Origin: Planctomycetota bacterium | Lineage (GTDB): Bacteria > Planctomycetota > JAJSAM01 | Reading direction: 5' to 3' | DNA: 54,191 nucleotides | Assembly (NCBI GenBank): GCA_025459285.1 | Contig: JALOQY010000002.1 | Coordinates: 1-54,191, forward strand | Shown here: positions 1-54,191 of the stretch, piece by piece | Position numbering within the stretch: the stretch's first letter is position 1 | Layout of the letters: each line of letters begins with the position of its first letter | Made by a program: the position numbers and the translations under genes | The notes under the pieces: generated by a model | Told to the model about the DNA's origin: nothing | Database searches by the model: none | What the model saw: only the letters and a program-made list of their open reading frames with translations

Positions 1-2
1 CC

Positions 3-932
3 TCCGTCGGGTCGGGCCGGTGGCGGCGCCGGCTCGTCGCCGGCGCGGCGGTCGCCGTGGTGTGCCTCCTCGCCATCCCGGCGTGGCGGGAATTCCGGCG
101 CAGCGACGAGGACCGCGTGCGGGCGGCGGCAGAGGAGTTGCTCGCCGCGCTGCTGGAGCATGACTGGCAGGGCTTCGCCGACCTGCTGGATCCGGACTGT
201 CTGGGCAACGCGGAAGATCTGCTCGCGGACCTCCGCGCCGGACTCCCCGCGATACCCGCGGACTGGGCGGAAGCAGGCGTCACGGCGGAGGGGGTCCGGA
301 AGGGCGACGCGGCCTGGCTGATCGGGAAGTCGTTCGAGAGTTTCTGGCCCGAGGGTCACTTTCCGAAGCGGGTGGTCAGGCTGACCCTGGCCCGGCAAGG
401 AGCGCGGTTCGAGGCAAGGGCGGACCTTGACGCCGGGAAGGCGATCGCATTCACCTTCGACCGTCGCGGCTGGCGGGCCCTGGGCCGGTGGCGATGCACC
501 GAGTCTTTCTGGTTCATGGGGACCATGAAGTTCCATAGTCTCGAGCGGAAGCTCCCCGTCTTCCTCCCGGTCGGAGCGATCGACCCGGCGAGCGTCCACG
601 CCGTCCTCACCGTGGGATCGGGGGGCGTCTCCGGCGATGAGCGCGCGTGGCTGCTGGGGCGGCTGAACGCGGCGCTCGAGCGGGCCCCGGACCCCGCGAC
701 GGCCGTGCTCGACGCGTCGGGGAATCTCACCTTCGCCGCGGTCATCGACCTCCACGACCTGCTGATGCGGGCGGGCTTCGACCGGGTCCTGTTCACCGCG
801 GCGGAAGGCGAGCCTCCCGCCGGTCTGTGGTTGAACGGCGAGCCGTTCACGGGTCCCGACGGGCCGCCGCCGGGGCTGCGACCTTCGGACGTCCTCGATC
901 GGGTTCTCCGGGCGGGGGGGCCGCCCCGCTGA
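3..932 (+). CDS. membrane-anchored hypothetical protein with C-terminal ExbD/TolR-like domain (5' end probably outside the window)
   Basis: The ORF track gives 57..932, but the frame is open back to nt 3. The residues spanning the GTG at 57 (RWRRRLVAGAAVAVVCLLAIPAW) look like an N-terminal signal-anchor helix. The C-terminal segment AVLDASGNLTFAAVIDLHDLLMRAGFDRVLFTA resembles the ExbD/TolR periplasmic domain pattern by eye. Confidence 0.45.
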   Translation, partial: SVGSGRWRRRLVAGAAVAVVCLLAIPAWREFRRSDEDRVRAAAEELLAALLEHDWQGFADLLDPDCLGNAEDLLADLRAGLPAIPADWAEAGVTAEGVRKGDAAWLIGKSFESFWPEGHFPKRVVRLTLARQGARFEARADLDAGKAIAFTFDRRGWRALGRWRCTESFWFMGTMKFHSLERKLPVFLPVGAIDPASVHAVLTVGSGGVSGDERAWLLGRLNAALERAPDPATAVLDASGNLTFAAVIDLHDLLMRAGFDRVLFTAAEGEPPAGLWLNGEPFTGPDGPPPGLRPSDVLDRVLRAGGPPR

Positions 933-977
933 ACGGGCAGTCCTTGCTTCCGGCGGCGCATCCCCGATGATCGGGAC

Positions 978-3900
978 ATGAGGGCGCTCCGGGAACTCCT
1001 CGCCGGACCATGGCCGGCCATCGTCGTGCCGCCCCGCCTCCTCCGGCGGGTCGCGCGGCGCGCGGGGCGGGCGAGGGGCTTCCGGGTCCCGCACGGGGAC
1101 GGCCTGACGGTCGGCCGCGCCGCCCTCCTTGAATGTGTCACCGCGGCGGAGATGGGGCTATCGGACGGCGACGTCCCCGGGGGCCCGGTCATCCTCGTGG
1201 CGCGCCGGGAGGCGGAGCGCCCCGGCGCGGAGTATGACCCGGCGGCGCGCCGGCTCCTCTGGCGCGTGCGGTTCCACGGCGCGGTCCACGCCGTGCTGGA
1301 GGGGCGGATCGCCGCCGGGGAGATCGATGCCGCGGCGATCCGGCGCGACATCGACCGCATCGGGCAGGTCGCCTTCGACGAGGCGCGGGAGGTGCTCCGC
1401 CACGAAGACCGGCTCGCGCCGCCGGCGGGGGATGCCGAGGTCTTCGTGGAGTTTGCCGCGCGGTACCTCGAGCTCTCCGTCTTCGATCCCCGGGCGCTTC
1501 CCCTGTGGTTCCCCGCGGCGGCGGGCGGGGGCCGCGCGGGGGCCGTTCTCGGGGCGTACGTCGATGGTCCGGCGCTCGCGGAGGCGACGCGGGTCCCCGG
1601 CGCCGCGGAGGAGGAGGGGGGGGCGACTCCGGCGGCGCTCCGGCGGCCGGAGGTCGAGCGCGGCCGGGAGCGACCCGGCCTCCGGAAGCGCGCGGAACGC
1701 GCCGCCCGGCGGGGGAACGCCGTGCGCGCCGCGATCATCTCGGTGCGCGGCGGGCGGGAGGCGGAGGCGTTCGGCTACCTCGACGAACTGCTCGCCCGGC
1801 TGGGCGCGGCCTACCCCGAAGTCCACGGGCAACCGTTCCGGGACGGGCTTCGGGAGCTGCTTCTCCTGGCGGGCGGAGGCACGCGCACGGCGGCGGGAAA
1901 GGCGCTCTTCGATCTCCAGAAGGGCTGCGTGGAGCATGAACGCGGGGTCTACGCCGTCGACCTGCGGGGGTGTTTGACGAGCCTCTTCCGGCGGCCCCTC
2001 CGCCGCGACCTGCCCCGGCTGCGGGAAGTCCTCGTCTTCCGGCGATTGAGGCGGGCCGCGGACCGGATCGCGCGGGCCGGCCTCGGACGCGGAGGGTTCG
2101 GGGAGGCCCTGGCGCGCGCGGTGGAGGAGGCGGGGGAGCGGCTGCGCCACGGGTTCGGCCCTCCGCTGCGGGCCGTGCTCCGCGGATGCGGCCTCACGCA
2201 GGGGACGTTGCCGGAGCGCGTCGGCGTCGAGCGTGCGGTGGCCGGTCTCCTCGACCACCTGCTCTCGACCGGCCGGCTCCGGATCGGCGACGTCCGGGAC
2301 GTCATCTCCCGGAGTGACGCGAAGCTCCCCTCGGTGCGGAGTCCGGCGCAGTGGCTCCTCCGGGATCCCCTGCTCATCGCCGACCGGCGGCTCGCCGTCA
2401 AGCTCGACGGCGTCTACCGCCGGGGCGAGGTCTACCTGCGCTGGCTGCAGCGGTTGAGCGCCGCCGCGCTGGGCACCCGGGCCGGCTCCTTCCTCGTGCG
2501 CTACGCGGCGGTACCGTTCGGCGGGGCCTGGGTGCTGCTGGCCGGGCTCCATCACTTCGTGGCCCACTTCGCACCCGGGGCGCGCCTCACCGCGTGGGGG
2601 CCGGTGCTCGGCCTCGGCTCGTTCTTCTTCGCCCTGCTCCACAGCGGGCGGTTCCGGCGGGGGATGGCGAAGGCCGGGAAGGTCGCGGTGAAGGCGGCGC
2701 GTGCCGTGGTCGGTCTCCCCGCGAGGCTCCTGCACCTGCCGATCGTGGCGCGGATCCTCGGGAGCCGGACAACGAAGCTCCTGTTCCGCTACGTCCTGCG
2801 GCCGGCGGCAGGGACGGCGGCGATCTTCGGCCTTCTCGCGATGGCCGGCGTCTCGGGGTTCCCGGAACCGCTGGCCGCCCTCGCCGTGTTCCTCGGGGTG
2901 AACCTGTTCCTCTACTCGCCCTTCTTCCGGCGCGCCGAGGAGCGGGCGGCGGACTGGCTCCTCGTGAACTGGAACTTCCTGCGCCGGACGGTCCTCACCG
3001 GTCTCTTCCGGGCGGTCATGGCGACGTTCCGCCTCCTGCTCGACCTGCTCGACCGGATCCTCTACCGGATCGACGAATGGCTGCGGTTCCGGGAGGGGGA
3101 TCCGCGGGTTTCGGTGGTCCTGAAGGCCGTGGCGAACCCCGTCTGGGGCACAGTGGGCTACGTGCTGCGATTCGCGGTCACGCTCGTCGTGGAGCCGCAG
3201 ATCAACCCGATCAAGCACTTCCCGGTGGTCACCGTCGCCCACAAGGTCTTCCTGCCCTTCGCTCCGAAGATCGCCTCGCTCTTCTCACCGCTGGGGCCGT
3301 TCGCCGCCATCCTGCTCGGGGGGGCGATGACCGTGGCGATCCCCGGGCTCTGCGGATTCCTCGCGTGGGAGCTGCGCGAGAACTGGCGGCTCTTCGCCAC
3401 GAACCGGTCGCCTCTGCTCGGCCCGGTGATGATGGGCCACCACGGGGAGACGATGATCCGCCTGCTGCGGCCGGGCTTCCACTCCGGCACCCTGCCGAAG
3501 GCGTGGCGGAAGCTCCGGCGCGCGCCGGCCGGGGGGGGGCGGGAGCGGCGGGCGCGGGAGATGCTCCTCTCGGTGGTGGAGTCGGTGGCGCGGTTCGTGG
3601 AGCGGCACGGTGTGTGGCTCCTTCGCGAACGCGGGGTCGACGCCCGGGTGGGCGAGGTCCGGCTCGCGGGCAACGCCGTCCGGGTGACGCTCCCGGGTCT
3701 CGTCGTGCTGTCCTTCGAGGAGCAGTCGGGGCGGATCGTGGCCGGCGTCGAGGAGCTGACGCCCGGGGCGACGGCGACGGGGCCGGTGCGGACGGCGGTG
3801 GTGGGGCTGCTGAAGCGCGCCGGGGTCGAGGTGGTCCGCGGGCAGGTGGCGGCGGCGCTGAACGGCGTGCCGTGGGACGTCTCCGACCGCGGGCTCGTCG

Positions 3901-4097
3901 TCTGGCCCGACCCGGACTTCCGGCGGGAGGTCGTCTACCGCCTTCGCCCGGGGAAGGCCCTCGAGCCCCGGGAGGGCATCGGTCCGGCGTTCGATCCGGC
4001 GGCCGTCCTCTTCTCCGAGTGGCCGGTGGCCTTCAGCCAGTGGACCCGCGCCTGGGATCGCGGCGAGGAGCTCCTTCCGCGGCTCCCTCTCGCCTAG
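978..4097 (+). CDS. large multi-pass membrane protein, family not recognised
   Basis: ATG at 978 opens a 1039-aa ORF. The central block has many hydrophobic helices (WVLLAGLHHFVAHF, GLGSFFFALLHSG, AIFGLLAMAGVSGF, AVFLGVNLFLYSPFF, AAILLGGAMTVAIPGLCGFLAW). It is flanked by Arg/Ala-rich soluble regions. No catalytic motif recognised. Confidence 0.7.
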   Translation: MRALRELLAGPWPAIVVPPRLLRRVARRAGRARGFRVPHGDGLTVGRAALLECVTAAEMGLSDGDVPGGPVILVARREAERPGAEYDPAARRLLWRVRFHGAVHAVLEGRIAAGEIDAAAIRRDIDRIGQVAFDEAREVLRHEDRLAPPAGDAEVFVEFAARYLELSVFDPRALPLWFPAAAGGGRAGAVLGAYVDGPALAEATRVPGAAEEEGGATPAALRRPEVERGRERPGLRKRAERAARRGNAVRAAIISVRGGREAEAFGYLDELLARLGAAYPEVHGQPFRDGLRELLLLAGGGTRTAAGKALFDLQKGCVEHERGVYAVDLRGCLTSLFRRPLRRDLPRLREVLVFRRLRRAADRIARAGLGRGGFGEALARAVEEAGERLRHGFGPPLRAVLRGCGLTQGTLPERVGVERAVAGLLDHLLSTGRLRIGDVRDVISRSDAKLPSVRSPAQWLLRDPLLIADRRLAVKLDGVYRRGEVYLRWLQRLSAAALGTRAGSFLVRYAAVPFGGAWVLLAGLHHFVAHFAPGARLTAWGPVLGLGSFFFALLHSGRFRRGMAKAGKVAVKAARAVVGLPARLLHLPIVARILGSRTTKLLFRYVLRPAAGTAAIFGLLAMAGVSGFPEPLAALAVFLGVNLFLYSPFFRRAEERAADWLLVNWNFLRRTVLTGLFRAVMATFRLLLDLLDRILYRIDEWLRFREGDPRVSVVLKAVANPVWGTVGYVLRFAVTLVVEPQINPIKHFPVVTVAHKVFLPFAPKIASLFSPLGPFAAILLGGAMTVAIPGLCGFLAWELRENWRLFATNRSPLLGPVMMGHHGETMIRLLRPGFHSGTLPKAWRKLRRAPAGGGRERRAREMLLSVVESVARFVERHGVWLLRERGVDARVGEVRLAGNAVRVTLPGLVVLSFEEQSGRIVAGVEELTPGATATGPVRTAVVGLLKRAGVEVVRGQVAAALNGVPWDVSDRGLVVWPDPDFRREVVYRLRPGKALEPREGIGPAFDPAAVLFSEWPVAFSQWTRAWDRGEELLPRLPLA

Positions 4098-4152
4098 CAG
4101 CCCGTGCGCGTGAGCCCTCATGCGCACGGAGGCCTCTCGGCAACGGGCCGCC
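4095..4152. repeat. degenerate member of the TAG-CAGCCCGT palindromic repeat family
   Basis: Begins with the TAG stop (4095-4097) of the 978..4097 gene, followed by CAGCCCGT. The right arm cggcaacgggccgc resembles the family arm ggcgacgggctgc. The core differs from the other copies. Confidence 0.45.
4102..4129 (+). terminator. stem-loop immediately after the stop codon (12-bp stem with one G-U pair, 4-nt loop)
   Basis: ccgtgcgcgtga-gccc-tcatgcgcacgg. There is no U-tract, so activity as an intrinsic terminator is unproven. Confidence 0.4.
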
Positions 4153-4158
4153 AGGGCG

Positions 4159-4237
4159 GGCAAACTGACCCAGGGGCAAACTGACCCAGGGTCATTCTTC
4201 CCGGGCGGGAGGATTGACCCTGGGTCATTCTTCCCGG
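4159..4237. repeat. tandem plus dyad repeat block in a convergent intergenic region
   Basis: GGCAAACTGACCCAGG occurs twice in tandem (4159-4174, 4175-4190). A 23-nt direct repeat TGACCC(A/T)GGGTCATTCTTCCCGG occurs at 4182-4204 and 4215-4237. Its first 13 nt form the perfect palindrome TGACCCnGGGTCA. Confidence 0.8.
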
Positions 4238-4241
4238 ATTT

Positions 4242-5738
4242 TCAGGGGAGGGCGGCGTCCATGCGGCGGCAGACCTGGCGGAGGACCTCCAGCCGGGCGT
4301 GGAGCTTGTCCTCGGCGGGCACGAGGATCCACGGGGCGGCGCGGGTGCTGGTGCGCTCCAGCATGTCGTTCACCGCCTCCTCGTAGCGGTCCCACTTCTC
4401 CCGGTTGCGCCAGTCCTCCCCGGTCAGCTTCCAGCGCTTGTGGGGCGTGCGCTGGCGCTCGCGGAAGCGACGGGCCTGCTCCTCCTTCGAAATGTGCAGC
4501 CAGAACTTCACGAGGATGACGCCGTGCTCCACGAGCTGGCGCTCGAACTCGTTGACCTCCACGTAGGCCCGGCGCCACTCGTTCTCCGTCGCGAGGCCCT
4601 CGACGCGCTCCACCAGCACGCGGCCGTACCAGCTCCGGTCGAAGATCGTGATGCGGCCGGCGCGGGACAGCCTTCGCCAGAAGCGCCAGAGGTAGTGGTG
4701 CGCCCGTTCCTCGTCCGTGGGCGCCGCCACCGAGATGACCTCGTAGTCGCGTGCGTCGAGCGGCGCGGTGAGGGCCCGGATCGCGCCGCCCTTCCCTGCG
4801 GCGTCCCAGCCCTCGAAGACGAGGATCGTGGAGGTCTTCTTCTCCCGGGCGCGGCGGCGCAGGACGTTGAGGCGGGCTTCGTATTTCGGACGACGGAGCT
4901 CGTAATTCCGCTTCGGGAGCTTCGCCCCCAGATCGAGGGTCGACAGGAGCGACGGCGTCGCGGCGGCGCGGACCGCCGGGGCGGGCGGGCCGGGCTGGTC
5001 GGCCTCGGCCTTCGCGCGGCGCGCGGGCCCCTCCGTGACCCCCCGGTCGAGGGCGTCGAGGAGGATGCCGCCCACGCGCAGGCTGCGGTAGCGCTCGTCG
5101 AGGCCCTCGACGATGTGCCAGGGGCACCGTCCTGTGCTGGTCCGCATGATCATCCGCTCGGCGGCGGCGAGGAGCTCCTCCCGGAGCTTCAGGCGCCGGA
5201 AGTCCCGCTTCGTCACCCGCCAGGCGGTCAGGGGATCCTCCGCGAGGGCCGCGAGGCGGCGTCGCTGGGCCTTCGCGGACAGGTGCATCCAGAACTTCAC
5301 GATGAGCGTACCGTCATTGGCGAGGGTCCGCTCGAACGCGATGATCCGCTCCAGCTCCTCATCGAACCGGGACGCCGAGATCCTTCCCTGGACCCGGTCG
5401 AGGAGGGGGCGCTCATACCAGGCGGACAGGAAGACGCCGAGGTGGCCGCGCGCCGGCAGGTCCCGCCAGTAGCGCCAGTACTCCGGCCGTTCGCGCTCCT
5501 CCTCGGAGGGCGGACCGTAGGCGCGCGTGACGATGCGCCGGGGGTCCATCCAGGTGGAGAGCAGCGTGGCCAGTTCGCCCTTGCCGGCGGCATCGACGCC
5601 GGAGAACAGGACGATGGCGGAGGCCTCGGACTGCGCGAGTTTCCACTCCGCTTCGAGGAGCTTCTCGCGCAGCACGGGCTCGTGCCGGCGGAAGTCGGTC
5701 TTCGTGACCTTCTGGCCCAGTTCGGCGGATTCGAACAT
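4242..5738 (-). CDS. ppk2: two-domain polyphosphate kinase 2 family protein (polyphosphate:AMP phosphotransferase-like)
   Basis: Two PPK2 modules, each with a Walker-A-like motif (VLFSGVDAAGKGE and VFEGWDAAGKGG) and repeated YWRYW/YLWRFW and SWYxR motifs. The start is set at the internal ATG (MFESAELG) at 5738. The upstream start at 5849 would overlap the divergent sixA gene. Confidence 0.9.
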   Translation of the reverse strand: MFESAELGQKVTKTDFRRHEPVLREKLLEAEWKLAQSEASAIVLFSGVDAAGKGELATLLSTWMDPRRIVTRAYGPPSEEERERPEYWRYWRDLPARGHLGVFLSAWYERPLLDRVQGRISASRFDEELERIIAFERTLANDGTLIVKFWMHLSAKAQRRRLAALAEDPLTAWRVTKRDFRRLKLREELLAAAERMIMRTSTGRCPWHIVEGLDERYRSLRVGGILLDALDRGVTEGPARRAKAEADQPGPPAPAVRAAATPSLLSTLDLGAKLPKRNYELRRPKYEARLNVLRRRAREKKTSTILVFEGWDAAGKGGAIRALTAPLDARDYEVISVAAPTDEERAHHYLWRFWRRLSRAGRITIFDRSWYGRVLVERVEGLATENEWRRAYVEVNEFERQLVEHGVILVKFWLHISKEEQARRFRERQRTPHKRWKLTGEDWRNREKWDRYEEAVNDMLERTSTRAAPWILVPAEDKLHARLEVLRQVCRRMDAALP

Positions 5739-5816
5739 CGGATCGTATGCATACCCCGGCGAGGTCCGGCCGGCAAGGGAGTTGCCCGGGTGACCGCCCG
5801 GCGCGATACTCCCGGC

Positions 5817-6320
5817 ATGGGAAAGCGAGAACTGCTCGTGCTGCGGCACGCGAAGGCGGAGGCCGCCGGGGGCTCCGACGAGACCCGCGACCTGACGAAG
5901 AGGGGCATCGCGGACTGCGACCGGATCGCGGCGTGGCTCGAGGCCCAGGACCTCGTACCGGACGAGTTCCTTTCATCCACCGCGGTGCGGGCCGCCCGCA
6001 CCGCGAAGCGCGTGATGAAGGGACTTCGCCTGAAGACCACCGACCTGCGAACGGACGAACGGCTCTACCTGGCTTCCATGCCGCGGATCCTCGACGTCCT
6101 TGGCGAAATCTCCGGGCAGCGCGTGCTCCTCGTGGCCCACAACCCCGGACTCGGGGAACTGGTGGAGCACCTCTCCGGCGGGACCCCGGAGCCGCCCGGG
6201 GGAGAGAAGGCTTTCCCCACGGCGGCCCTGGCGTGGTTCCGGTTGCCGGGGGACTGGGCGAGGCTTCGCCGCGGGGACGGCGAACTCGTGGCCCTCATCC
6301 GCCCGAAGGCGCTGCCGTGA
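5817..6320 (+). CDS. sixA: SixA-like histidine phosphatase family protein
   Basis: MGKRELLVLRHAKAE carries an RHG-type motif. It is followed by TKRGIADCDRIAAWL, STAVRAARTA and LLVAHNPGL, and the size is ~167 aa. ATG at 5817 lies inside the long ORF 4299..6320. Confidence 0.8.
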   Translation: MGKRELLVLRHAKAEAAGGSDETRDLTKRGIADCDRIAAWLEAQDLVPDEFLSSTAVRAARTAKRVMKGLRLKTTDLRTDERLYLASMPRILDVLGEISGQRVLLVAHNPGLGELVEHLSGGTPEPPGGEKAFPTAALAWFRLPGDWARLRRGDGELVALIRPKALP

Positions 6321-7762
6321 AGCCGCGCCGGGCGGGGCTCTTCCTTGCGGTCCTGCTCCTTGCGGCGACGGCGCGCGCCGATCCGTGGGTGCCGTCCACG
6401 TACGGGGACTCGATGGTCCTCCAGCGGGACCGACCGGTTCGGGTGACCGGGGGGGCGGAACCGGGGGAACGGGTCTCCGTGCGGATCGCCGGGAAGTCGG
6501 GTTCGGCCGTCGCGGGACCGGATGGATCGTTCTCGGTGGAACTGCCCGCGCTCCGGGCCGGGGGACCGCACGAGATGGTCGTGAAAGGGCACGGGCCGGC
6601 GCTCGTGTTCCACGGCGTGCTCGTGGGGGAGGTCTGGGTCTGCTCCGGGCAGTCGAACATGGCGTGGACGGTGGCGGCCTCGAAAGGCGCCGCGGAGGAG
6701 GTGCCAAAAGCCGACCACCCGATGATCCGATTCCTCACGGTCCCCCCGAAGGCGGCGGTGGAGCCCGCCCGCAACTTCCCCGGCCGCTGGCTTGCCTGCA
6801 CTCCCGAGAGCGTGAGGGGTTTCTCCGCCGTGGGGTACTTCTTCGGCCGCGAGATCCACCGGGCGCTGAAGGTGCCGGTGGGGCTGGTGAACGCGTCCTT
6901 CGGCGGCACGCCCGCCGAGGCGTGGACGCCGCGGGCGGAACTCGCCGCCGACGGCTCCTTCGAGGCCCTGCTCGGGCGTTTCCCTGAATCCCCGGGCGCG
7001 GACGGGAAGCCGGTCGTTCGCGCCGACCGGCCGGGCCAGCTCTACGATGCCATGATCGCCCCGCTTGCCGGGTTCCCGATCCGCGGGGTGATCTGGTACC
7101 AGGGGGAGTCGAATGCTGGACGCGCCTCTCAATACCGGCGTCTTTTTCCCTGCCTCATCCGCTCGTGGCGGAAGGCCTGGGGGCAGGGTGACTTCCCGTT
7201 CCATTTCGTCCAGCTCGCGAACTTCCGGGCTCGCGCCGCGGAACCCGGACCCAGCGAGTGGGCGGAGCTCCGCGAGGCCCAGCGGGCGACGCTCGAGGCC
7301 CTTCCGGCCACCGGCATGGCGGTGACGATCGACATCGGAGATGCCGGCGACATCCACCCGAAGAACAAGCAGGAAGTGGGGCGGAGGCTCGCGCTCCTTG
7401 CCCTCGCGAAGGACTACGGGAAGGACGTCATCGCGTCGGGGCCGGTGTTCGTCACCGCGGAGCGGCGGGGCGACGGGATGGCGCTGCGGTTCGCGGAGGT
7501 CGCGGGCGGGCTGCGGCCCTCGGGGGACGGGAAGCTCACGGGTTTCGCGGTGGCCGGCCTCGACCGGCAGTTCCGGTGGGCGGAGGCGGTCGTCACGGGG
7601 AAGGACTCGGTCCTCGTGCGATGCCCGGCGGTGCCGGAGCCGGTGGCGGTCCGGTACGCCTGGGCCGACAACCCCGAGGCGAACCTCGTGAACGGCGCGG
7701 TGCTTCCCGCGTCGCCCTTCCGGACCGACGACTGGCCGGGAGTGACGGAGGGGAAGGAATGA
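6317..7762 (+). CDS. sialate O-acetylesterase-like (SASA/GDSL-type) secreted esterase
   Basis: The GTG at 6317 overlaps the sixA TGA (GTGA). Signal peptide AGLFLAVLLLAATARA, GQSNM motif (VWVCSGQSNMAW), and WYQGESN and DIHPKNKQEVGRRLA motifs typical of this family. Confidence 0.8.
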   Translation: MKPRRAGLFLAVLLLAATARADPWVPSTYGDSMVLQRDRPVRVTGGAEPGERVSVRIAGKSGSAVAGPDGSFSVELPALRAGGPHEMVVKGHGPALVFHGVLVGEVWVCSGQSNMAWTVAASKGAAEEVPKADHPMIRFLTVPPKAAVEPARNFPGRWLACTPESVRGFSAVGYFFGREIHRALKVPVGLVNASFGGTPAEAWTPRAELAADGSFEALLGRFPESPGADGKPVVRADRPGQLYDAMIAPLAGFPIRGVIWYQGESNAGRASQYRRLFPCLIRSWRKAWGQGDFPFHFVQLANFRARAAEPGPSEWAELREAQRATLEALPATGMAVTIDIGDAGDIHPKNKQEVGRRLALLALAKDYGKDVIASGPVFVTAERRGDGMALRFAEVAGGLRPSGDGKLTGFAVAGLDRQFRWAEAVVTGKDSVLVRCPAVPEPVAVRYAWADNPEANLVNGAVLPASPFRTDDWPGVTEGKE

Positions 7763-8022
7763 GCCGCGGCGCTGCATGGATCGCGGGCCTCGTCTTCCTC
7801 GTCGTCCGGGACGGCAGGCCGGTGGCCGCGGTCGAGGTCTCGCGCGTGGAGCGCGGTTTCCGCGTCGCCCGGCCGATGCCGACGGATCCGGGCGACCCCG
7901 TGCGGGCGGAGGCCCGGCTCCGAGCCGGATCCGGGCCGGCGGGACGCGAAGGGTCCGGTCATCGACGGCGGGTCACCGGCCCGGTCGGGCGAGGCGCAGG
8001 CTCACGAGTCGATCAGGGCTGA
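7759..8022 (+). CDS. small hypothetical ORF (uncertain)
   Basis: The ATG overlaps the esterase stop (ATGA at 7759-7762). The first ~50 codons have strongly G/C third positions and the tail less so. No motif recognised. Confidence 0.25.
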   Translation: MSRGAAWIAGLVFLVVRDGRPVAAVEVSRVERGFRVARPMPTDPGDPVRAEARLRAGSGPAGREGSGHRRRVTGPVGRGAGSRVDQG

Positions 8023-8095
8023 CGCCCTGCTCGGCGGCTTCGATGGCGAGCCAGCGGTGTTCGTCCGGCGGGATACGGACGAGGAACCGGCCGGT
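7973..8095 (-). pseudogene. start-less ribbon-helix-helix (HicB/Arc/CopG-like) coding remnant, in frame after the doxX TGA
   Basis: The minus-strand codons directly after the doxX stop read TGRFLVRIPPDEHRWLAIEAAEQGVSPDRLVSLRLARPGR-stop. The pattern is a beta-strand, helix and helix as in an RHH antitoxin DNA-binding domain. There is no ATG/GTG/TTG between the doxX TGA and the domain. G/C third positions are coding-like. Confidence 0.4.
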
Positions 8096-8539
8096 TCAGG
8101 CGGGGAGGCGGTCCTTCGAGAGGGCGCCGTCGACCGAGAGGCGGCCGGCGCCGAGGAAGACGACGGCAAGGGCCATGGCGCCGAGGGCCATCGGGTACTC
8201 GAATCCACCGGCGGCAGCGAAGAAGCCGTTCTTCCAGTGGACGAAGTAGACCGCCCCGCCCATGACCGAGAGGATGGAGAGGGCGGCGAGGCGGGTGAGG
8301 AAGCCGAGCGCCACGCCGATGGCGCCGAGGAACTCCGCGGCGATCACGCAGTAGGCGAGCTCCGTGGAGAACCAGGACTGGTTGATCCCGGTCCGGAGCA
8401 TCTCGGCGGTCTCCTTCAGCGGCTTGCCGCCCCAGATGCCGAGAGCCTTTTGCGCGCCATGGGGGAACATGGCCGCGGCGAGGCCGAGGCGGAGAATCAG
8501 CCCGCCGATGCCGCTACGGGTCCGGAAGAGCCATTTCAT
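8096..8539 (-). CDS. DoxX family membrane protein
   Basis: 147 aa with four hydrophobic segments (GGLILRLGLAAAMFPHG, LAYCVIAAEFLGAIGVALG, LAALSILSVMGGAVYFVH, MALGAMALAVVFLGAGRLSVD), matching the typical DoxX layout. The ATG overlaps the upstream gene stop (ATGA at 8536-8539). Confidence 0.8.
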   Translation of the reverse strand: MKWLFRTRSGIGGLILRLGLAAAMFPHGAQKALGIWGGKPLKETAEMLRTGINQSWFSTELAYCVIAAEFLGAIGVALGFLTRLAALSILSVMGGAVYFVHWKNGFFAAAGGFEYPMALGAMALAVVFLGAGRLSVDGALSKDRLPA

Positions 8540-11088
8540 GATCTCGCCTCCTTTGCCGCCTCCAGGCGGTCCAGCCTCTCCTCCAGTTTCCTCGTTTTCT
8601 CCAGAAGATCCTCGAACTCTTTTTTGCGCTTCACGTCGTCCGGCTTTCCGTCGCCCTCGCGAATGGCGTTGACGAGGCGCCGGAGGCGGGGGTGGCTCTG
8701 CTCCGCGAACCCGGACCGGGCGGCCTCGATCGCGGCGGCGCCGGGACCGTGCTTGAGGATCGCGAGCCCCCCGGCCGCGGCGAACCGGACGAAAGGACGC
8801 GGGTCGCGGAGAAGACCGATCAGGTCCTCGCCGGCCTGGTCGCGGTGCCGTCTCTCGAGGAACAGAGCGCTCTGCGCGAAAGCGGCGGGGAGGACGTGGA
8901 GCACATCCTCGGGCTCCTGGCCGCCGAGGAGACGCGCACGGAGTCCCGTGAAGACCTCCTCGGACCGCGAAGCGGCGAGGCCGCGGAGCGCACCCGCCCT
9001 GACGATGCCGCGCCAGCCGTCGTCGTGCGAGGCGGCGAGAAGGCGCGGGAGGTCGGCGGGGTCCCGCTGCGCCCCGAGGGCGGCGAGGGCGTTCTGGGCG
9101 ACGAGGTACGTGGGGTGGCGATCGAGCATGGCCCGCAGTGCCGCCGCCAATCCCGGATCGCGGAACTCCGCGGCGACGCCGGCGAGGACGACGAGGACGC
9201 GCGGATCCTCCTCGGAGCCGAGGAGGCGGGCGATCCACTCCACGGCGCGCGCGGCCTTCGAGACCGAAAGAGCCCGTGCCATCTCCCGGCGCGCGCCCCA
9301 GAACGGCTCGGTGGCGAAGGCCTCGCCCACCGCATCCAGATTGCCCCTCGTGCCCGTCTTCGCCAGCGCCTCGGCGGCGAGGATCCGCCCCTCGATGTCC
9401 GGGGCGTGCCGCAGGGCCCGGCGGAGCATGGCATCTCCGGGGTTCATCTCGATGCGGAACAGCAGATCCCCGTCGGGATCGACGCGGACGGAGAGGGGCG
9501 CCTTTCCCAGTGGCACCACGACGACGTGGCGCTCCCGCTCCACCTCGATGCGCCGCCGCGCGAACCGCCCCTCTTCCTCCTCCCACGCGAGGACGAGCGG
9601 GAAGGCGAAGGGGGCGACCTTGCCGTCGGTACCGGTCTGGGTCTGCTTCACCGTGAACGTCCCCGTGCCGGCCTCGGCGTCGTGGGCGAAGGAGACGTCG
9701 AGTTTCGGATAGCCCGGGGAGTGGATCCACTGGTCGAAGAAACGCACGAGAGAACGTCCGGAGCGGGCCTCGAGGGCCCGGCGGAAATCCTCCGTCTCCA
9801 CCGTCCCCGCGCCGTGGCGGGCGAGGTAGTCCGTCACGGCCGCCCAGAAGTCCCCTTCGCCGAGGAGCCGGCGCAGCATGTGGATGCGCCAGGCGCCGCC
9901 GGGGTAGAGGTGGCGGTCGTACATGGCCCAGGACGAGTCGAACGTCCGGGTGACGATGGGCCGTGAGTAGGTTTCGTCGGCCTCCTTCATGTACGCCCGG
10001 GCCTGCTCGAACCGGTGGTAGCGCGCTTCGTCCTCGCCGGCCTCGTCTTCGAGCCAGCAGTTCTCCATGTAGGTGGCCCAGGACTCCTTGAGCCAGGCGT
10101 GGGCGAAATCGCGGATGACGACCGCGTCGCCGAACCAGGCATGGGCCATCTCGTGGACGTTGACGATGTCGAACACGTGGGTGAACTCGCGCGCGAGGGT
10201 CTCGTCGAGGAGATAGCCGTCATCCCACGAGACGAGGGAGATGTTCTCCATCGCGCCGCCGATGCGGGGGACGGCGAACTGGAAGTACTTCGGGTAGGGG
10301 TAGCGCACGCCGAGGCGGTTCTCGAACCAACGGAGCATGCGGGGGGTGCGGCCGAAGGAGCGGCGGAGGTCGGCCTCCGTGGCGCGCTCCTCCGGAGCGA
10401 AGTAGGCGATCTCGCGGCCGTCCACGGGTTCGTCGACGGCGCGGACGAAGTGGCCCGCGGCAAGGCAGACGAGGTAGCTTGGACAGGGCTGGTCGAGACG
10501 CCAGCGGGCGGTCTTCGTGCCGTCGCCGTTCGCCTCCTCGCCCTCGGACCGGCCGTTCGCGAGCACCGTGAAGTCGACGGGCGCGGTGAGGGCGAAGGAG
10601 AGCGTGGTGCGGATCGCCGGGTAGTCGACGCAGGGCAGCCAGTAGCGCGCGCGCTCCGTCTCGTTGTCGGTGGCGACGAAGAGCGGGCGGCCGGGGTTCG
10701 CGGCGTCGGGTGTCGAGAACATGAGCCCGGTGATGGGGTGGTCCACCCGATAGACCACGGCGAAGCGCCGGGTTTCCCCGCGGGTGAGCGCCCGCTCGAA
10801 GAGAACGGTGATCCGCCGGCCGTCGTAGGAGAAGGCGAGATCGTGACCGTCCTCGCCCGAGACGGCCACGTCCTCGAAGGCGCGGGCCTCCAGGATGATC
10901 TTCCTCGCCCCGTCGGCGGCGGCCCGGACCGTCGTCACCACGCGGCCGGCGGCAGCCTGGGCGGCCACGTCGAACCGGAGCGCGATGTCGAGGTGGACCG
11001 GTTCGAGGACGAGATCCGGGGGGTACTGGGGTTCGGCGCCGGGCAGGGTGAAATCGGTGGCGAAGGATCCGGAATGCCGGGTGTTCAT
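8536..11088 (-). CDS. M1-family zinc aminopeptidase (PepN-like) with C-terminal HEAT-repeat region
   Basis: GAMEN motif (IGGAMENIS). HEMAH followed 18 residues later by E (HEMAHAWFGDAVVIRDFAHAWLKE). The C-terminal ~300 aa are HEAT-like repeats. ATG at 11088 is preceded by GGGAGAA and overlaps the upstream stop (ATGA). Confidence 0.9.
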   Translation of the reverse strand: MNTRHSGSFATDFTLPGAEPQYPPDLVLEPVHLDIALRFDVAAQAAAGRVVTTVRAAADGARKIILEARAFEDVAVSGEDGHDLAFSYDGRRITVLFERALTRGETRRFAVVYRVDHPITGLMFSTPDAANPGRPLFVATDNETERARYWLPCVDYPAIRTTLSFALTAPVDFTVLANGRSEGEEANGDGTKTARWRLDQPCPSYLVCLAAGHFVRAVDEPVDGREIAYFAPEERATEADLRRSFGRTPRMLRWFENRLGVRYPYPKYFQFAVPRIGGAMENISLVSWDDGYLLDETLAREFTHVFDIVNVHEMAHAWFGDAVVIRDFAHAWLKESWATYMENCWLEDEAGEDEARYHRFEQARAYMKEADETYSRPIVTRTFDSSWAMYDRHLYPGGAWRIHMLRRLLGEGDFWAAVTDYLARHGAGTVETEDFRRALEARSGRSLVRFFDQWIHSPGYPKLDVSFAHDAEAGTGTFTVKQTQTGTDGKVAPFAFPLVLAWEEEEGRFARRRIEVERERHVVVVPLGKAPLSVRVDPDGDLLFRIEMNPGDAMLRRALRHAPDIEGRILAAEALAKTGTRGNLDAVGEAFATEPFWGARREMARALSVSKAARAVEWIARLLGSEEDPRVLVVLAGVAAEFRDPGLAAALRAMLDRHPTYLVAQNALAALGAQRDPADLPRLLAASHDDGWRGIVRAGALRGLAASRSEEVFTGLRARLLGGQEPEDVLHVLPAAFAQSALFLERRHRDQAGEDLIGLLRDPRPFVRFAAAGGLAILKHGPGAAAIEAARSGFAEQSHPRLRRLVNAIREGDGKPDDVKRKKEFEDLLEKTRKLEERLDRLEAAKEARS

Positions 11089-12800
11089 CGGTTCTCCCTT
11101 TCGGAAGCGGACCATGCGATGGTCCCGCCCTTCTGCGAATCATAGCGGAGTCGGATGGCCGGGGACGTGGCTCCCTCCACGGCGACGATCCACTCCGCGC
11201 GGATGCGCCCCCGCGAGGAGACGCCCCGTTCCACGCGAAGCCTCTGCGGCTCGTGGGCCACGGGCTCGGCGCGTTCGCGCATCGGGGGCCCGTGGAGGAG
11301 CCCGCCGGCCACGACCCGACCTCCGTCGACCTCGATCGAGAAGAAGTCGGGGAGACCGATGCCGTGGCGGGCAGCCAGGGCGGAGCGGGTGGGAAGGAGC
11401 CGGCGGTTGACCACTTCCGCCCGGACGCGGAAGAGCCCCGGCGCGATCGGCTGCACCTCCGGGGGACCGAGCGAGAGCTCCGGAAGCTCAGAGGCGTGCT
11501 TCAACGTGAAGGCCATGTTGCGGTGGCAGAGCTCCGGGAGCATGAAGAGTGGCGGCACGCGGCCGATGGTCTTCCGGAGCCCCCCGATCTCGATGTCGCC
11601 ATACCGGGGATGGGAAAAGGGCCGCCACGCGGCGAAGTGTGCGCCGAACTCGACTTCCGCGTCGAATCGGTGGCGATCGGAGGAGTCGGGGCGGCCGTCG
11701 TATTGGGCGTCCGCGAAGAGCTCGTTCGTGAACGCGAAGATGCCGAGGTTCTCGTAGGCGAAGGCGATCAGGGAGCCGTAGGCGGTGTAGAGGTCCTTCG
11801 CGAGGACGAGGTAGCGGTAGTGGGGGAGGATCCTTTCCCCGGCACGGCCCAGCTCGTCGTAGACCTCGCGGTCGGCCTCGGGCCATGGCTCGGCGTCCGC
11901 ATGGCCGGGGCCGCGGAGGATCATGCCGCCCCAGGTGTGATAGCTCTGGACGGCGGCGATGTTCGGGTGCGCGAATAGGAAGTCGCCGACCGCGCGGGTC
12001 TCGGGGTAGCAGAGTGGCCAGGCTCCGGCCCCGCCCTGGAAGCCCTCGGGGCGCCAGTCGCCGGGGAAGTTGCGGTTCAGGTCGTAGCCCCCCGGCCCGT
12101 CCTCATTCACCTCGCCGTCACCGTCATTGTCGATCCCCTCCCATCCGAGGATGATCCACTCGCCCTCCTGTCCCGAGGTCACGAGCTCCATGCGCCGCGG
12201 GTCGTCGCGCACCGTGCGGTGCGTGCCGCCGGAGGCCACCCTCTTCCGCATGAGTGTGATGGAGCCGTCGCCGTCCAGGTCGTCGGGGCCGTCCTCGTCG
12301 GCGAGGCCGTCGTGGTCTTCGTCCAGGGGTTCGAGTCCCGAGCGGGGGAACTCGGGGGTCCCGGCCGGCGCGAACCAGTGTTCGCGCGCGTCGGGGTTGA
12401 CGCAGGGGAGGACGTAGAACGTGACGCGGCGCAGCAGCGCGGCGATTTCCGGGAGGCGCCGCCGGTTCTCGAGGAGGTACCACAGGGTGTAGAGGCAGAC
12501 CTCCGTCCCCTGCACCTCGTTCCCGTGGATGGCGGCGTCGATCCAGATGGCCGGTCGATCGCGCTCCGGTGGGCCGGCGGGATCGGCGAGGATCGCGAGA
12601 GTGAGGTCGCGGCCCTGCGAGGACTTCCCGAGGCTCTCGAGACGGAGACCCTCCGGCCACGCGTCGCGCAGGGCGCCCAGCGCCTCTGTGAGTGCCGCGC
12701 CGTCGTAGAGGCGGTCGAAGCGGAGCTCGGGGACGGCCCCGCCAGCGGCCCGCGTGGCGGGTGCGAGGAGGAGCAGGAGGAGAGAAGCGAGGCGCTTCAC
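11085..12800 (-). CDS. M14-family zinc carboxypeptidase (catalytic residues intact)
   Basis: Signal peptide. HxxE zinc motif (AAIHGNEVQG), DLNRNF, third His (QSYHTWGG) and catalytic Glu (AFTNELF). Asp-rich calcium-type inserts (DEDHDGLADEDGPDDLDGDG, DNDGDGEVNEDG). The GTG start overlaps the upstream stop (GTGA at 12797-12800). Confidence 0.85.
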   Translation of the reverse strand: MKRLASLLLLLLAPATRAAGGAVPELRFDRLYDGAALTEALGALRDAWPEGLRLESLGKSSQGRDLTLAILADPAGPPERDRPAIWIDAAIHGNEVQGTEVCLYTLWYLLENRRRLPEIAALLRRVTFYVLPCVNPDAREHWFAPAGTPEFPRSGLEPLDEDHDGLADEDGPDDLDGDGSITLMRKRVASGGTHRTVRDDPRRMELVTSGQEGEWIILGWEGIDNDGDGEVNEDGPGGYDLNRNFPGDWRPEGFQGGAGAWPLCYPETRAVGDFLFAHPNIAAVQSYHTWGGMILRGPGHADAEPWPEADREVYDELGRAGERILPHYRYLVLAKDLYTAYGSLIAFAYENLGIFAFTNELFADAQYDGRPDSSDRHRFDAEVEFGAHFAAWRPFSHPRYGDIEIGGLRKTIGRVPPLFMLPELCHRNMAFTLKHASELPELSLGPPEVQPIAPGLFRVRAEVVNRRLLPTRSALAARHGIGLPDFFSIEVDGGRVVAGGLLHGPPMRERAEPVAHEPQRLRVERGVSSRGRIRAEWIVAVEGATSPAIRLRYDSQKGGTIAWSASERENR

Positions 12801-14422
12801 AGGATCACCTCCGCCTCGAGGGGCGGAAAGCGCGGGGAGGCCAGGAGGACCCGCAGGCGATCGCCGGGCATCCCGGCGACGGTGAAGCGGAAGGTCCGCG
12901 CGCTTTCGGGAAGACGCCAGACGAGCGCCTGCGTGGGGCCGGCGAGGACCGCGGCGGCCGGTTCGACCGAGAGCCGCAGGGGCGCGAGGGTTCGCTGGCG
13001 TTCACCCATGGCGGTGGCGAGAGGGAAGGCGCCTTCGTTGACGAGCGTGACGCGCACCTCGTGGGCGCCCGGTGCCAGTTCGCGGACCTCCACGGCTCGG
13101 AGAGAGGGGCGGGGGAGGAGTCCGAGGAGCGCCGTGACGAAGCGGGCCTGGGCGTCCGCCAGCGCCGGGAGGGCGTCCGGAGGCGGGTTCAGGCGGAAGA
13201 GCGGGGCGAACCCGCCGATCTCCACCGGGCCGAGCGTCGGGTGGTCGAAGGGCGCGAGGGACCGGAAACCGGCTCCGTCGAGCGCGGCATCGGACCACGC
13301 GAGCCAGCGGGCGTCCGCGGAGGCCGGCTTCGCGCCGGACGGCAGCAGGTGGTCACCGGCGGGAGGTTCGCGGAAGAGCGGGGTCGCGAAGGCCGGGAGC
13401 CCGCGGCAGAAGTAGGCGAAGTGGTGGAAGGCGCCGGCCGGAGGGTCCGCGAGGGCGCCCGGCGTGGCGGCGGTATCCGCGAAGCGGCGCGCGGCCTCGG
13501 AGAAGAGGGGGACGTCATCGGGGAACGGGCCGTCGGGCATGGCGCGGCCCTGCGCGCGGTTGGCGGGAGGGACCCCGGAGAGGTTGTCGTGGCGGCCGTA
13601 GACGAGGACGGCGGCGATGAGCGGATTCCCGACGAGATGGCCGGCGAGGGCCCGCGATTCGGGCTCGGAGGGTTGCGCCGGGCCCCGGCGGGGGTCGTAG
13701 CGGTCGCCACCGCAGGGGAAGTTGCGGTCGAGGTCCACGCCGCCCGGACCGTCCTCGGCCACCTCGCCGTCCCCGTCCGAGTCGAGCCCCTCGGGCAGGA
13801 GATGGAAGGAGCCGCGTTCGAACCGCGAACCGTCCGCGGGAACCAGCAGACGCGGGTCCTCGGGGGAGATCCGGAGGGGGCCGGCGGGATCGGGGACTCG
13901 CATCCACGTCACGAAACCGTCGCCATCGAGGTCCCGGGGCGGGTCCTCGTCGAGGCGGCCATCGCGGTCGTCGTCGCGCGGGCCGAGGTTCCCGCGGAAC
14001 TCGCGCTCCGGGCCGGCGAGGAGCGCCGCGAGGCCGTCGGGGTTGACGAGCGGAACGATCTCCACGGCGCAACGGGAGAGGAGTTCGGCAACCGCGGAGT
14101 CGGCGGCGGCCAGCCGGGCCAGGGCCTTCGGCAGCGCGAGCGCCGTCGCGGTCCCCACCCGGTGGTCGGCGGCGAGCCCCGCGACGACGAGAAGGCGTGG
14201 CCGGCCCTCGATCGGCAGCGGGCCGGGGAGACCCGAAAGCAGCGCGAGAATCGGGCGATCCTGCCGGGAGCGACCGATCTCGGCGAGACGGCCGAGCGGC
14301 AGATCACCCGGGGTTGCCCTCAGGACCGCCTCGACCTCGCCGGGGCCGGGATAGGCGGGGTCCGCGCCGGGATCGGAGAGGAGCGGGAGCAGGATCAGGA
14401 GCGCGACAGCGAGCTTGCCCAT
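12797..14422 (-). CDS. M14-like paralog lacking zinc ligands and catalytic Glu (probable pseudopeptidase)
   Basis: The architecture and Asp-rich inserts match the neighbour (DDDRDGRLDEDPPRDLDGDG, DSDGDGEVAEDG, DLDRNF). The aligned positions read AGLAADHRVG (HxxE lost), VYGRHDN (third His lost) and AFATPLF (Glu to Pro). Signal peptide LAVALLILLPLL. Confidence 0.75.
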   Translation of the reverse strand: MGKLAVALLILLPLLSDPGADPAYPGPGEVEAVLRATPGDLPLGRLAEIGRSRQDRPILALLSGLPGPLPIEGRPRLLVVAGLAADHRVGTATALALPKALARLAAADSAVAELLSRCAVEIVPLVNPDGLAALLAGPEREFRGNLGPRDDDRDGRLDEDPPRDLDGDGFVTWMRVPDPAGPLRISPEDPRLLVPADGSRFERGSFHLLPEGLDSDGDGEVAEDGPGGVDLDRNFPCGGDRYDPRRGPAQPSEPESRALAGHLVGNPLIAAVLVYGRHDNLSGVPPANRAQGRAMPDGPFPDDVPLFSEAARRFADTAATPGALADPPAGAFHHFAYFCRGLPAFATPLFREPPAGDHLLPSGAKPASADARWLAWSDAALDGAGFRSLAPFDHPTLGPVEIGGFAPLFRLNPPPDALPALADAQARFVTALLGLLPRPSLRAVEVRELAPGAHEVRVTLVNEGAFPLATAMGERQRTLAPLRLSVEPAAAVLAGPTQALVWRLPESARTFRFTVAGMPGDRLRVLLASPRFPPLEAEVIL

Positions 14423-14439
14423 GGGAAGGAACGACTATA

Positions 14440-14455
14440 CCCGACGGGCTGCTGA
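14440..14455. repeat. single arm of the palindromic repeat family
   Basis: cccgacgggctgctga lies between the phoU stop and the M14-like gene start. No matching second arm was seen. Confidence 0.4.
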
Positions 14456-14480
14456 CTCCGGCGGGGAAGTCCGGCCGGCG

Positions 14481-15170
14481 TCAAGCGGGGGGCGGGGGCG
14501 CGGGCGGCTGCGGAGCACGGTCGCGGCCGTGGCGGATCACCACGCCCTCCACGAGGAAGACCACGTCCTCGGCGATGTTCGTGGCGAGGTCGGCCATGCG
14601 CTCCAGGTGGCGCGAGGCCGAGAGGATGTGGAGGGCCCGCTCGATCCGGTCCGGTTCCGCGCGGACCCAGTCCTCGACCACCGCGTACATGCGACGGTGC
14701 ATCCGGTCGACCTCGTCGTCGGACCGGATGACACCGCGGGCGAGGGCCGTATCCTGGCCCACGAGGGCATCGAGGGCCTCGCGGATCATCCGGCGGACGC
14801 GCTCGGCGATCTCCGTGAGGAGGGGCGGGGAGTCGAGGGAGGGCCGTGAAGAGAGGAACGCCGCCCGTTCGGCGACGTTGCGCGCGAGGTCTCCCATGCG
14901 CTCGAGGTCGTTGTTGACCTTGAGGGTGGTGACGATGAACCGGAGGTCGCGGGCGACGGGCTGGTGCAGGGCGAGCATCTTCAGGCACTCGTCCTCGATC
15001 TCCACCTCCCGGTCGTCGATGCGGTCGTCGCCGGTGATGACCTCCTCGGCGAGCCCGGGACGTCGCTCCACGAGGGCGGTGAGGGCCGTGTCGATCGCCG
15101 CCTCGACGAGGGATCCCATGGAGAGGATGCGGCGCTTCAGACGTTCGAGGTCGCGGTGGAGGTGTCGCAT
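14481..15170 (-). CDS. phoU: phosphate signalling complex protein PhoU
   Basis: Two PhoU repeats with the ARDLRF..LKVNNDLERMGDLARNVAE and SASRHLERMADLATNIAED motifs. Confidence 0.95.
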   Translation of the reverse strand: MRHLHRDLERLKRRILSMGSLVEAAIDTALTALVERRPGLAEEVITGDDRIDDREVEIEDECLKMLALHQPVARDLRFIVTTLKVNNDLERMGDLARNVAERAAFLSSRPSLDSPPLLTEIAERVRRMIREALDALVGQDTALARGVIRSDDEVDRMHRRMYAVVEDWVRAEPDRIERALHILSASRHLERMADLATNIAEDVVFLVEGVVIRHGRDRAPQPPAPPPPA

Positions 15171-15176
15171 GGCGGT

Positions 15177-16055
15177 CTACCCGAACCGGCCGGTGACGTA
15201 GTCGCCGGTTTCCTTCAGGTGGGGGTTGATGAAGATCTTCTCGGTGGGACCGTACTCGATCACATAGCCGAGGTACATGAACGCGGTGTAGTCGCTGACC
15301 CGCGACGCCTGCTGCATGTTGTGGGTCACGATGAGCACGGAGTAGGTGCCGCGCAACTCGCCGATGAGGTCCTCGATGCGGCCGGTGGCGATGGGGTCGA
15401 GGGCCGAGCACGGCTCGTCCATCAGGAGCACCTCGGGTTCGGCGGCGATGGCCCGGGCGATGCAGAGGCGCTGCTGCTGGCCGCCGGAGAGGCCGAGCGC
15501 GCTCTCGTTCAGGCGGTCCTTCACCTCGCCCCACAGCGCGGCGCCCTTGAGACTGCGCTCAGCGACCTCGGCGAGGACCGTGCGGTCGCGGATGCCGTCG
15601 ATGCGGAGCGGGTAGACGACGTTCTCGAAGATGCTCATCGGGAACGGGTTCGACTTCTGGAAGACCATGCCCATGCGCTTGCGCAGTTCGATCACGTCGA
15701 CCGACCGGCCGTAGATGGGGTCTCCGTTGAGCAGCATGTCACCGTCGATGCGGACGGAGTCGATGAGGTCGTTCATCCGGTTCACGGCCCGGAGGAGGGT
15801 GGACTTGCCGCACCCCGAGGGGCCGATGAGGGCGGTGACCTTGCCGCGCGGGATCCTCATGCTGATGTCGAACAGGGCCTGCTTCGCGCCATAGAAGAGG
15901 TTGAAACGGCGGACCTCCAGGACGGCCTCCTCGGCGGCGAGTTCGGCGTGGACGTCCGTGGCGAAGCGCGCCCCGCCGGCGATCGCGGCGAGACGGTCGA
16001 CCGGTGGATCGGCGGCTTCGGCGGTGGTCAGGCTGGCGGTCAGGGCGTGTTCCAT
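15177..16055 (-). CDS. pstB: phosphate ABC transporter ATP-binding protein PstB
   Basis: [20 protein letters not shown] (Walker A), [14 protein letters not shown] (signature) and [12 protein letters not shown] (Walker B). The N-terminal extension is ~30 aa. Confidence 0.95.
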
Positions 16056-16056
16056 G

Positions 16057-17739
16057 TCAGAAATGACCCTCCCCGAACTTGCGGCGCAGGCGGCCGCGGA
16101 TCCAGATGGAAGCGACGTTGAGCGCCACGACGATGCCGATGAGGAGCAGCGTCGTGGTGAAGACCATCGGTTTCGCGGCTTCGCTGTTCTGGCTCTGGAA
16201 GCCGAGGTCGTAGATGTGGAAACCGAGATGCATGAAGCTGCGCTCGGGGTGGACGAAGGGCGCGACGCCGTCGATGGGTAGTTCCGGGGCGAGCTTCACC
16301 GCGCCCACGAGCATGAGCGGAGCGACCTCTCCCGCGCCGCGGGCCATGGCGAGGATCGTGCCCGTCATGATGCCCGGCATGGCGCGGGGAAGGACGATCC
16401 GCCGGATCGTCTGCCACTTGCTCGCCCCGCAGGCGTAGGAGCCCTCGCGCATGGAGCGGGGCACCGCGGCGAGCGCCTCCTCGGTGGCCACGATGACCAC
16501 CGGCAGGGTGAGGAGCGCGAGGGTCAGCGAAGCCCACAGCAGTCCACCCTTCCCGTACTTCGGGTTCGGGAGGAACTCCGGGAAGAAGATCTCGTCGATG
16601 CCCGCGCCGAGGATGTAGCAGAAGAACCCGAGGCCGAACACGCCGAAGACGATGCTCGGGACGCCGGCGAGGTTGTTGATCGCGATGCGGACGGTGCTCA
16701 CGAGAAACCCGGCCTTCGCGTACTCCCGCAGATACAGGGCGGCGAGCACTCCGAAGGGGACGACGAGGATGCACATGATGAGGGTCATCACCACGGTGCC
16801 GAAGATGGCCGGGAAGACGCCGCCCTCGCTGTTGGCCTCGCGCGGTTCGTCCGAGAGGAACTCCCACCAGCGGGAGAGGTAGAGACCGGCTTTCCCGAGA
16901 ATGGTCATCCGGTTGGGGGCGTGGGCGCGGACGATCTCGGAGAGGGCCAGCGCCTTCTCCTTGCCGTCGGCGGTGCGGAGCACCATCCGGTAGCGGTCGT
17001 TCTCGCGGTTCAGTTCGGCGATGCGGCCGGAGATCTCGTCGAAGTCGACCTTGCACTCCTCCGTCACCCGGGCGAGGCGCTCGAGGGCCGCGACATGCTC
17101 GGGAGAGTCCCGGCCGTGGTCGAGCACGACCCGGTTGACATCGAGGCGGGCGCGCTCCTGCCGGTGGTTGACGCGTCCGATGTCCACGCGCTCCAGTTCC
17201 TGTCGGACCGCGAGCCGGTCGCGGCACTCGTCATGGCGCTCGAGGTAGCGCTGCCAGACGACTTCCGGTGTCGTGGCGATGGCCTGACCGTCGAGGAGGA
17301 ACGCGGCGGGGTAGCCGTAGAATCGCCCCCACTCCAGACGCTCGATGACGACGGCCCACTCCGGCTCCGACTCCGAGACGATGTCGGGGTCGGAAATCCA
17401 GTCGAAGTGGGTGCCGGAGAGCTCGAAGTTCCCGGTGCGCAGCATCCGCCGCCGTGTCTCCGGCTCGCCGGGGGGGGTGAAGTCCTCGGTGCGGCTGATC
17501 TCTCCCAGGAAGACCTTCGTCGCGGTCCGGATCTCCGGCACGGGACCGGGCCAGAACGTCGAGAGTCCCTGCAGGAGGACGAGCAGGAGCAGCCCGACGA
17601 CCATGAAGAGCCCGATGGCGAGCGCTCCGCCGTTGAGCCAGACCATGGGCTCGCCGTGCGCGAAAAGCGAGGTGCGCCGAGCCCTCCGCGGCCGGCGGGA
17701 GGAAGCGGGCGGGTCCTTCACGGGTGGCGTCACGTTCAC
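16057..17739 (-). CDS. pstA: phosphate ABC transporter permease PstA, long form with ~260-aa periplasmic insert
   Basis: The C-terminal permease core matches PstA ([51 protein letters not shown]). The GTG at 17739 overlaps the pstC stop (GTGA). An alternative ATG (MVWLNGG) lies 30 codons downstream. Confidence 0.85.
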
Positions 17740-20318
17740 AGCTCGAAGGCCTTTCGGCGGAAGCGCAGGCGGACGGCCTCGGCGACGGTGTTGACGACGA
17801 AGGTCATGGCGAACAGCGTGAGCGCGGCGAGGAACAGGGTCCGGTAGTGGGTGCTGTCGCGCACGGCCTCGGGCAGCTCCACCGCCAGGTTCGCGGACAG
17901 CGTCCGGAAACCGTTGAAGACGTTGAGATCGATGATCGGGGTGTTGCCGGCCGCCATCAGCACGATCATGGTCTCGCCGACGGCGCGGCCGAGGCCGATC
18001 ATCACCGCGGAGAAGAGGCCGCTCATGGCCGTGGGCACGATGATCCGGGTCGCGGTCTGCCAGGGGGTCGCACCGGCTCCCAGCGAGGCGGAGCGCAGGT
18101 GCTCGGGCACCGCCGAGAGGGCGTCCTCGGCGATCGTGAAGATGATGGGGATGATGGCGAAACCCATGACGAACCCGACGATGAGGGCGTTGCGCTGCAC
18201 GTAGGTGCCCACGACATCCCCGCGCGGATCGAAGCCAAGGAGGGTCAGGCCGCCGGCGAGGAGGACCGTGAGCAGAATCCCGCCATTCGCGATGGCCACG
18301 AACCGCAGGAGATCGAAGATGGCGCAGGCGGTCCGATCCCAGCCGGAAGTCCAGCGGTCGGTCAGGCGGGCGCCCGCGCGATAGGCGAGCAGGCCGGCGA
18401 CGACCATCCCGAGGGGCAGGAGCATGAAGAGCCATCCCCCGAAGGGGCCGCCGCGCTGGCCGTCGAGCCACATCCGGATGTCGCCGGCGAAGAGCAGGTC
18501 CTCCACCGGCGGTCCGAGGAGCGCGGCCATGGCGATGCCCCACGGCAGGCAGAGACAGATGGCCGGGAAGCGCCATCGACCGAGCCGGAGCGAGAGCCGC
18601 TGCGGGATGAGCTGCCACAAGTAGGCGCCGGAGAGGAAGGCGAAGGGGATGGTGACGAAGGAGACCATCACCGTCGGCACAACACGCTCCACGAAGGGAG
18701 CGATGACGAGCGCGGCAAGGAAGCCGAGGACCACGCTCGGGAGGCTCGCCATGACCTCGATCGTCGGTTTGATGCGGGCCTTCGTGCGGGGGTGGAGGAA
18801 CTCGCTCGCGAAAATGGCGGCGAGGAGCGCGAGGGGGAGTCCGAGCAGCATCGAGTAGAGGGTGGCCTTGAGCGTCCCGAACACGAGGGGGACGAGGCCG
18901 AGCTTGGGCTCGGAGTCGTCGGTGCCCCCCGTGGACTGCCAGACGTGCTGAGGCTCCACGTAGCCCTCGTACCAGACGGGGGCGAAGAGGGCGCTGAGGG
19001 TGATGTCGGGATGGGCGGCGCGGACCGCGAGCACGGCCAGGTGTCCGCCGGCGACGGCCGACACGGCGTCGTCCTTGGGGGCCACGGTGATCGCGACCAC
19101 CGGTGCGCCCGGAACGGCGGTGCTTCCGGCGACGACGCGCGCGGTCGTCAGATGGAGGAAGCGGACCGTCCCGTCCGCATGGCCCGCGGCGAAGAGGCGT
19201 GTGCGCTGCGACGGTGCGATCGAGGACACGGGGCTCCCCGCGGATGGGAACGCGTGCGCCAGGACCATCTCCATGCCGTCCGGCGTCTGGGGTTCCGTGG
19301 AATGGACGGGGAACCAGGCATGGATGCGCCCGAGCGAGTCTCCGAGAAGGAGCGTGGTCCGGCCATTCGCGAAGCGGGCGGCGGTCACCGTGGCCCCGGA
19401 GTCGGAAAGCACCATGACCCGTTCGGCCAGGGCGGGTTTTTCGATGTCCGCGGCGGAGTAGCGCTCCAGGAGGCCATCCCGCCAGAGCGCGTAGACCTGC
19501 GTGCCGCGCTCGGCGAGGAGGAGCCACTCGGGGTGGGGCCGGCCGGGTGTTTCCGTGATCCCGACGGTTCCCCCGAACAGCCGGATCGTGACCTCGCCCG
19601 TCATCAGATTCTTGCGCCGGCGCGCTTCGCGGAGGAGCAGACGTCCGTCGGCGGTCAGGATGGAGACCACCGCGCCGGAGTCCCGCGGGCAGAGGTCGAT
19701 CCGCTCGATCGGCGAAGGCGGCTCGATGGTGACGGGTGGATCGTAGTCGACCGCGAGGGTCTGGAACCGGAACTGGCCCTCCGGGGTCTTCTGGATGGTC
19801 CCTCCGCGATGGACGGCGACGGCGTCGATGGAGAGGCCACGAACCTCCTCGGGGACCTCGGACGGCTCGAGGAAGCGGGTGACGAACCGCGCGCGACCGA
19901 GACGGACGGTGCCGTCGGGGAAACCGAGAACGAGTTCCTCTCCGGCCACGGCCAGCGCGGAGGGTGCGCCGTCGGGCGGCGGGAACTCGGCCAGGCGCTC
20001 GCCGGTGGAGAGCCGCAGAAGGAGGATCACGCCGTCGGGCCGGAGGACGCGGCAGAGGGTAAGGTACTCGTCCACCTCCATATGGACCGGCGCCCGGGCG
20101 TCCGGGGGGAGCGACCGCGTGGCGACGGCCTCGAGTTCGCCCCCGGTGAACAGCGGGAAGACGACCCAGAGCAGGAAGGCCATGATGAGCGTCACGGCGA
20201 AGATCGTGGCGAGGCCGCCCACCGTGATCGTGAGACGCGCCAACCGGTCCACGATCTTCACGGATCGTCTCGTTGCCCGCCGGCGGGTGAGCCCCGTGAA
20301 GCTCCGCGGTTTGCTCAT
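17736..20318 (-). CDS. pstC: phosphate ABC transporter permease PstC, long form with ~480-aa N-terminal periplasmic repeat domain
   Basis: The C-terminal half is a PstC permease (EDALSAVPEHLRSASLGAGATPWQTATRIIVPTAMSGL). The N-terminus has a TM anchor followed by beta-propeller-like repeats (GFPDGTVRLG, LTADGRLLLRE, GHADGTVRFLHL). Confidence 0.85.
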   Translation of the reverse strand: MSKPRSFTGLTRRRATRRSVKIVDRLARLTITVGGLATIFAVTLIMAFLLWVVFPLFTGGELEAVATRSLPPDARAPVHMEVDEYLTLCRVLRPDGVILLLRLSTGERLAEFPPPDGAPSALAVAGEELVLGFPDGTVRLGRARFVTRFLEPSEVPEEVRGLSIDAVAVHRGGTIQKTPEGQFRFQTLAVDYDPPVTIEPPSPIERIDLCPRDSGAVVSILTADGRLLLREARRRKNLMTGEVTIRLFGGTVGITETPGRPHPEWLLLAERGTQVYALWRDGLLERYSAADIEKPALAERVMVLSDSGATVTAARFANGRTTLLLGDSLGRIHAWFPVHSTEPQTPDGMEMVLAHAFPSAGSPVSSIAPSQRTRLFAAGHADGTVRFLHLTTARVVAGSTAVPGAPVVAITVAPKDDAVSAVAGGHLAVLAVRAAHPDITLSALFAPVWYEGYVEPQHVWQSTGGTDDSEPKLGLVPLVFGTLKATLYSMLLGLPLALLAAIFASEFLHPRTKARIKPTIEVMASLPSVVLGFLAALVIAPFVERVVPTVMVSFVTIPFAFLSGAYLWQLIPQRLSLRLGRWRFPAICLCLPWGIAMAALLGPPVEDLLFAGDIRMWLDGQRGGPFGGWLFMLLPLGMVVAGLLAYRAGARLTDRWTSGWDRTACAIFDLLRFVAIANGGILLTVLLAGGLTLLGFDPRGDVVGTYVQRNALIVGFVMGFAIIPIIFTIAEDALSAVPEHLRSASLGAGATPWQTATRIIVPTAMSGLFSAVMIGLGRAVGETMIVLMAAGNTPIIDLNVFNGFRTLSANLAVELPEAVRDSTHYRTLFLAALTLFAMTFVVNTVAEAVRLRFRRKAFEL

Positions 20319-20343
20319 GGACGTGGGTTCCGGGACAGAGAGA

Positions 20344-20373
20344 GCGGGCGTCGGGTCGCAGCCCGACGCCCGC
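20344..20373 (-). terminator. perfect 12-bp stem / 6-nt loop hairpin between pstS and pstC (attenuator or mRNA 3' stabiliser)
   Basis: gcgggcgtcggg-tcgcag-cccgacgcccgc sits 21 nt downstream of the pstS stop in the transcribed direction. Confidence 0.5.
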
Positions 20374-20393
20374 GCGAGGATCGAGGGAAAGGC

Positions 20394-21380
20394 CTACCGG
20401 ACGCCGATGGAGGCGAGGGAGTCCGTGGCGATCTTCGCCGGCAGCGGGAAGAAGCCGTCCTTCACGACGACTTCCTGACCCTGGCGGGAGTAGACGTAAC
20501 GGAGGAACTCCCGGCGCAGCGGGTCCATCTGGCTGCCCGGCTTGTGGTTCACGGTCAGGTACAGGAACCGGGCCAGGGGGTAGTCACCGGTGTAGGCGTG
20601 CTCCACGACGGCCGGCACGTAGTCCTTCGTCGCGCCCGCGGCGAGCGGGACGGCGCGGACGTCGGCGGTGACGTAGCCGATGCCGGAGTAGCCGATGGCG
20701 AACTTGTCGCTCGCCACGCCCTGGACGACGGAGGAGGAACCGGGCTGCTCCTTGACGGAGTCCTTGTAATCCCCCTTGCCGAGGGCGTGCTCCTTGAAGT
20801 AGCCGTAAGTGCCGGAGGCCGCGTTGCGGCCGTACAGGCTGATCGGCTGCGAGGCCCACTCGCCGGTGAGGCCGAGGTCGCCCCACGTCCGGATGTCGCT
20901 GGGATGGCCGAGCTTGCGGGCCTTGCCGAAGATCGCGTCGACCTGCGCCAGGGACAGGCCGGCGATGGGGTTGTCCTTGTGGACGAAGACCGCGAGCATG
21001 TCGATCGCCGTGGGGAGCACGGTGATCTTGTAGCCGTACTTCGCCTCGAACTCGTCATGCTCGGCCTGCTTGACGTCGCGGCTCATGGGACCGAAGGTCG
21101 ACTGGCCGCTGATGAGCGCCGGGGGAGCGGTCGAGGAACCCTTGCCCTCGATCTCCACCTTGACGCTCGGATAGTGGACGCGGTAGCCCTCGGCCCACAG
21201 GGTCATGAGGTTGTTCATCGTGTCGGAGCCGACGCTCTTGATCGTGCCGGACACGCCCTCCACGGGGGCGTAGGCGGGGATCGCGGGGTCGACCGGCACG
21301 TTGCCGGCGGAGGCGCCGACGGCGAGGAGCGCCGCGAGGCCGAAGCCGGCGAGGACGGGGAAGGACCTTCTCATTCGCAT
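20394..21380 (-). CDS. pstS: phosphate ABC transporter substrate-binding protein PstS
   Basis: Signal peptide, GSDTMNNLMTLWAEGY, GKGSSTAPPAL and AIGYSGIGY, matching the PBP-like phosphate-binding family. Confidence 0.9.
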   Translation of the reverse strand: MRMRRSFPVLAGFGLAALLAVGASAGNVPVDPAIPAYAPVEGVSGTIKSVGSDTMNNLMTLWAEGYRVHYPSVKVEIEGKGSSTAPPALISGQSTFGPMSRDVKQAEHDEFEAKYGYKITVLPTAIDMLAVFVHKDNPIAGLSLAQVDAIFGKARKLGHPSDIRTWGDLGLTGEWASQPISLYGRNAASGTYGYFKEHALGKGDYKDSVKEQPGSSSVVQGVASDKFAIGYSGIGYVTADVRAVPLAAGATKDYVPAVVEHAYTGDYPLARFLYLTVNHKPGSQMDPLRREFLRYVYSRQGQEVVVKDGFFPLPAKIATDSLASIGVR

Positions 21381-21399
21381 CTCGTTTCTCCTTGTTCGC

Positions 21400-21424
21400 G
21401 CACCCCGACGGCCGCCGGGGGTGC
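21400..21424 (-). terminator. stem-loop between the porin gene and pstS
   Basis: gcacccc-(11 nt)-ggggtgc, followed on the minus strand by the RBS aaggagaaa and the pstS ATG. Confidence 0.35.
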
Positions 21425-21446
21425 GGGGGTGTGTCGGTGTGGGTTC

Positions 21447-22868
21447 CTAGAAGTCGAACTGGAAGCGCATCTCGAAGACGTCGAGGTTGCCGACGTCGTC
21501 GATGTCGGAGAGGACGTAGTTGAACATGATGCGCATGTGCGGATTCAGGTAGTAGTTGAGGCCGAGGGTCCAGTTGGTGGCCTTGCCGCCCTCGACGAGG
21601 GCGTCGTCGAGGTCGATGTTCGAGAGACGGGCGGCCAGTTCGACCGCGCCGGGGCCGCCGGCATCGGGGTCGTTCAGGTTACCCTTGACCTTGACCCGGT
21701 CGAAAGCGCCCGACTTGTAGGCGCGCGTCTCGCCGGTCAGGAAGTAGCTCGCGAGGATGTACCAGCCGTCGAACCGCGGGTCGTCAAAGTCCTCGGAGTC
21801 GAGGTCCATCGTCAGGTACTCGGCCTGGAGGGAGAAGGGGCCGGCGACGAAGGCTGCTTCGAGGCCCAGGATCATGGCCTTGTCGGCAGTGATGTCGCCC
21901 GTGTCCACCACGGAGAGGCTCGTGCGCGCTTCGGGGGTCGACTTGATGCGCCACTTGTCGTCGGCCGCGTGGCGGAAACTGCCGGAGATCCCGAGGTGGA
22001 GGAACATGCTGCCGTCCTCGGACTTGTAGGGGGTGCCGCTGATGCGGGCGGTGATCGAGGGGTCGGTCCGCCCGTTCGCCTGGTCGTCCGTGGTGGCGAA
22101 GACGCCGCCGGCCCACTGGAGACGGTCCTCGAACGCCTTGTCATGGAGCATGAGACCCACGTTGCGGCTCGGGGTGAAGGCCCCGATGGGCATCGCGCGC
22201 TCCATGAAGGTGATGTAGCGGCTGGAGGTCAGCTCCTCGAGACCCATCGGCTCCTTGAAGTGACCGACGCGAACGGCGCCGACGACCGGTATGCCCTTCT
22301 GCTCCATGTAGACGTCCTTCAGGGCCGTCTTGGAGCCGGCGAAGTCGATCTCCACTTTGGCGTAGGAGTTCGTGTAGAAGGTCGTGTCGAAGCCGAGGCG
22401 CGCGGTTCGGGTCTTCACCTCGTTGTAGAACTGCGTGTCGTACTTGATCACGTCCTTGGCGCTCGGACCCGGGGTGGGCGCGGACAGCTCGTCCCAGTCC
22501 TCGTCGTAGATGGCCATGTCGAAGTAGACGCGGCCGAAGACGGAGGCCTTGAACTTCCCGTCGGCGGTCTCGAACTTGAGGCCGTTCTTCCAGAACGCCC
22601 GCATCGTGTTCGGCTGCTGCCAGAAGTTCGCGTCTTCCGTCTTGCTCAGGAAGCGGTCGAGCTCCGACTCGAGGGAGTCGCTCGCCTGCTGCTGGACCGC
22701 GAGCCCTTCACGGAGGCTCTCGATCTCCTCCTGCTGCCGGCGGACGAGTTCCTCGAGGTTGCGGATCCGCTCGTCCACGGATCCATCGGCCTCCGCGCCC
22801 GACGCCGACACGAGAAGCATGGCGGCAAGCGCGACGGTGGTGATCACCACCTTCACCGGACTGTGCAC
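21447..22868 (-). CDS. phosphate-selective porin O/P family outer-membrane protein
   Basis: Signal peptide and an N-terminal coiled coil (RIRNLEELVRRQQEEIESLRE). Beta-barrel body ending in the aromatic residue F (EMRFQFDF). Its position inside the pst cluster supports the call. The start is set at GTG 22868, which is preceded by AAGGAG at 6-nt spacing. The ORF-track start at 22895 is a TTG. Confidence 0.8.
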   Translation of the reverse strand: MHSPVKVVITTVALAAMLLVSASGAEADGSVDERIRNLEELVRRQQEEIESLREGLAVQQQASDSLESELDRFLSKTEDANFWQQPNTMRAFWKNGLKFETADGKFKASVFGRVYFDMAIYDEDWDELSAPTPGPSAKDVIKYDTQFYNEVKTRTARLGFDTTFYTNSYAKVEIDFAGSKTALKDVYMEQKGIPVVGAVRVGHFKEPMGLEELTSSRYITFMERAMPIGAFTPSRNVGLMLHDKAFEDRLQWAGGVFATTDDQANGRTDPSITARISGTPYKSEDGSMFLHLGISGSFRHAADDKWRIKSTPEARTSLSVVDTGDITADKAMILGLEAAFVAGPFSLQAEYLTMDLDSEDFDDPRFDGWYILASYFLTGETRAYKSGAFDRVKVKGNLNDPDAGGPGAVELAARLSNIDLDDALVEGGKATNWTLGLNYYLNPHMRIMFNYVLSDIDDVGNLDVFEMRFQFDF

Positions 22869-22940
22869 TGGGGTCTCCTTTCGAAGAGGGAACAATTGCC
22901 CTATGGGGACGGAATGCTAGGAAACGAGTGTGAAGAAGGG

Positions 22941-24725
22941 TTAAACGGCGGGTGAAGTGTGGCGGGGGAGGGTGATGCGGAAGGCGCTTCCGGCCCCGGG
23001 GCGGCTCGTGACCGAGACTTCGCCGCCGTGCGACTCGGCGATGTGCTTCACGATGGACAACCCGAGGCCGGTGCCGCCCAGTTCCCGCGAGCGCGCCTTG
23101 TCCACGCGGTAGAAGCGCTCGAAGATCCGGTCGAGGTGCTCGGGTTCGATGCCGATGCCGGTGTCCTCCACCTCGATCATCACTCTGTCGCCCTGGTTCG
23201 CGCAGCGGAGGGCGACGTTGCCGCCCGGCGGCGTGTACTTCATGGCGTTGTCGAGCAGGTTGTCCACCGCCTGCCGCAGGGCCTCCGGGTCGCCGACGAC
23301 ATTCGCGGGCTCGGCCGGCAGGTCGCCGGAGAACGACAGTCCGCGCTCGAGGCAGTCCGCCGAAAACCGCCGGATGCAGTCCGTGAGCGGTCCGCGGAGA
23401 TCCAGTTCGGCGCGTACCACGGCGCCTTCGCCGGACTCCACGCGGGACAGCGTCAGGAGGTCGGTGACCAGGGCGGAGAGCCGGAGAGTCTGGTCGTGAA
23501 TCCGGCCGAGGAAGCGCCGCGAGGTCTCCGCGTCGATTTCGCCGTCCTTCGCCTCCAGCATCGTCTCGGCGTAGCCGCGGATCGCGGTGAGGGGCGTCTT
23601 GAGTTCGTGGGAGACGTTCGCGACGAAATCGCGGCGCACCGTCTCCAGGCGGCGCAGTCGGCTCACGTCGTGGAGCACGAGAACCGCGCCGGCCACGCGC
23701 CCCTCGGCATCGCGGAAGGGCGCGGCGTGGAGTTCCAGGACGCGCTCGCGGAGCGGCTTCGGGAGCCGCACCTCGCGGGAGGACTCGGCCCGCCCGGCGA
23801 GAACCTCGGCCAGGGCGCCGCTGACGGGTTCGACGCGGGTGATCTCCCAGATGCGCTGGCCGAGCGCGGCTTCAGGCCGCACCCCGAGGAAGAGGCCGGC
23901 CGGTCCGTTCATGTGGACGACGCGCTCCTCGCGATCCACCGCCACGAGGCCTTCCAGCATACCGGAGAGCACGCCATACAGACGGTTGCGCTCCTCCGTG
24001 AGGGCGAAGAGGCGCTCGCGGAGCTGACCCGACATCCGGCCGACGGCCACGGCGAGCTTCCCGACCTCGTCGGTGCCGTGGTGGGGGATGGGCGTCTCGT
24101 AGTCGCCGGCCGCGACGGCTTCGGCGGCGGTGGTCATCTTGGCGAGGGGCCGGGCGATGGCCCGGAAGAGGAGGCCGCCGAGTACGAGCGAGAGGACGGC
24201 GGCGGCGGACAGGGCGAGCACGAGGTTCTTCCCGAGGTCCGCGAGGCGGGCCTTCACGAAGGTGAGGGGCAGTGCCACTCGCGCGGTCCCGCCGCCACCG
24301 GGGACGGGAATCGCCGCGTACATCATGTCCAGCCGGACGGTGCGGCTGAACCTCGTCACGAATGCCGGCCCGCCGGTTTCCGCCGCGGTTCGCACCTCCG
24401 GACGCTGAGCGTGGTTCTCCATTTCATCCGGCGGTTCCGCGGAATCGGCGAGGACCGAGCCGTCCGCGGCGATGACCGTGAAGCGGGCGCCCGTCCGGGC
24501 GCCGATGTCGTTGACGATCGAGCGCAGAGCGGCCGGCGCGAGGGGCGGTTCCTCCGTCATGAGGCGCTCGAGAATCCGTGCGCTGGCGACGAGGTTCGCG
24601 CGCAACTGGGAGAGGGCCGTCTCCCTCACCCGCCGCGCGCCGAGGACCCAGACCGTGGCGGCGGTGAGGAGAAGCACCGCGGCGAAGCCCGCGTACAGCT
24701 TCCAGAAGAGCCGGGAGCGGAGCAT
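22941..24725 (-). CDS. phoR: phosphate regulon sensor histidine kinase PhoR
   Basis: Two TM segments, HAMP and PAS. H-box SHELKTPLTAIRGYAETM, N-box DNLLDNAMKYT and G-box GGTGLGLSIVKHI. Adjacent to phoB. Confidence 0.9.
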   Translation of the reverse strand: MLRSRLFWKLYAGFAAVLLLTAATVWVLGARRVRETALSQLRANLVASARILERLMTEEPPLAPAALRSIVNDIGARTGARFTVIAADGSVLADSAEPPDEMENHAQRPEVRTAAETGGPAFVTRFSRTVRLDMMYAAIPVPGGGGTARVALPLTFVKARLADLGKNLVLALSAAAVLSLVLGGLLFRAIARPLAKMTTAAEAVAAGDYETPIPHHGTDEVGKLAVAVGRMSGQLRERLFALTEERNRLYGVLSGMLEGLVAVDREERVVHMNGPAGLFLGVRPEAALGQRIWEITRVEPVSGALAEVLAGRAESSREVRLPKPLRERVLELHAAPFRDAEGRVAGAVLVLHDVSRLRRLETVRRDFVANVSHELKTPLTAIRGYAETMLEAKDGEIDAETSRRFLGRIHDQTLRLSALVTDLLTLSRVESGEGAVVRAELDLRGPLTDCIRRFSADCLERGLSFSGDLPAEPANVVGDPEALRQAVDNLLDNAMKYTPPGGNVALRCANQGDRVMIEVEDTGIGIEPEHLDRIFERFYRVDKARSRELGGTGLGLSIVKHIAESHGGEVSVTSRPGAGSAFRITLPRHTSPAV

Positions 24726-25429
24726 CAGGCCTCGACGTCCTTGAACCGGTAACCCACGCCCCGAACCGTTTCGATGAGGTCCCGGTAATCCCCGAGCTTG
24801 CGGCGGATCGAACCGACGTGGACGTCGATGTTGCGGTCCACGACGACCGCGTGTTCCCCGATCACGCGGGAGAGGAGGTGGTCCCGGGTGAAGACCCGCC
24901 CGGGATGTCCGGCGAGGAAGTGGAGGAGGCGCATCTCGGTGGCCGTGAGGGTGACCGGCTGGCCGTCCACCTTCAGCTCGTGGCGGGCCACATCGATCAA
25001 CAGCCCCTCGCGGGCGATCCGCTCCGGACCGGTCTTGCCTTCCCGGATGGGACCGCGGCGCAGCACGGCCTTCACCCGGGCCACGAGCTCGCGCGGGCTG
25101 AAGGGCTTCACGATGTAGTCGTCGGCGCCGAGACCGAGGCCGAGCACCACATCGCTTTCCTCGCCCTTCGCGGTGACCATGACGATGGGGATGTCGCGGG
25201 TGACCTCGTCGGCCCGGAGGCGGCGGCAGACCTCGAGTCCGTCGATGCCGGGCAGCATGAGGTCGAGGAGCACGATGTCGGGATTGTCACGGCGGATCCG
25301 GCGCAGGGCCTCGTCGCCGTCCTTCACCGGTACGGCTCTGAATCCCTCCCGTTCGAGGTTGAACCGCATGACCTCGAGAATATCGGCCTCGTCCTCGACC
25401 ACGACGGCAATCGGTCGCCTGGCGCTCAT
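24725..25429 (-). CDS. phoB: phosphate regulon response regulator PhoB (OmpR family)
   Basis: Receiver domain (VVVEDEADI, DIVLLDLMLPGIDG, TAKG) plus a winged helix (VFTRDHLLSRV, VDVHVGSIRRKLG, VRGVGYRF). The start is the internal ATG MSARRP at 25429. The stop overlaps the phoR ATG by 1 nt. Confidence 0.9.
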   Translation of the reverse strand: MSARRPIAVVVEDEADILEVMRFNLEREGFRAVPVKDGDEALRRIRRDNPDIVLLDLMLPGIDGLEVCRRLRADEVTRDIPIVMVTAKGEESDVVLGLGLGADDYIVKPFSPRELVARVKAVLRRGPIREGKTGPERIAREGLLIDVARHELKVDGQPVTLTATEMRLLHFLAGHPGRVFTRDHLLSRVIGEHAVVVDRNIDVHVGSIRRKLGDYRDLIETVRGVGYRFKDVEA

Positions 25430-25500
25430 GGAGCCCTCCCGTGAATCACAACCGGATACCATCCCGAGATCAAGCCTGCGTGAAGGGTGGGTCAATCCTG

Positions 25501-25561
25501 GCAGCCCGTCGGGGCAGAAGGTCGCAGCGCAGAGACCGTCCCTGGCCCCGACGGGCTGCTA
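25501..25561. repeat. palindromic repeat family, best copy (15-bp arms, 29-nt core)
   Basis: gcagcccgtcggggc-(29 nt)-gccccgacgggctgc. The right arm runs into the TAG stop (25559-25561, minus strand) of the toroid gene. It lies between that operon and the phoB promoter region. Confidence 0.85.
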
Positions 25562-26686
25562 GCGGATGAACGCGAGGAGAGCGGTGACGGCGTAGGCCGT
25601 CCCGTAGACCTTGTGGTAGCCGTAGAGCTGATAATCCCAGAAGGAGCCGTCGGGATGACGGGTGTAGAGCACTTCCTCGATGAGCGCATCGCGCAGGGCC
25701 GGCGAAACCGGGCCGGGAAGGCGCTTCAGGACCTCGCCGGCGTAGTGGTAGCCGAAGAGGTAGAAGTAGCCGGACACCGCGAACCAGCTCTCGTGGGGGA
25801 CGGGGCGGTGGTAGGCCATGCGGGCGAAGGGAGCTTTCGCGGCGAGGTTCTCGACGCCGGCGAGCATGGCCTCCCGGCTGACGCCGCCGTCGAAGAGATG
25901 GAGGGCCAGGTCGCAGGCGGGAGTCCGGGTGAGGGAACCGGGCCTCCGGTTGATGCCGGAAGCGGGGTGCATGCGCCAGTCGTAGCTGTAGACGTACATG
26001 CCCTCCCGGGTCCGGCAGCGGGCCAGGGAGCGGACGCCGCGCGCGATCACGGGAGCGGGGACCGTGAGGCCGGCGGCGCGCGCCTCGTGGAGGGCGATCA
26101 GGATGGCGGCCGACGTGAACGTCATGGAGTCGCCGGACGGCCGAGCCGTCTGGGCATTGAAGTCGTAGTAGGTCCAGCCTCCGTCGAGAGTCTGATAGCG
26201 GACGATGGACTCGATCATGCGGGCCGCCGCGGCTCTTGCCGCGCCCGGATCGAAGTCGGACGGAGGGGCTGATAAGCAGCGGCTGATAGCCTGGAGGCCG
26301 TAGGCGAGAGCCCACACCGCATACAGCTCCTCACCGTCGGCCCGCCGGGCCCGCCCGTGCTTCACGACCCAGTCCGCGGCCCGGGAGCGGGCGGCGAGCA
26401 ACGCGGGATCCTCACCCGGGGCGGCGAGGAGGGCCATGAGCGCGAGCGACGTGCTCGCGGCGTGGAAGGCCCGCGTCCCCCCGGGCACGGCGGCCCGGAT
26501 CTTGTAGGGACTCCCCTGGGCGTGGGAGCCGAAGGAGCCGTCGGAGTTCTGGATCGACAGGAGGTAGCGGATCCCGGCTTCGGCGGCGGCTCGCGCGCGG
26601 TCCGGTGCGGGTTCGACGGGAGCGGCGGAAGGAGCACCCCACGCCAGCGCGGCGAGGACAGGCAGGAGGAGTGGTGCGGACCTCAC
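25559..26686 (-). CDS. secreted alpha/alpha-toroid protein (prenyltransferase / squalene-cyclase-repeat-like)
   Basis: The GTG at 26686 overlaps the upstream stop (GTGA). Signal peptide LLLPVLAALAWGAPSA. Repeats of the LLSIQNSDGSFG, RYQTLDGGWTYY and RHPDGSFWDY type. Confidence 0.7.
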   Translation of the reverse strand: MRSAPLLLPVLAALAWGAPSAAPVEPAPDRARAAAEAGIRYLLSIQNSDGSFGSHAQGSPYKIRAAVPGGTRAFHAASTSLALMALLAAPGEDPALLAARSRAADWVVKHGRARRADGEELYAVWALAYGLQAISRCLSAPPSDFDPGAARAAAARMIESIVRYQTLDGGWTYYDFNAQTARPSGDSMTFTSAAILIALHEARAAGLTVPAPVIARGVRSLARCRTREGMYVYSYDWRMHPASGINRRPGSLTRTPACDLALHLFDGGVSREAMLAGVENLAAKAPFARMAYHRPVPHESWFAVSGYFYLFGYHYAGEVLKRLPGPVSPALRDALIEEVLYTRHPDGSFWDYQLYGYHKVYGTAYAVTALLAFIR

Positions 26687-28095
26687 TTCTGCTCCGCCGG
26701 CGGCAGCACCTCGTCGCCCTCCGTGAGCCCGGCCTTCACGACGGTCCGCCGGCCGTCGGTGGCGCCGAGGACGAGGTCCACCGCCTCCTCGCGGTCCGGA
26801 GCGCGAAGGACGATCGCGAAGGTGCGGCCGTTCTCGCGCCGGACGGCGGAGTTCGGGACGAGCAAGACGTCGCGCCACTCTTCGAGAAGCACGCGGGCCT
26901 TGACGGGGATCCCGATCAGGCGGGGAGCGAGGGGTTCGTCCGGGACGATGACCAGGGCGAAGTTCGCGCCGCGGGGCAGCGGGGCGACCTTCCGGACCAC
27001 GGCCGGGACCGGCGCGGCGCCCGCCGCTTCGGGCGAGATCACGGCCGTCTGCCCCGGGGAGAGCCGGAGTGCCTCCCGCACCGGGATCATGACGGCCGCG
27101 ACGAGGCTTTCGGGATCGATGATCGAGGCCACGGCGGACTGGGCGGCCACGACCGCGCGGGGGGCGAAGACGCGGTCGATCGCTCCCTCCGCCGGCCCGT
27201 GGAGGAGGGTACCATCCACCGGGGCGCGGACCGTCATGGCGGCGCGATCCTCCGTGAGGCGGGCCAGGTCGCGCTCCTGCCGGGCGTACTTGCGCCGTGC
27301 ACGCTCCATTTCGATGGCCCTCGCGCGGCGGTCGATGGTCGCTTCGCGCCGGGCACGGTCGAGTTCCGCGCGGCGGTTCCGGACGGCCAGGCCGAGGTTC
27401 CTCTCGCGCTCGGGCTTCTCGTACTCCTCGGCGAAGGCCCGACCCCGCTGGCGCAGGGCGAAGGACGTCTCGCGGTAGGTGACGTCGAAGCGCGCGCGGT
27501 CGAGGACGATCTTCTCGGTCTCGTCGACCAGCTCGTCCTCGGCGTAGAGCTTCTCGAGTTGGGCGAGTTCGTCGCGGGCGCTCTGGACCCACCGCCTCGA
27601 CTGCTCGGTCTCCAGCTTCTCCCGGTCGTTGTCGAGGGGCTTCGTCACCTCGATCCACGCGCGGAGGTTCTTCTCGGCGGTCGCGAGTTCCAGCTCCTTG
27701 CGCTCCAGCACGTCGGCGGAGACCTCGTCGGCGATGCGGTGGCGCTCGGCCAGGGCGTCGAGGGCGGTCCGGGCCGCCGAGATCTCGAAGCGCGCCTCCT
27801 CGATCGCCTGCGTGATCTCCTCCTCGTCGAAGCGGAAGAGGACGTCCCCGGCCGAGACGCGGGCGCCCGGCTCCAGGACTTCCTGCAGCACGAGGCGGCC
27901 GGAGAAAGCGCGCGTGGTGAGGAGGACCTCCGTCACGCCCTGCGGTTCGAGGCGGCCGGCCCCCTCCGCTTCCACGCGGAGGGCGCCACGCTCGACGAGA
28001 AGGGGCGCCGCCGAACCGGGGGCGGCGAGGAGGAGGCAGGTCGCGAGGAGGGGGAGGGATGGTCGCACGGTTTGTCTCCGGGGATGGACGTTCAC
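26683..28095 (-). CDS. HlyD / efflux-adaptor family membrane-fusion protein
   Basis: The GTG at 28095 overlaps the kinase stop (GTGA). Signal/anchor LPLLATCLLLAAPG. Lipoyl-like hairpin (GARVSAGDVLFRFDE), a long coiled coil, and a C-terminal beta-barrel ending in the typical VKAGLTEGDEV. Confidence 0.8.
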   Translation of the reverse strand: MNVHPRRQTVRPSLPLLATCLLLAAPGSAAPLLVERGALRVEAEGAGRLEPQGVTEVLLTTRAFSGRLVLQEVLEPGARVSAGDVLFRFDEEEITQAIEEARFEISAARTALDALAERHRIADEVSADVLERKELELATAEKNLRAWIEVTKPLDNDREKLETEQSRRWVQSARDELAQLEKLYAEDELVDETEKIVLDRARFDVTYRETSFALRQRGRAFAEEYEKPERERNLGLAVRNRRAELDRARREATIDRRARAIEMERARRKYARQERDLARLTEDRAAMTVRAPVDGTLLHGPAEGAIDRVFAPRAVVAAQSAVASIIDPESLVAAVMIPVREALRLSPGQTAVISPEAAGAAPVPAVVRKVAPLPRGANFALVIVPDEPLAPRLIGIPVKARVLLEEWRDVLLVPNSAVRRENGRTFAIVLRAPDREEAVDLVLGATDGRRTVVKAGLTEGDEVLPPAEQK

Positions 28096-30842
28096 TTGTC
28101 CGGGCTGGCCGCGCCCGGTCCGAGCGGGTACAGGCCGGTCTCGATGCGGCTGTCGGCCTCGCCAGCCGCGGCGCGTTCCACCACGGCGTCGATTTCCGCT
28201 TTGAGGCTCCGCGCCTCCTCGTGGTTGCGGTCCACGCGGAGGGCTTTCTGGCAGGAGGCTAGCGCGTCCTGCACCTTCCCGGCGGCGAGAGCTTCGCGGG
28301 CCTCGGCGAGGGCCGCCGCGATGGCCTGCTGGCGGGGGTCGGCCACCGACGTCGCGGGCGCGACCGGGGAGGCCTTCGAGATCCGGCGGGCGAGTTCCAC
28401 GATTTCGGTGCGGCACGCCGCGGCACCACCGAAGGGCGCGAGGACCGCCGCCGCCGCTCCGGCGTCGCCGCCGTCGAGAAGCGCCCGGGCTTTCGAGACC
28501 GCTTCGACCTGCGCGGCCTCCTCGGCAGCACATCGGGCGAGGAGTTCCGCCGCGCGGGGGTGGTCCGGGACGACGCGCGTCGCGGCCCGGACGAACGCTT
28601 CGGCCAGGGCGGGCAGACGGGCGGCGAGCCGGTTCTCCGCCTCGTCGAGGAAGGCGGCGGCGGTCTCGCAAAGGGCCCGGGCGCGCTCTCCGGCCTTCCG
28701 GGCGCCGACATCCTGCGGGTAGCGCGCGGCCAGGTCGGCGAGCGCGGTCGAGGCCTCCGCGCAACGCCCGGCCGCTACGTCGGAGAGCGCGGCGCGCAGA
28801 CCGTCGGCGAACGCCTTCTCCTCGGCGAGGAGGCGATCCTCGAGATCGGTGGTTGCCCGAGCCCCGGGGAGGACGGCGAGGGCGTCGGCGATCGCGGCCC
28901 GCGCGCGCGGCAGGTCCCGGGCGAGCAGGGCCTCGGCGGCCCGGCCGCGCAGGCGGTCCGCCTGTTCGAGGAGCCCTTCGATGCGCGCCACGGCCTGCCG
29001 GGCGGCCTCGTCGGCCGGCATCGCCGCGAGGGCCTCCTTCCACGCGTCGAGGGCCTTCGTGAAGTCCTGCTCCGCTTCGAGGCGGGCGGCGCGGTCACGG
29101 GCCTCGCGGTGGAGGAGGGCGGAGCGTTCCGCGATCTCGAGGAGGTCCCGCGCCTCGGGGTTCACCGGATCGAGCTCCAGGGCCTTGCGGGCGGCTTCCG
29201 CGGCGTCTCCCGGGTTGCCGGCCTCGGCGAGGATCTTCGCCTCGCCCAGGGCGGAGGTGAGCCCGCTGTCGCGGGCCCCCTCGCGGGCCCGCTTCAGGAG
29301 TTCGGAGATCGGATCGAACCCCGGGAACTTCTCCGCGGCCTCCTCGGCCAGCGGCAGGGCCCGGGCGAACTGGTCGGCGGTCATGAGCGCCTTGAGGCGC
29401 GCGACCGCGCCTTCCCGCTCCGCGATCGCCTGCTCGGCCTGGCGGAGCCCCTCGACGACCATGGAGTTCTCGGGGGAGATCTGCCGCGCCGCGGCGTACC
29501 GGTCCACCGCCTCGGGCAGCCGGCCGGAGGCCACGTAGGACTGGGCTTCGCGCAGGAGGCCGGCCACCTCCCGTTCCCGCGCGAGGTCGGCTCCGCAGTT
29601 CCCGCAGAATCTCGCGACGAGGAAGTCCGGCGTCGAGCAGACCGGGCAGGGGGTGAGGAGGGAGGTGGAGCACTCGCTGCAGCGCTCGGCGCCCAGGTCG
29701 TTGCCGTAGCCGCAGGAGGGGCAGAAGACCTTCTCCTCGGCGGCTTCCTCACCCCGGAGGGCCTTGAGGGCCCGCAGCAGTTCGTCGCACGACGCGAAGC
29801 GTTCGTCCAGGCGGCGGGCCATCATCCGGAAAACGATCTTCTCGATGGCCTCGGGAACCTTGTCGGTGTATTTCCGGAGCGGCGCCGGGTCCGTGCGCAT
29901 GACGTTCATGAGCACTTCCGCCGGTGTGCGGCCGTCGAAGGGGCGCTTGAGGGTCAGGAGATAGTAGAACGTGACGCCGAGGGAGTAGATGTCGGTGCGC
30001 CCGTCGCGAGCCTTGCCCTCGAACTGCTCCGGGGGCATGAAGTAGGGCGTGCCGATGATCGTCGAGTCCTTGTCGGAAGGGTCGTAGACCTTGGCGAGGC
30101 CGAAGTCGGTGATCTTCACCACGCCCTTCGGCGTGATCATGATGTTGCCGGGCTTGATGTCGCGGTGGATGATGTTCTTCTGGTGGGCGGCGGCCAGGCC
30201 GTTCGCGGACTGCGTGATGACGTCCACCGCGCGTTCGACGGAGAAGGCCCCCTCCTGCGACATGATCTCGGAGAGCGTGCGACCCTCGACGTACTCCATG
30301 GCCAGGAAGTGCTGCTGGAGTTCCCGGCAGAAGCCCACGTGGTGGATCTTCACGATGTTCGGGTGGGACAGGAGCGCCGCGGTGCGCGCCTCGCGCAGGA
30401 ACTTCTCCACGAACTCCTTCTTCGTGGTCTTCTCGCGCAGCATGAGCTTGATCGCCACGCGGCGTTTCAGGGACAGGTCGACCGCCTCGTAGACGGAGCC
30501 GTATCCGCCCTGTCCGAGGAGCCGCAGCAGCTCGAACTCGTTATTGACCTTCGTGCCCGCGCCGGGTTCCGGGAGCCCGCCCGCCCGGGGTGGGGGCGGA
30601 GCGGAGGAAGGCGACGGGGCGGGGGAGGAGGATGGGGCGGGGGTCCGGGATCCGGCCGGCGCGGGGACGGGGCGGGATTTCGACACGGACATGGAGTCGC
30701 CCTGGCGGTCCGGAATCCGGAGGATGTTGCGGCAGGAGCCGCACTTGATCTTCGAGCCGGGCTTGAAGGAGGTGACGTCGAAACGCGCCTTGCAGTGCGG
30801 GCAGGCGACGATGATCCGGGAGGATGACTTTTCCGAAGCCAT
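28092..30842 (-). CDS. Ser/Thr protein kinase with N-terminal zinc ribbon, internal double zinc ribbon and C-terminal TPR region
   Basis: CPHCKARF..CGSCRN, then the Hanks core (LGQGGYGSVY, VAIKLM, HRDIKPGNIM, DFGLAKV, GTPYFMPPE). Then CPSCG..CSEC..CPVC..CGNCG, then ~480 aa of TPR-like helical repeats. The start is the internal ATG MASEKSS at 30842. Confidence 0.9.
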   Translation of the reverse strand: MASEKSSSRIIVACPHCKARFDVTSFKPGSKIKCGSCRNILRIPDRQGDSMSVSKSRPVPAPAGSRTPAPSSSPAPSPSSAPPPPRAGGLPEPGAGTKVNNEFELLRLLGQGGYGSVYEAVDLSLKRRVAIKLMLREKTTKKEFVEKFLREARTAALLSHPNIVKIHHVGFCRELQQHFLAMEYVEGRTLSEIMSQEGAFSVERAVDVITQSANGLAAAHQKNIIHRDIKPGNIMITPKGVVKITDFGLAKVYDPSDKDSTIIGTPYFMPPEQFEGKARDGRTDIYSLGVTFYYLLTLKRPFDGRTPAEVLMNVMRTDPAPLRKYTDKVPEAIEKIVFRMMARRLDERFASCDELLRALKALRGEEAAEEKVFCPSCGYGNDLGAERCSECSTSLLTPCPVCSTPDFLVARFCGNCGADLAREREVAGLLREAQSYVASGRLPEAVDRYAAARQISPENSMVVEGLRQAEQAIAEREGAVARLKALMTADQFARALPLAEEAAEKFPGFDPISELLKRAREGARDSGLTSALGEAKILAEAGNPGDAAEAARKALELDPVNPEARDLLEIAERSALLHREARDRAARLEAEQDFTKALDAWKEALAAMPADEAARQAVARIEGLLEQADRLRGRAAEALLARDLPRARAAIADALAVLPGARATTDLEDRLLAEEKAFADGLRAALSDVAAGRCAEASTALADLAARYPQDVGARKAGERARALCETAAAFLDEAENRLAARLPALAEAFVRAATRVVPDHPRAAELLARCAAEEAAQVEAVSKARALLDGGDAGAAAAVLAPFGGAAACRTEIVELARRISKASPVAPATSVADPRQQAIAAALAEAREALAAGKVQDALASCQKALRVDRNHEEARSLKAEIDAVVERAAAGEADSRIETGLYPLGPGAASPDK

Positions 30843-30891
30843 GGCGGGTCTTGCCCTTATAGTCCGCTTTCGGAAGGTCAGCCAGCAAAAC

Positions 30892-30920
30892 TTGACTCCT
30901 GCCGGAGCCGGAACGAGCAT
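30892..30920 (+). promoter_or_regulatory. possible sigma70-type promoter for tRNA-Ala
   Basis: TTGACT (30892-30897), a 17-nt spacer, then GAGCAT (30915-30920), ending about 25 nt before the tRNA 5' end. The -10 element is weak. Confidence 0.25.
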
Positions 30921-30944
30921 GATTGCTTCGATTCAGGCCGGCGT

Positions 30945-31020
30945 GGGGTTGTAGCTCAGTTGGGAGAGCGCCGCACTCGCATTGCGGAGGTCAGGGGTTC
31001 GAATCCCCTCAACTCCACCA
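30945..31020 (+). tRNA. tRNA-Ala (anticodon CGC), CCA encoded
   Basis: Cloverleaf folded by hand. Acceptor GGGGTTG/CAACTCC with the G3:U70 alanine identity pair, and D arm GCTC/GAGC. Anticodon stem CCGCA/TGCGG with loop CTCGCAT. T arm AGGGG-TTCGAAT-CCCCT, then ACCA. Confidence 0.97.
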
Positions 31021-31163
31021 GCCCGCCGCCCTGTCCGGCCCCGGCGTCGGGCCCCGCCCCGGCCAATCGCCGAAGCGGCTTCCCGCAGGCGCGAAGCCCG
31101 AGGCGTCGGGGATGGTCCTCGGAGTCGCGGGGAAGCTGTCCGGCCTGCGTTGGTGAGCGATCC

Positions 31164-32009
31164 ATGTCCGAACCGGTGCGCGCCGTCCTGCGACTCGACG
31201 AACTGCCGAAGGTCAGACTCGCCGGCGAGGGCAACTTCCTCTACAAGGTCCCCTTCGGGGATGGCCACGTCGTGGTGAAGATCTACCGCGGCACCCGCAG
31301 CGCCTTCCTCTACCTGAAGAAGACCTTCGGGAACGTCTGCATCACCGGTCGCACCTCGCACATGCCCCGGGCCCGGCAGCGGACGGAGACGGACTGCATC
31401 CGCGCGTGGGAGAGCCACGGGTTCCGGTGCTTCCGGATGCACCCGGAGATCGAGGTCGAAGGCGTGGACCGCGACCTCTACATGGTCTTCGAATTCGCAC
31501 CCGGACGGCACTTCCGGGACTGGTTCCGCGACGAGTCCGTGCCCTTGCCGGAGCGCCTTCAGACGTGGAGGAAGTTCATCCCGGAGTGGCACCGGCGCCA
31601 CCGCATCGCGGTGGAGACTTCCGACCCCCGGCTCATCCACGAGAACGGGGACGTGAAGCACGTGATGCTGTGGGAGGGTGGCTTCCTCTACTTCGACTTC
31701 GAGATGCTCTACCGGTCTCGGAACGTCCGACTGCTCGTGGGGCGGGAGATCCTCGCCTACATGCGTTCCGTGGGTCGTTTCTTCGGCCCGGAGATGTACG
31801 AGCGGCTCATGGATCTGCTCGTCGAACACTACCCGGACAAGGCACTCCTCCTCGCGGCCTTCGACGTGACGTGGCGTCATCCGAATCCGTTCCTGCGTCT
31901 GGCGCGGTGCCTCGACCGCCTGAAGCCCGGGAACCGCAAGCGGTTCAGCAAGTACAACGTGGCCCTCGACCTCCGGCGCCGCCTGGACCGCGCGTCGATC
32001 GCCGACTGA
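31164..32009 (+). CDS. small protein-kinase-fold protein (Kdo/WaaP/RIO-like)
   Basis: VVVKIYRG (beta3 Lys), ETDCIRAWE (helix C Glu), IHENGDVKHVML (catalytic-loop-like) and LYFDFEM (DFG-like). ATG at 31164. Confidence 0.55.
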   Translation: MSEPVRAVLRLDELPKVRLAGEGNFLYKVPFGDGHVVVKIYRGTRSAFLYLKKTFGNVCITGRTSHMPRARQRTETDCIRAWESHGFRCFRMHPEIEVEGVDRDLYMVFEFAPGRHFRDWFRDESVPLPERLQTWRKFIPEWHRRHRIAVETSDPRLIHENGDVKHVMLWEGGFLYFDFEMLYRSRNVRLLVGREILAYMRSVGRFFGPEMYERLMDLLVEHYPDKALLLAAFDVTWRHPNPFLRLARCLDRLKPGNRKRFSKYNVALDLRRRLDRASIAD

Positions 32010-32797
32010 TGCGGACCCCGGGCCCCATGCGCGGGAACCGTCTCTGGGTCGTCCCGGCGGAGGGCGGGCCGGTTGTCCAGAAGCTCTACGGGCCGCGGTA
32101 TGGACCGATCCGGAGGATGCTCACGGCGTTGGCGGGCCGGAAGACCGGCTGCGCTCCCGAGGCCCGGCGGCGGACGGAGGCGTGCCTGCTCGCTCTCTTC
32201 GCCTCCCACGGCTTCCCCGTTCCCCGGGACCGCTCCGCGGAATTGCCCTGGCTCGCCTCCGACCGGGTGCTCGTTCTGGAGTACGTGGCCGCTCCGCCGC
32301 TCGGGAACATCCTCCGGGAGCGGCTCTTCGACCGGCGCCGCCGGGACGGGCTCCTGGGACGGTTCGCCGCCGCCTGGTGCGCGCGCCACCGGAAGGCCCT
32401 CGACCTCTGTGAACCTCGCCTCGTGCAGGAGCACGGGACCTTCGACCACGTGCTGGTCGACGGAGACCGTTTCGTGACGATCGACCTGGAGCAGGGGTTC
32501 CGGCCGGGGCAACGCGTGGCGCCACTGGTTGCGAAGGAAGTGGCGGGCTACCTGCGGACGCTGTGGAACCGCACCTCCCGGGAGATCTTCGAGGCGGACC
32601 TCCGGGCGATCGTTTCGGGTTACCCGGAGCGCGGGATCCTCCGCAGCGCCGCGGTGGAGTATGTGGGGGGCGACGGACGACGGCCGAAGCTCCGATGGAG
32701 GGTCGATGCCATCCTGCGGAAGTTCGGTGGACGCGGGGCGGCGAAGTATGCTCCGCTCCTCGCGCTCTCGAGGCTCCTGGCCCGCGAGCACGATTGA
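32009..32797 (+). CDS. paralogous kinase-fold protein, catalytic-loop Asp apparently substituted
   Basis: The ATG overlaps the upstream TGA by 1 nt. VVQKLYG, EACLLALFASHGFPVP and VLVLEYV are present. At the position of ENGDVKHV it reads EHGTFDHV. IDLEQ occupies the DFG position. Confidence 0.5.
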   Translation: MRTPGPMRGNRLWVVPAEGGPVVQKLYGPRYGPIRRMLTALAGRKTGCAPEARRRTEACLLALFASHGFPVPRDRSAELPWLASDRVLVLEYVAAPPLGNILRERLFDRRRRDGLLGRFAAAWCARHRKALDLCEPRLVQEHGTFDHVLVDGDRFVTIDLEQGFRPGQRVAPLVAKEVAGYLRTLWNRTSREIFEADLRAIVSGYPERGILRSAAVEYVGGDGRRPKLRWRVDAILRKFGGRGAAKYAPLLALSRLLAREHD

Positions 32798-32850
32798 CAG
32801 CCGGGAGACGTTCCGGTTAGCCTCGGGGGTGTACGAAAGAGGGACGAGAC

Positions 32851-33222
32851 ATGTCGAAGAGCGAAGCGTCCGATCGCCGGCAGTTCCCGCGACTGAGGGA
32901 GTCCTGCCGGATCCGCTTCAAGCGACTGGAGGCCGGGGGGGCGGCGGCGCCGCCGACTCCGGCCCTCACCGTGAACATCAGCGGGGGCGGCGTCCGCTTC
33001 CAGTCGGATGAACCGGCCCAGGCGGGCGAACTGCTGGCGATCGAGCTGACCCTCCCGGAGTTCGCGGACCCCGTCATTGCGCTCGGACGCGTGGTCTGGT
33101 GCGAGTCCCGGCCCGAAGGCGGGCATGAGCTCGGCATGGAATTCTGGTGGGTCGGCTGGGGTGACGACGGAGCCCAGCAGGCCGTCTCGGGCCACATCCG
33201 GAAGGCCCTGGAACGGTCCTGA
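32851..33222 (+). CDS. PilZ domain protein (c-di-GMP-binding motifs present)
   Basis: RRQFPR (RxxxR) followed by NISGGG (D/NxSxxG). Size 123 aa. Confidence 0.8.
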   Translation: MSKSEASDRRQFPRLRESCRIRFKRLEAGGAAAPPTPALTVNISGGGVRFQSDEPAQAGELLAIELTLPEFADPVIALGRVVWCESRPEGGHELGMEFWWVGWGDDGAQQAVSGHIRKALERS

Positions 33223-33229
33223 CCCATCC

Positions 33230-34402
33230 ATGGGACCCTACTGGCTGATCCGCGGACGCGTCATGGGCGCGGGGTACACGGAGCCGGCCGACGCCGCCGA
33301 TCTTCGGGCGGCGGGCATCGCTTCGGTGCTCAGCCTCACCGAGCAGGACCCCTTCGCCCGCGAGCGCCCCGAGGGCTTCCGGTACCGGCACGTGCCGGTG
33401 CGGGACATGACGGCGCCGTCGCCGGGTGACCTCCGGGAGGCCGTCGCCTTCGTGGCGGAGGAGTTCGGGGCCGGGCGTCCGGTCCTCGTCCACTGCGCGG
33501 CGGGGTACGGGCGGACCGGGACGGTCCTCGCGGCTTTCCTCACCTCGCTCGGGCGGGGGCCGGAGGAGGCCATCGCGGAAGTCCGCGCGGTCCGGCCGGG
33601 CGCGGTGGAGACCCCGGAGCAGGAGGAGTGCGTGCGGGCCTTCGCGGCCCGGGAGGCGAAGTTGGCGGATCGACGGCGGGTCCTCGTGAACGGGGCGAAG
33701 GGGCGGATGGGCTCCCTCGCGGTCGAAACGGTCCGCGGGGCGGACGACCTGCTCCTGGTGGGCGAGACGGACCTCGGCGACGACCTCGTGGGCGCCATCC
33801 GCTCGTCCGGCGCGGAGGTCGTCGTGGACTTCACCCACCACTCGGTCGGCCTCGCGTGCCTCGGGAAGATCGTGGAAGGCGGCGCCCGGCCGGTGGCGGG
33901 GACGTCGGGGTTCGGGGATGCGGAGATCGCCGAGGCGCGGCGGATCGTCGAGGCGGCGGGCACCGGGGGCATCGTCGTCCCCAATTTCTCGGTGGGCGCG
34001 GTGCTGATGATGAGGTTCGCGGAGCAGGCGGCGCGCCACCTGCCCCATGCGGAGATCGTGGAGATCCACCACGACCGCAAGGCCGACGCGCCCTCCGGAA
34101 CGGCGGAGCGGACGGCCCGGATCGTTGCGGACGCGCGCCGGGAGGAGCCCCGGCCGCCGGTTTCGGAGAGCGAGCGGCACGCCGGGGCACGCGGCGCGAA
34201 GGTCTCCGGGGTGCGTGTCCACAGCCTGCGCCTGCCCGGGGCCCTCGCCCACCAGGAGGTCCTCTTCTCGGCGGAGGGGGAACTGCTGACGATCCGGCAC
34301 GATTCGCTGAGCCGCGACTCCTTCCGCCGCGGGATCCTCCTCGCGGTGCGGCGGGTGACGGAGATCCGGGGCCTCGCCGTGGGGCTGGAGACGTTCCTGT
34401 GA
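33230..34402 (+). CDS. dapB: fusion ORF: dual-specificity protein phosphatase domain + 4-hydroxy-tetrahydrodipicolinate reductase (DapB)
   Basis: The N-terminal ~140 aa carry VLVHCAAGYGRTG (HCx5R P-loop). The remainder is DapB (VLVNGAKGRMG and EIVEIHHDRKADAPSGTA). There is no stop between the domains. An internal TTG at 33662 is preceded by GGGAGG at 5-nt spacing and could also express DapB alone. Confidence 0.8.
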   Translation: MGPYWLIRGRVMGAGYTEPADAADLRAAGIASVLSLTEQDPFARERPEGFRYRHVPVRDMTAPSPGDLREAVAFVAEEFGAGRPVLVHCAAGYGRTGTVLAAFLTSLGRGPEEAIAEVRAVRPGAVETPEQEECVRAFAAREAKLADRRRVLVNGAKGRMGSLAVETVRGADDLLLVGETDLGDDLVGAIRSSGAEVVVDFTHHSVGLACLGKIVEGGARPVAGTSGFGDAEIAEARRIVEAAGTGGIVVPNFSVGAVLMMRFAEQAARHLPHAEIVEIHHDRKADAPSGTAERTARIVADARREEPRPPVSESERHAGARGAKVSGVRVHSLRLPGALAHQEVLFSAEGELLTIRHDSLSRDSFRRGILLAVRRVTEIRGLAVGLETFL

Positions 34403-34543
34403 CCGCGAATCCCCGGAGTTTCGGTGCCGCCAGCGGACTTCGTGAGCGCGCCCGTCGCGATGGGATTGCGGGCGTGCCCGCGCGGTGACGCCGGGGTGAT
34501 CTTCGGCGGCCAGCATCGCGGGTCAGGATCCCGAGGAGGCTCC

Positions 34544-36907
34544 ATGAGATTCCCGCTGCTTTCGCTCGCGCTCTGCCTCGTCGCCTGTCGTGTCCCCGCG
34601 CCCGGCTCCGGGGCGGCGGAGGGAGAGGCGTTACGGGGTTTCACGGTCGTCCCCTACGACGGGAGCTTCGCGGAGTACCACGCGGTCGCCACCGCCGCGG
34701 ACTCCCTCGGGGACCTCGTCGCGGTGGCGGAGACGACCGTGCGGGACCGGCTCGGCATCCGGCTCGACCCCGAACGGTCCGTGGCGATCCTGCTCGCGGA
34801 CGATGTTCCGTGGACGCGGGTCGAGACGAAGGTGCGGTCCGGACGGCGCGTGACGGAGGTCCGGCTCCCGGCGGCCGCGCTGGCCCAGGGACGGATCGCC
34901 CCGGGACCGCTCGTCACCGATGCGGTGTGCCGCGTGGCCCTCTCCGACGAGGGGCTCGCGCGGCTGCCGCCGTGGTATGTCGCGGGGGCGCCCCTGTGGG
35001 TGTCCGGGGGCCTCGAGCGGGCGCTCCGCGAGGCGGTCCTCGGGGGACCGAAAGTGCGGACCGACCCCGACCGGATCTCCGGCGGAGCCGACCCCTTCGG
35101 AGGGAAGGCGGAGCCCCTCGCGAGCGGACTCGCGCTGCGGTTCCTCGCGGAGGAGTTCGGTGCGGACCGGGTGCGGGACCTCTTCGAGGCCCTGCGGCGG
35201 GCGGACTCGGCGGAGGAGGGACTGCGGGCCGTCCTCGCCACGGATCCCGCCTCCCTTCCGGTGGCCTTCGAGTCCTTCCGGCTGCGGGTCGTCTCGGAGG
35301 TGACCGACGACCGGATCGTCCGGGAACTCGCGGCGGCGCAGGGGGTCGCGCCGCGCGAGAGGGCCACCCGGCTGTCGGGCCTCGCGTCGAAGACGGCGGA
35401 CCCGTGGATCTCCGCCGCGGTCCTCGAGGAACTGGCCCTGGCCCTCTTCGAAGCCGGCGAGTACCGGGATGCGTCGGAGGTCCTGGCCCGGGTCGAGCGG
35501 GAGCACGCCGCGCACGCCCTGCACCTCGACCGGGACCGGCTGCACTTCGCGCTGTGCTTCGCGCGGTCCGGCGAGGCCGAGGCGGCGGCGCTCCGACTCG
35601 ACGCCTTCCTGACGGAGTTTCCCGGAAGTTCGCTCCGGCCCGTCGCGGAGTTCGAGCAGGCCGGGATCCTCCTCGATCTCGGTCGGACCGGGGAGGCGAT
35701 GGCCCTCTACCGCCGGCTGTCGCAGGGAGGCCCGTTCGCCGATCCCTCGCACCGGGTTCTCGCGGCCTTCGAGGCGGCGCGCTTCCATTACTTCGCGGCC
35801 CGCACGCATCTCGCGGCGCTGCGCGGCGACCCGGAGGCCGCGCGGAGTCTCGCGGCGCTCGACGCCGAACTGGCCGGCGGACTCCCGGAGGGCGGCCGGC
35901 AGGCGCTCGCGGCGGCCCTCGCGGCGGCCGCGTCCGGGGCGGAGACCGAAGCGGCGGAGACCATCGCCGGCGTGGGCCCCGCGGGCACTCCGGTCCTGCT
36001 CGGGAGCCTCGCGGCGAACCCGCCGGCGGGCGTCCGCAAGGCGATCCTCGCCGGCGCGGCCACGTGGGGGCGCGGAGACTGCGAGGTCCTCCTCTTCCGG
36101 CTCCTCGCCGATCCCGAGCCGGAAGTGGCCGCGGGCGCCGTCGGCGCGCTCCTCGCCGCCGGAGTGACGCCGGGGGACCTGCGCTCCCTGCTCGACCGCC
36201 ACCCCGATCCGGTCCCGGCGGCGCGCGCGGAATGGGATCGCCGGTTCGGCGGGGCGCCGGACCGGCCGGACGCGGCCGCGGGCGTCCGGTCGCCGGACGC
36301 CGTGGCGCGACGGAACGCGGCTCTCGCTCTTGCGGACATCGCGGGTCCGGAAGCCCTCGCCGCGCTCCTCGAACTCCTCGCCGATCCGGCGGCGCCCGTG
36401 CGGGCCGCGGCGGCCGGTTCGCTCGCCGGCCGCCCGGAGCCCGAGGCCCGCGAGGCCGTCCGGGGAGCGCTGTCCGACGGGAACCGGTCCGTCCGGCTCG
36501 CCGCGGCGGGGGGCCTGTTCGCACGGGGGGACCTCGGGCCGCTCCGGGAGCTCGTCCTCGCCGATCCCGACCCGCAGGTGCGGCTCTCGACGGCCCGCTG
36601 GCTCCTGTCCACCGGAACGGACGAGGACATGGCACGGGTGGTGTCGCTTCTCGGGGACGAGGACGGGGTGCTGGCCGGCGCGGTGGAGGCCCTTCTGCGG
36701 TCGGCGGACGGCCCGGCGGTCCTGCGGGCGGCGGGGCCGGCGCTTTCCGCGGCGGCGGACGCGGGCACGGCAATGCGCCTGGTCCGGGTGATCGCCGCCC
36801 ACACGGGCACCGATTTCGGGTACGATCCTGGCGGAGGACCGCGGGAGCGGATCCGAGTGGCGGAGGCTCTCGCCGCCCGGCTGGCCCGTCCGGCCTCCGT
36901 GGAGTAG
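34544..36907 (+). CDS. HEAT/TPR-repeat lipoprotein
   Basis: ATG at 34544 follows GAGGAGG. Lipobox LALCLVAC. A middle TPR-like region is followed by C-terminal HEAT repeats (LLELLADPAAPVRAAAAGSLAG, LADPDPQVRLSTARWLL). Confidence 0.75.
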   Translation: MRFPLLSLALCLVACRVPAPGSGAAEGEALRGFTVVPYDGSFAEYHAVATAADSLGDLVAVAETTVRDRLGIRLDPERSVAILLADDVPWTRVETKVRSGRRVTEVRLPAAALAQGRIAPGPLVTDAVCRVALSDEGLARLPPWYVAGAPLWVSGGLERALREAVLGGPKVRTDPDRISGGADPFGGKAEPLASGLALRFLAEEFGADRVRDLFEALRRADSAEEGLRAVLATDPASLPVAFESFRLRVVSEVTDDRIVRELAAAQGVAPRERATRLSGLASKTADPWISAAVLEELALALFEAGEYRDASEVLARVEREHAAHALHLDRDRLHFALCFARSGEAEAAALRLDAFLTEFPGSSLRPVAEFEQAGILLDLGRTGEAMALYRRLSQGGPFADPSHRVLAAFEAARFHYFAARTHLAALRGDPEAARSLAALDAELAGGLPEGGRQALAAALAAAASGAETEAAETIAGVGPAGTPVLLGSLAANPPAGVRKAILAGAATWGRGDCEVLLFRLLADPEPEVAAGAVGALLAAGVTPGDLRSLLDRHPDPVPAARAEWDRRFGGAPDRPDAAAGVRSPDAVARRNAALALADIAGPEALAALLELLADPAAPVRAAAAGSLAGRPEPEAREAVRGALSDGNRSVRLAAAGGLFARGDLGPLRELVLADPDPQVRLSTARWLLSTGTDEDMARVVSLLGDEDGVLAGAVEALLRSADGPAVLRAAGPALSAAADAGTAMRLVRVIAAHTGTDFGYDPGGGPRERIRVAEALAARLARPASVE

Positions 36908-36910
36908 CGC

Positions 36911-38221
36911 GTGCGAGAGTTCGAGCTGATCGACTGGATACGGGGCCGCTCCGGGCCCGCGGGCGGTCTCGTCGTCCTGGGCATCGGGGACGACGCCGCT
37001 GTGCTGGACCTCCGCACGGACGGCCGCGCCGTGGTCACGACAGACCTGATCCTCGAATCGACGCACTTCCTCGCCGGTGACGACCCCTTCGACGTCGGGT
37101 ACAAGGCGATGGCGGTCAGCGTCTCGGATGTCGCGGCGATGGGCTGCCGCTCGGTGGCCGGGTTCCTCGCCGTGGGACTCCGGCGCGACCGGGGGGAGGA
37201 GTACGCGAAACGCCTGTTCGAGGGAGCGCTCGCGGTGTGCCGGGAGGCGGGCGCGGCGCTGGCGGGCGGGGACACGACGGAGTCGCGTGGCGGCACGGTC
37301 CTCTGCTCCACGGTGGTGGGGGCGGTTCCGCCGGGCGGTGAGCCGATCCTCCGGAGCGGGGCTCGACCGGGCGAGGCCGTCTTCGTCACCGGCCGGCTCG
37401 GAGGCTCGCTCGCCGGCCGCCATCTGCGCTTCGCACCGCGCCAGGCCGAGGCGCTGGCCCTCGTGGCCGGGGGGCGGGTGGGCGCCATGATCGATCTCTC
37501 GGACGGTCTCAGTTCCGACGCCGGCCACGTTGCGCGGGCCAGCGGCGTGCGGCTCCTCCTCCTGGCCGACCGGATCCCCATCTCCGAGGCCGCGCGATCG
37601 GCCGCGGACGGGCGGTCCGCTCTGAGCCGTGCCCTCGATGACGGAGAGGACTTCGAACTCCTCTTCACGGCGCCCCATGAGCGCGCGGCGGCGCTGGAGC
37701 GGGACGGTCTCGCCGGGGTGACGTCGGTGCGGGAGATTGTAGGGCCGCCAGGCCGCCTCCTCGTCCTGACGCGCTCCCCGGGGGAGACGCGGGCCTTCGC
37801 GCGCCGCCTGGGGAGTCTGCTCACCGGCGGGGAGTTCGTGGCGCTCTCCGGGCCGCTCGGCGCGGGGAAGACGGCGTTCGTGAAGGGCGTCGCAGAGGGG
37901 ATGGGCATCGATCCCCGGGACGTGACGAGTCCGACCTTCCTCCTGATCCACGAGATTCCGGGACCCCGTCCGCTCTGCCACGCCGATGCCTACCGGGTGC
38001 GAGACGGCGGCGAACTGCGTGAGGCCGGACTGGAGGAGGGTCGCGGTCCCCCCTGGGTGATTGCCGTGGAGTGGGCGGATCGCGTGCCGGACGTGGTGCC
38101 CGCCGATCACCTGTCGGTCGTCCTCTGCCCGGCCGGCGAGGAGGCCCGGGAGATCGTCATCGAGGGCCAGGGGCCGCGCCACGCCGGCCTCGTCGCACGG
38201 CTTGCGGAAGGCCGGCCATGA
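36911..38221 (+). CDS. thiL: fusion ORF: thiamine-monophosphate kinase ThiL + tRNA t6A ATPase TsaE
   Basis: ThiL motifs GIGDDAAVL, VSVSDVAAMG, GGDTTES and DLSDGLSSDAGHVA. Without a stop, TsaE motifs follow: LSGPLGAGKTAFVKG, VTSPTFLLIHE, HADAYRV and VEWADR. GTG start at 36911. Confidence 0.8.
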   Translation: MREFELIDWIRGRSGPAGGLVVLGIGDDAAVLDLRTDGRAVVTTDLILESTHFLAGDDPFDVGYKAMAVSVSDVAAMGCRSVAGFLAVGLRRDRGEEYAKRLFEGALAVCREAGAALAGGDTTESRGGTVLCSTVVGAVPPGGEPILRSGARPGEAVFVTGRLGGSLAGRHLRFAPRQAEALALVAGGRVGAMIDLSDGLSSDAGHVARASGVRLLLLADRIPISEAARSAADGRSALSRALDDGEDFELLFTAPHERAAALERDGLAGVTSVREIVGPPGRLLVLTRSPGETRAFARRLGSLLTGGEFVALSGPLGAGKTAFVKGVAEGMGIDPRDVTSPTFLLIHEIPGPRPLCHADAYRVRDGGELREAGLEEGRGPPWVIAVEWADRVPDVVPADHLSVVLCPAGEEAREIVIEGQGPRHAGLVARLAEGRP

Positions 38222-41200
38222 GGACCCTCGCCGCGCTCCTCATCTTCGCGGGCGTCGCGATCGCGGCCCCCCTCACGGTGACGGTGCGCACCGACGACGG
38301 CGCCGGGAATCACGTCCCGGTGCCCGGAGCGGCGGTCATCGCCGCGGACGCCGGCGCCACGGTCTTCCCGGAGGACGCGCTCTCGGGCGCCCTCTCCACG
38401 GACCCGGCCGGCCGGGCCGTGATCCGCGGCTTCGCCTCCGTCGTGGTCGGCCCGGACGAGACGGAGGTGACGATCGACCTCCCCGCCGAGGCGATCCTCG
38501 CGGGGCGGGTGGTGGACGCGCAAGGGCGGGCGGTGCCGGCGGCGGAGGTCCGGTTGACGCGCGAGACGGGCGAGGACCTCGCGGTGCCCACGGGGCGGGG
38601 GCGCCTGTCGTTCCGGACGTATTGTGACGTCGAAGGGCAGTTCCGAGTGGATCGGTTGGCCCGCGGCGCGCGGTACGCGGTCGTGGTGCGCGCGCCGCCT
38701 TCCGCTCCGCTGGTCCTCCGGGACCACGAGCCGCCTCCGGAGCCGGTGACGCTAGCGCTGGCCCCGGGCGCGGCGGTGCGGGGACGGGTCACGGCCCGGC
38801 CCGGAGGCGAGCCCGTGGCCGGGGCCGAAGTGGTCGCCGGCGAAGCGACGGCCCGGACCGGCCCGGACGGCAGCTTCGTTCTTCGCGGCATCGCCCCCGG
38901 AACGGTCGTCCTCGGCGTGCGGGCGCCGGGCGTGCGGAGCGTCGAGGAGGCCCGGATGCTGCTGGGCCCGGGCGAAGAGAGGTCCGGCGTCGTCCTTGCG
39001 GTGCGGGCGGCGGCGCGGATCCGCGGGCGGGTCCTCCGGCCGGACACGACACCGGCGGCAGGGGCCGAAGTGTTCCTCGTCTACCCGTCCGATCCCGCGA
39101 GGCCGGGGGAGACGCGGCGGATCGAGACCGCACGCTGCGACGACACCGGACGGTTCGAGTCGCAGGACCTCGATCCGGCGCGCGGCGTGGACCTGATCGC
39201 GAGACACCCGGAGTCCTCTCCCGTCGCGCACCTCGGCTACACCCTGTCCGCCGGGGCAAGCGTGGAGGCCGTGGTATTCCTGCGCCCGGGCGGTGTCCTC
39301 GCGGGACGGGTCATCGCGGCGGAGACCGGGGAGGGCGTCGAGGGGGCCACGGTGACCGCGGTGGACGAGGCGGCGGCACCGGCCGGTCCCGGGGCCCCAC
39401 TCGGGACGGCCGGCCTGCTTTCCGTCTCCGCCACGACCGGGAAGGACGGGGCCTTCGTCCTGCCCCATGTGCCCGCCGGGCGCCGGCTGCTCCGGGCGGT
39501 CGCGCCGGGGCGTCCGCCGGCCTCGCTCGCCGGCGTGGAGGTGGCGGAGGGAAGCCGGCGGGAAGGCCTCGGCCTCGTCCTCGGGACGGGCGTCGTCCTC
39601 GCGGGCACGGTGCGGGGAACCGGTGGCGTGCCGCTCGCGGACGCGGAAGTGGCGGCGGAGGGCGCCTTCGGGATTCGCGCCGAGACGCGAACCGGGGCGG
39701 ACGGGACGTTCCGGCTCGCGGGCCTCGTGGCCGGTCCGTGGCGCGTCAGCGTCTCCGCCCCCGGTTACGCCCCCGGCGTCACCCCGGAGGCCATCGCGCC
39801 GGGTCCGGCCCTCGACTTCGTCCTCGGCCGGACGACGGGGATCGCCGGGCGCGTCGTGGTCCCCGGCTCCGGCCCGACGGCGGCCATCGTGCGCGCTCTG
39901 CTCTGGCGCGAGGAGGACCCCGCGGAGCCGGGGCGGCCGTCCTGGAGCGTCGTCGCGGTCCGCCGCGCGGGGGCCGGAGACGGCGCCTTCGCCTTCGCCG
40001 ATCTTCCGCCGGAGACGTTCCGCCTGGAGGCGTTCGCGGAGAACGGGAGCCACGGCCTTCTGGACGGGGTGCGGGCGGGCGGCGAACCGGTGGAGATCGC
40101 GGTGGTGCCGGGATTCCCCGTGAGCGGCCGGGTGGTCCGGAGCATCGACGGCCGGCCGGTGGAGGCGGCGGAGGTGGCGCTACGGGGGAACGCCGATCTG
40201 CCGGCCCCGTGCGCCACGAGGACGGACGCGGAGGGCCGCTTTCGCCTGTCCGGGCTGCCCCCGGGCTTCCACGCGGTCCTGGTCTCCGCACCGGGCTTCG
40301 CCCCCCGGCTGGTGGCGGGAGTCGAGGTCCGGGAGGGGTCTGAGACGGAGATTTCCGACATCCGTCTTTCGGAGGGTGCCGTCGTACGGGGGACCGTGAC
40401 CGGATCCGGTGGGGCGCCGCGGGTGGGCCTCGCGGTGCGACTACGGACCGTCGCCTCCGGTGCCGAGGTGCGGGTGGTTACGGACGAGCGCGGGGAGTTC
40501 GAGGTGTCGGGTCTTGCGGCCGGAGAGTGGCTGGCGAGGGTCGAGGACGCGCGGGCGGGCACGGGGGGGGCCGAGCGGGAGCGGCTCTTCCGGGTGCCGG
40601 AGGAGGGCGAGGTCGAGCTCCTCCTCGGAACCGGCCAGGGGACCACCGTTTCCGGCCGGATCACTCGCCGGGGCGATGCGCAGCCGCACGCCGCCATCAC
40701 CGCCCTGCGGATCACCGGGGGGATCGCCGAGGACCGGGCGTTCCTCACGGTCCGGGCGACGGCGGAGGGGGACTACCAGCTCCCGGACCTCGATCCGGGC
40801 GACTATGTCCTCCTCGTGCGGACGGCCGGCCCCGGGGGCTTCGCCGCGCGGTTCCCGATCCGGGTACGACCCGGACCGTCCCAGACGGAGGATCTCCGCC
40901 TCGCGGACTCCGGGATCGCCGGGCGCGTCGAGGATCTCGACACCGGGGAGGGTGTCGCGGGAGCGGAACTCGTCCTGATCCGGGAGGGTGACCCGGGGAC
41001 CGGGTTCATGGCGGGCCTGTTCGCGGAGGAGGGCCGGGTCCGCTCCGGCGAGGAGGGGGAGTTCAGGTTCGAATCGGTGGAACCGGGGCTGTACCGCATC
41101 CGGGCCTTCCGTGAGGGGAGCGGGCAAGCCGTCGCCGGGCCCATCCGTGTGCTGCCGGGCGGCGAGACGCCGGCGCGGATCGCCCTTCCCCGGGGCGCCC

Positions 41201-41769
41201 GCCTGATCGTGCGCGTCTTCTCGGACCGCGGTCGGCCGGCCCCGGCGGCACGGGTCCGGGTCCTCGACGCGGCAGGCGAACCGGCCACGCTCCCGGCGGA
41301 TCGGCCCTGCGACGCCGAGGGCCGGTGCGTGCTCGACGGGCTCCGCGCCGGGGTGTACACCGTCCGCGTGGAGGCCGAAGGCCGGGCCCCGGCGGAGAGG
41401 ACGGGGGTCGAGGTGTTCCCCGGAGGGCAACCGTTGGAAGTCGAGTTGCGACTGGCCGCGGAAGGTCGCCTGGTGCTCCGCGTGGCGGGGCCGGGGGGCT
41501 TCGGTCTTTCGGGGGCGAAAGTGAGCCTGCGGGATTTCTGGGGCCGACCGGTTCCGTTCACCCGCGTGGAGGCCGGCCTCCGAAGAGCCTTCCGGGAGCC
41601 CGACCAGTCCGACGAGGACGGGGAACTCGCGATCCCGGGCCTGCCGGCGGGGATCTACGAGGTTTCCGCAGAGCTCCCGGGCTTCGCGGGCCGGCCGGCA
41701 CGCGTCCGGGTCCTGGACGGGGAGATGTCGAGGGGGACCGTCGTCCTCGCCCCGATCGAGAAGCGCTAA
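38218..41769 (+). CDS. secreted protein of ~12 tandem carboxypeptidase-regulatory-like (prealbumin-fold) domains
   Basis: The ATG overlaps the thiL-tsaE stop (ATGA). Signal peptide LAALLIFAGVAIA. A recurring ~85-aa module reads GRVxDxxGxPVxGAEVxL....TDxxGxFxLxGLxPGxYxVxVxAPGF. Confidence 0.8.
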   Translation: MRTLAALLIFAGVAIAAPLTVTVRTDDGAGNHVPVPGAAVIAADAGATVFPEDALSGALSTDPAGRAVIRGFASVVVGPDETEVTIDLPAEAILAGRVVDAQGRAVPAAEVRLTRETGEDLAVPTGRGRLSFRTYCDVEGQFRVDRLARGARYAVVVRAPPSAPLVLRDHEPPPEPVTLALAPGAAVRGRVTARPGGEPVAGAEVVAGEATARTGPDGSFVLRGIAPGTVVLGVRAPGVRSVEEARMLLGPGEERSGVVLAVRAAARIRGRVLRPDTTPAAGAEVFLVYPSDPARPGETRRIETARCDDTGRFESQDLDPARGVDLIARHPESSPVAHLGYTLSAGASVEAVVFLRPGGVLAGRVIAAETGEGVEGATVTAVDEAAAPAGPGAPLGTAGLLSVSATTGKDGAFVLPHVPAGRRLLRAVAPGRPPASLAGVEVAEGSRREGLGLVLGTGVVLAGTVRGTGGVPLADAEVAAEGAFGIRAETRTGADGTFRLAGLVAGPWRVSVSAPGYAPGVTPEAIAPGPALDFVLGRTTGIAGRVVVPGSGPTAAIVRALLWREEDPAEPGRPSWSVVAVRRAGAGDGAFAFADLPPETFRLEAFAENGSHGLLDGVRAGGEPVEIAVVPGFPVSGRVVRSIDGRPVEAAEVALRGNADLPAPCATRTDAEGRFRLSGLPPGFHAVLVSAPGFAPRLVAGVEVREGSETEISDIRLSEGAVVRGTVTGSGGAPRVGLAVRLRTVASGAEVRVVTDERGEFEVSGLAAGEWLARVEDARAGTGGAERERLFRVPEEGEVELLLGTGQGTTVSGRITRRGDAQPHAAITALRITGGIAEDRAFLTVRATAEGDYQLPDLDPGDYVLLVRTAGPGGFAARFPIRVRPGPSQTEDLRLADSGIAGRVEDLDTGEGVAGAELVLIREGDPGTGFMAGLFAEEGRVRSGEEGEFRFESVEPGLYRIRAFREGSGQAVAGPIRVLPGGETPARIALPRGARLIVRVFSDRGRPAPAARVRVLDAAGEPATLPADRPCDAEGRCVLDGLRAGVYTVRVEAEGRAPAERTGVEVFPGGQPLEVELRLAAEGRLVLRVAGPGGFGLSGAKVSLRDFWGRPVPFTRVEAGLRRAFREPDQSDEDGELAIPGLPAGIYEVSAELPGFAGRPARVRVLDGEMSRGTVVLAPIEKR

Positions 41770-41825
41770 CAGCCCGTCGGGGCAAGCCTCCGCTCTGGTG
41801 GAAGCCCATCGGCGACGGGCTGCTA
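41767..41825. repeat. palindromic repeat family, sub-family B copy
   Basis: TAA stop (41767-41769), then cagcccgtcggggc, then the core aagcctccgctctggtggaagcccat, then cggcgacgggctgcta. Confidence 0.75.
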
Positions 41826-41837
41826 CCCCGATTGCCC

Positions 41838-41863
41838 CGAACTTTTCGCGGCGGAATCCGTTC
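41838..41863 (+). promoter_or_regulatory. possible ECF-type promoter (GAAC-N16-CGTT) upstream of the ECF sigma gene
   Basis: ccGAACtt at 41839-41842 and CGTT at 41859-41862 are separated by 16 nt. The motif lies ~22 nt upstream of the ATG at 41884, which is consistent with autoregulated ECF promoters. Confidence 0.35.
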
Positions 41864-41883
41864 ACAGGGGACGATGGTGGTTA

Positions 41884-42477
41884 ATGACCGAACCGGACTC
41901 CGAGTTGATGGAACGCTACCGCGATGGCGACGAGGAGGCGTTCCGACTCATCGTCCAGCGGTTCCAGCGACCGCTCATCAACTTCTTTTTCCGGCTGACC
42001 TGGGACCGTTTCGCGGCGGAGGATTACGCCCAGGAGGTTTTCATCCGGCTCATCCGGCACCGGGCGAACTACCGGCCGTCGGCGAAGTTCTCGACCTATC
42101 TGTTCCGTATCGCGAAGAACTACTGGATCGACCGATACCGCGAACGCGCGGCGGCGCCGCGGCCGGCCTCCCTGGAGGCGGTCGTGGGCGGTGAACGAGG
42201 AGACGGGCCGAGGCTCGTGGAGACGGTGGCGAGCGATCTGCCCGGAGCGGAGGAGATGCTGGATCGGAAGGAGATCCGGCGGAGGGTCCGGGAGGCCCTC
42301 CTCGAACTCCCGGAGGAGCAGAGGCTCGTGTTCATCCTCTCGGAGAACCAGGGCCTCCGGTATTCGGACATCGCGGAGGTGATGGAGATCCCGGTCGGCA
42401 CGGTGAAATCACGCATGCACGCGGCGGTCCTGCGCCTGCGGGAGATCCTGAAGGACATCGCCCATGGCACCTCGTGA
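41884..42477 (+). CDS. ECF-type RNA polymerase sigma factor (sigma-70 family, regions 2 and 4)
   Basis: FRLIVQRFQRPLINFFFRL, EDYAQEVFIRLIRH (region 2) and LRYSDIAEVMEIPVGTVKSRMHAAVLRLRE (region 4). Confidence 0.9.
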   Translation: MTEPDSELMERYRDGDEEAFRLIVQRFQRPLINFFFRLTWDRFAAEDYAQEVFIRLIRHRANYRPSAKFSTYLFRIAKNYWIDRYRERAAAPRPASLEAVVGGERGDGPRLVETVASDLPGAEEMLDRKEIRRRVREALLELPEEQRLVFILSENQGLRYSDIAEVMEIPVGTVKSRMHAAVLRLREILKDIAHGTS

Positions 42478-44125
42478 CGGTTGTGACAGACTGGCGGCGG
42501 ACCTGACGGCCTTCGTGCAGGGGGAACTCCCTGCGGAGCGGGCCGCGGAGTTCGAGGCCCATCTCGCCTCCTGCGCGGGATGCCGGGAAGCCGCGGACGG
42601 GATCCGGTCCGTGTTCCGGCTCACCGGCGCGGTGGAGGATCTCACGCCCTCGATGCGTTTCCGCCGGAACGTGGAGGCGCTCCTCCGGAAGGCGCGTTCC
42701 CCCGCGCCCCGGCGTGAGGGAGCCCTGTGGCGGCTCCGGACCGCGGTGGCTTTTCTCCGGGAACGCATCCGGACATCGCCGCGCTTCCGCCTGGCGGCGA
42801 TCTCCGTGGGCGTGCACTCCCTCCTGCTCCTCGCGTTCTCCATCGTCGTGCTGCCCGGAATGACTGACAAGGGGCCCCGCGAGTTCATCGGTGCCATCGA
42901 AAAGCCGCTCGTCGGCGAAGAGCCACCGGTCCGTCCCGGTCCAGGGAACGACTCGGCTTCCGGAGACCCGGAGGCGACGGGGCCCCATCCCCGGCCGCAC
43001 GAAGCGCTCCTGCCACCCCTCGATGCCCCTCCGCTGCCGGACCTGCGCGGACTCCCGCCGCTGCGGGCCCGCACGGAGCACGCCGCGATCACCGCGCTGC
43101 TCGGCTCGACGATCGACGACGGGCTGAAAGTGACGCGACTCGCGGCGTTCGCCGGCGAGGGAGAGAAGTCGCTCGAGGCGGTGCGCAAGGCGCTCCGGTG
43201 GCTCGCGGCGAGGCAGGAGGAGGACGGGTCCTTCGCTCCGATCGCACGCAACCCGGGTTACCGCACGGGAGTGACGGCAGCCGTACTCCTCGCGTTCCTT
43301 TCCGACGGTCACTGCCACACGCGTGGCGAGCGGGAGTTCCGGTTCGTGGTGGCGAAGGGCGTCGACCACCTGCTTCGTTTGCAGCACCAGAGCGGCCGGC
43401 ATGCCGGCCTGATCGGCCCGGCGGAAGGCCACTACGCCTACAACCACGCGCTGGCCACCCTCGCGCTCGTGGAGACGTACGCTCTCGACGGGCGGCGGCT
43501 TCCCCGGGAACGCGCGGCGCGGATCCGGGCCGCCGTGAGCCAGGCGATCGGCCTGCTCCTCCACTCCCAGCGTACGGGCGGCGGCTGGCGCTACGAGCTC
43601 CTTCCGGGCGCCGTGGACAACGACACCTCGGTGACGGTTTTCGCCGCCATGGCCCTCGGGGCCGCGCGCGCGGCGGGTTTCGCGGTTCCCAAGGAGTCGA
43701 CGGACCGCATCGCCGCGTGGCTTTCGGGCGTGACGGACGAGGCCGGCGAGGCCGGCTACCAGCGGGCCGGCGACCGGGGCGGGCAGCCGCCCACGCTGAC
43801 CGCCGGAGCGCTCCTCGCGGAGGAACTGCTCGGGCTCTCGAGCGTGGTCCGCGATCGCCGGGCCGTGATCGTGAAGCGCGAGATCGCCGATCCGCACGGA
43901 TCGCTCGGCCGCAACGGCCTCCTGCGGTTCTACGCCGCGCTGGCGTTCCGTCTGCGGGGGGAGGCGGTCCTGCGGTCCATGGCCCCGGTCATCCTCGGGC
44001 GGCAGCAGGCCGACGGGTCGTTCCGATCAGGCGAGGACCTCCATGGCGTCCATGGCGGGGACGCCTTCCAGACAGCGCTGGAAGTGCTCACGATCACCAC
44101 CGCCTACCATTGGGCCGGCTCCTGA
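42464..44125 (+). CDS. anti-sigma factor (zf-HC2) with one TM segment and a periplasmic alpha/alpha-toroid domain
   Basis: Overlaps the sigma gene by 14 nt. HLASCAGC zinc-finger motif and TM segment LAAISVGVHSLLLLAFSIVVL. The C-terminal repeats LRWLAARQEEDGSFAP, HSQRTGGGWRYE and GRQQADGSFRS resemble the 25559..26686 protein. Confidence 0.8.
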   Translation: MAPRDGCDRLAADLTAFVQGELPAERAAEFEAHLASCAGCREAADGIRSVFRLTGAVEDLTPSMRFRRNVEALLRKARSPAPRREGALWRLRTAVAFLRERIRTSPRFRLAAISVGVHSLLLLAFSIVVLPGMTDKGPREFIGAIEKPLVGEEPPVRPGPGNDSASGDPEATGPHPRPHEALLPPLDAPPLPDLRGLPPLRARTEHAAITALLGSTIDDGLKVTRLAAFAGEGEKSLEAVRKALRWLAARQEEDGSFAPIARNPGYRTGVTAAVLLAFLSDGHCHTRGEREFRFVVAKGVDHLLRLQHQSGRHAGLIGPAEGHYAYNHALATLALVETYALDGRRLPRERAARIRAAVSQAIGLLLHSQRTGGGWRYELLPGAVDNDTSVTVFAAMALGAARAAGFAVPKESTDRIAAWLSGVTDEAGEAGYQRAGDRGGQPPTLTAGALLAEELLGLSSVVRDRRAVIVKREIADPHGSLGRNGLLRFYAALAFRLRGEAVLRSMAPVILGRQQADGSFRSGEDLHGVHGGDAFQTALEVLTITTAYHWAGS

Positions 44126-44133
44126 CGGGAGAA

Positions 44134-44149
44134 CGGTACGGTGTTTGCT
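44134..44149 (+). promoter_or_regulatory. sigma54-type promoter motif (GG-N10-GC)
   Basis: cGGTACggtgtTTGCTg compared with the consensus TGGCAC-N5-TTGCW. The GC lies 43 nt upstream of the ATG at 44191. The fixed positions are the same as in the motif at 50578-50593. Confidence 0.5.
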
Positions 44150-44190
44150 GAAAGGCCCTCGGCGGACGGGAAAGACTGCCGGGGGCGACC

Positions 44191-44421
44191 ATGAGCCCGA
44201 ATGACATTCTGTTTTACGGACTCTGGAGAGGCAAGCGCATCTACCGGGTGGTGCGCGAGGGCCGGGCGCTCTTCGCCGGAACGCGAGGCGAGTGCAGCCG
44301 CTTTCTCACCCTGCACAGCGAGAAAGTCGCCCGGGAGGAGCGCGCCATGGCCTCCCCCAGGCGCCGCCGGCTCGTGCCGAAGCGGTACCGCGTCAGCCTG
44401 CGCCGGTCCGTGGCCGTCTGA
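44191..44421 (+). CDS. small basic protein (76 aa), unknown function
   Basis: About 88 percent G/C at third codon positions by hand count, similar to bona fide genes here. Preceded by a G-rich RBS-like stretch and a sigma54-type motif. Arg-rich C-terminal tail. No family recognised. Confidence 0.5.
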   Translation: MSPNDILFYGLWRGKRIYRVVREGRALFAGTRGECSRFLTLHSEKVAREERAMASPRRRRLVPKRYRVSLRRSVAV

Positions 44422-44786
44422 ATCCGGGCTGACAACTCCCGAACCGGCCCGCAAACGATCGTTATCACGGCGCGGGCACGCCCGCAGCCCAAGATGACGG
44501 GCGCACCCGCGCTGTCGATCAACCGGGGGAGGCAGATCCTCCCCCGCGTGGGCCGATCGCGGGCTCCCCCGGACCCCGCTCCCGCGGCGAAGCCTTGGCG
44601 AAGCCGGGGAGGCCCACGAAAGGCCCTGCTCCGCTTCGCTCCGCATGGCCTCCCCCTCCTCGCCTCCTGCGGCGGCGGGCGCCTCCTGCGCTCGCTCCCG
44701 AGATCTGGGAGCGCCGCGAAGAACCCGAGGTACGGTATCGTACCCGGTGACGGCCCGGTGACCCGCGGCCGGCAGAACTCCGGGAG

Positions 44787-45992
44787 ATGCGGATCCGTCC
44801 CTTTCTCCCATCCCTGCTCCTCGGACTGACCGCCGCCGTCGCGGCGGGGGCGGGCGACGATCCGGTCACGCGGATGGGGAAGACGCTCCTTCCCCGGAGC
44901 GACCTGGTGGTCCGCGGCGCGGCGGTGCGATCGTCGCGGCTGGGGGCGGGCGTGACCGTGGTGCGCTTCGCGGTCGCCGATCCGCTCCACGGCAGACCAG
45001 CCGGTGACACGGTCACGATCCTCGCCGACAATCCGGAAGTCTGCCCGGCCCCGGGGCTCTCGTGCGTGCTCTTCCTCGCCCGTCTGTCCGGTGACCGGTA
45101 CCGGATCGTGGAACGTATGGACCTCGCCGGTGTGGATGGGGCCGCCAAGCTGAAGACCCTGCGGGCCTATCTCGCCATCGAGGAGATGACCGATCCGGTG
45201 GAAAAGCGGCGGGCGCTGCGGGCCCTCCTGCTGGAAAACCTGATCAGCGGTGACAACTTCCTCGTCTACAGCTCGGCGCGCGAACTGGCCCACTTCACCG
45301 AGGAGAATGCCGGGTTGTTCACGCCGGAGGACGCGGCGATCCTCGCGGGCAAGAGACAGACCGCGCGAGACCCGCTGCTCACTGACCTGCTCACGACCTC
45401 GCTCGAGCGGCTCCCTCCACCACCGGGGGCCGAGGAGACCGCGCCACCGATCCCACGGGCTCTCCGGTCGCCGGAGTTCGAGCGCCTCGCGGCGGCCTTC
45501 GAGAAGGGGATCGAGGACGTGGAGGAACGACGCTCGGCCCTCGCGGCCCTCTGCGCGCGACATCTCCGCCACGCCGGTCCGATCCTCCTCGCCGCCCTGT
45601 CCGACCCGGATCCGGTCGTTCGGGAGATGGCCGCACGGGAGGCCGGAGAGGCCGGGCTCGCGGAAGCGGTGAAGCCGCTTATTGCGCTCCTCGGTCGGGA
45701 GAAGGACCGGGAGGTCCTGCGGGGGGTCATACAGGGGCTTGGACTCCTCCGAAGCGAAGAGGCGTTCGCCTCGATTTCGGCCTTCGCCGCCGACGCGGGT
45801 CTCGTCCGGGCCGTGGCCACGGCGGCGATGAGGATCGGCACGACCGGGGCGGTGGACTTCGTCCGCGGGCTGCGCGCGTCCCGCGGGGAGAAAGAACCGG
45901 AACTCGCGGACTTCCTCGACTTTCTGCTTTCCGAGCGCTTCGTGGAGCAGGAGGCCGTCCTGGCGCGGGTCCGCGCCGGCCGCCTGCGTTAG
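44787..45992 (+). CDS. secreted HEAT-repeat protein
   Basis: Signal peptide PSLLLGLTAAVAAGAG. HEAT repeats (LLAALSDPDPVVREMAAREAGEAG, LIALLGREKDREVLRGVIQGLG). Confidence 0.75.
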   Translation: MRIRPFLPSLLLGLTAAVAAGAGDDPVTRMGKTLLPRSDLVVRGAAVRSSRLGAGVTVVRFAVADPLHGRPAGDTVTILADNPEVCPAPGLSCVLFLARLSGDRYRIVERMDLAGVDGAAKLKTLRAYLAIEEMTDPVEKRRALRALLLENLISGDNFLVYSSARELAHFTEENAGLFTPEDAAILAGKRQTARDPLLTDLLTTSLERLPPPPGAEETAPPIPRALRSPEFERLAAAFEKGIEDVEERRSALAALCARHLRHAGPILLAALSDPDPVVREMAAREAGEAGLAEAVKPLIALLGREKDREVLRGVIQGLGLLRSEEAFASISAFAADAGLVRAVATAAMRIGTTGAVDFVRGLRASRGEKEPELADFLDFLLSERFVEQEAVLARVRAGRLR

Positions 45993-46050
45993 TAGCCCGT
46001 CGGGGTAAGGGGTCGCATTGCCGAGAACGTCCCCGGCCCCGACAGCCCGG
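45990..46050. repeat. palindromic repeat family, sub-family A copy (plus an extra inverted arm at 46088-46106)
   Basis: TAG stop (45990-45992), then tagcccgtcggggt, then the core aaggggtcgcattgccgagaacgtcccc, then ggccccgacagcccgg. The 12-nt cggggtaagggg (46001-46012) recurs inverted at 46088-46099. Confidence 0.75.
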
Positions 46051-46132
46051 CGTCCGGGCGGAAACGGGACCGGAGCCGGCGATGAAACCCCTTACCCCGG
46101 TCGGCCCCGAGGCGGTACACTCGCCCATTCCC

Positions 46133-47671
46133 ATGAAGACGCTCCGGCCGGAAGTTCTCCTGCTCCTCGTTTCGCTCCTCCTCGCTGGGGGCCACCGCGT
46201 GGCCGCGGCGGGCGAAGTGCCGCTCACGCTCGAGGAGTGCCTCCGACGGGCCCTCGAGGCCTCCCTGCAGATCCGGGAGGGACGATTCGTCCCGGAGATC
46301 GCCGAAACCTACATCTCCGAGGCGGAATCGGAATTCGAGCACCTGCTTTCCTTCAACACGTTCGGAGGGAAGTCCAGGATCCCTTCGGGGACGGTCTTCG
46401 CGGGCGGCGACAAGATCGAGGAACAGAGTTTCGGCGCGGATGCGGCGATCGGACAGAAGGTGCGGACCGGTGGCACCTGGTCGTTCGGGTTCCAGACATC
46501 GGACCTCGTGACCGACAGCTTCTTCTACACGATCCGGCCGGCGTGGACGAACTCGTTCTCCTTCCGGGTGCGCCAACCAGTGCTGCGCCGGGGCGGCATC
46601 TCCTACAACGAGGCGAATATCCGGAGCGCGGAGGCTTCGACGCGGGCCGCGCGGGCCGAGTACCGGAATCTCCTGGAGCGGACACTCGCGGGTGTGGAGC
46701 GGTCGTACTGGCTGCTCGTCTACGCCGGAGCCGACCTCGAGGTGAAGCGCCACTCGCTGCGCGTGGCCGAGGAGTTGCTTCGGATCAGCCGGCGGCGTCT
46801 CGAGGCGGGAGCCGGAACGCGGATCGAGGTCGTGCAAGCCGAGGCGGGCATCGCGCAGCGAGAGAAGGAGTTGATTCTTGCCGAGCACCGCCTGGCCTCC
46901 TCGAGGGACGTCCTCAGGTCCTTCGTCTTCCCGTTCGTCGAGAAGAACGGCGAGCAGGAGTTCCTGATCGCGCCGCGCGACTCGGCGTCACCGTCGCCCA
47001 CGCCCCCCTCCGGGAACCTGGAGAGCAGGATCCGCCTGGCCTTTGAACGCCGGCCGGACGTAGAGGCGACGAAGGAGGCGCTCGAGGCGGCGGGCATCCG
47101 GGTCAGCCAGCGCGAGAACGAGCTTCTTCCGCAGGTGGACGCCTTCGGACGGGTCGGACTCGCCGGGCTGGAGGAGAGTTTCTCGGAGTCGTCGCGGATC
47201 GCCATGAGCCGGAGATTCCCAACTTGGGAGGTCGGGATTTCTGTCGAGATCCCGCTGGGAAACGAGGCGGCCCGGTCCCGTCACCGCCGTTCGCTTCTGG
47301 AGCGCGCGAAGATCGCCGCGGGCTTCGAGACGCTGAAAAACCAGGTGGTCGTGGATGTCCGGGATGCGTGGCGTCTGATCGAGACCTCCCGGCGCGAAAT
47401 CGAGGCCAGCCGTCGCGCCGTGGCGGCGGCGCAGGCGCAGTTCGAGGCGGAGCGCGACCGGGTGGAGGCGGAGAAGTCGACGAACTACCAGTTGCTGGAG
47501 ACGGAGCAGGACCTCTCGGAGGCGAAGAGCCAGGAGCTCTTCTCCCTGGTCGGCTATCGCATCGCCCTGGTGAACATCGAGGAGGCCACCGGCACCTACC
47601 TGGAGACGAGGGGCCTGGCCATGCCGGAGGGCGATTCCTTCCGTGAGGACGGCCCCGAGGGCGCCCGGTGA
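46133..47671 (+). CDS. TolC-family outer-membrane efflux protein
   Basis: Signal peptide MKTLRPEVLLLLVSLLLAGG. Two-repeat helical/beta architecture with the typical LTLEECLRRALE start and coiled-coil repeats. An alternative ATG at 46082 has a better GGAG RBS but lies in repeat-derived sequence. Confidence 0.8.
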   Translation: MKTLRPEVLLLLVSLLLAGGHRVAAAGEVPLTLEECLRRALEASLQIREGRFVPEIAETYISEAESEFEHLLSFNTFGGKSRIPSGTVFAGGDKIEEQSFGADAAIGQKVRTGGTWSFGFQTSDLVTDSFFYTIRPAWTNSFSFRVRQPVLRRGGISYNEANIRSAEASTRAARAEYRNLLERTLAGVERSYWLLVYAGADLEVKRHSLRVAEELLRISRRRLEAGAGTRIEVVQAEAGIAQREKELILAEHRLASSRDVLRSFVFPFVEKNGEQEFLIAPRDSASPSPTPPSGNLESRIRLAFERRPDVEATKEALEAAGIRVSQRENELLPQVDAFGRVGLAGLEESFSESSRIAMSRRFPTWEVGISVEIPLGNEAARSRHRRSLLERAKIAAGFETLKNQVVVDVRDAWRLIETSRREIEASRRAVAAAQAQFEAERDRVEAEKSTNYQLLETEQDLSEAKSQELFSLVGYRIALVNIEEATGTYLETRGLAMPEGDSFREDGPEGAR

Positions 47672-49269
47672 AGGGCGTCCCGGCGATCCTTGCACTCGCG
47701 GTCCTGCTCCCCGGGTGCCCCGGGAAGGAGCCTCCCCGGCGCGGTGCGGTGCCGAGACTCGAGACCCCGCCTCCGTCGCGTCCGCCCCTCGTCGTCCCGG
47801 AAGCCGATCCCCCCCCGGAGGCGAAGATCTCGTTCTACCTGGACCTTGTCGCACTGGGTGTCGCGGACGACCTCGCCTGGGCGCTCGGTCAGCTTCGAAA
47901 GGCGGGCGAGGCGGCGGCCGAGCCGCTGCGGGCGCGCCTCGCGGCCCGGTTCGGCCGGCCGGAGACGGAGCACTTCGTCCACGCGTTCGCGGAGGCGGTC
48001 CCACCCGCCGGCGCGATGGACCTGCTCCTCCGCGCGGCGACAGTCCGGGACGAGCGCGTCGGTCTCCACGCGGCCCGCGCGCTCGGACGGACCGGAAAGG
48101 CGGAGGCCCTGCCCGCCCTTTTCGACCTTCTCGGAAGTGGCATCCACCCGGTGTCGGACGCCGCGCTCGAGGGGATCCTCGCGATCGGCGGCGAGGCGGC
48201 GGTGAACGGCTTCCTGGGACGGTTCCCGCAGCACATGGACCCCGACGTTGCGGCGCGAGCCATTCAACCGGTCTCGGAACTGCTCCCCGACCGCACACGA
48301 ACGGCCTTCCTCCGGGGTGCGCTCGCCAGCGAGGATCCGCGGATCTCCCTCGCCGCCGCCCGTCAGGTCTTCCGATCCCTGCCGGAACTCCGCGCCGCGG
48401 CTCGCGCCCGGGTCGACGACTTTCTCGACGGCGACTACCGCGGCCCGGCCCTGGAGGTTCTGGCGGAGGCCCGGGACCAGGTGGCGCTCGGCGCCCTGTG
48501 CGGTCTCAGCCGTGTGGAAGACGACGGTGCGGCGATCTTCGCTCTCGGTAACCTCTCACACTATGAAGCGCCGGAAGCGAGGGCGGCGCTGTGGGACGCG
48601 GCGGTATCGCGCCACGACGCCCGGCGGCGGGAGGCCCTGCACGCCCTCGCTCGGTCCGGCGACCCCGGCGCGCTGCCCCGGATCCGCGGGATGCTCTCCT
48701 CCCGGGAGGTGGCCGACCGGCTGGTGGCCGCTCTCGTCCTCGGGTCGATCCGGGACCCCGGTTCGCTCCCGGAACTCCGGGCGGCAGCCGAGGTGGAACC
48801 GGAACCGAACGTCCGAGTGAAACTGGCGAACGCCATCGCACTTCTCGGGGCGACGGAAGGGTCGGCAACGGTGGTCCGGATGCTCCTCGCCGAGCGCGAG
48901 ACGGAGCCGAGCGTGGCTTTCGTCGCGAATCAGGCCGCCTCCATGCTGCTGCGGTTTCCAGAGCTGTCCCCGGAAGCGCGCGGCTTCCTCGGGGCCGCCC
49001 TCCGATCCCCGAACGAGGCGATCCGGATGAACGCGGCGCGCGCCGCGGGACGACGCGGACTCGGCAGTGATCTGACGGCGCTCCTCGGACGGCTGCTCAC
49101 CGACCCGTCGGTCCACGTCCGGCGCTCCGCCGTCGGAGGCTACGTCTTGGCGGACGGGGCCACAGCGGAACCGGTGGCCCTGGCGTACCGCCGGGAGGGG
49201 GACGGGCGGCTGGCGCAGGAGATGGAGGTGGCGGTACGGAAGCTCGTCCATCGATGGCAGGACCCGTGA
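47668..49269 (+). CDS. HEAT-repeat lipoprotein
   Basis: The GTG overlaps the TolC stop (GTGA). Lipobox LAVLLPGC. Multiple HEAT repeats (HAARALGRTGKAEALPALFDLL, ALHALARSGDPGALPRIRGML). Confidence 0.75.
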   Translation: MKGVPAILALAVLLPGCPGKEPPRRGAVPRLETPPPSRPPLVVPEADPPPEAKISFYLDLVALGVADDLAWALGQLRKAGEAAAEPLRARLAARFGRPETEHFVHAFAEAVPPAGAMDLLLRAATVRDERVGLHAARALGRTGKAEALPALFDLLGSGIHPVSDAALEGILAIGGEAAVNGFLGRFPQHMDPDVAARAIQPVSELLPDRTRTAFLRGALASEDPRISLAAARQVFRSLPELRAAARARVDDFLDGDYRGPALEVLAEARDQVALGALCGLSRVEDDGAAIFALGNLSHYEAPEARAALWDAAVSRHDARRREALHALARSGDPGALPRIRGMLSSREVADRLVAALVLGSIRDPGSLPELRAAAEVEPEPNVRVKLANAIALLGATEGSATVVRMLLAERETEPSVAFVANQAASMLLRFPELSPEARGFLGAALRSPNEAIRMNAARAAGRRGLGSDLTALLGRLLTDPSVHVRRSAVGGYVLADGATAEPVALAYRREGDGRLAQEMEVAVRKLVHRWQDP

Positions 49270-49274
49270 CCTTC

Positions 49275-49336
49275 CAGCCTGTCGGGGCCAAGGACGATCT
49301 CTGCGCTGCGACCCCTTCGCCTCGAAAGGCTGCTGG
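49275..49336. repeat. palindromic repeat family, sub-family A copy in inverted orientation
   Basis: cagcctgtcggggccaaggacgatctctgcgctgcgacc matches the reverse complement of 25501-25559 at 36 of 39 positions (hand alignment). It starts 5 nt after the TGA at 49267-49269. Confidence 0.8.
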
Positions 49337-49362
49337 TGGCCGGTGTTCGGGAGGTGGCCTCC

Positions 49363-50415
49363 ATGGACGGCGTGACGATTCTCGAGAAGGCGATCGAACT
49401 GGGTGCCTCGGACGCGATCCTCACGGCGGGGGAGCCGCCGGTGTACCGCGTGCTCGGAAACCTCCGCACCGACACCAGTGGCGAGCGCCTGTCGCCGGAG
49501 GACACGAGGAGGATCCTGTACTCCCTCCTGCGCCAGCACCAGGTCGTGCGTTTCGAGAAGGAGCGCGAACTCGATTTCTCGGTGGCCCTGCCGGGGGACC
49601 GGCGATTCCGTGCCAATGCCTTCCTCCAGCGGGGAGCCGTGGGCGCCGCGTTCCGCCGCATCCCGGAGAAGGTGCCACGCTTGTCCGAGCTGGAGCTTCC
49701 GCCGGCGCTGGCGCGACTGGCGCTCTCGCAGCAGGGCCTCCTCCTCGTCACCGGCCCGACGGGCTCGGGGAAGACCACCACCCTGGCGGCCCTCGTGGAG
49801 GAGATCAACCAGGTCCGCAGGGCGCACATCGTCACGATCGAAGACCCCATCGAGTACCTCCACCACAACTGCCGGTCGATCATCGAGCAGCGCGAGGTCG
49901 GGGAGGACACCCTCAGTTTCGCCGCAGCGCTGCGGCACGTGCTGCGGCAGGACCCCGACGTGATCCTCGTGGGGGAGATGCGCGACCTCGAGGCGATCTC
50001 GACCGCGCTGACCGCGGCGGAAACAGGCCACCTCGTCCTCGGGACGCTCCACACGAACGATTGCGCCCAGAGCGTGGACCGGATCGTGGATGTCTTCCCC
50101 GCGGCCCAGCAGGGCCAAGTGCGCAGTCAGCTCGCGGCATCCCTGCTGGCCATCTTCTCCCAGCGGCTCATCCCCCGTTCCGACCGTAGGGGGTTGATCC
50201 CGGCGTCGGAACTTCTCGTGGCCACGATGGCCGCCCGGGCCCACATCCGCGAAGACCGCCTGCACCAGCTCACTTCGGTCATCGAGACCGGTGGGCGGGA
50301 AGGGATGCACACCCTCGACCAGAGCCTCCGGGATCTCTTCCAGACGGGACGGATCCCTCTCGAGGAGGCTCTGCGGTACTGCCGGAACCCCCGGGAGCTC
50401 CAGAGCCTGAAGTAG
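49363..50415 (+). CDS. pilT: type IV pilus retraction ATPase PilT
   Basis: GASDAILTAGEPP, Walker A GPTGSGKTTT, IVTIEDPIEY, ILVGEMRD and LVLGTLHTN. ATG at 49363 follows GGGAGG at 8-nt spacing. Confidence 0.9.
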   Translation: MDGVTILEKAIELGASDAILTAGEPPVYRVLGNLRTDTSGERLSPEDTRRILYSLLRQHQVVRFEKERELDFSVALPGDRRFRANAFLQRGAVGAAFRRIPEKVPRLSELELPPALARLALSQQGLLLVTGPTGSGKTTTLAALVEEINQVRRAHIVTIEDPIEYLHHNCRSIIEQREVGEDTLSFAAALRHVLRQDPDVILVGEMRDLEAISTALTAAETGHLVLGTLHTNDCAQSVDRIVDVFPAAQQGQVRSQLAASLLAIFSQRLIPRSDRRGLIPASELLVATMAARAHIREDRLHQLTSVIETGGREGMHTLDQSLRDLFQTGRIPLEEALRYCRNPRELQSLK

Positions 50416-50577
50416 GAATCGCGGTTCCGGAAGCAGCGTGGACGATGTTCTCCCGCGACGACGGTCCGGGACCTGTCCTTCGGATTGGACGGCCCGGGAG
50501 GGGTGGGTGGCCCGCCTCGCCCCGGGAATGTCCACCGATCGACGATCCGGTCGTTTCCGCGTGTTCTTCGAGGCGAT

Positions 50578-50593
50578 TGGTACTCTCCTTGCT
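50578..50593 (+). promoter_or_regulatory. sigma54-type promoter motif (GG-N10-GC)
   Basis: tGGTACtctccTTGCTg. The GC lies 35 nt upstream of the ATG at 50627. The in-frame stretch upstream of that ATG has markedly lower G/C at third positions, which supports it being non-coding. Confidence 0.5.
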
Positions 50594-50626
50594 GTGAGAG
50601 GGGCGGGGGGACGGAGGTTTCGGAGA

Positions 50627-51076
50627 ATGGCGTTGAACGAACTCGAGGTCGACGAACGGAGGTTGCCGGGCGGAGACCGGCGGCGGCGTCCGACGCCGAT
50701 GCTGAGCCGATACACGCTTTGGGGCCGCCGGCGGAACATGCGCCGGGCGAGCGAGATGGCCAATTCCTATGTGGATCGCTATGGGTTCCGAGTAGCGGCG
50801 GTCCTCGCGGGGATCCTCATTCTGTGCGTGCTCGATGCGGTCTTCACCCTCCTTTACCTCCAGAAGGGCGGGGGAGAACTGAACCCCCTGATGCGCCGCG
50901 CGATCGAGGCCGGCACGGGGCCGTTCATCGCCATCAAGTGCGGTCTCACCATCGCGGGGATCCTCTTCCTTGCGCTGCACAAGAACTTCCGCTTCGTGAA
51001 GGGGCTCATCGCGGGAGTCCTCGGGTTCTACCTGCTCCTCCTCGGCTACCACCTGTACCTCGCGTCGGTTACCTAG
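50627..51076 (+). CDS. small membrane protein, DUF5658-like, with Arg-rich N-terminal tail
   Basis: ATG at 50627 follows GGAGG. The N-terminus reads GGDRRRRPTPMLSRYTLWGRRRNMRR. Four hydrophobic helices follow, with the LDAVFTLLYL..GGGELNPLM motif I associate with DUF5658 (from memory). Confidence 0.65.
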   Translation: MALNELEVDERRLPGGDRRRRPTPMLSRYTLWGRRRNMRRASEMANSYVDRYGFRVAAVLAGILILCVLDAVFTLLYLQKGGGELNPLMRRAIEAGTGPFIAIKCGLTIAGILFLALHKNFRFVKGLIAGVLGFYLLLLGYHLYLASVT

Positions 51077-51119
51077 CAGCCCGTCGGGGCGGGGATCGCG
51101 TGTTCTTCCCCGAGGCCGG
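51074..51119. repeat. truncated copy of the palindromic repeat family
   Basis: TAG stop (51074-51076) followed by cagcccgtcggggc. Only a weak second arm is present (ccccgaggccgg, 51108-51119). Confidence 0.5.
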
Positions 51120-51138
51120 TCTTGCCGAGGGTGGTACA

Positions 51139-52674
51139 ATGCGCCCCGCGGGTTGGGGCCTGCGAGGCTGGATCGTGCGACACATCCTGACGGCCATGCT
51201 CCTGCTCCCGGGACTTGCGGCGTGCGGGGGCGGCGGCGGGGGAGGCGGCGGGTCACCGCCCCTGCCGCCCATCACCGGCTTCCGTATCTCGGTGGCCGAT
51301 CCCCGGGACGGCGAGATCTACGTCCCCGTGGACAAGGTCATCCGCCTCACCTTCTCGGCGCCGATCTACCCGTCGTCGCTGGGAGCCACGCGGTTCGTGC
51401 TCGCCGAGCGAGTCTCGGGCACGTCCGTGCCGGGCGACATCGAGTACGAGTCCGGGGATCGGGTGGCGGTCTATCGGCCCCGGATCCGGTTGACGCACAA
51501 CTACCGCTACCGGATCTCCGTCTCCGCGGGCGTCCAGTCGGTGGGAGGTGACCGTCTCCTGGCCGACTTCGTCGCGTACTTCCGCACGGCGGTGAGCGAC
51601 GATCCCACGCCGCCGCCGCCCCCGCCCTCCCCGAAGGGCACGTTCCGGAAGGTCGGGGACATGAAGCGCGGACGGTCGAACCATACGGCGACCCTCCTCG
51701 ACTCCGGCCGTGTCCTCGTGACCGGCGGGTTCAACACCGCCACGACGCTCACGAAGACCGCGGAGATCTTCGACCCCGGGGCCCTGGCATTCGCCTACAC
51801 GGGATCGGACATGGAGACGCCACGGGCCTTCCATGCGGCGGTCCGGCTCTCCGACGGGCGGGTGCTGGTGGCCGGCGGCGTCACCGGAGCGGGGCTGGTG
51901 GAGACCGGTACCGCGGAGTTGTACAACCCCTCGGCGGACTCCTTCGCCCCCACCGGCGGCTCCATGACCGCCGCGCGGGCCTTCCACACGACCACGCTCC
52001 TCGCCGACGGCCGCGTCCTGATCGCGGGTGGAACGGTCCCCTCCCCGGACGGCTCGTTCTCTTCCCGGAAGGCCGAGGTCTTCAATCCCGCGACGGGGAC
52101 CTTCTCCACGCTGCCGGACATGGCGGTCTACCGGGCGGGCCACACTGCCACGCTCCTCACCGACGGCCGGGTGGTCCTCGTCGGCGGCAATTCCTCGGAC
52201 AAGCGCATCGAAGTGTTCAGTCCCGGAAGCGACAGCTTCAGCACGATCGGCGCCGGCCTGAAGCTCGCTCGCCGGGGGCACACTTCCACGCTCCTCGCGG
52301 ACGGTACGATCCTCATCATGGGCGGAGGAGACCGGACGGCGGAGATCCTGGAGACCGGGGGGAACGTCCGCTGGGCCCCCAGCTACCCGTACTACGACCG
52401 GAAGGACCACACCGACACCCTGCTCCCCACGGGCCACGTCTTCTTCACCGGGGGGTCGTTCCTGGTGAACTCCTACCTGTACTTCCAGCAGACGACGGAG
52501 ATGTACGACCCCTCGACCGGGGCCTTCATGGGCACGACTCCCCAGATGGCCGAACCGCGGGTGCGGCACCGCGCCGTGGCCTACGAGGCGAAGAAGATCC
52601 TCCTGACCGGCGGTCAGAACGCCGACCCCTCGCAGCCCGAACTCTCCTCCGCGGAGGTCTACGAACTGGAGTAG
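51139..52674 (+). CDS. lipoprotein with Ig-like (SbsA-type) domain and Kelch-type beta-propeller
   Basis: Lipobox LLLPGLAACGGGGGG. Ig-like segment (ISVADPRDGEIYVPVDKVIRLTFSAPI), a Pro-rich linker, then six repeats of the form HTATLLxDGRVLVxGG. Confidence 0.8.
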   Translation: MRPAGWGLRGWIVRHILTAMLLLPGLAACGGGGGGGGGSPPLPPITGFRISVADPRDGEIYVPVDKVIRLTFSAPIYPSSLGATRFVLAERVSGTSVPGDIEYESGDRVAVYRPRIRLTHNYRYRISVSAGVQSVGGDRLLADFVAYFRTAVSDDPTPPPPPPSPKGTFRKVGDMKRGRSNHTATLLDSGRVLVTGGFNTATTLTKTAEIFDPGALAFAYTGSDMETPRAFHAAVRLSDGRVLVAGGVTGAGLVETGTAELYNPSADSFAPTGGSMTAARAFHTTTLLADGRVLIAGGTVPSPDGSFSSRKAEVFNPATGTFSTLPDMAVYRAGHTATLLTDGRVVLVGGNSSDKRIEVFSPGSDSFSTIGAGLKLARRGHTSTLLADGTILIMGGGDRTAEILETGGNVRWAPSYPYYDRKDHTDTLLPTGHVFFTGGSFLVNSYLYFQQTTEMYDPSTGAFMGTTPQMAEPRVRHRAVAYEAKKILLTGGQNADPSQPELSSAEVYELE

Positions 52675-52684
52675 GAGCCTGCTG

Positions 52685-52741
52685 GCAGCCTGTCGCCGGG
52701 ATGCCTCCGCGCGCCCGGGGGCTTGTGCCGACGGGCTGTTA
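52685..52741. repeat. palindromic repeat family, sub-family B copy shared by two convergent genes
   Basis: gcagcctgtcgccgg-(core)-gccgacgggctg runs into the TAA stop (52739-52741) of the minus-strand HEAT gene. The left arm starts 10 nt after the TAG of the Kelch gene. Confidence 0.75.
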
Positions 52742-54013
52742 GCGAGGGCGCGCGGCTTCGCGGCGCTCGATGAGCTGGATCGCCCGTTCGGCGGCCTTCC
52801 GGACCCCGGGATGCTGGTCCTGGGCGGCGATGGAGGAGAGGGTGGGGACCGCGCCCGTCCCTCCGAGCCCCGCGACCGCGCGGATGGCCTCCAGGCGGAC
52901 CGCAGGCAAAGGATCGCTCGTGGCGGAGCGGAGGATCGGGGTGACGGCCGCGGGCTGCCGCGTCCGGCCCAGGGCCCGGATCACCTCCGTCCGGAAGTCC
53001 GGGGCTCCGCCTTGCGCGAGGGCGTCCGACAGGGCGGGGACCGCGGCGGGGTTCGACAGATCCCGAAGGCTCTTCAATCCGATGGCCCGCTCCTCCGGAT
53101 CGGAGGACGCGGCGTAGGAGAGCACGGCCGAAGCCCCGCGCTCGCCGCCGAGCTGGGAGAGGGCGGCCAGCGAGTACCGGCGCACGGATGGATCGGCGGT
53201 GGACGCGAGGAGGGCGATGAGGTCATCGGTTCCCGCGCCGCTTCGAGTGGCGAGCAGGCTCTGGAACGCGACGTCGCGCAGGCGGGCGTTCGGCGTATCT
53301 CCGAGGAAGTCCACGAGGCCGAAGACGGCGGCGTCATCCGCCATCACCCCGAGCGCCTGCAGCCCGCGCGCCACGGCCTGAGGGTTCTGCTCCTGACCGA
53401 TGAATCCGAGAACCCCCCGGACCGCCTCCTCCCCGCCGAGGCGTTCGAGGTGGGAGAAGAGGAGGTTGCGGACGCCGAAGTCGGTCTGGGCGGCGAGTCC
53501 TTCGAGGAGGAGTCCCAGGTCCTCGGGGCCGAGCTTCGTCCCCCTCGGCGTGAACGTGGCGATGAGAAACGCGAGGAGCTGCCCGGGGTCCTTCAGGTCG
53601 ACGGTCTTCTTCAACTGGTCGACGATCGGGTCGCGCGCCCGGCTGCCGCCGGCGGGACCGTCCGCGCCCTCCGAGGGTCCTCCTTCAGCCGGCGTTCCCG
53701 GCGGCGCGTCGCCGCCCACGGGACCGTCCTGCCCGGGGAGTGCCGCGGCGCCGGGAGATGAGCCGGGTCCCCGGGCGCCTCCGCCATTCCCGAAATCTCC
53801 TTCCCGGCGGAGTTCGGCGAGAAGACCGCCTTCCTCGTCGGGCAGCGGAGGCGGCGGAGGGCGCGCGACGGGAGGCTCGTCGTCGGATTCCTCCGTGCTC
53901 CGCGAGGGCAGGAACGGGAGGTGGACGACGCCCGAGGCCGAGAGGGCGATGAGGGTGACCACACCCGCCGCGAGGACGATGCCGAGGAAGACGAACCGTT
54001 CGAGCCAGTTCAT
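52739..54013 (-). CDS. membrane-anchored HEAT-repeat protein
   Basis: N-terminal TM segment FVFLGIVLAAGVVTLIAL, a Pro/Gly/Asp-rich linker, then HEAT repeats (LASTADPSVRRYSLAALSQLGG, ATSDPLPAVRLEAIRAVAGLGG, QDQHPGVRKAAERAIQLI). Confidence 0.75.
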   Translation of the reverse strand: MNWLERFVFLGIVLAAGVVTLIALSASGVVHLPFLPSRSTEESDDEPPVARPPPPPLPDEEGGLLAELRREGDFGNGGGARGPGSSPGAAALPGQDGPVGGDAPPGTPAEGGPSEGADGPAGGSRARDPIVDQLKKTVDLKDPGQLLAFLIATFTPRGTKLGPEDLGLLLEGLAAQTDFGVRNLLFSHLERLGGEEAVRGVLGFIGQEQNPQAVARGLQALGVMADDAAVFGLVDFLGDTPNARLRDVAFQSLLATRSGAGTDDLIALLASTADPSVRRYSLAALSQLGGERGASAVLSYAASSDPEERAIGLKSLRDLSNPAAVPALSDALAQGGAPDFRTEVIRALGRTRQPAAVTPILRSATSDPLPAVRLEAIRAVAGLGGTGAVPTLSSIAAQDQHPGVRKAAERAIQLIERREAARPR

Positions 54014-54191
54014 GGATCTCCTCCGGGGCTAACGGCCCCCGGTCCATCCTCGCCGATGCGGTCCGCGGAGTCAAAACCCGTCAGAACCAGGTCTGCGAGT
54101 CAGACAGTATCGGAGCGACGACGGAGTCCCGGCCCGCCGCGGGGGGCGGGTTCCTGCTTCCGGAGGCCACCGGCCGGGGCTTGTCAGCGGG

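Follow-up and report, generated by a model that had tools for sequence, protein, structure and literature searches.

Palindromic repeats that end on stop codons in a Planctomycetota bacterium, probable miniature relatives of IS1182-family elements

Bacterial MITEs such as Correia/NEMIS, RUP, ERIC and Nezha are short, non-coding, dispersed and hairpin-forming elements that are bounded by TIRs, occur as sub-families sharing these TIRs and presumably depend for their mobilisation on an IS transposase acting in trans. The repeats described here, which we found in a 54,191-nt stretch of DNA from a Planctomycetota bacterium (hereafter the window), have the same properties but are much smaller (58-67 nt, essentially TIR-TIR), probably derive from an IS1182-type parent and appear to insert at CTAG, so that one end is a stop codon in six of the seven copies. 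Their length is also below that of most described MITEs. Their clustering and nesting with other mobile elements resemble the BOX/RUP/SPRITE clusters of pneumococcus (PMC10969869). Stop codons, CTAG and IS1182 all go unmentioned in a review of MITEs in prokaryotes from 2024.

The IS1182 family includes ISPse1 of Paracoccus (1653 bp, 16-bp IRs), which was captured experimentally and makes 4-bp direct repeats (PMC3281130), as well as IS1272 of Staphylococcus, and palindromic sequences have been reported as targets for some of its members (PMC5678879). The arms of the window repeats match the TIRs of this family (CAGCC[C/T]GTCGG...), but the IS are ~1.6 kb long and carry a transposase, whereas the window elements are ~60 nt and carry no transposase gene. 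Unlike IS1272, which is reported to replace target hairpins without duplication, copies of the window type are flanked by CTAG. The same palindromic target logic is seen for IS630, which chooses TA in CTAG (PMC2170065), and for IS5-group elements of Mycobacterium shottsii, which have CTAG direct repeats (PMC9241763). No systematic stop-codon overlap is described in either report, and a different transposase family is implicated in the window. REP/REPIN sequences, associated with RAYT transposases, are a further point of comparison, as they too are GC-rich extragenic palindromes near gene 3´ ends and are of similar size. The small family presented here is previously undescribed, although the kind of element to which it belongs, the IS-derived MITE, is well known; the under-described twist is that the end of the element doubles as the stop codon of a host gene.

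A palindromic repeat family with two core types

The window has ~71% G+C and an intergenic share of only 5.3%. It contains seven copies of a palindromic element of 58-67 nt together with one solo arm and one fragment (Table 1). A first-pass annotation, made from the letters of the sequence without database searches, had proposed a dispersed palindromic family with two core sub-families and had listed at least eight copies. The family is real and its division into two sub-families was borne out, with seven of the entries being elements, while the entry at 14440 is a solo arm only and the extra arm at 46088-46106 is an arm/core-A fragment. Matches to the arm motif CAGCCCGTCGGGGC with up to two mismatches numbered 12 in the window compared to 4.8 ± 2.2 in shuffled sequences, and a count of 12 was reached in none of 100 shuffles. 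When an nhmmer profile of the reported copies was searched on the window, exactly seven elements were recovered, at 4094-4154, 25498-25562, 41766-41825, 45989-46049, 49271-49335, 51073-51120 and 52682-52742, together with the weak solo arm at 14437-14454 (E about 1) and no further members.

Similarity among the cores was likewise greater than in shuffles, with z = 5.1-7.9 for sub-family A (25501, 49275 and 45990) and z = 2.4-5.8 for sub-family B (41767, 52685 and 4095). Similarity thus extends into the cores, and its reduction to the GC-rich arms, which had been raised as a possible outcome, is not seen. Core A compared with core B in the shuffle test showed no significant similarity. The earlier hand alignment, in which the reverse complement of 25501-25559 matched 49275-49313 at 36 of 39 positions, proved exact on recomputation. 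The copy at 45993-46050 does share this core in the opposite orientation, as had been suggested (c45990 belongs to sub-family A and has a minus-strand core), and the second core seen in 41767-41825 and 52685-52741 is that of sub-family B. We also noted that identical arm types accompany different cores and that the core can lie either way round relative to the adjacent gene.

The arms are TIRs of 14-18 nt. In the copy at 25498-25562 they are 94% complementary, and this is the sole intact hairpin, with a predicted folding energy of -47 to -49 kcal/mol (z -5.2 to -5.8). The stems of the other six copies are decayed, with uncompensated mismatches and folding z values of +0.7 to -2.3. The possibility that the repeats are pairs of DNA-uptake sequences was dropped because solo arms are rare.

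Further copies of the family are present on other contigs (L061, L105, L119 and L144). A metagenome scan for both arms returned at least 120 loci; among those listed, five are true relatives and the rest are mostly chance matches in coding sequence or members of two unrelated palindromic families (one from human gut with a GC content of 44%, the other, L156, flanked by GATC). A scan of 185,579 representative genomes for the 17-mer TARCAGCCCGTCGGGGC gave 57 single matches and no family, and since none of the 57 has a partner arm we attribute them to chance. The 66 matches to TAGCAGCCCGTCGG in viral contigs are chance matches as well, none of them being palindromic. Rfam searches at gathering and E-value thresholds gave nothing at any element, the intact copy had no blastn match among the PLSDB plasmids, and the arm sequence was found in the full-text literature only in unrelated primers.

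Table 1. Coordinates, ends and gene context of the repeat copies in the window
Feature	Coordinates	Strand	Type	Ends and arms	Gene context	Basis
c4095	4094..4154	+	sub-family B, degenerate	left end CTAG; free right end decayed to CCAG	gene 978-4097(+) stops at TAG 4095-4097	nhmmer E = 2.5e-8; core vs c52685 z = 5.8; sequence, gene call
solo arm	14437..14454	-	solo arm	TCAGCAGCCCGTCGGGTA	between PhoU stop (14481) and M14 peptidase gene start (14422)	nhmmer E about 1; present too in same-strain contig L001
c25501	25498..25562	-	sub-family A, intact hairpin	18-nt arms; CTAG at 25559-25562; opposite end CTGG	TAG 25559-25561 (minus strand) is the stop of the SQHop-like (squalene-hopene-cyclase-like) gene 25559-26686(-)	
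c41767	41766..41826	+	sub-family B	left end CTAA; right end CTAC	CarboxypepD_reg gene, last base 41769(+), stops at TAA 41767-41769	
c45990	45989..46052	-	sub-family A, minus-strand core	TTAG end; IS-like GGGGTAA extension kept in arm; far arm decayed	HEAT gene 44787-45992(+) stops at TAG 45990-45992	
fragment	46085..46108	+	core-A/arm junction, inverted vs c45990	CCCCTTACCCCGGTCGGCC	intergenic, because the OEP (outer-membrane efflux protein) gene start aligns further downstream in L179	
c49275	49271..49337	+	sub-family A	both ends without TA (CTTC, CTGG)	starts 5 nt past TGA (49267-49269) of HEAT gene 47668-49269; ends ~26 nt upstream of the PilT start codon	includes P0001 = 350 aa
c51074	51073..51125	+		left arm intact (CTAGCAGCCCGTCGGGGC); core and right arm divergent/truncated	DUF5658 gene, last base 51076(+), stops at TAG 51074-51076	nhmmer E = 3.5e-6
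c52685	52682..52742	-	sub-family B, minus-strand core	plus-strand TTAG; other end CTGG	plus-strand TTAG is the TAA stop codon of HEAT gene 52739-54013(-); CTGG end 10 nt past TAG of convergent Kelch gene	

Element ends, stop codons and the scarcity of CTAG

At every well-preserved end, CTAG or CTAA is found immediately outside CAGCCCGTCGG. The first-pass annotation, in which all copies were described as intergenic and located at gene 3´ ends, missed that this terminal CTAG/CTAA also provides the neighbouring gene with its stop codon. The location at 3´ ends holds, but six of the seven copies overlap the last 3 nt of a CDS, their terminal TAG or TAA being the stop codon of the adjacent gene, and only c49275 lies clear of it, past a TGA. 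Such overlap has a probability of ~3e-11 under random intergenic placement. The gene-side ends in the window read CTAG in three cases, CTAA in two and TTAG in one (broadly YTAR). Since the stop codon can be at either end relative to the core (compare 45990 and 25501), the overlap is a property of the symmetric termini. Codon-usage gene calls gave 37 genes with 24 TGA, 10 TAG and 3 TAA stops; with six element-borne stops among the 13 TAG/TAA stops, about half of these are supplied by the repeat.

The tetranucleotide itself is rare, with seven occurrences of CTAG in the window where 140 are expected (~20-fold depleted). TA is found 396 times against an expectation of 1099, and only 20 of these are in non-element intergenic DNA. 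Were insertions tolerated at non-coding YTAR or CTAG sites alone, six of seven copies on stops would be unsurprising (P = 0.26-0.58), while with bare TA as the target this would be marginal (P = 0.017). The two sides of the elements differ in preservation: TA is kept at all six gene-side ends compared to one of seven free ends (Fisher P = 0.004), and the free ends are mostly CCAG/CTGG. For the CCAG outcome our guess is a bias from CTAG to CCAG resembling very-short-patch repair.

Imperfect palindromes of ~60 nt that start at a stop codon also bring to mind integron attC sites, at which cassettes recombine and in which the stop codon of the cassette is often located. The boxes of attC are R´´ (RYYYAAC) and R´ (GTTRRRY), of which a few element ends (...CTAAC / GTTAG...) are reminiscent. 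Most ends, however, read TAGC/GCTA and not AAC/GTT, both orientations occur, and the neighbours are large syntenic core genes and not cassettes, with no array and no integrase in the window. We regard an attC origin as next to impossible.

Match to the ends of IS1182-family elements

Full-length IS1182-family elements of 1583-1639 bp were found on related metagenomic contigs. A transposase with DUF772, DDE_Tnp_1 and DDE_Tnp_1_6 domains is encoded beside the elements in L061 and L105, and the transposases of L105, P0213 and P0284 scored 357-381 bits on NF033551 (NCBIfam, IS1182 family), for which the curated cutoff is 270 bits. Homologues of this IS1182 clade number in the thousands. The IS in L254, L256 and L257 begin with CAGCCTGTCGGAGTAAT... 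and end with ...ATTACTCCGACAGGCTG, with ctag directly outside on either side; those in L253 and L258 begin, after ctag, with GAGCCTGTCGGAGTAA... and that in L262 with CAGCCTGTCGGAGTAGTCGC... Over the first 11 bases, the window arms (ctag followed by CAGCCCGTCGGGGC...) are identical to the IS TIRs at 10 positions, and at all 11 for c49275. The match between c45990 and the outer TIR of the IS in L105 (CAGCCCGTCGGGGTAA) extends to 14 of 16 bases. The flanking CTAG, which is its own reverse complement, is common to the window arms and all of these full-length IS copies; it is present on both flanks in L061, L105 and L119 as well as in all full-length IS copies, while the free ends in the window are decayed. 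Full-length IS were also found exactly on TAG stops in L254, L257 and L258, where the genes encode, respectively, a sulfatase, a thioredoxin and a ThiS/MoaD-like protein ending GG; in all three the TIR begins at the base directly after the TAG of the gene. No IS with exactly the window TIR (CAGCCCGTCGGGGC; variant …GTCGGGGC) was among the full-length copies recovered, and neither the A nor the B core showed significant similarity to the subterminal sequence or end-units of the fetched IS copies.

Each unit in the window is composed of two copies of the IS TIR placed back to back around a ~30-nt core and bounded by CTAG. From these sequence comparisons, the repeats very probably represent miniature non-autonomous derivatives, either MITEs or solo end-units, of a CTAG-targeting IS1182-family lineage. 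Pfam scans of the ORF calls, with precomputed hits for the remaining genes, revealed no transposase in the 54-kb window, in agreement with the first-pass annotation, and the suggestion made there that the elements may be mobilised in trans is supported by the match of the arms to IS1182 TIRs and CTAG flanks, which points to an IS transposase as the probable agent.

The description of the repeats as REP/MITE-like is supported for the MITE part, as the arms match the TIRs and CTAG flanks of IS1182 elements, but not for the REP part. REP/REPIN elements spread by a RAYT, an IS200/IS605-like tyrosine transposase, would account for several copies of a GC-rich extragenic palindrome at gene 3´ ends with no transposase nearby, and some published REPs begin GTAGCCCGG... 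(PMC2817692) where c45990 reads GTTAGTAGCCCGTCGGGG. Of the 26 ends listed for IS and element arms, however, 16 have CTAG/CTAA as their head, including every intact one, the other ten being decayed variants, and the GT[A/G]G head of the REP consensus (PMC2817692) is seen only as GTAG at the right end of c41767. A REP requires its own 20-35-nt hairpin, and a REPIN comprises two such REPs in inverted arrangement, while the self-complement of a single arm here is limited to GCCC/GGGC (4 bp) and folding needs arm-arm pairing. There is no BIME-like alternating array, no Y1 transposase was found in the 54-kb window, and the identity of the arms with the TIRs of a DDE-type transposon, IS1182, counts against a RAYT. 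We consider spread by a RAYT extremely unlikely.

A second model that shares the target site is that the repeats are MITEs moved by an IS630/Tc1-mariner-type transposase, with TA duplicated and TA within CTAG preferred. The preference of IS630 for CTAG is documented (Tenzen and Ohtsubo 1991, as cited in PMC2170065). The flanks can be read as C-TA-[GCAGCC...GGCTGC]-TA-G, and the CTAA...TTAG of L148 is a better fit to a 2-bp TA duplication than to a 4-bp direct repeat. In addition, L179, the closest relative, carries an IS630-family IS (NF033545, DDE_3 and HTH_32) whose visible end abuts C-TA-G; around this site the intergenic DNA of L179 and the window is not alignable. The TIR of this L179 element (GTGGGCTGTCCATC...) is, however, unrelated to the arms, and IS630 was abandoned as a working model on that ground. 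IS1182-family TIRs, by contrast, match over 11-16 nt with CTAG flanks, and it is an IS1182 element that adjoins the repeats in L061 and L105. We judge an IS630-type origin very unlikely.

Under an IS1182-family origin, the repeats could also be solo end-units. Here, full-length IS1182 copies of this clade would carry, or acquire, a complete ~60-nt palindromic unit at each end, and recombination or slippage between the direct-repeat arms of the two units would delete the IS body, as for solo LTRs, such that each window copy marks the place of an earlier full-length IS. Such an origin would be a special form of the main explanation and is not in conflict with it. Complete CTAG-bounded palindromic units of ~60 nt are in fact found on both sides of the IS copies in L105 and L262/L263, one such unit is found at the 3´ end of the IS in L061, and the two core types could correspond to left-end and right-end units. 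L061 is 96% identical to positions 25549-25646 of the window; at the same stop codon of the SQHop-like gene (protein end ...TALLAFAR), the window has a lone A unit, but L061 has a unit with a sub-family B core followed by the IS body with its IS1182 transposase gene, a difference that deletion from a compound ancestor would explain. On the other hand, the simple-ended relatives (L253, L254-L257 and L258) are without such end-units, the A and B cores are unmatched to the end units of any recovered IS, and with 14-18 nt the arms offer recombination a short substrate. An equally good reading of the units that flank the IS is that MITEs entered the two CTAG copies made by IS insertion and so became nested via a shared target. 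A solo end-unit origin of the window copies is possible but doubtful.

Orthologous sites and a proposed route onto stop codons

Syntenic loci were reached via homologues of the PilT-like ATPase. One contig, L001 (JGI sample 3300037461), is from the same strain as the window (99.98% identical). The nearest homologues with a name come from Planctomycetota. A same-strain JGI contig terminates at ~51068, near c51074. The closest relative, L179, has 89% amino-acid identity in the PilT-like ATPase and ~75% nucleotide identity, and PilT identity falls to 74% in L180 and 64% in L181/L182. In the distant relatives L180 and L182, the element is absent from five orthologous junctions; the orthologues there end no more than one codon from the window proteins, those of Carb, HEAT1 and DUF5658 having TGA as their stop and that of HEAT3 having TAG. 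L179 has just degenerate arms, at two of the junctions. The site of c25501 is empty in the likewise distant syntenic loci L251/L252, where the SQHop-like gene ends AAA TAG and the spacer is 54 nt compared to 129 nt in the window. The elements are insertions that are absent at the orthologous sites of relatives and are placed exactly on the stop codon. As the stops of the relatives are mostly TGA, we assume that the window lineage had TAG at these sites at the time of insertion. Readthrough or recoding, with a SECIS- or PYLIS-like hairpin past the stop, was dropped as a candidate because the elements are insertions absent from orthologues and because both TAG and TAA occur.

The empty sites also bear on the suggestion in the first-pass annotation that the repeats may be domesticated terminators or stabilisers of mRNA. 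Host-evolved hairpins with a regulatory role (in termination of transcription, mRNA stability or translation termination) would be conserved for their usefulness and not for mobility. In favour of this reading, all copies lie at gene 3´ ends, and the intact copy is predicted to fold into a very stable hairpin beginning right at the stop codon. In E. coli, REP hairpins near stop codons are reported to influence translation and the decay of mRNA. The copies are, however, missing from the orthologous junctions of relatives, six of seven have decayed stems, the core is found in either orientation, differing cores are found on the same arms, and these arms are IS TIRs. A terminator scan over 24000-27000 and 41000-54191 flagged no element, no T-run or U-tract follows any copy, and no sign of domestication was found for the window elements. 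We judge a host-evolved origin of the family very improbable. For a single copy, an effect is nevertheless plausible: the c25501 hairpin is directly at the SQHop-like stop, ~95 nt upstream of a phoB-like response regulator inside a pst/pho cluster, and on the basis of its predicted fold it may influence termination, polarity or mRNA stability.

In the mechanism that we propose for derivatives of an IS1182-family lineage, an IS transposase encoded elsewhere in the genome, or since lost, would insert such ends into the palindromic CTAG (YTAR) and duplicate the target, as suggested by the flanks; the duplication may comprise 4 bp or TA. With CTAG as depleted as it is at 71% G+C, the sequence would survive outside coding frames mainly as ...C-TAG stops, and tolerated insertions would consequently land on stop codons. 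The gene-side duplicated CTAG would re-create the stop, and since the duplication leaves an in-frame TAG the protein would be unchanged. Selection would then keep the terminal TAG/TAA that serves as the stop, allowing TAG to become TAA, while the free end would decay, mostly to CCAG/CTGG. Most copies in the window would on this account be old and decayed.

Stop-codon homing could even be a selected strategy, in which the IS1182 lineage and its miniature derivatives use C-TAG stops as a safe-haven target, because an insertion that regenerates the stop leaves the element nearly cost-free. Stop codons would be the chief landing pads in high-G+C genomes, from which CTAG is almost purged. We put this forward tentatively and consider it rather unlikely as stated. 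If true, the combination of a stop and a strong hairpin right where termination takes place could systematically alter translation termination, operon polarity or 3´-end stability, and homing that is selected, as opposed to a by-product of the scarcity of CTAG, would represent a niche not described before for bacterial transposons.

For this uncultured lineage, the comparisons provide a repeat family with a concrete probable origin, IS1182-type ends, and a simple rule, a CTAG target with duplication, that would account for the overlap of the repeats with stop codons. That six of the 13 TAG/TAA stops in the window come from a mobile element matters for the annotation of gene ends, for statistics of stop usage and for assembly breaks in MAGs of this kind. 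The family may also serve as a natural case in which the scarcity of a target sequence channels transposons into harmless sites, and in which to ask whether a hairpin at a stop codon affects termination or the fate of the mRNA.

Target-site flanks and insertion sequences in related contigs

For five of the eight complete copies of the CTAG-bounded element (window copies c4095 and c52685 and those of metagenomic contigs L061, L119 and L148), the base outside CTAG was complementary on both sides (NCTAGN´), which suggests either that the preferred target is a palindrome longer than CTAG or that the TIR extends further outwards. Two further contigs, L105 and L262, each carry complete units on both sides of a full-length IS1182 copy, and in L105 the N-terminus of an IS110-family transposase is also present 130 nt away. 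These arrangements resemble either CTAG-seeking elements nested together or an IS with compound ends. In L179, a syntenic relative of the window, the visible end of an IS630-family IS adjoins C|TA|G; this IS is missing from the orthologous place in the window. Its two ORFs are separated by a T-run, possibly a frameshift site.

Positions of the features described, with supporting matches
Feature	Sequence	Positions	Remarks
Phosphate-regulon neighbourhood	window	14481-25495; 4242-5849	
tRNA-Ala(CGC)	window	30945-31020	
Second palindromic/tandem structure	window	4157-4236	directly after c4095, between two convergent genes
GC-rich repeat, ~240 nt	window	44470-44717; 34446-34483	second is a fragment
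GC-rich repeat, ~240 nt	L061	1259-1496	
GC-rich repeat, ~240 nt	L179	6034-6220	opposite strand
IS630-family insertion sequence	L179	1-1140	DDE_3 + HTH_32; NF033545
Complete ~60-nt CTAG-bounded palindromic units	L105	366-436; 2031-2095	both sides of IS1182 copy
Complete ~60-nt CTAG-bounded palindromic units	L262	47-106; 1769-1828	both sides of IS1182 copy
High-GC palindromic family	L156	7255-7335; 8424-8502	two copies, 1.2 kb apart

Surroundings of the window copies

The intact element lies a short distance upstream of the response-regulator gene of a phosphate-regulon neighbourhood, which encodes PhoU, PstB, two Pst permeases and a PstS-like binding protein as well as a phosphate-selective porin O/P, a PhoR/PhoB-like two-component pair and PPK2. 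The structure following c4095 has 30-nt arms with 83% complementarity and includes a sub-threshold match to the Rfam hairpin mir-2041 (4183-4226; 36 bits versus 70). Repeated GGGCAAACTGACCCAGG and palindromes of the form TGACCC[A/T]GGGTCA were also seen in this structure. JGI contig Ga0392394_0012018, from the same strain, terminates within a few bases of copy c51074 (window ~51068), which suggests that this repeat breaks short-read assemblies.

Other palindromic families recovered with the arm pattern

The metagenome scan also returned a 46-nt palindromic repeat, CAGCCCGTCGGCGGCTTGTGCGAGGGGCACAGGACGCGACGGGCTG, in L059, L064, L073, L111, L117 and at least ~30 other human-gut contigs (~44% G+C, some with two copies each). 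It was rejected as a family member, being unrelated and matched solely through the 10-nt arm search pattern. The copies of the L156 family, TTCGGGATCAGCCCGTCGGGA...TCCCGACGGGCTGATCCCGAA, have GATC flanks and do not overlap stop codons.

Repeat of ~240 nt shared with L061 and L179

The window, L061 and L179 copies of a ~240-nt GC-rich repeat are 82-89% alike, and in L061 the repeat splits the IS1182 transposase gene. In this lineage it probably represents a second family of non-autonomous mobile elements.

Follow-up and report, generated by a model that had tools for sequence, protein, structure and literature searches.

Insertion sequences of the IS1182 family, among them ISMno38 of Methylobacterium nodulans and IS1272 of staphylococci, have a known association with palindromic and hairpin sequences located 3' of genes (PMC4923244, PMC5678879). 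IS1272 inserts into hairpins or terminators in these positions, deleting or replacing them, and neither recognizes a primary-sequence target nor duplicates one; target choice in the family as a whole is unsettled in the literature, and the repeats described here bear on it. IS5 elements, which are related, duplicate a YTAR target (PMC10359306), and a preference for rare TA- or CTAG-type sites is common to IS5, to IS630/Tc1-mariner elements and to MITEs such as RUP and Correia; non-autonomous derivatives of the IS630/Tc1-mariner type are small hairpin-forming repeats. GTAG REPs and REPINs (Di Nocera et al., 2013; Nunvar et al., 2010) are also short, GC-rich, extragenic palindromes between convergent or co-directional genes, and are defined as stem-loops of 20–40 bp with one end carrying a GTAG (GYRG) tag that is not paired (PMC3733652). 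Planctomycetes and Verrucomicrobia are among the groups that contain them, and a TAG stop codon is often supplied by their termini (PMC3733652). In E. coli, REPs no more than 15 nt from a stop codon down-regulate translation (as cited in PMC12306157) through ribosome stalling.

The 54-kb stretch of planctomycete DNA analysed here (the window; 54,191 nucleotides) contains eight copies of a repeat with features of several of these systems. The repeat is a hairpin of 55–65 bp whose arms read (C/T)TA(G/A)-CAGCCCGTCGG. These arms, 14–18 nt long (CAGCCCGTCGGGGC / GCCCCGACGGGCTG), are terminal inverted repeats around a spacer of ~27 nt; they are not self-palindromic, and the YTAR tag is present at both ends of the repeat and base-paired within the stem. 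Individual copies in the window span 47–65 bp, contain no open reading frame of their own and fall into subtypes A, B and C, of which A and C are also found at loci L095 and L105. The gene pairs around all eight are convergent or co-directional, never divergent. Copy 3 is the only pristine member (fold z −5.2), and even its far end has decayed to CTGG. Elsewhere stem stability has mostly been lost (z −0.7 to −2.7, with copy 7 positive); copy 4, for example, folds with −30.6 kcal/mol and z −1.8, and copy 1 is full-length but diverged, with 84% identity over 51 nt to L095:87-137. Just one of seven non-stop ends in the window still reads TAR, the decayed forms being CTGG, CCAG and CTAC. Copy 8 fills a 64-nt gap between convergent genes, its other arm lying 11 nt past the TAG of a Kelch gene. 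A terminator scan called no element as an intrinsic terminator and no T-run follows the stems, Rfam has no family for the element, a scan of viral contigs and a BLAST search of plasmids with the element found nothing, and a literature search with its sequence string returned unrelated primers only.

Table 1. Repeat copies in the window and the genes whose stop codons they abut.
Feature	Position	Strand	Description
Gene, 1039 codons	978-4097	+	No Pfam hit; TAG stop abuts copy 1
Copy 1	4094-4154		C-type, diverged interior; CTAG carries TAG stop 4095-4097; far end CCAG
Solitary arm	14438-14455	-	TCAG-CAGCCCGTCGGGTA; 29 nt past TGA stop, just upstream of next ATG; off-stop
Copy 3	25498-25562		A-type; 15-bp perfect stem; CTAG 25559-25562 carries TAG stop 25561-25559 (minus strand)
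Prenyltransferase/SQHop_cyclase_C-like gene (gene B), 375 aa	25559-26686	-	TAG stop abuts copy 3
CarboxypepD_reg repeat protein gene	38071-41769	+	TAA stop is the outer tetranucleotide of copy 4
Copy 4	41766-41826		B-type; CTAA-CAGCCCGTCGGGGC, 27-nt spacer, GGCGACGGGCTG-CTAC; TAA 41767-41769 is the stop
HEAT-repeat gene	44787-45992	+	TAG stop abuts copy 5
Copy 5	45989-46050		A-type; TTAG carries TAG stop 45990-45992; right arm truncated (GCCCCGAC-AGCCCGG)
Copy 6	49271-49336		A-type, inverted; arm (49275) 5 nt past TGA stop 49267-49269; flanks decayed to CTTC, CTGG
DUF5658 gene	50438-51076	+	Start codon uncertain; TAG stop abuts copy 7
Copy 7	51073-51119		Left arm perfect, right degenerate; CTAG carries TAG stop 51074-51076; z +0.4 (decayed)
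Copy 8	52682-52742		B-type; TTAG 52739-52742 is the TAA stop 52741-52739 (minus strand) of the HEAT-repeat gene
HEAT-repeat gene	52739-54013	-	TAA stop abuts copy 8

Six of the eight copies begin at offset 0 from the TAG or TAA stop codon of a real gene. When each element was placed at random inside its own intergenic space, 0.28 abutments were expected, giving P(≥6/7) = 1.6 × 10^-9. The six genes have third-position GC of 0.79–0.93 in the coding frame, five of them carry Pfam domains near the C-terminus (CarboxypepD_reg, HEAT_2, DUF5658, SQHop_cyclase_C), and the four downstream ones are also backed by syntenic orthologues. The coordinates and sequences given for these junctions in a preliminary description of the window stand, as do its observations that a seventh full copy starts 5 nt after a TGA and that CGC or CGT precedes the stop in four of the six cases. 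Its further statement that such registry is undescribed does not, since stop-providing termini had already been reported for GTAG REPs (Di Nocera et al., PMC3733652); we found no report in the literature of stop-codon registry for IS1182 derivatives.

The registry is general. Six further offset-0 cases come from unrelated contigs of Lentisphaerae, Opitutaceae and Planctomycetota and from metagenomes; the genes concerned are real and include those for an FKBP, a GNAT protein, a phosphoribosyltransferase, a PEGA protein and a PepSY protein. Across the window and these taxa, the 12 abutted stops are exclusively TAG or TAA, never TGA, whereas TGA makes up 19 of the 26 stops that have no element in the window (P ~10^-7 for the contrast). 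The flanking tetranucleotide is YTAR, with a pyrimidine before TAG or TAA, in 11 of the 12 stop-abutting copies. Copies that miss the exact junction are also close to stops: of ~25 arms facing the 3' end of a gene, 21 are no more than 11 nt from the stop, and near-miss copies 1–7 nt beyond a stop were seen at 49275 and 52686 in the window and at L105, L097, L098, L024 and L059. Because CTAG is so rare, these near misses lie closer to stops than simple targeting predicts. About a quarter of the genes in the window have a copy at most a few nucleotides from their stop codon.

How rare the flanking tetranucleotide is can be seen from the window itself, where YTAR occurs 14 times as compared with 99 ± 8 times in shuffled sequence, a roughly seven-fold depletion over 54 kb. 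Eight of these 14 sites are at stop codons, namely the six element-stop junctions and two element-free stops; in element-free relatives, 5 of 14 YTAR sites outside reading frames are stops. The proportion of stops in YTAR context (8/32 in the window versus 1/16 and 4/17 in relatives) was also considered as an argument that elements donate stop codons and was set aside, as the excess is not significant when L101 is included.

Multiple observations connect the repeat with IS1182-family insertion sequences. First, IS1182-family transposase genes are bracketed by hairpins of the window family or a close variant at four independent loci. L088 encodes a full-length transposase of 505 residues (NF033551, 371 bits versus a cut-off of 270) in a unit with CTAG on both sides; L056 has an internally deleted transposase and outermost arms that are identical over 15 nt; L093 has an N-terminal transposase fragment between hairpins; and L095 has a C-terminal remnant flanked by one C-type and one A-type hairpin, both of which are subtypes present in the window. 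The L056 and L093 fragments score below the NF033551 cut-off because the transposases are truncated. The hairpin-linked transposases score as IS1182, with IS5 models giving only secondary matches. Second, ISMno38, which was identified through its protein alone, ends in CTAG-GAGCCCGTC, reading CTAG-GAGCCCGTCCGAGTAA on both sides. Over the first 15 positions, its left and right repeats (CTAGGAGCCCGTCCGAGTAA) agree with the consensus of the window copies (CTAGCAGCCCGTCGGGGC) at 13, and the terminal CTAG-[C/G]AGCCCGTC is common to ISMno38 and a Bradyrhizobium IS1182 copy. Third, CTAG is present on both sides of the pristine copies L095:1065 and L058:1655 as well as of the L088 element and ISMno38. 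Finally, in Bradyrhizobium plasmids the flank ...GAAGGCA(G/T)CTAG holds an IS630-family element in one case and an IS1182-family element in another, and the flanking CTAG thus comes from the target. A duplication of 2 bp (TA), one of 4 bp and no duplication at all would look alike here, as CTAG is palindromic and the non-palindromic flanks are consistent neither as direct nor as inverted repeats.

Compared with these insertion sequences, the window copies lack a transposase; two inverted terminal repeats and a short spacer make up the whole element. The ends of the insertion sequences at the loci from Planctomycetota, Verrucomicrobiota and Lentisphaerota are also each a complete hairpin, in contrast to the simple terminal repeats of ISMno38, and the ISMno38-like clade is flanked by CTAG, unlike IS1272. 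No transposase gene was seen in the 54-kb window, most genes of which are unannotated, or in ~17 kb of its closest relative, and the evidence for autonomous elements comes from loci in other genomes rather than from the window's own genome. Parentage by IS630 was considered and rejected: the IS630-family element at L099 has ends (TA-GTGGGCTGTCCATC; terminal repeat GTGGGCTGTCC...) that are unrelated to the window arms. This L099 element, too, ends at CTAG.

From these results, we consider it probable, with moderate confidence, that the repeat is an IS1182-derived MITE that inserts at CTAG/YTAR, regenerates the stop codon and is then subject to purifying selection. The MITE would consist of two inverted copies of the terminal repeat of an ISMno38-like clade (CTAG-[C/G]AGCCCGTC...) around a ~27-nt spacer, mobilized by a transposase supplied in trans and encoded outside the window. 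Insertion would occur at TA-containing CTAG or YTAR sites, as in the related IS5 elements. In a genome of 72% GC, the YTAR sites left outside reading frames would largely be TAG or TAA stops after C or T. The target TA (or the whole YTAR) would be kept at the junction and followed by the first base of the element, G or, in the B subtype, A, so the stop would be rebuilt in place with the protein unchanged. Insertions at the few intragenic YTAR sites would be purged by selection, which would also keep the stop-serving tetranucleotide as TAG or TAA, while the far end and the hairpin would decay under GC-biased mutation to forms such as CTGG, CCAG or CTAC. Both B-type copies read TAA at the stop, and the third base of the stop therefore probably comes from the element. 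A duplication of 2 or 4 bp, and transposition by such a route in the lineage of the window, would follow from this model. A MITE of this type can occupy gene ends without damage because CTAG is rare in a GC-rich genome and occurs there mostly at TAG and TAA stops. Among the explanations offered in the preliminary description, a CTAG/TTAG-like target provided by stop codons is thus the best supported, through the YTAR flanks of 11/12 abutting copies, the depletion of YTAR, the CTAG flanks of IS1182 elements and an empty site in the closest relative (L104). So understood, the repeat neatly exemplifies a type of element already known and involves no new mechanism.

A bolder version of this explanation, which we put forward tentatively, is that stop homing evolved in the IS1182 clade of Planctomycetota, Verrucomicrobiota and Lentisphaerota rather than arising as a by-product of CTAG rarity. 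Each end of the insertion sequence would then be a self-contained hairpin able to move alone, the terminal G or A would be tuned so that insertion into the TA of a stop rebuilds that stop in either orientation, and strong hairpins would stand on a sizeable fraction of stop codons.

Comparison with orthologues bears both on insertion at CTAG/YTAR and on its strongest competitor, hairpin-targeted replacement. In the latter, as for IS1272, a blunt cut without duplication would exchange a native hairpin for the element, the terminal CTAG of the element would donate an in-frame stop, and survival would be limited to events that spare the protein. Insertion of IS1272 downstream of genes provides a precedent (PMC5678879, PMC4923244), and clean duplications are not visible around the window copies. 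In a relative of 89% identity, moreover, intergenic sequence can be aligned further away from the elements but not directly beside them, where divergence is too great to fix the insertion boundaries. The orthologue of gene B, which bears the youngest copy, lacks the element in the closest relative (L104) and stops there at the same codon, ...cgc TAG, as expected if the stop preceded insertion. A different hairpin, of 56 nt, occupies the identical place at this 'empty' site, and at L105 a weak stem begins at the stop; both also fit replacement. A general rule that native hairpins abut stop codons was not found, however: in 3' regions without the element, hairpins begin anywhere between −2 and +40 nt relative to the stop and would not by themselves produce a spike at offset 0. 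The two-sided CTAG of the full-length relatives is derived from the target, and the pyrimidine before TAG or TAA in 11 of 12 cases is as expected for a sequence-specific target. Taken together, these observations make replacement rather unlikely.

The stop codons themselves are less clear-cut. The preliminary description had suggested that the element overwrites native 3' ends, donating the stop and possibly the last residue, and had proposed aligning orthologues from relatives that lack the element. C-terminal length is conserved at four of the five comparable sites (HEAT-D, DUF5658, HEAT-F and gene B), and the final arginine is also present in orthologues without the element. Judged from these alignments, C-terminal length and the final arginine mostly appear to be ancestral, and donation of the last residue or C-terminus is largely unsupported. 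The TAA of both B-type copies indicates that at least the third base of the stop travels with the element, and to that extent the suggestion probably holds. At three of the five orthologous sites, the relatives have TGA instead of TAG or TAA, as if the latter arrived with the element under replacement; under insertion at CTAG/YTAR, the same difference requires turnover of the stop codon since insertion. Stop flips were also seen in a small sample of control genes (PilT, anti-sigma). At these three sites, the element may itself have donated the stop.

A selected function, in which a stable hairpin at +1 protects the 3' end of the mRNA, terminates transcription or tunes translation termination, would account for the proximity of 21 of ~25 gene-facing arms to a stop and for the restriction of copies to convergent or co-directional gene pairs. 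It would also recall the E. coli REPs that down-regulate translation when within 15 nt of a stop (as cited in PMC12306157). In both cases a stable hairpin can stand immediately 3' of the stop, and by analogy a similar consequence for the upstream gene may be possible. The window copies differ from these REPs in that most are decaying, and the insertion target, not regulation, accounts for their registry. Selection for a +1 hairpin, another suggestion of the preliminary description, is improbable on several grounds: stem stability has mostly been lost (z −0.7 to −2.7, one at +0.4); the elements have no T-run or other terminator signature and no Rfam family; none of the 12 abutted stops is TGA even though TGA is the commonest stop, a bias that structure alone would not predict; and orthologous sites in relatives lack the element.

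Mobilization as a GTAG-tagged REP or REPIN by a RAYT (an IS200/IS605-like tyrosine transposase), with the tetranucleotide as cleavage or target tag, would suit a palindromic, extragenic, multi-copy repeat with a TAG-containing end, of a kind reported from Planctomycetes and Verrucomicrobia (PMC3733652), but is highly improbable and largely refuted by anatomy and associated transposase, since the window element is a single hairpin of 55–65 rather than 20–40 bp, its YTAR tag starts with C or T rather than G and is paired at both ends rather than unpaired at one, its arms are not palindromes and match the ISMno38 repeats, and all four bracketed transposases are DDE enzymes of the IS1182 family rather than Y1 enzymes. 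The comparison with REP/BIME elements made in the preliminary description is therefore a poorer filing than that of an IS1182-family DDE-transposon derivative.

Insertion by an IS1182-derived MITE would explain a striking regularity at gene ends by ordinary transposon biology. For a CTAG/TA-seeking element in a GC-rich genome, TAG and TAA stops would be almost the only harmless landing sites, and hairpin-decorated gene ends would result. In annotation, these repeats mark true 3' ends of genes and are best filed as IS1182-derived MITEs, not as REPs. The same process may explain why REP-like termini have often been reported to 'provide' stop codons, and, where a stable stem includes the stop codon, termination or mRNA stability might be altered at many genes.

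Contigs from the same strain (L001, L002 and L103) carry identical insertions. In a scan of a genome collection, the pattern CAGCCCGTCGG(N20-50)CGACGGGCTG proved too unspecific, the matches listed being mostly chance occurrences in GC-rich genomes, and the true relatives among these listed matches were L010, L024, L042, L056, L058 and L059. A scan of metagenomes with a stricter pattern yielded 12 loci.

Direct site reading identified eight copies of the hairpin repeat in the window, seven full hairpin units (47-65 bp) and one solitary arm, with subtypes A, B, and C defined by interior sequence. The CAGCCCGTCGGGGC motif, allowing up to two mismatches, occurred 12 times compared to 4.8 expected in this stretch of 71-72% GC. 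As claimed in the preliminary description, the arm began right after TAG or TAA in six copies; its observations that the seventh full copy starts 5 nt past a TGA, that the arm termini read GCTGCTAGC or GCTGTTAGC, and that arginine is the preceding codon in four of the six cases were also correct. The abutted stops end real genes: third-position GC of the frame was 0.79-0.93, in five of the six, Pfam domains extended close to the C-terminus, and the genes at the four downstream sites had syntenic orthologues in three relatives. Random placement of elements within their own intergenic space would give 0.28 abutments, with a probability of 1.6e-9 for six or more.

Element copies in the window, with abutted genes and stop codons at the orthologous sites
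Feature	Subtype	Coordinates	Abutted gene	Window C-terminus/stop	Relatives
Full hairpin unit	C	4094-4154	978-4097, no Pfam match
Solitary arm		14438-14455
Full hairpin unit	A	25498-25562	Gene B (prenyltransferase/SQHop_cyclase_C-like), 25559..26686 (-)	...FIR, cgc TAG	L104 (closest relative, same sample as L099): ...FAR, cgc TAG, same codon, no element
Full hairpin unit	B	41766-41826	CarboxypepD_reg, 38071..41769 (+)	TAA at 41767	TGA; tail +1 codon in L101, +4 codons in L105
Full hairpin unit	A	45989-46050	HEAT-D, 44787..45992 (+)	TAG	TGA
Full hairpin unit	A	49271-49336
Full hairpin unit		51073-51119	DUF5658, 50438..51076 (+)	TAG	TGA
Full hairpin unit	B	52682-52742	HEAT-F, 52739..54013 (-)	TAA	cgg TAG

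The pattern used to scan a genome collection was loose, and chance matches predominated among the matches listed; the true relatives of the element among them came from Lentisphaerae, Opitutaceae, and Planctomycetota MAGs, and a stricter metagenome scan added loci L090, L093, L095, L097, and L098. In unrelated contigs, the CAGCCCGTCGG arm was likewise preceded by CTAG, TTAG, or CTAA. Among the matches listed, at least six further arms in other contigs lay at offset 0 to the stops of real genes (encoding a phosphoribosyltransferase, a PEGA protein, an FKBP isomerase, a GNAT acetyltransferase, a PepSY protein, and a protein without a Pfam match), and in one additional case the first three bases of the arm itself (TAG) served as the stop of a sulfate symporter gene. 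Across the window and other contigs, again among the matches listed, abutted stops were TAG or TAA in 12 of 12 cases and TGA in none; 19 of the 26 element-free genes of the window stop at TGA. Several copies lay 1-7 nt past a stop. The closest relative has an A-type element in good condition (L105:4966-5040) 6 nt past the TAG of its anti-sigma gene (TAG TA CTGG/CAGCC...); the window counterpart has a TGA stop and lacks the element.

Related hairpins bracket transposases in other loci: a 335-aa DDE transposase (DUF772, DDE_Tnp_1, DDE_Tnp_1_6) in L056, whose outermost two arms are identical over 15 nt; an N-terminal fragment in L093, where the junction reappears, in shorter form, 3 kb away; a C-terminal remnant in L095, between C-type and A-type hairpins, the same subtypes as in the window; and a full-length 505-aa transposase in L088, between two hairpins of the GAGCCCGTCGG variant, with CTAG on both flanks of the entire unit. 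NCBIfam places these transposases in the IS1182 family (371 bits for L088 vs. a cut-off of 270), and a plasmid search with the L088 protein recovered named relatives of ~50% identity. The ends of ISMno38 from Methylobacterium nodulans, taken from two identical copies, read CTAG/GAGCCCGTCCGAGTAA at both sides, and those of a Bradyrhizobium IS1182-family copy read CTAG/GAGCTTGTCTGG ... CCAGACGGGCTC/CTAG. Because hairpins bracket IS1182 transposases and these ends match, the window arms are, as judged from sequence, terminal inverted repeats of an ISMno38-like IS1182 clade. The copies themselves are putative MITE-like derivatives consisting of two inverted repeats and a spacer without a transposase. 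In PVC loci, each IS end forms a complete hairpin. The terminal hairpins of L088 (1404-1460 and 3176-3232) are each internally perfect and differ mutually by fully compensated changes (GGGGATAGGGCGG vs. GGCCATAGGGCCG), as if each arm had been copied from its partner.

Insertion at a CTAG/TTAG-like target supplied by stop codons, one of the explanations originally proposed, is the best supported. YTAR is rare, with 14 sites in the window vs. 99 ± 8 in dinucleotide-preserving shuffles; six are element-stop junctions, two are element-free stops, four are intergenic, and two lie inside genes. Of 14 non-coding YTAR sites in the relatives L100 and L101, which lack the element, 5 were stop codons. 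Among the matches listed, 11 of the 12 abutting copies have a pyrimidine before the stop, and none of the five purine-preceded TAG stops in the window abuts an element. The left flank of the Bradyrhizobium IS1182 copy (...GAAGGCA-G-CTAG) recurs in a sister plasmid, where it precedes an IS630-family element instead, and the Bradyrhizobium CTAG therefore belongs to the target rather than the IS. At this site (L108:440-1891, L109:540-640), several IS families that seek CTAG share a hot spot. The target duplication of IS5, the family closest to IS1182 by transposase profiles, is YTAR (PMC10359306), and a 4-bp duplication was reported for one IS1182 member (PMC3281130). Non-palindromic flanks of the copies gave a mixed pattern; CTAG itself is palindromic, so 2-bp (TA) and 4-bp duplications look alike. 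TAA occurs at the same end in the two B-type copies and in no A- or C-type copy, which suggests that the base following TA belongs to the element. An element that requires YTAR and is itself purged from coding sequence would make a large share of its landings on stops, because YTAR is rare and non-coding YTAR lies largely at stops; insertion at the TA of TAG or TAA would rebuild the stop at the junction.

Comparison of orthologues gave equal C-terminal lengths for gene B, HEAT-D, DUF5658, and HEAT-F and variable length at 41767, and stop identity often differed. The suggestion that the element donates the last residue fails, because element-free orthologues also carry the final arginine. Control genes without the element (PilT, anti-sigma) switch between TAG and TGA among the compared genomes, and TGA in relatives is thus compatible with stop turnover, yet leaves stop donation alive.

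When pristine, a copy folds into a long, perfect hairpin whose stem includes the stop codon. Only copy 25498 is pristine in the window (z -5.2); most others are decayed (z-scores -0.7 to -2.7, one at +0.4). Ends serving as stops are TAG or TAA without exception. Among the window's seven ends that lack this role, TAR is kept at one; the remainder read CTGG, CCAG, CTTC, or TCAG. Most differ from CTAG by one or two changes, largely from AT to GC. The decayed non-stop ends and weakened stems argue that insertion was selfish and that neutral decay followed, with only the stop under selection.

IS1272, an IS1182-family element, inserts in hairpins or terminators downstream of genes and replaces them without duplication (PMC5678879, PMC4923244). 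Similar replacement of a 3' hairpin here is improbable. It would fit the lack of a clean target duplication around copies, the TGA stops at orthologous sites, and the hairpin of 56 nt (z -3.0), unrelated to the element, whose start likewise directly follows TAG at the "empty" gene B site (L104:1656-1711). However, native hairpins in element-free 3' regions begin anywhere from -2 to +40, and replacement alone therefore yields neither the offset-0 spike nor the pyrimidine-TAR rule. A functional need for a hairpin at +1, also raised initially, is less likely still, as most window copies have decayed and no TGA stop is abutted among the matches listed. Window elements have no terminator-type T-run. 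Filing the family as REP/RAYT was rejected as highly unlikely, because tag, anatomy, and associated transposase do not fit.

The preliminary description took exact stop registry to be undescribed, but GTAG REP termini often provide TAG stops (Di Nocera et al., PMC3733652) and inverted repeats overlapping gene 3' ends have been noted (PMC2775950), so the phenomenon is not new. A sequence-based search of the accessible literature did not find this particular family; neither its assignment to IS1182 nor the target-rarity explanation was found stated, and no Rfam family matches it.

The sole Rfam match in the window is a tRNA gene (30945-31017; RF00005, 71 bits). Directly after the first copy, between convergent genes, 4157-4236 holds two direct GGGCAAACTGACCCAGGG repeats and then inverted TGACCCTGGGTCATTCTTCCCG, forming a 13-bp perfect stem (TGACCCAGGGTCA) without kinship to the element. 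The cluster at 38071-54013 (CarboxypepD_reg, ECF sigma factor, zf-HC2 anti-sigma, 76-aa, HEAT, outer-membrane efflux, HEAT, PilT-like ATPase, DUF5658, Big_5/Kelch, HEAT) is syntenic in L100, L101/L102, and L099 at 64-89% identity. A second, unrelated repeat family of ~200 nt (window 44470-44697 and 34446-34483; L099:6077-6220) sits between the 76-aa gene and HEAT-D in the window and, in opposite orientation, between HEAT-G and PilT in the closest relative. An intergenic region of 850 nt in L105 (5000-5800), vs. 66 nt in the window, contains repeated TTGACAAGTT and CTTGTCAACTTGCC motifs. An IS630-family element (DDE_3 + HTH_32; L099:1-1143) ends at a CTAG shortly before the 76-aa gene and is missing from an overlapping same-sample contig (L105:5900-5969), and is therefore polymorphic in that population.
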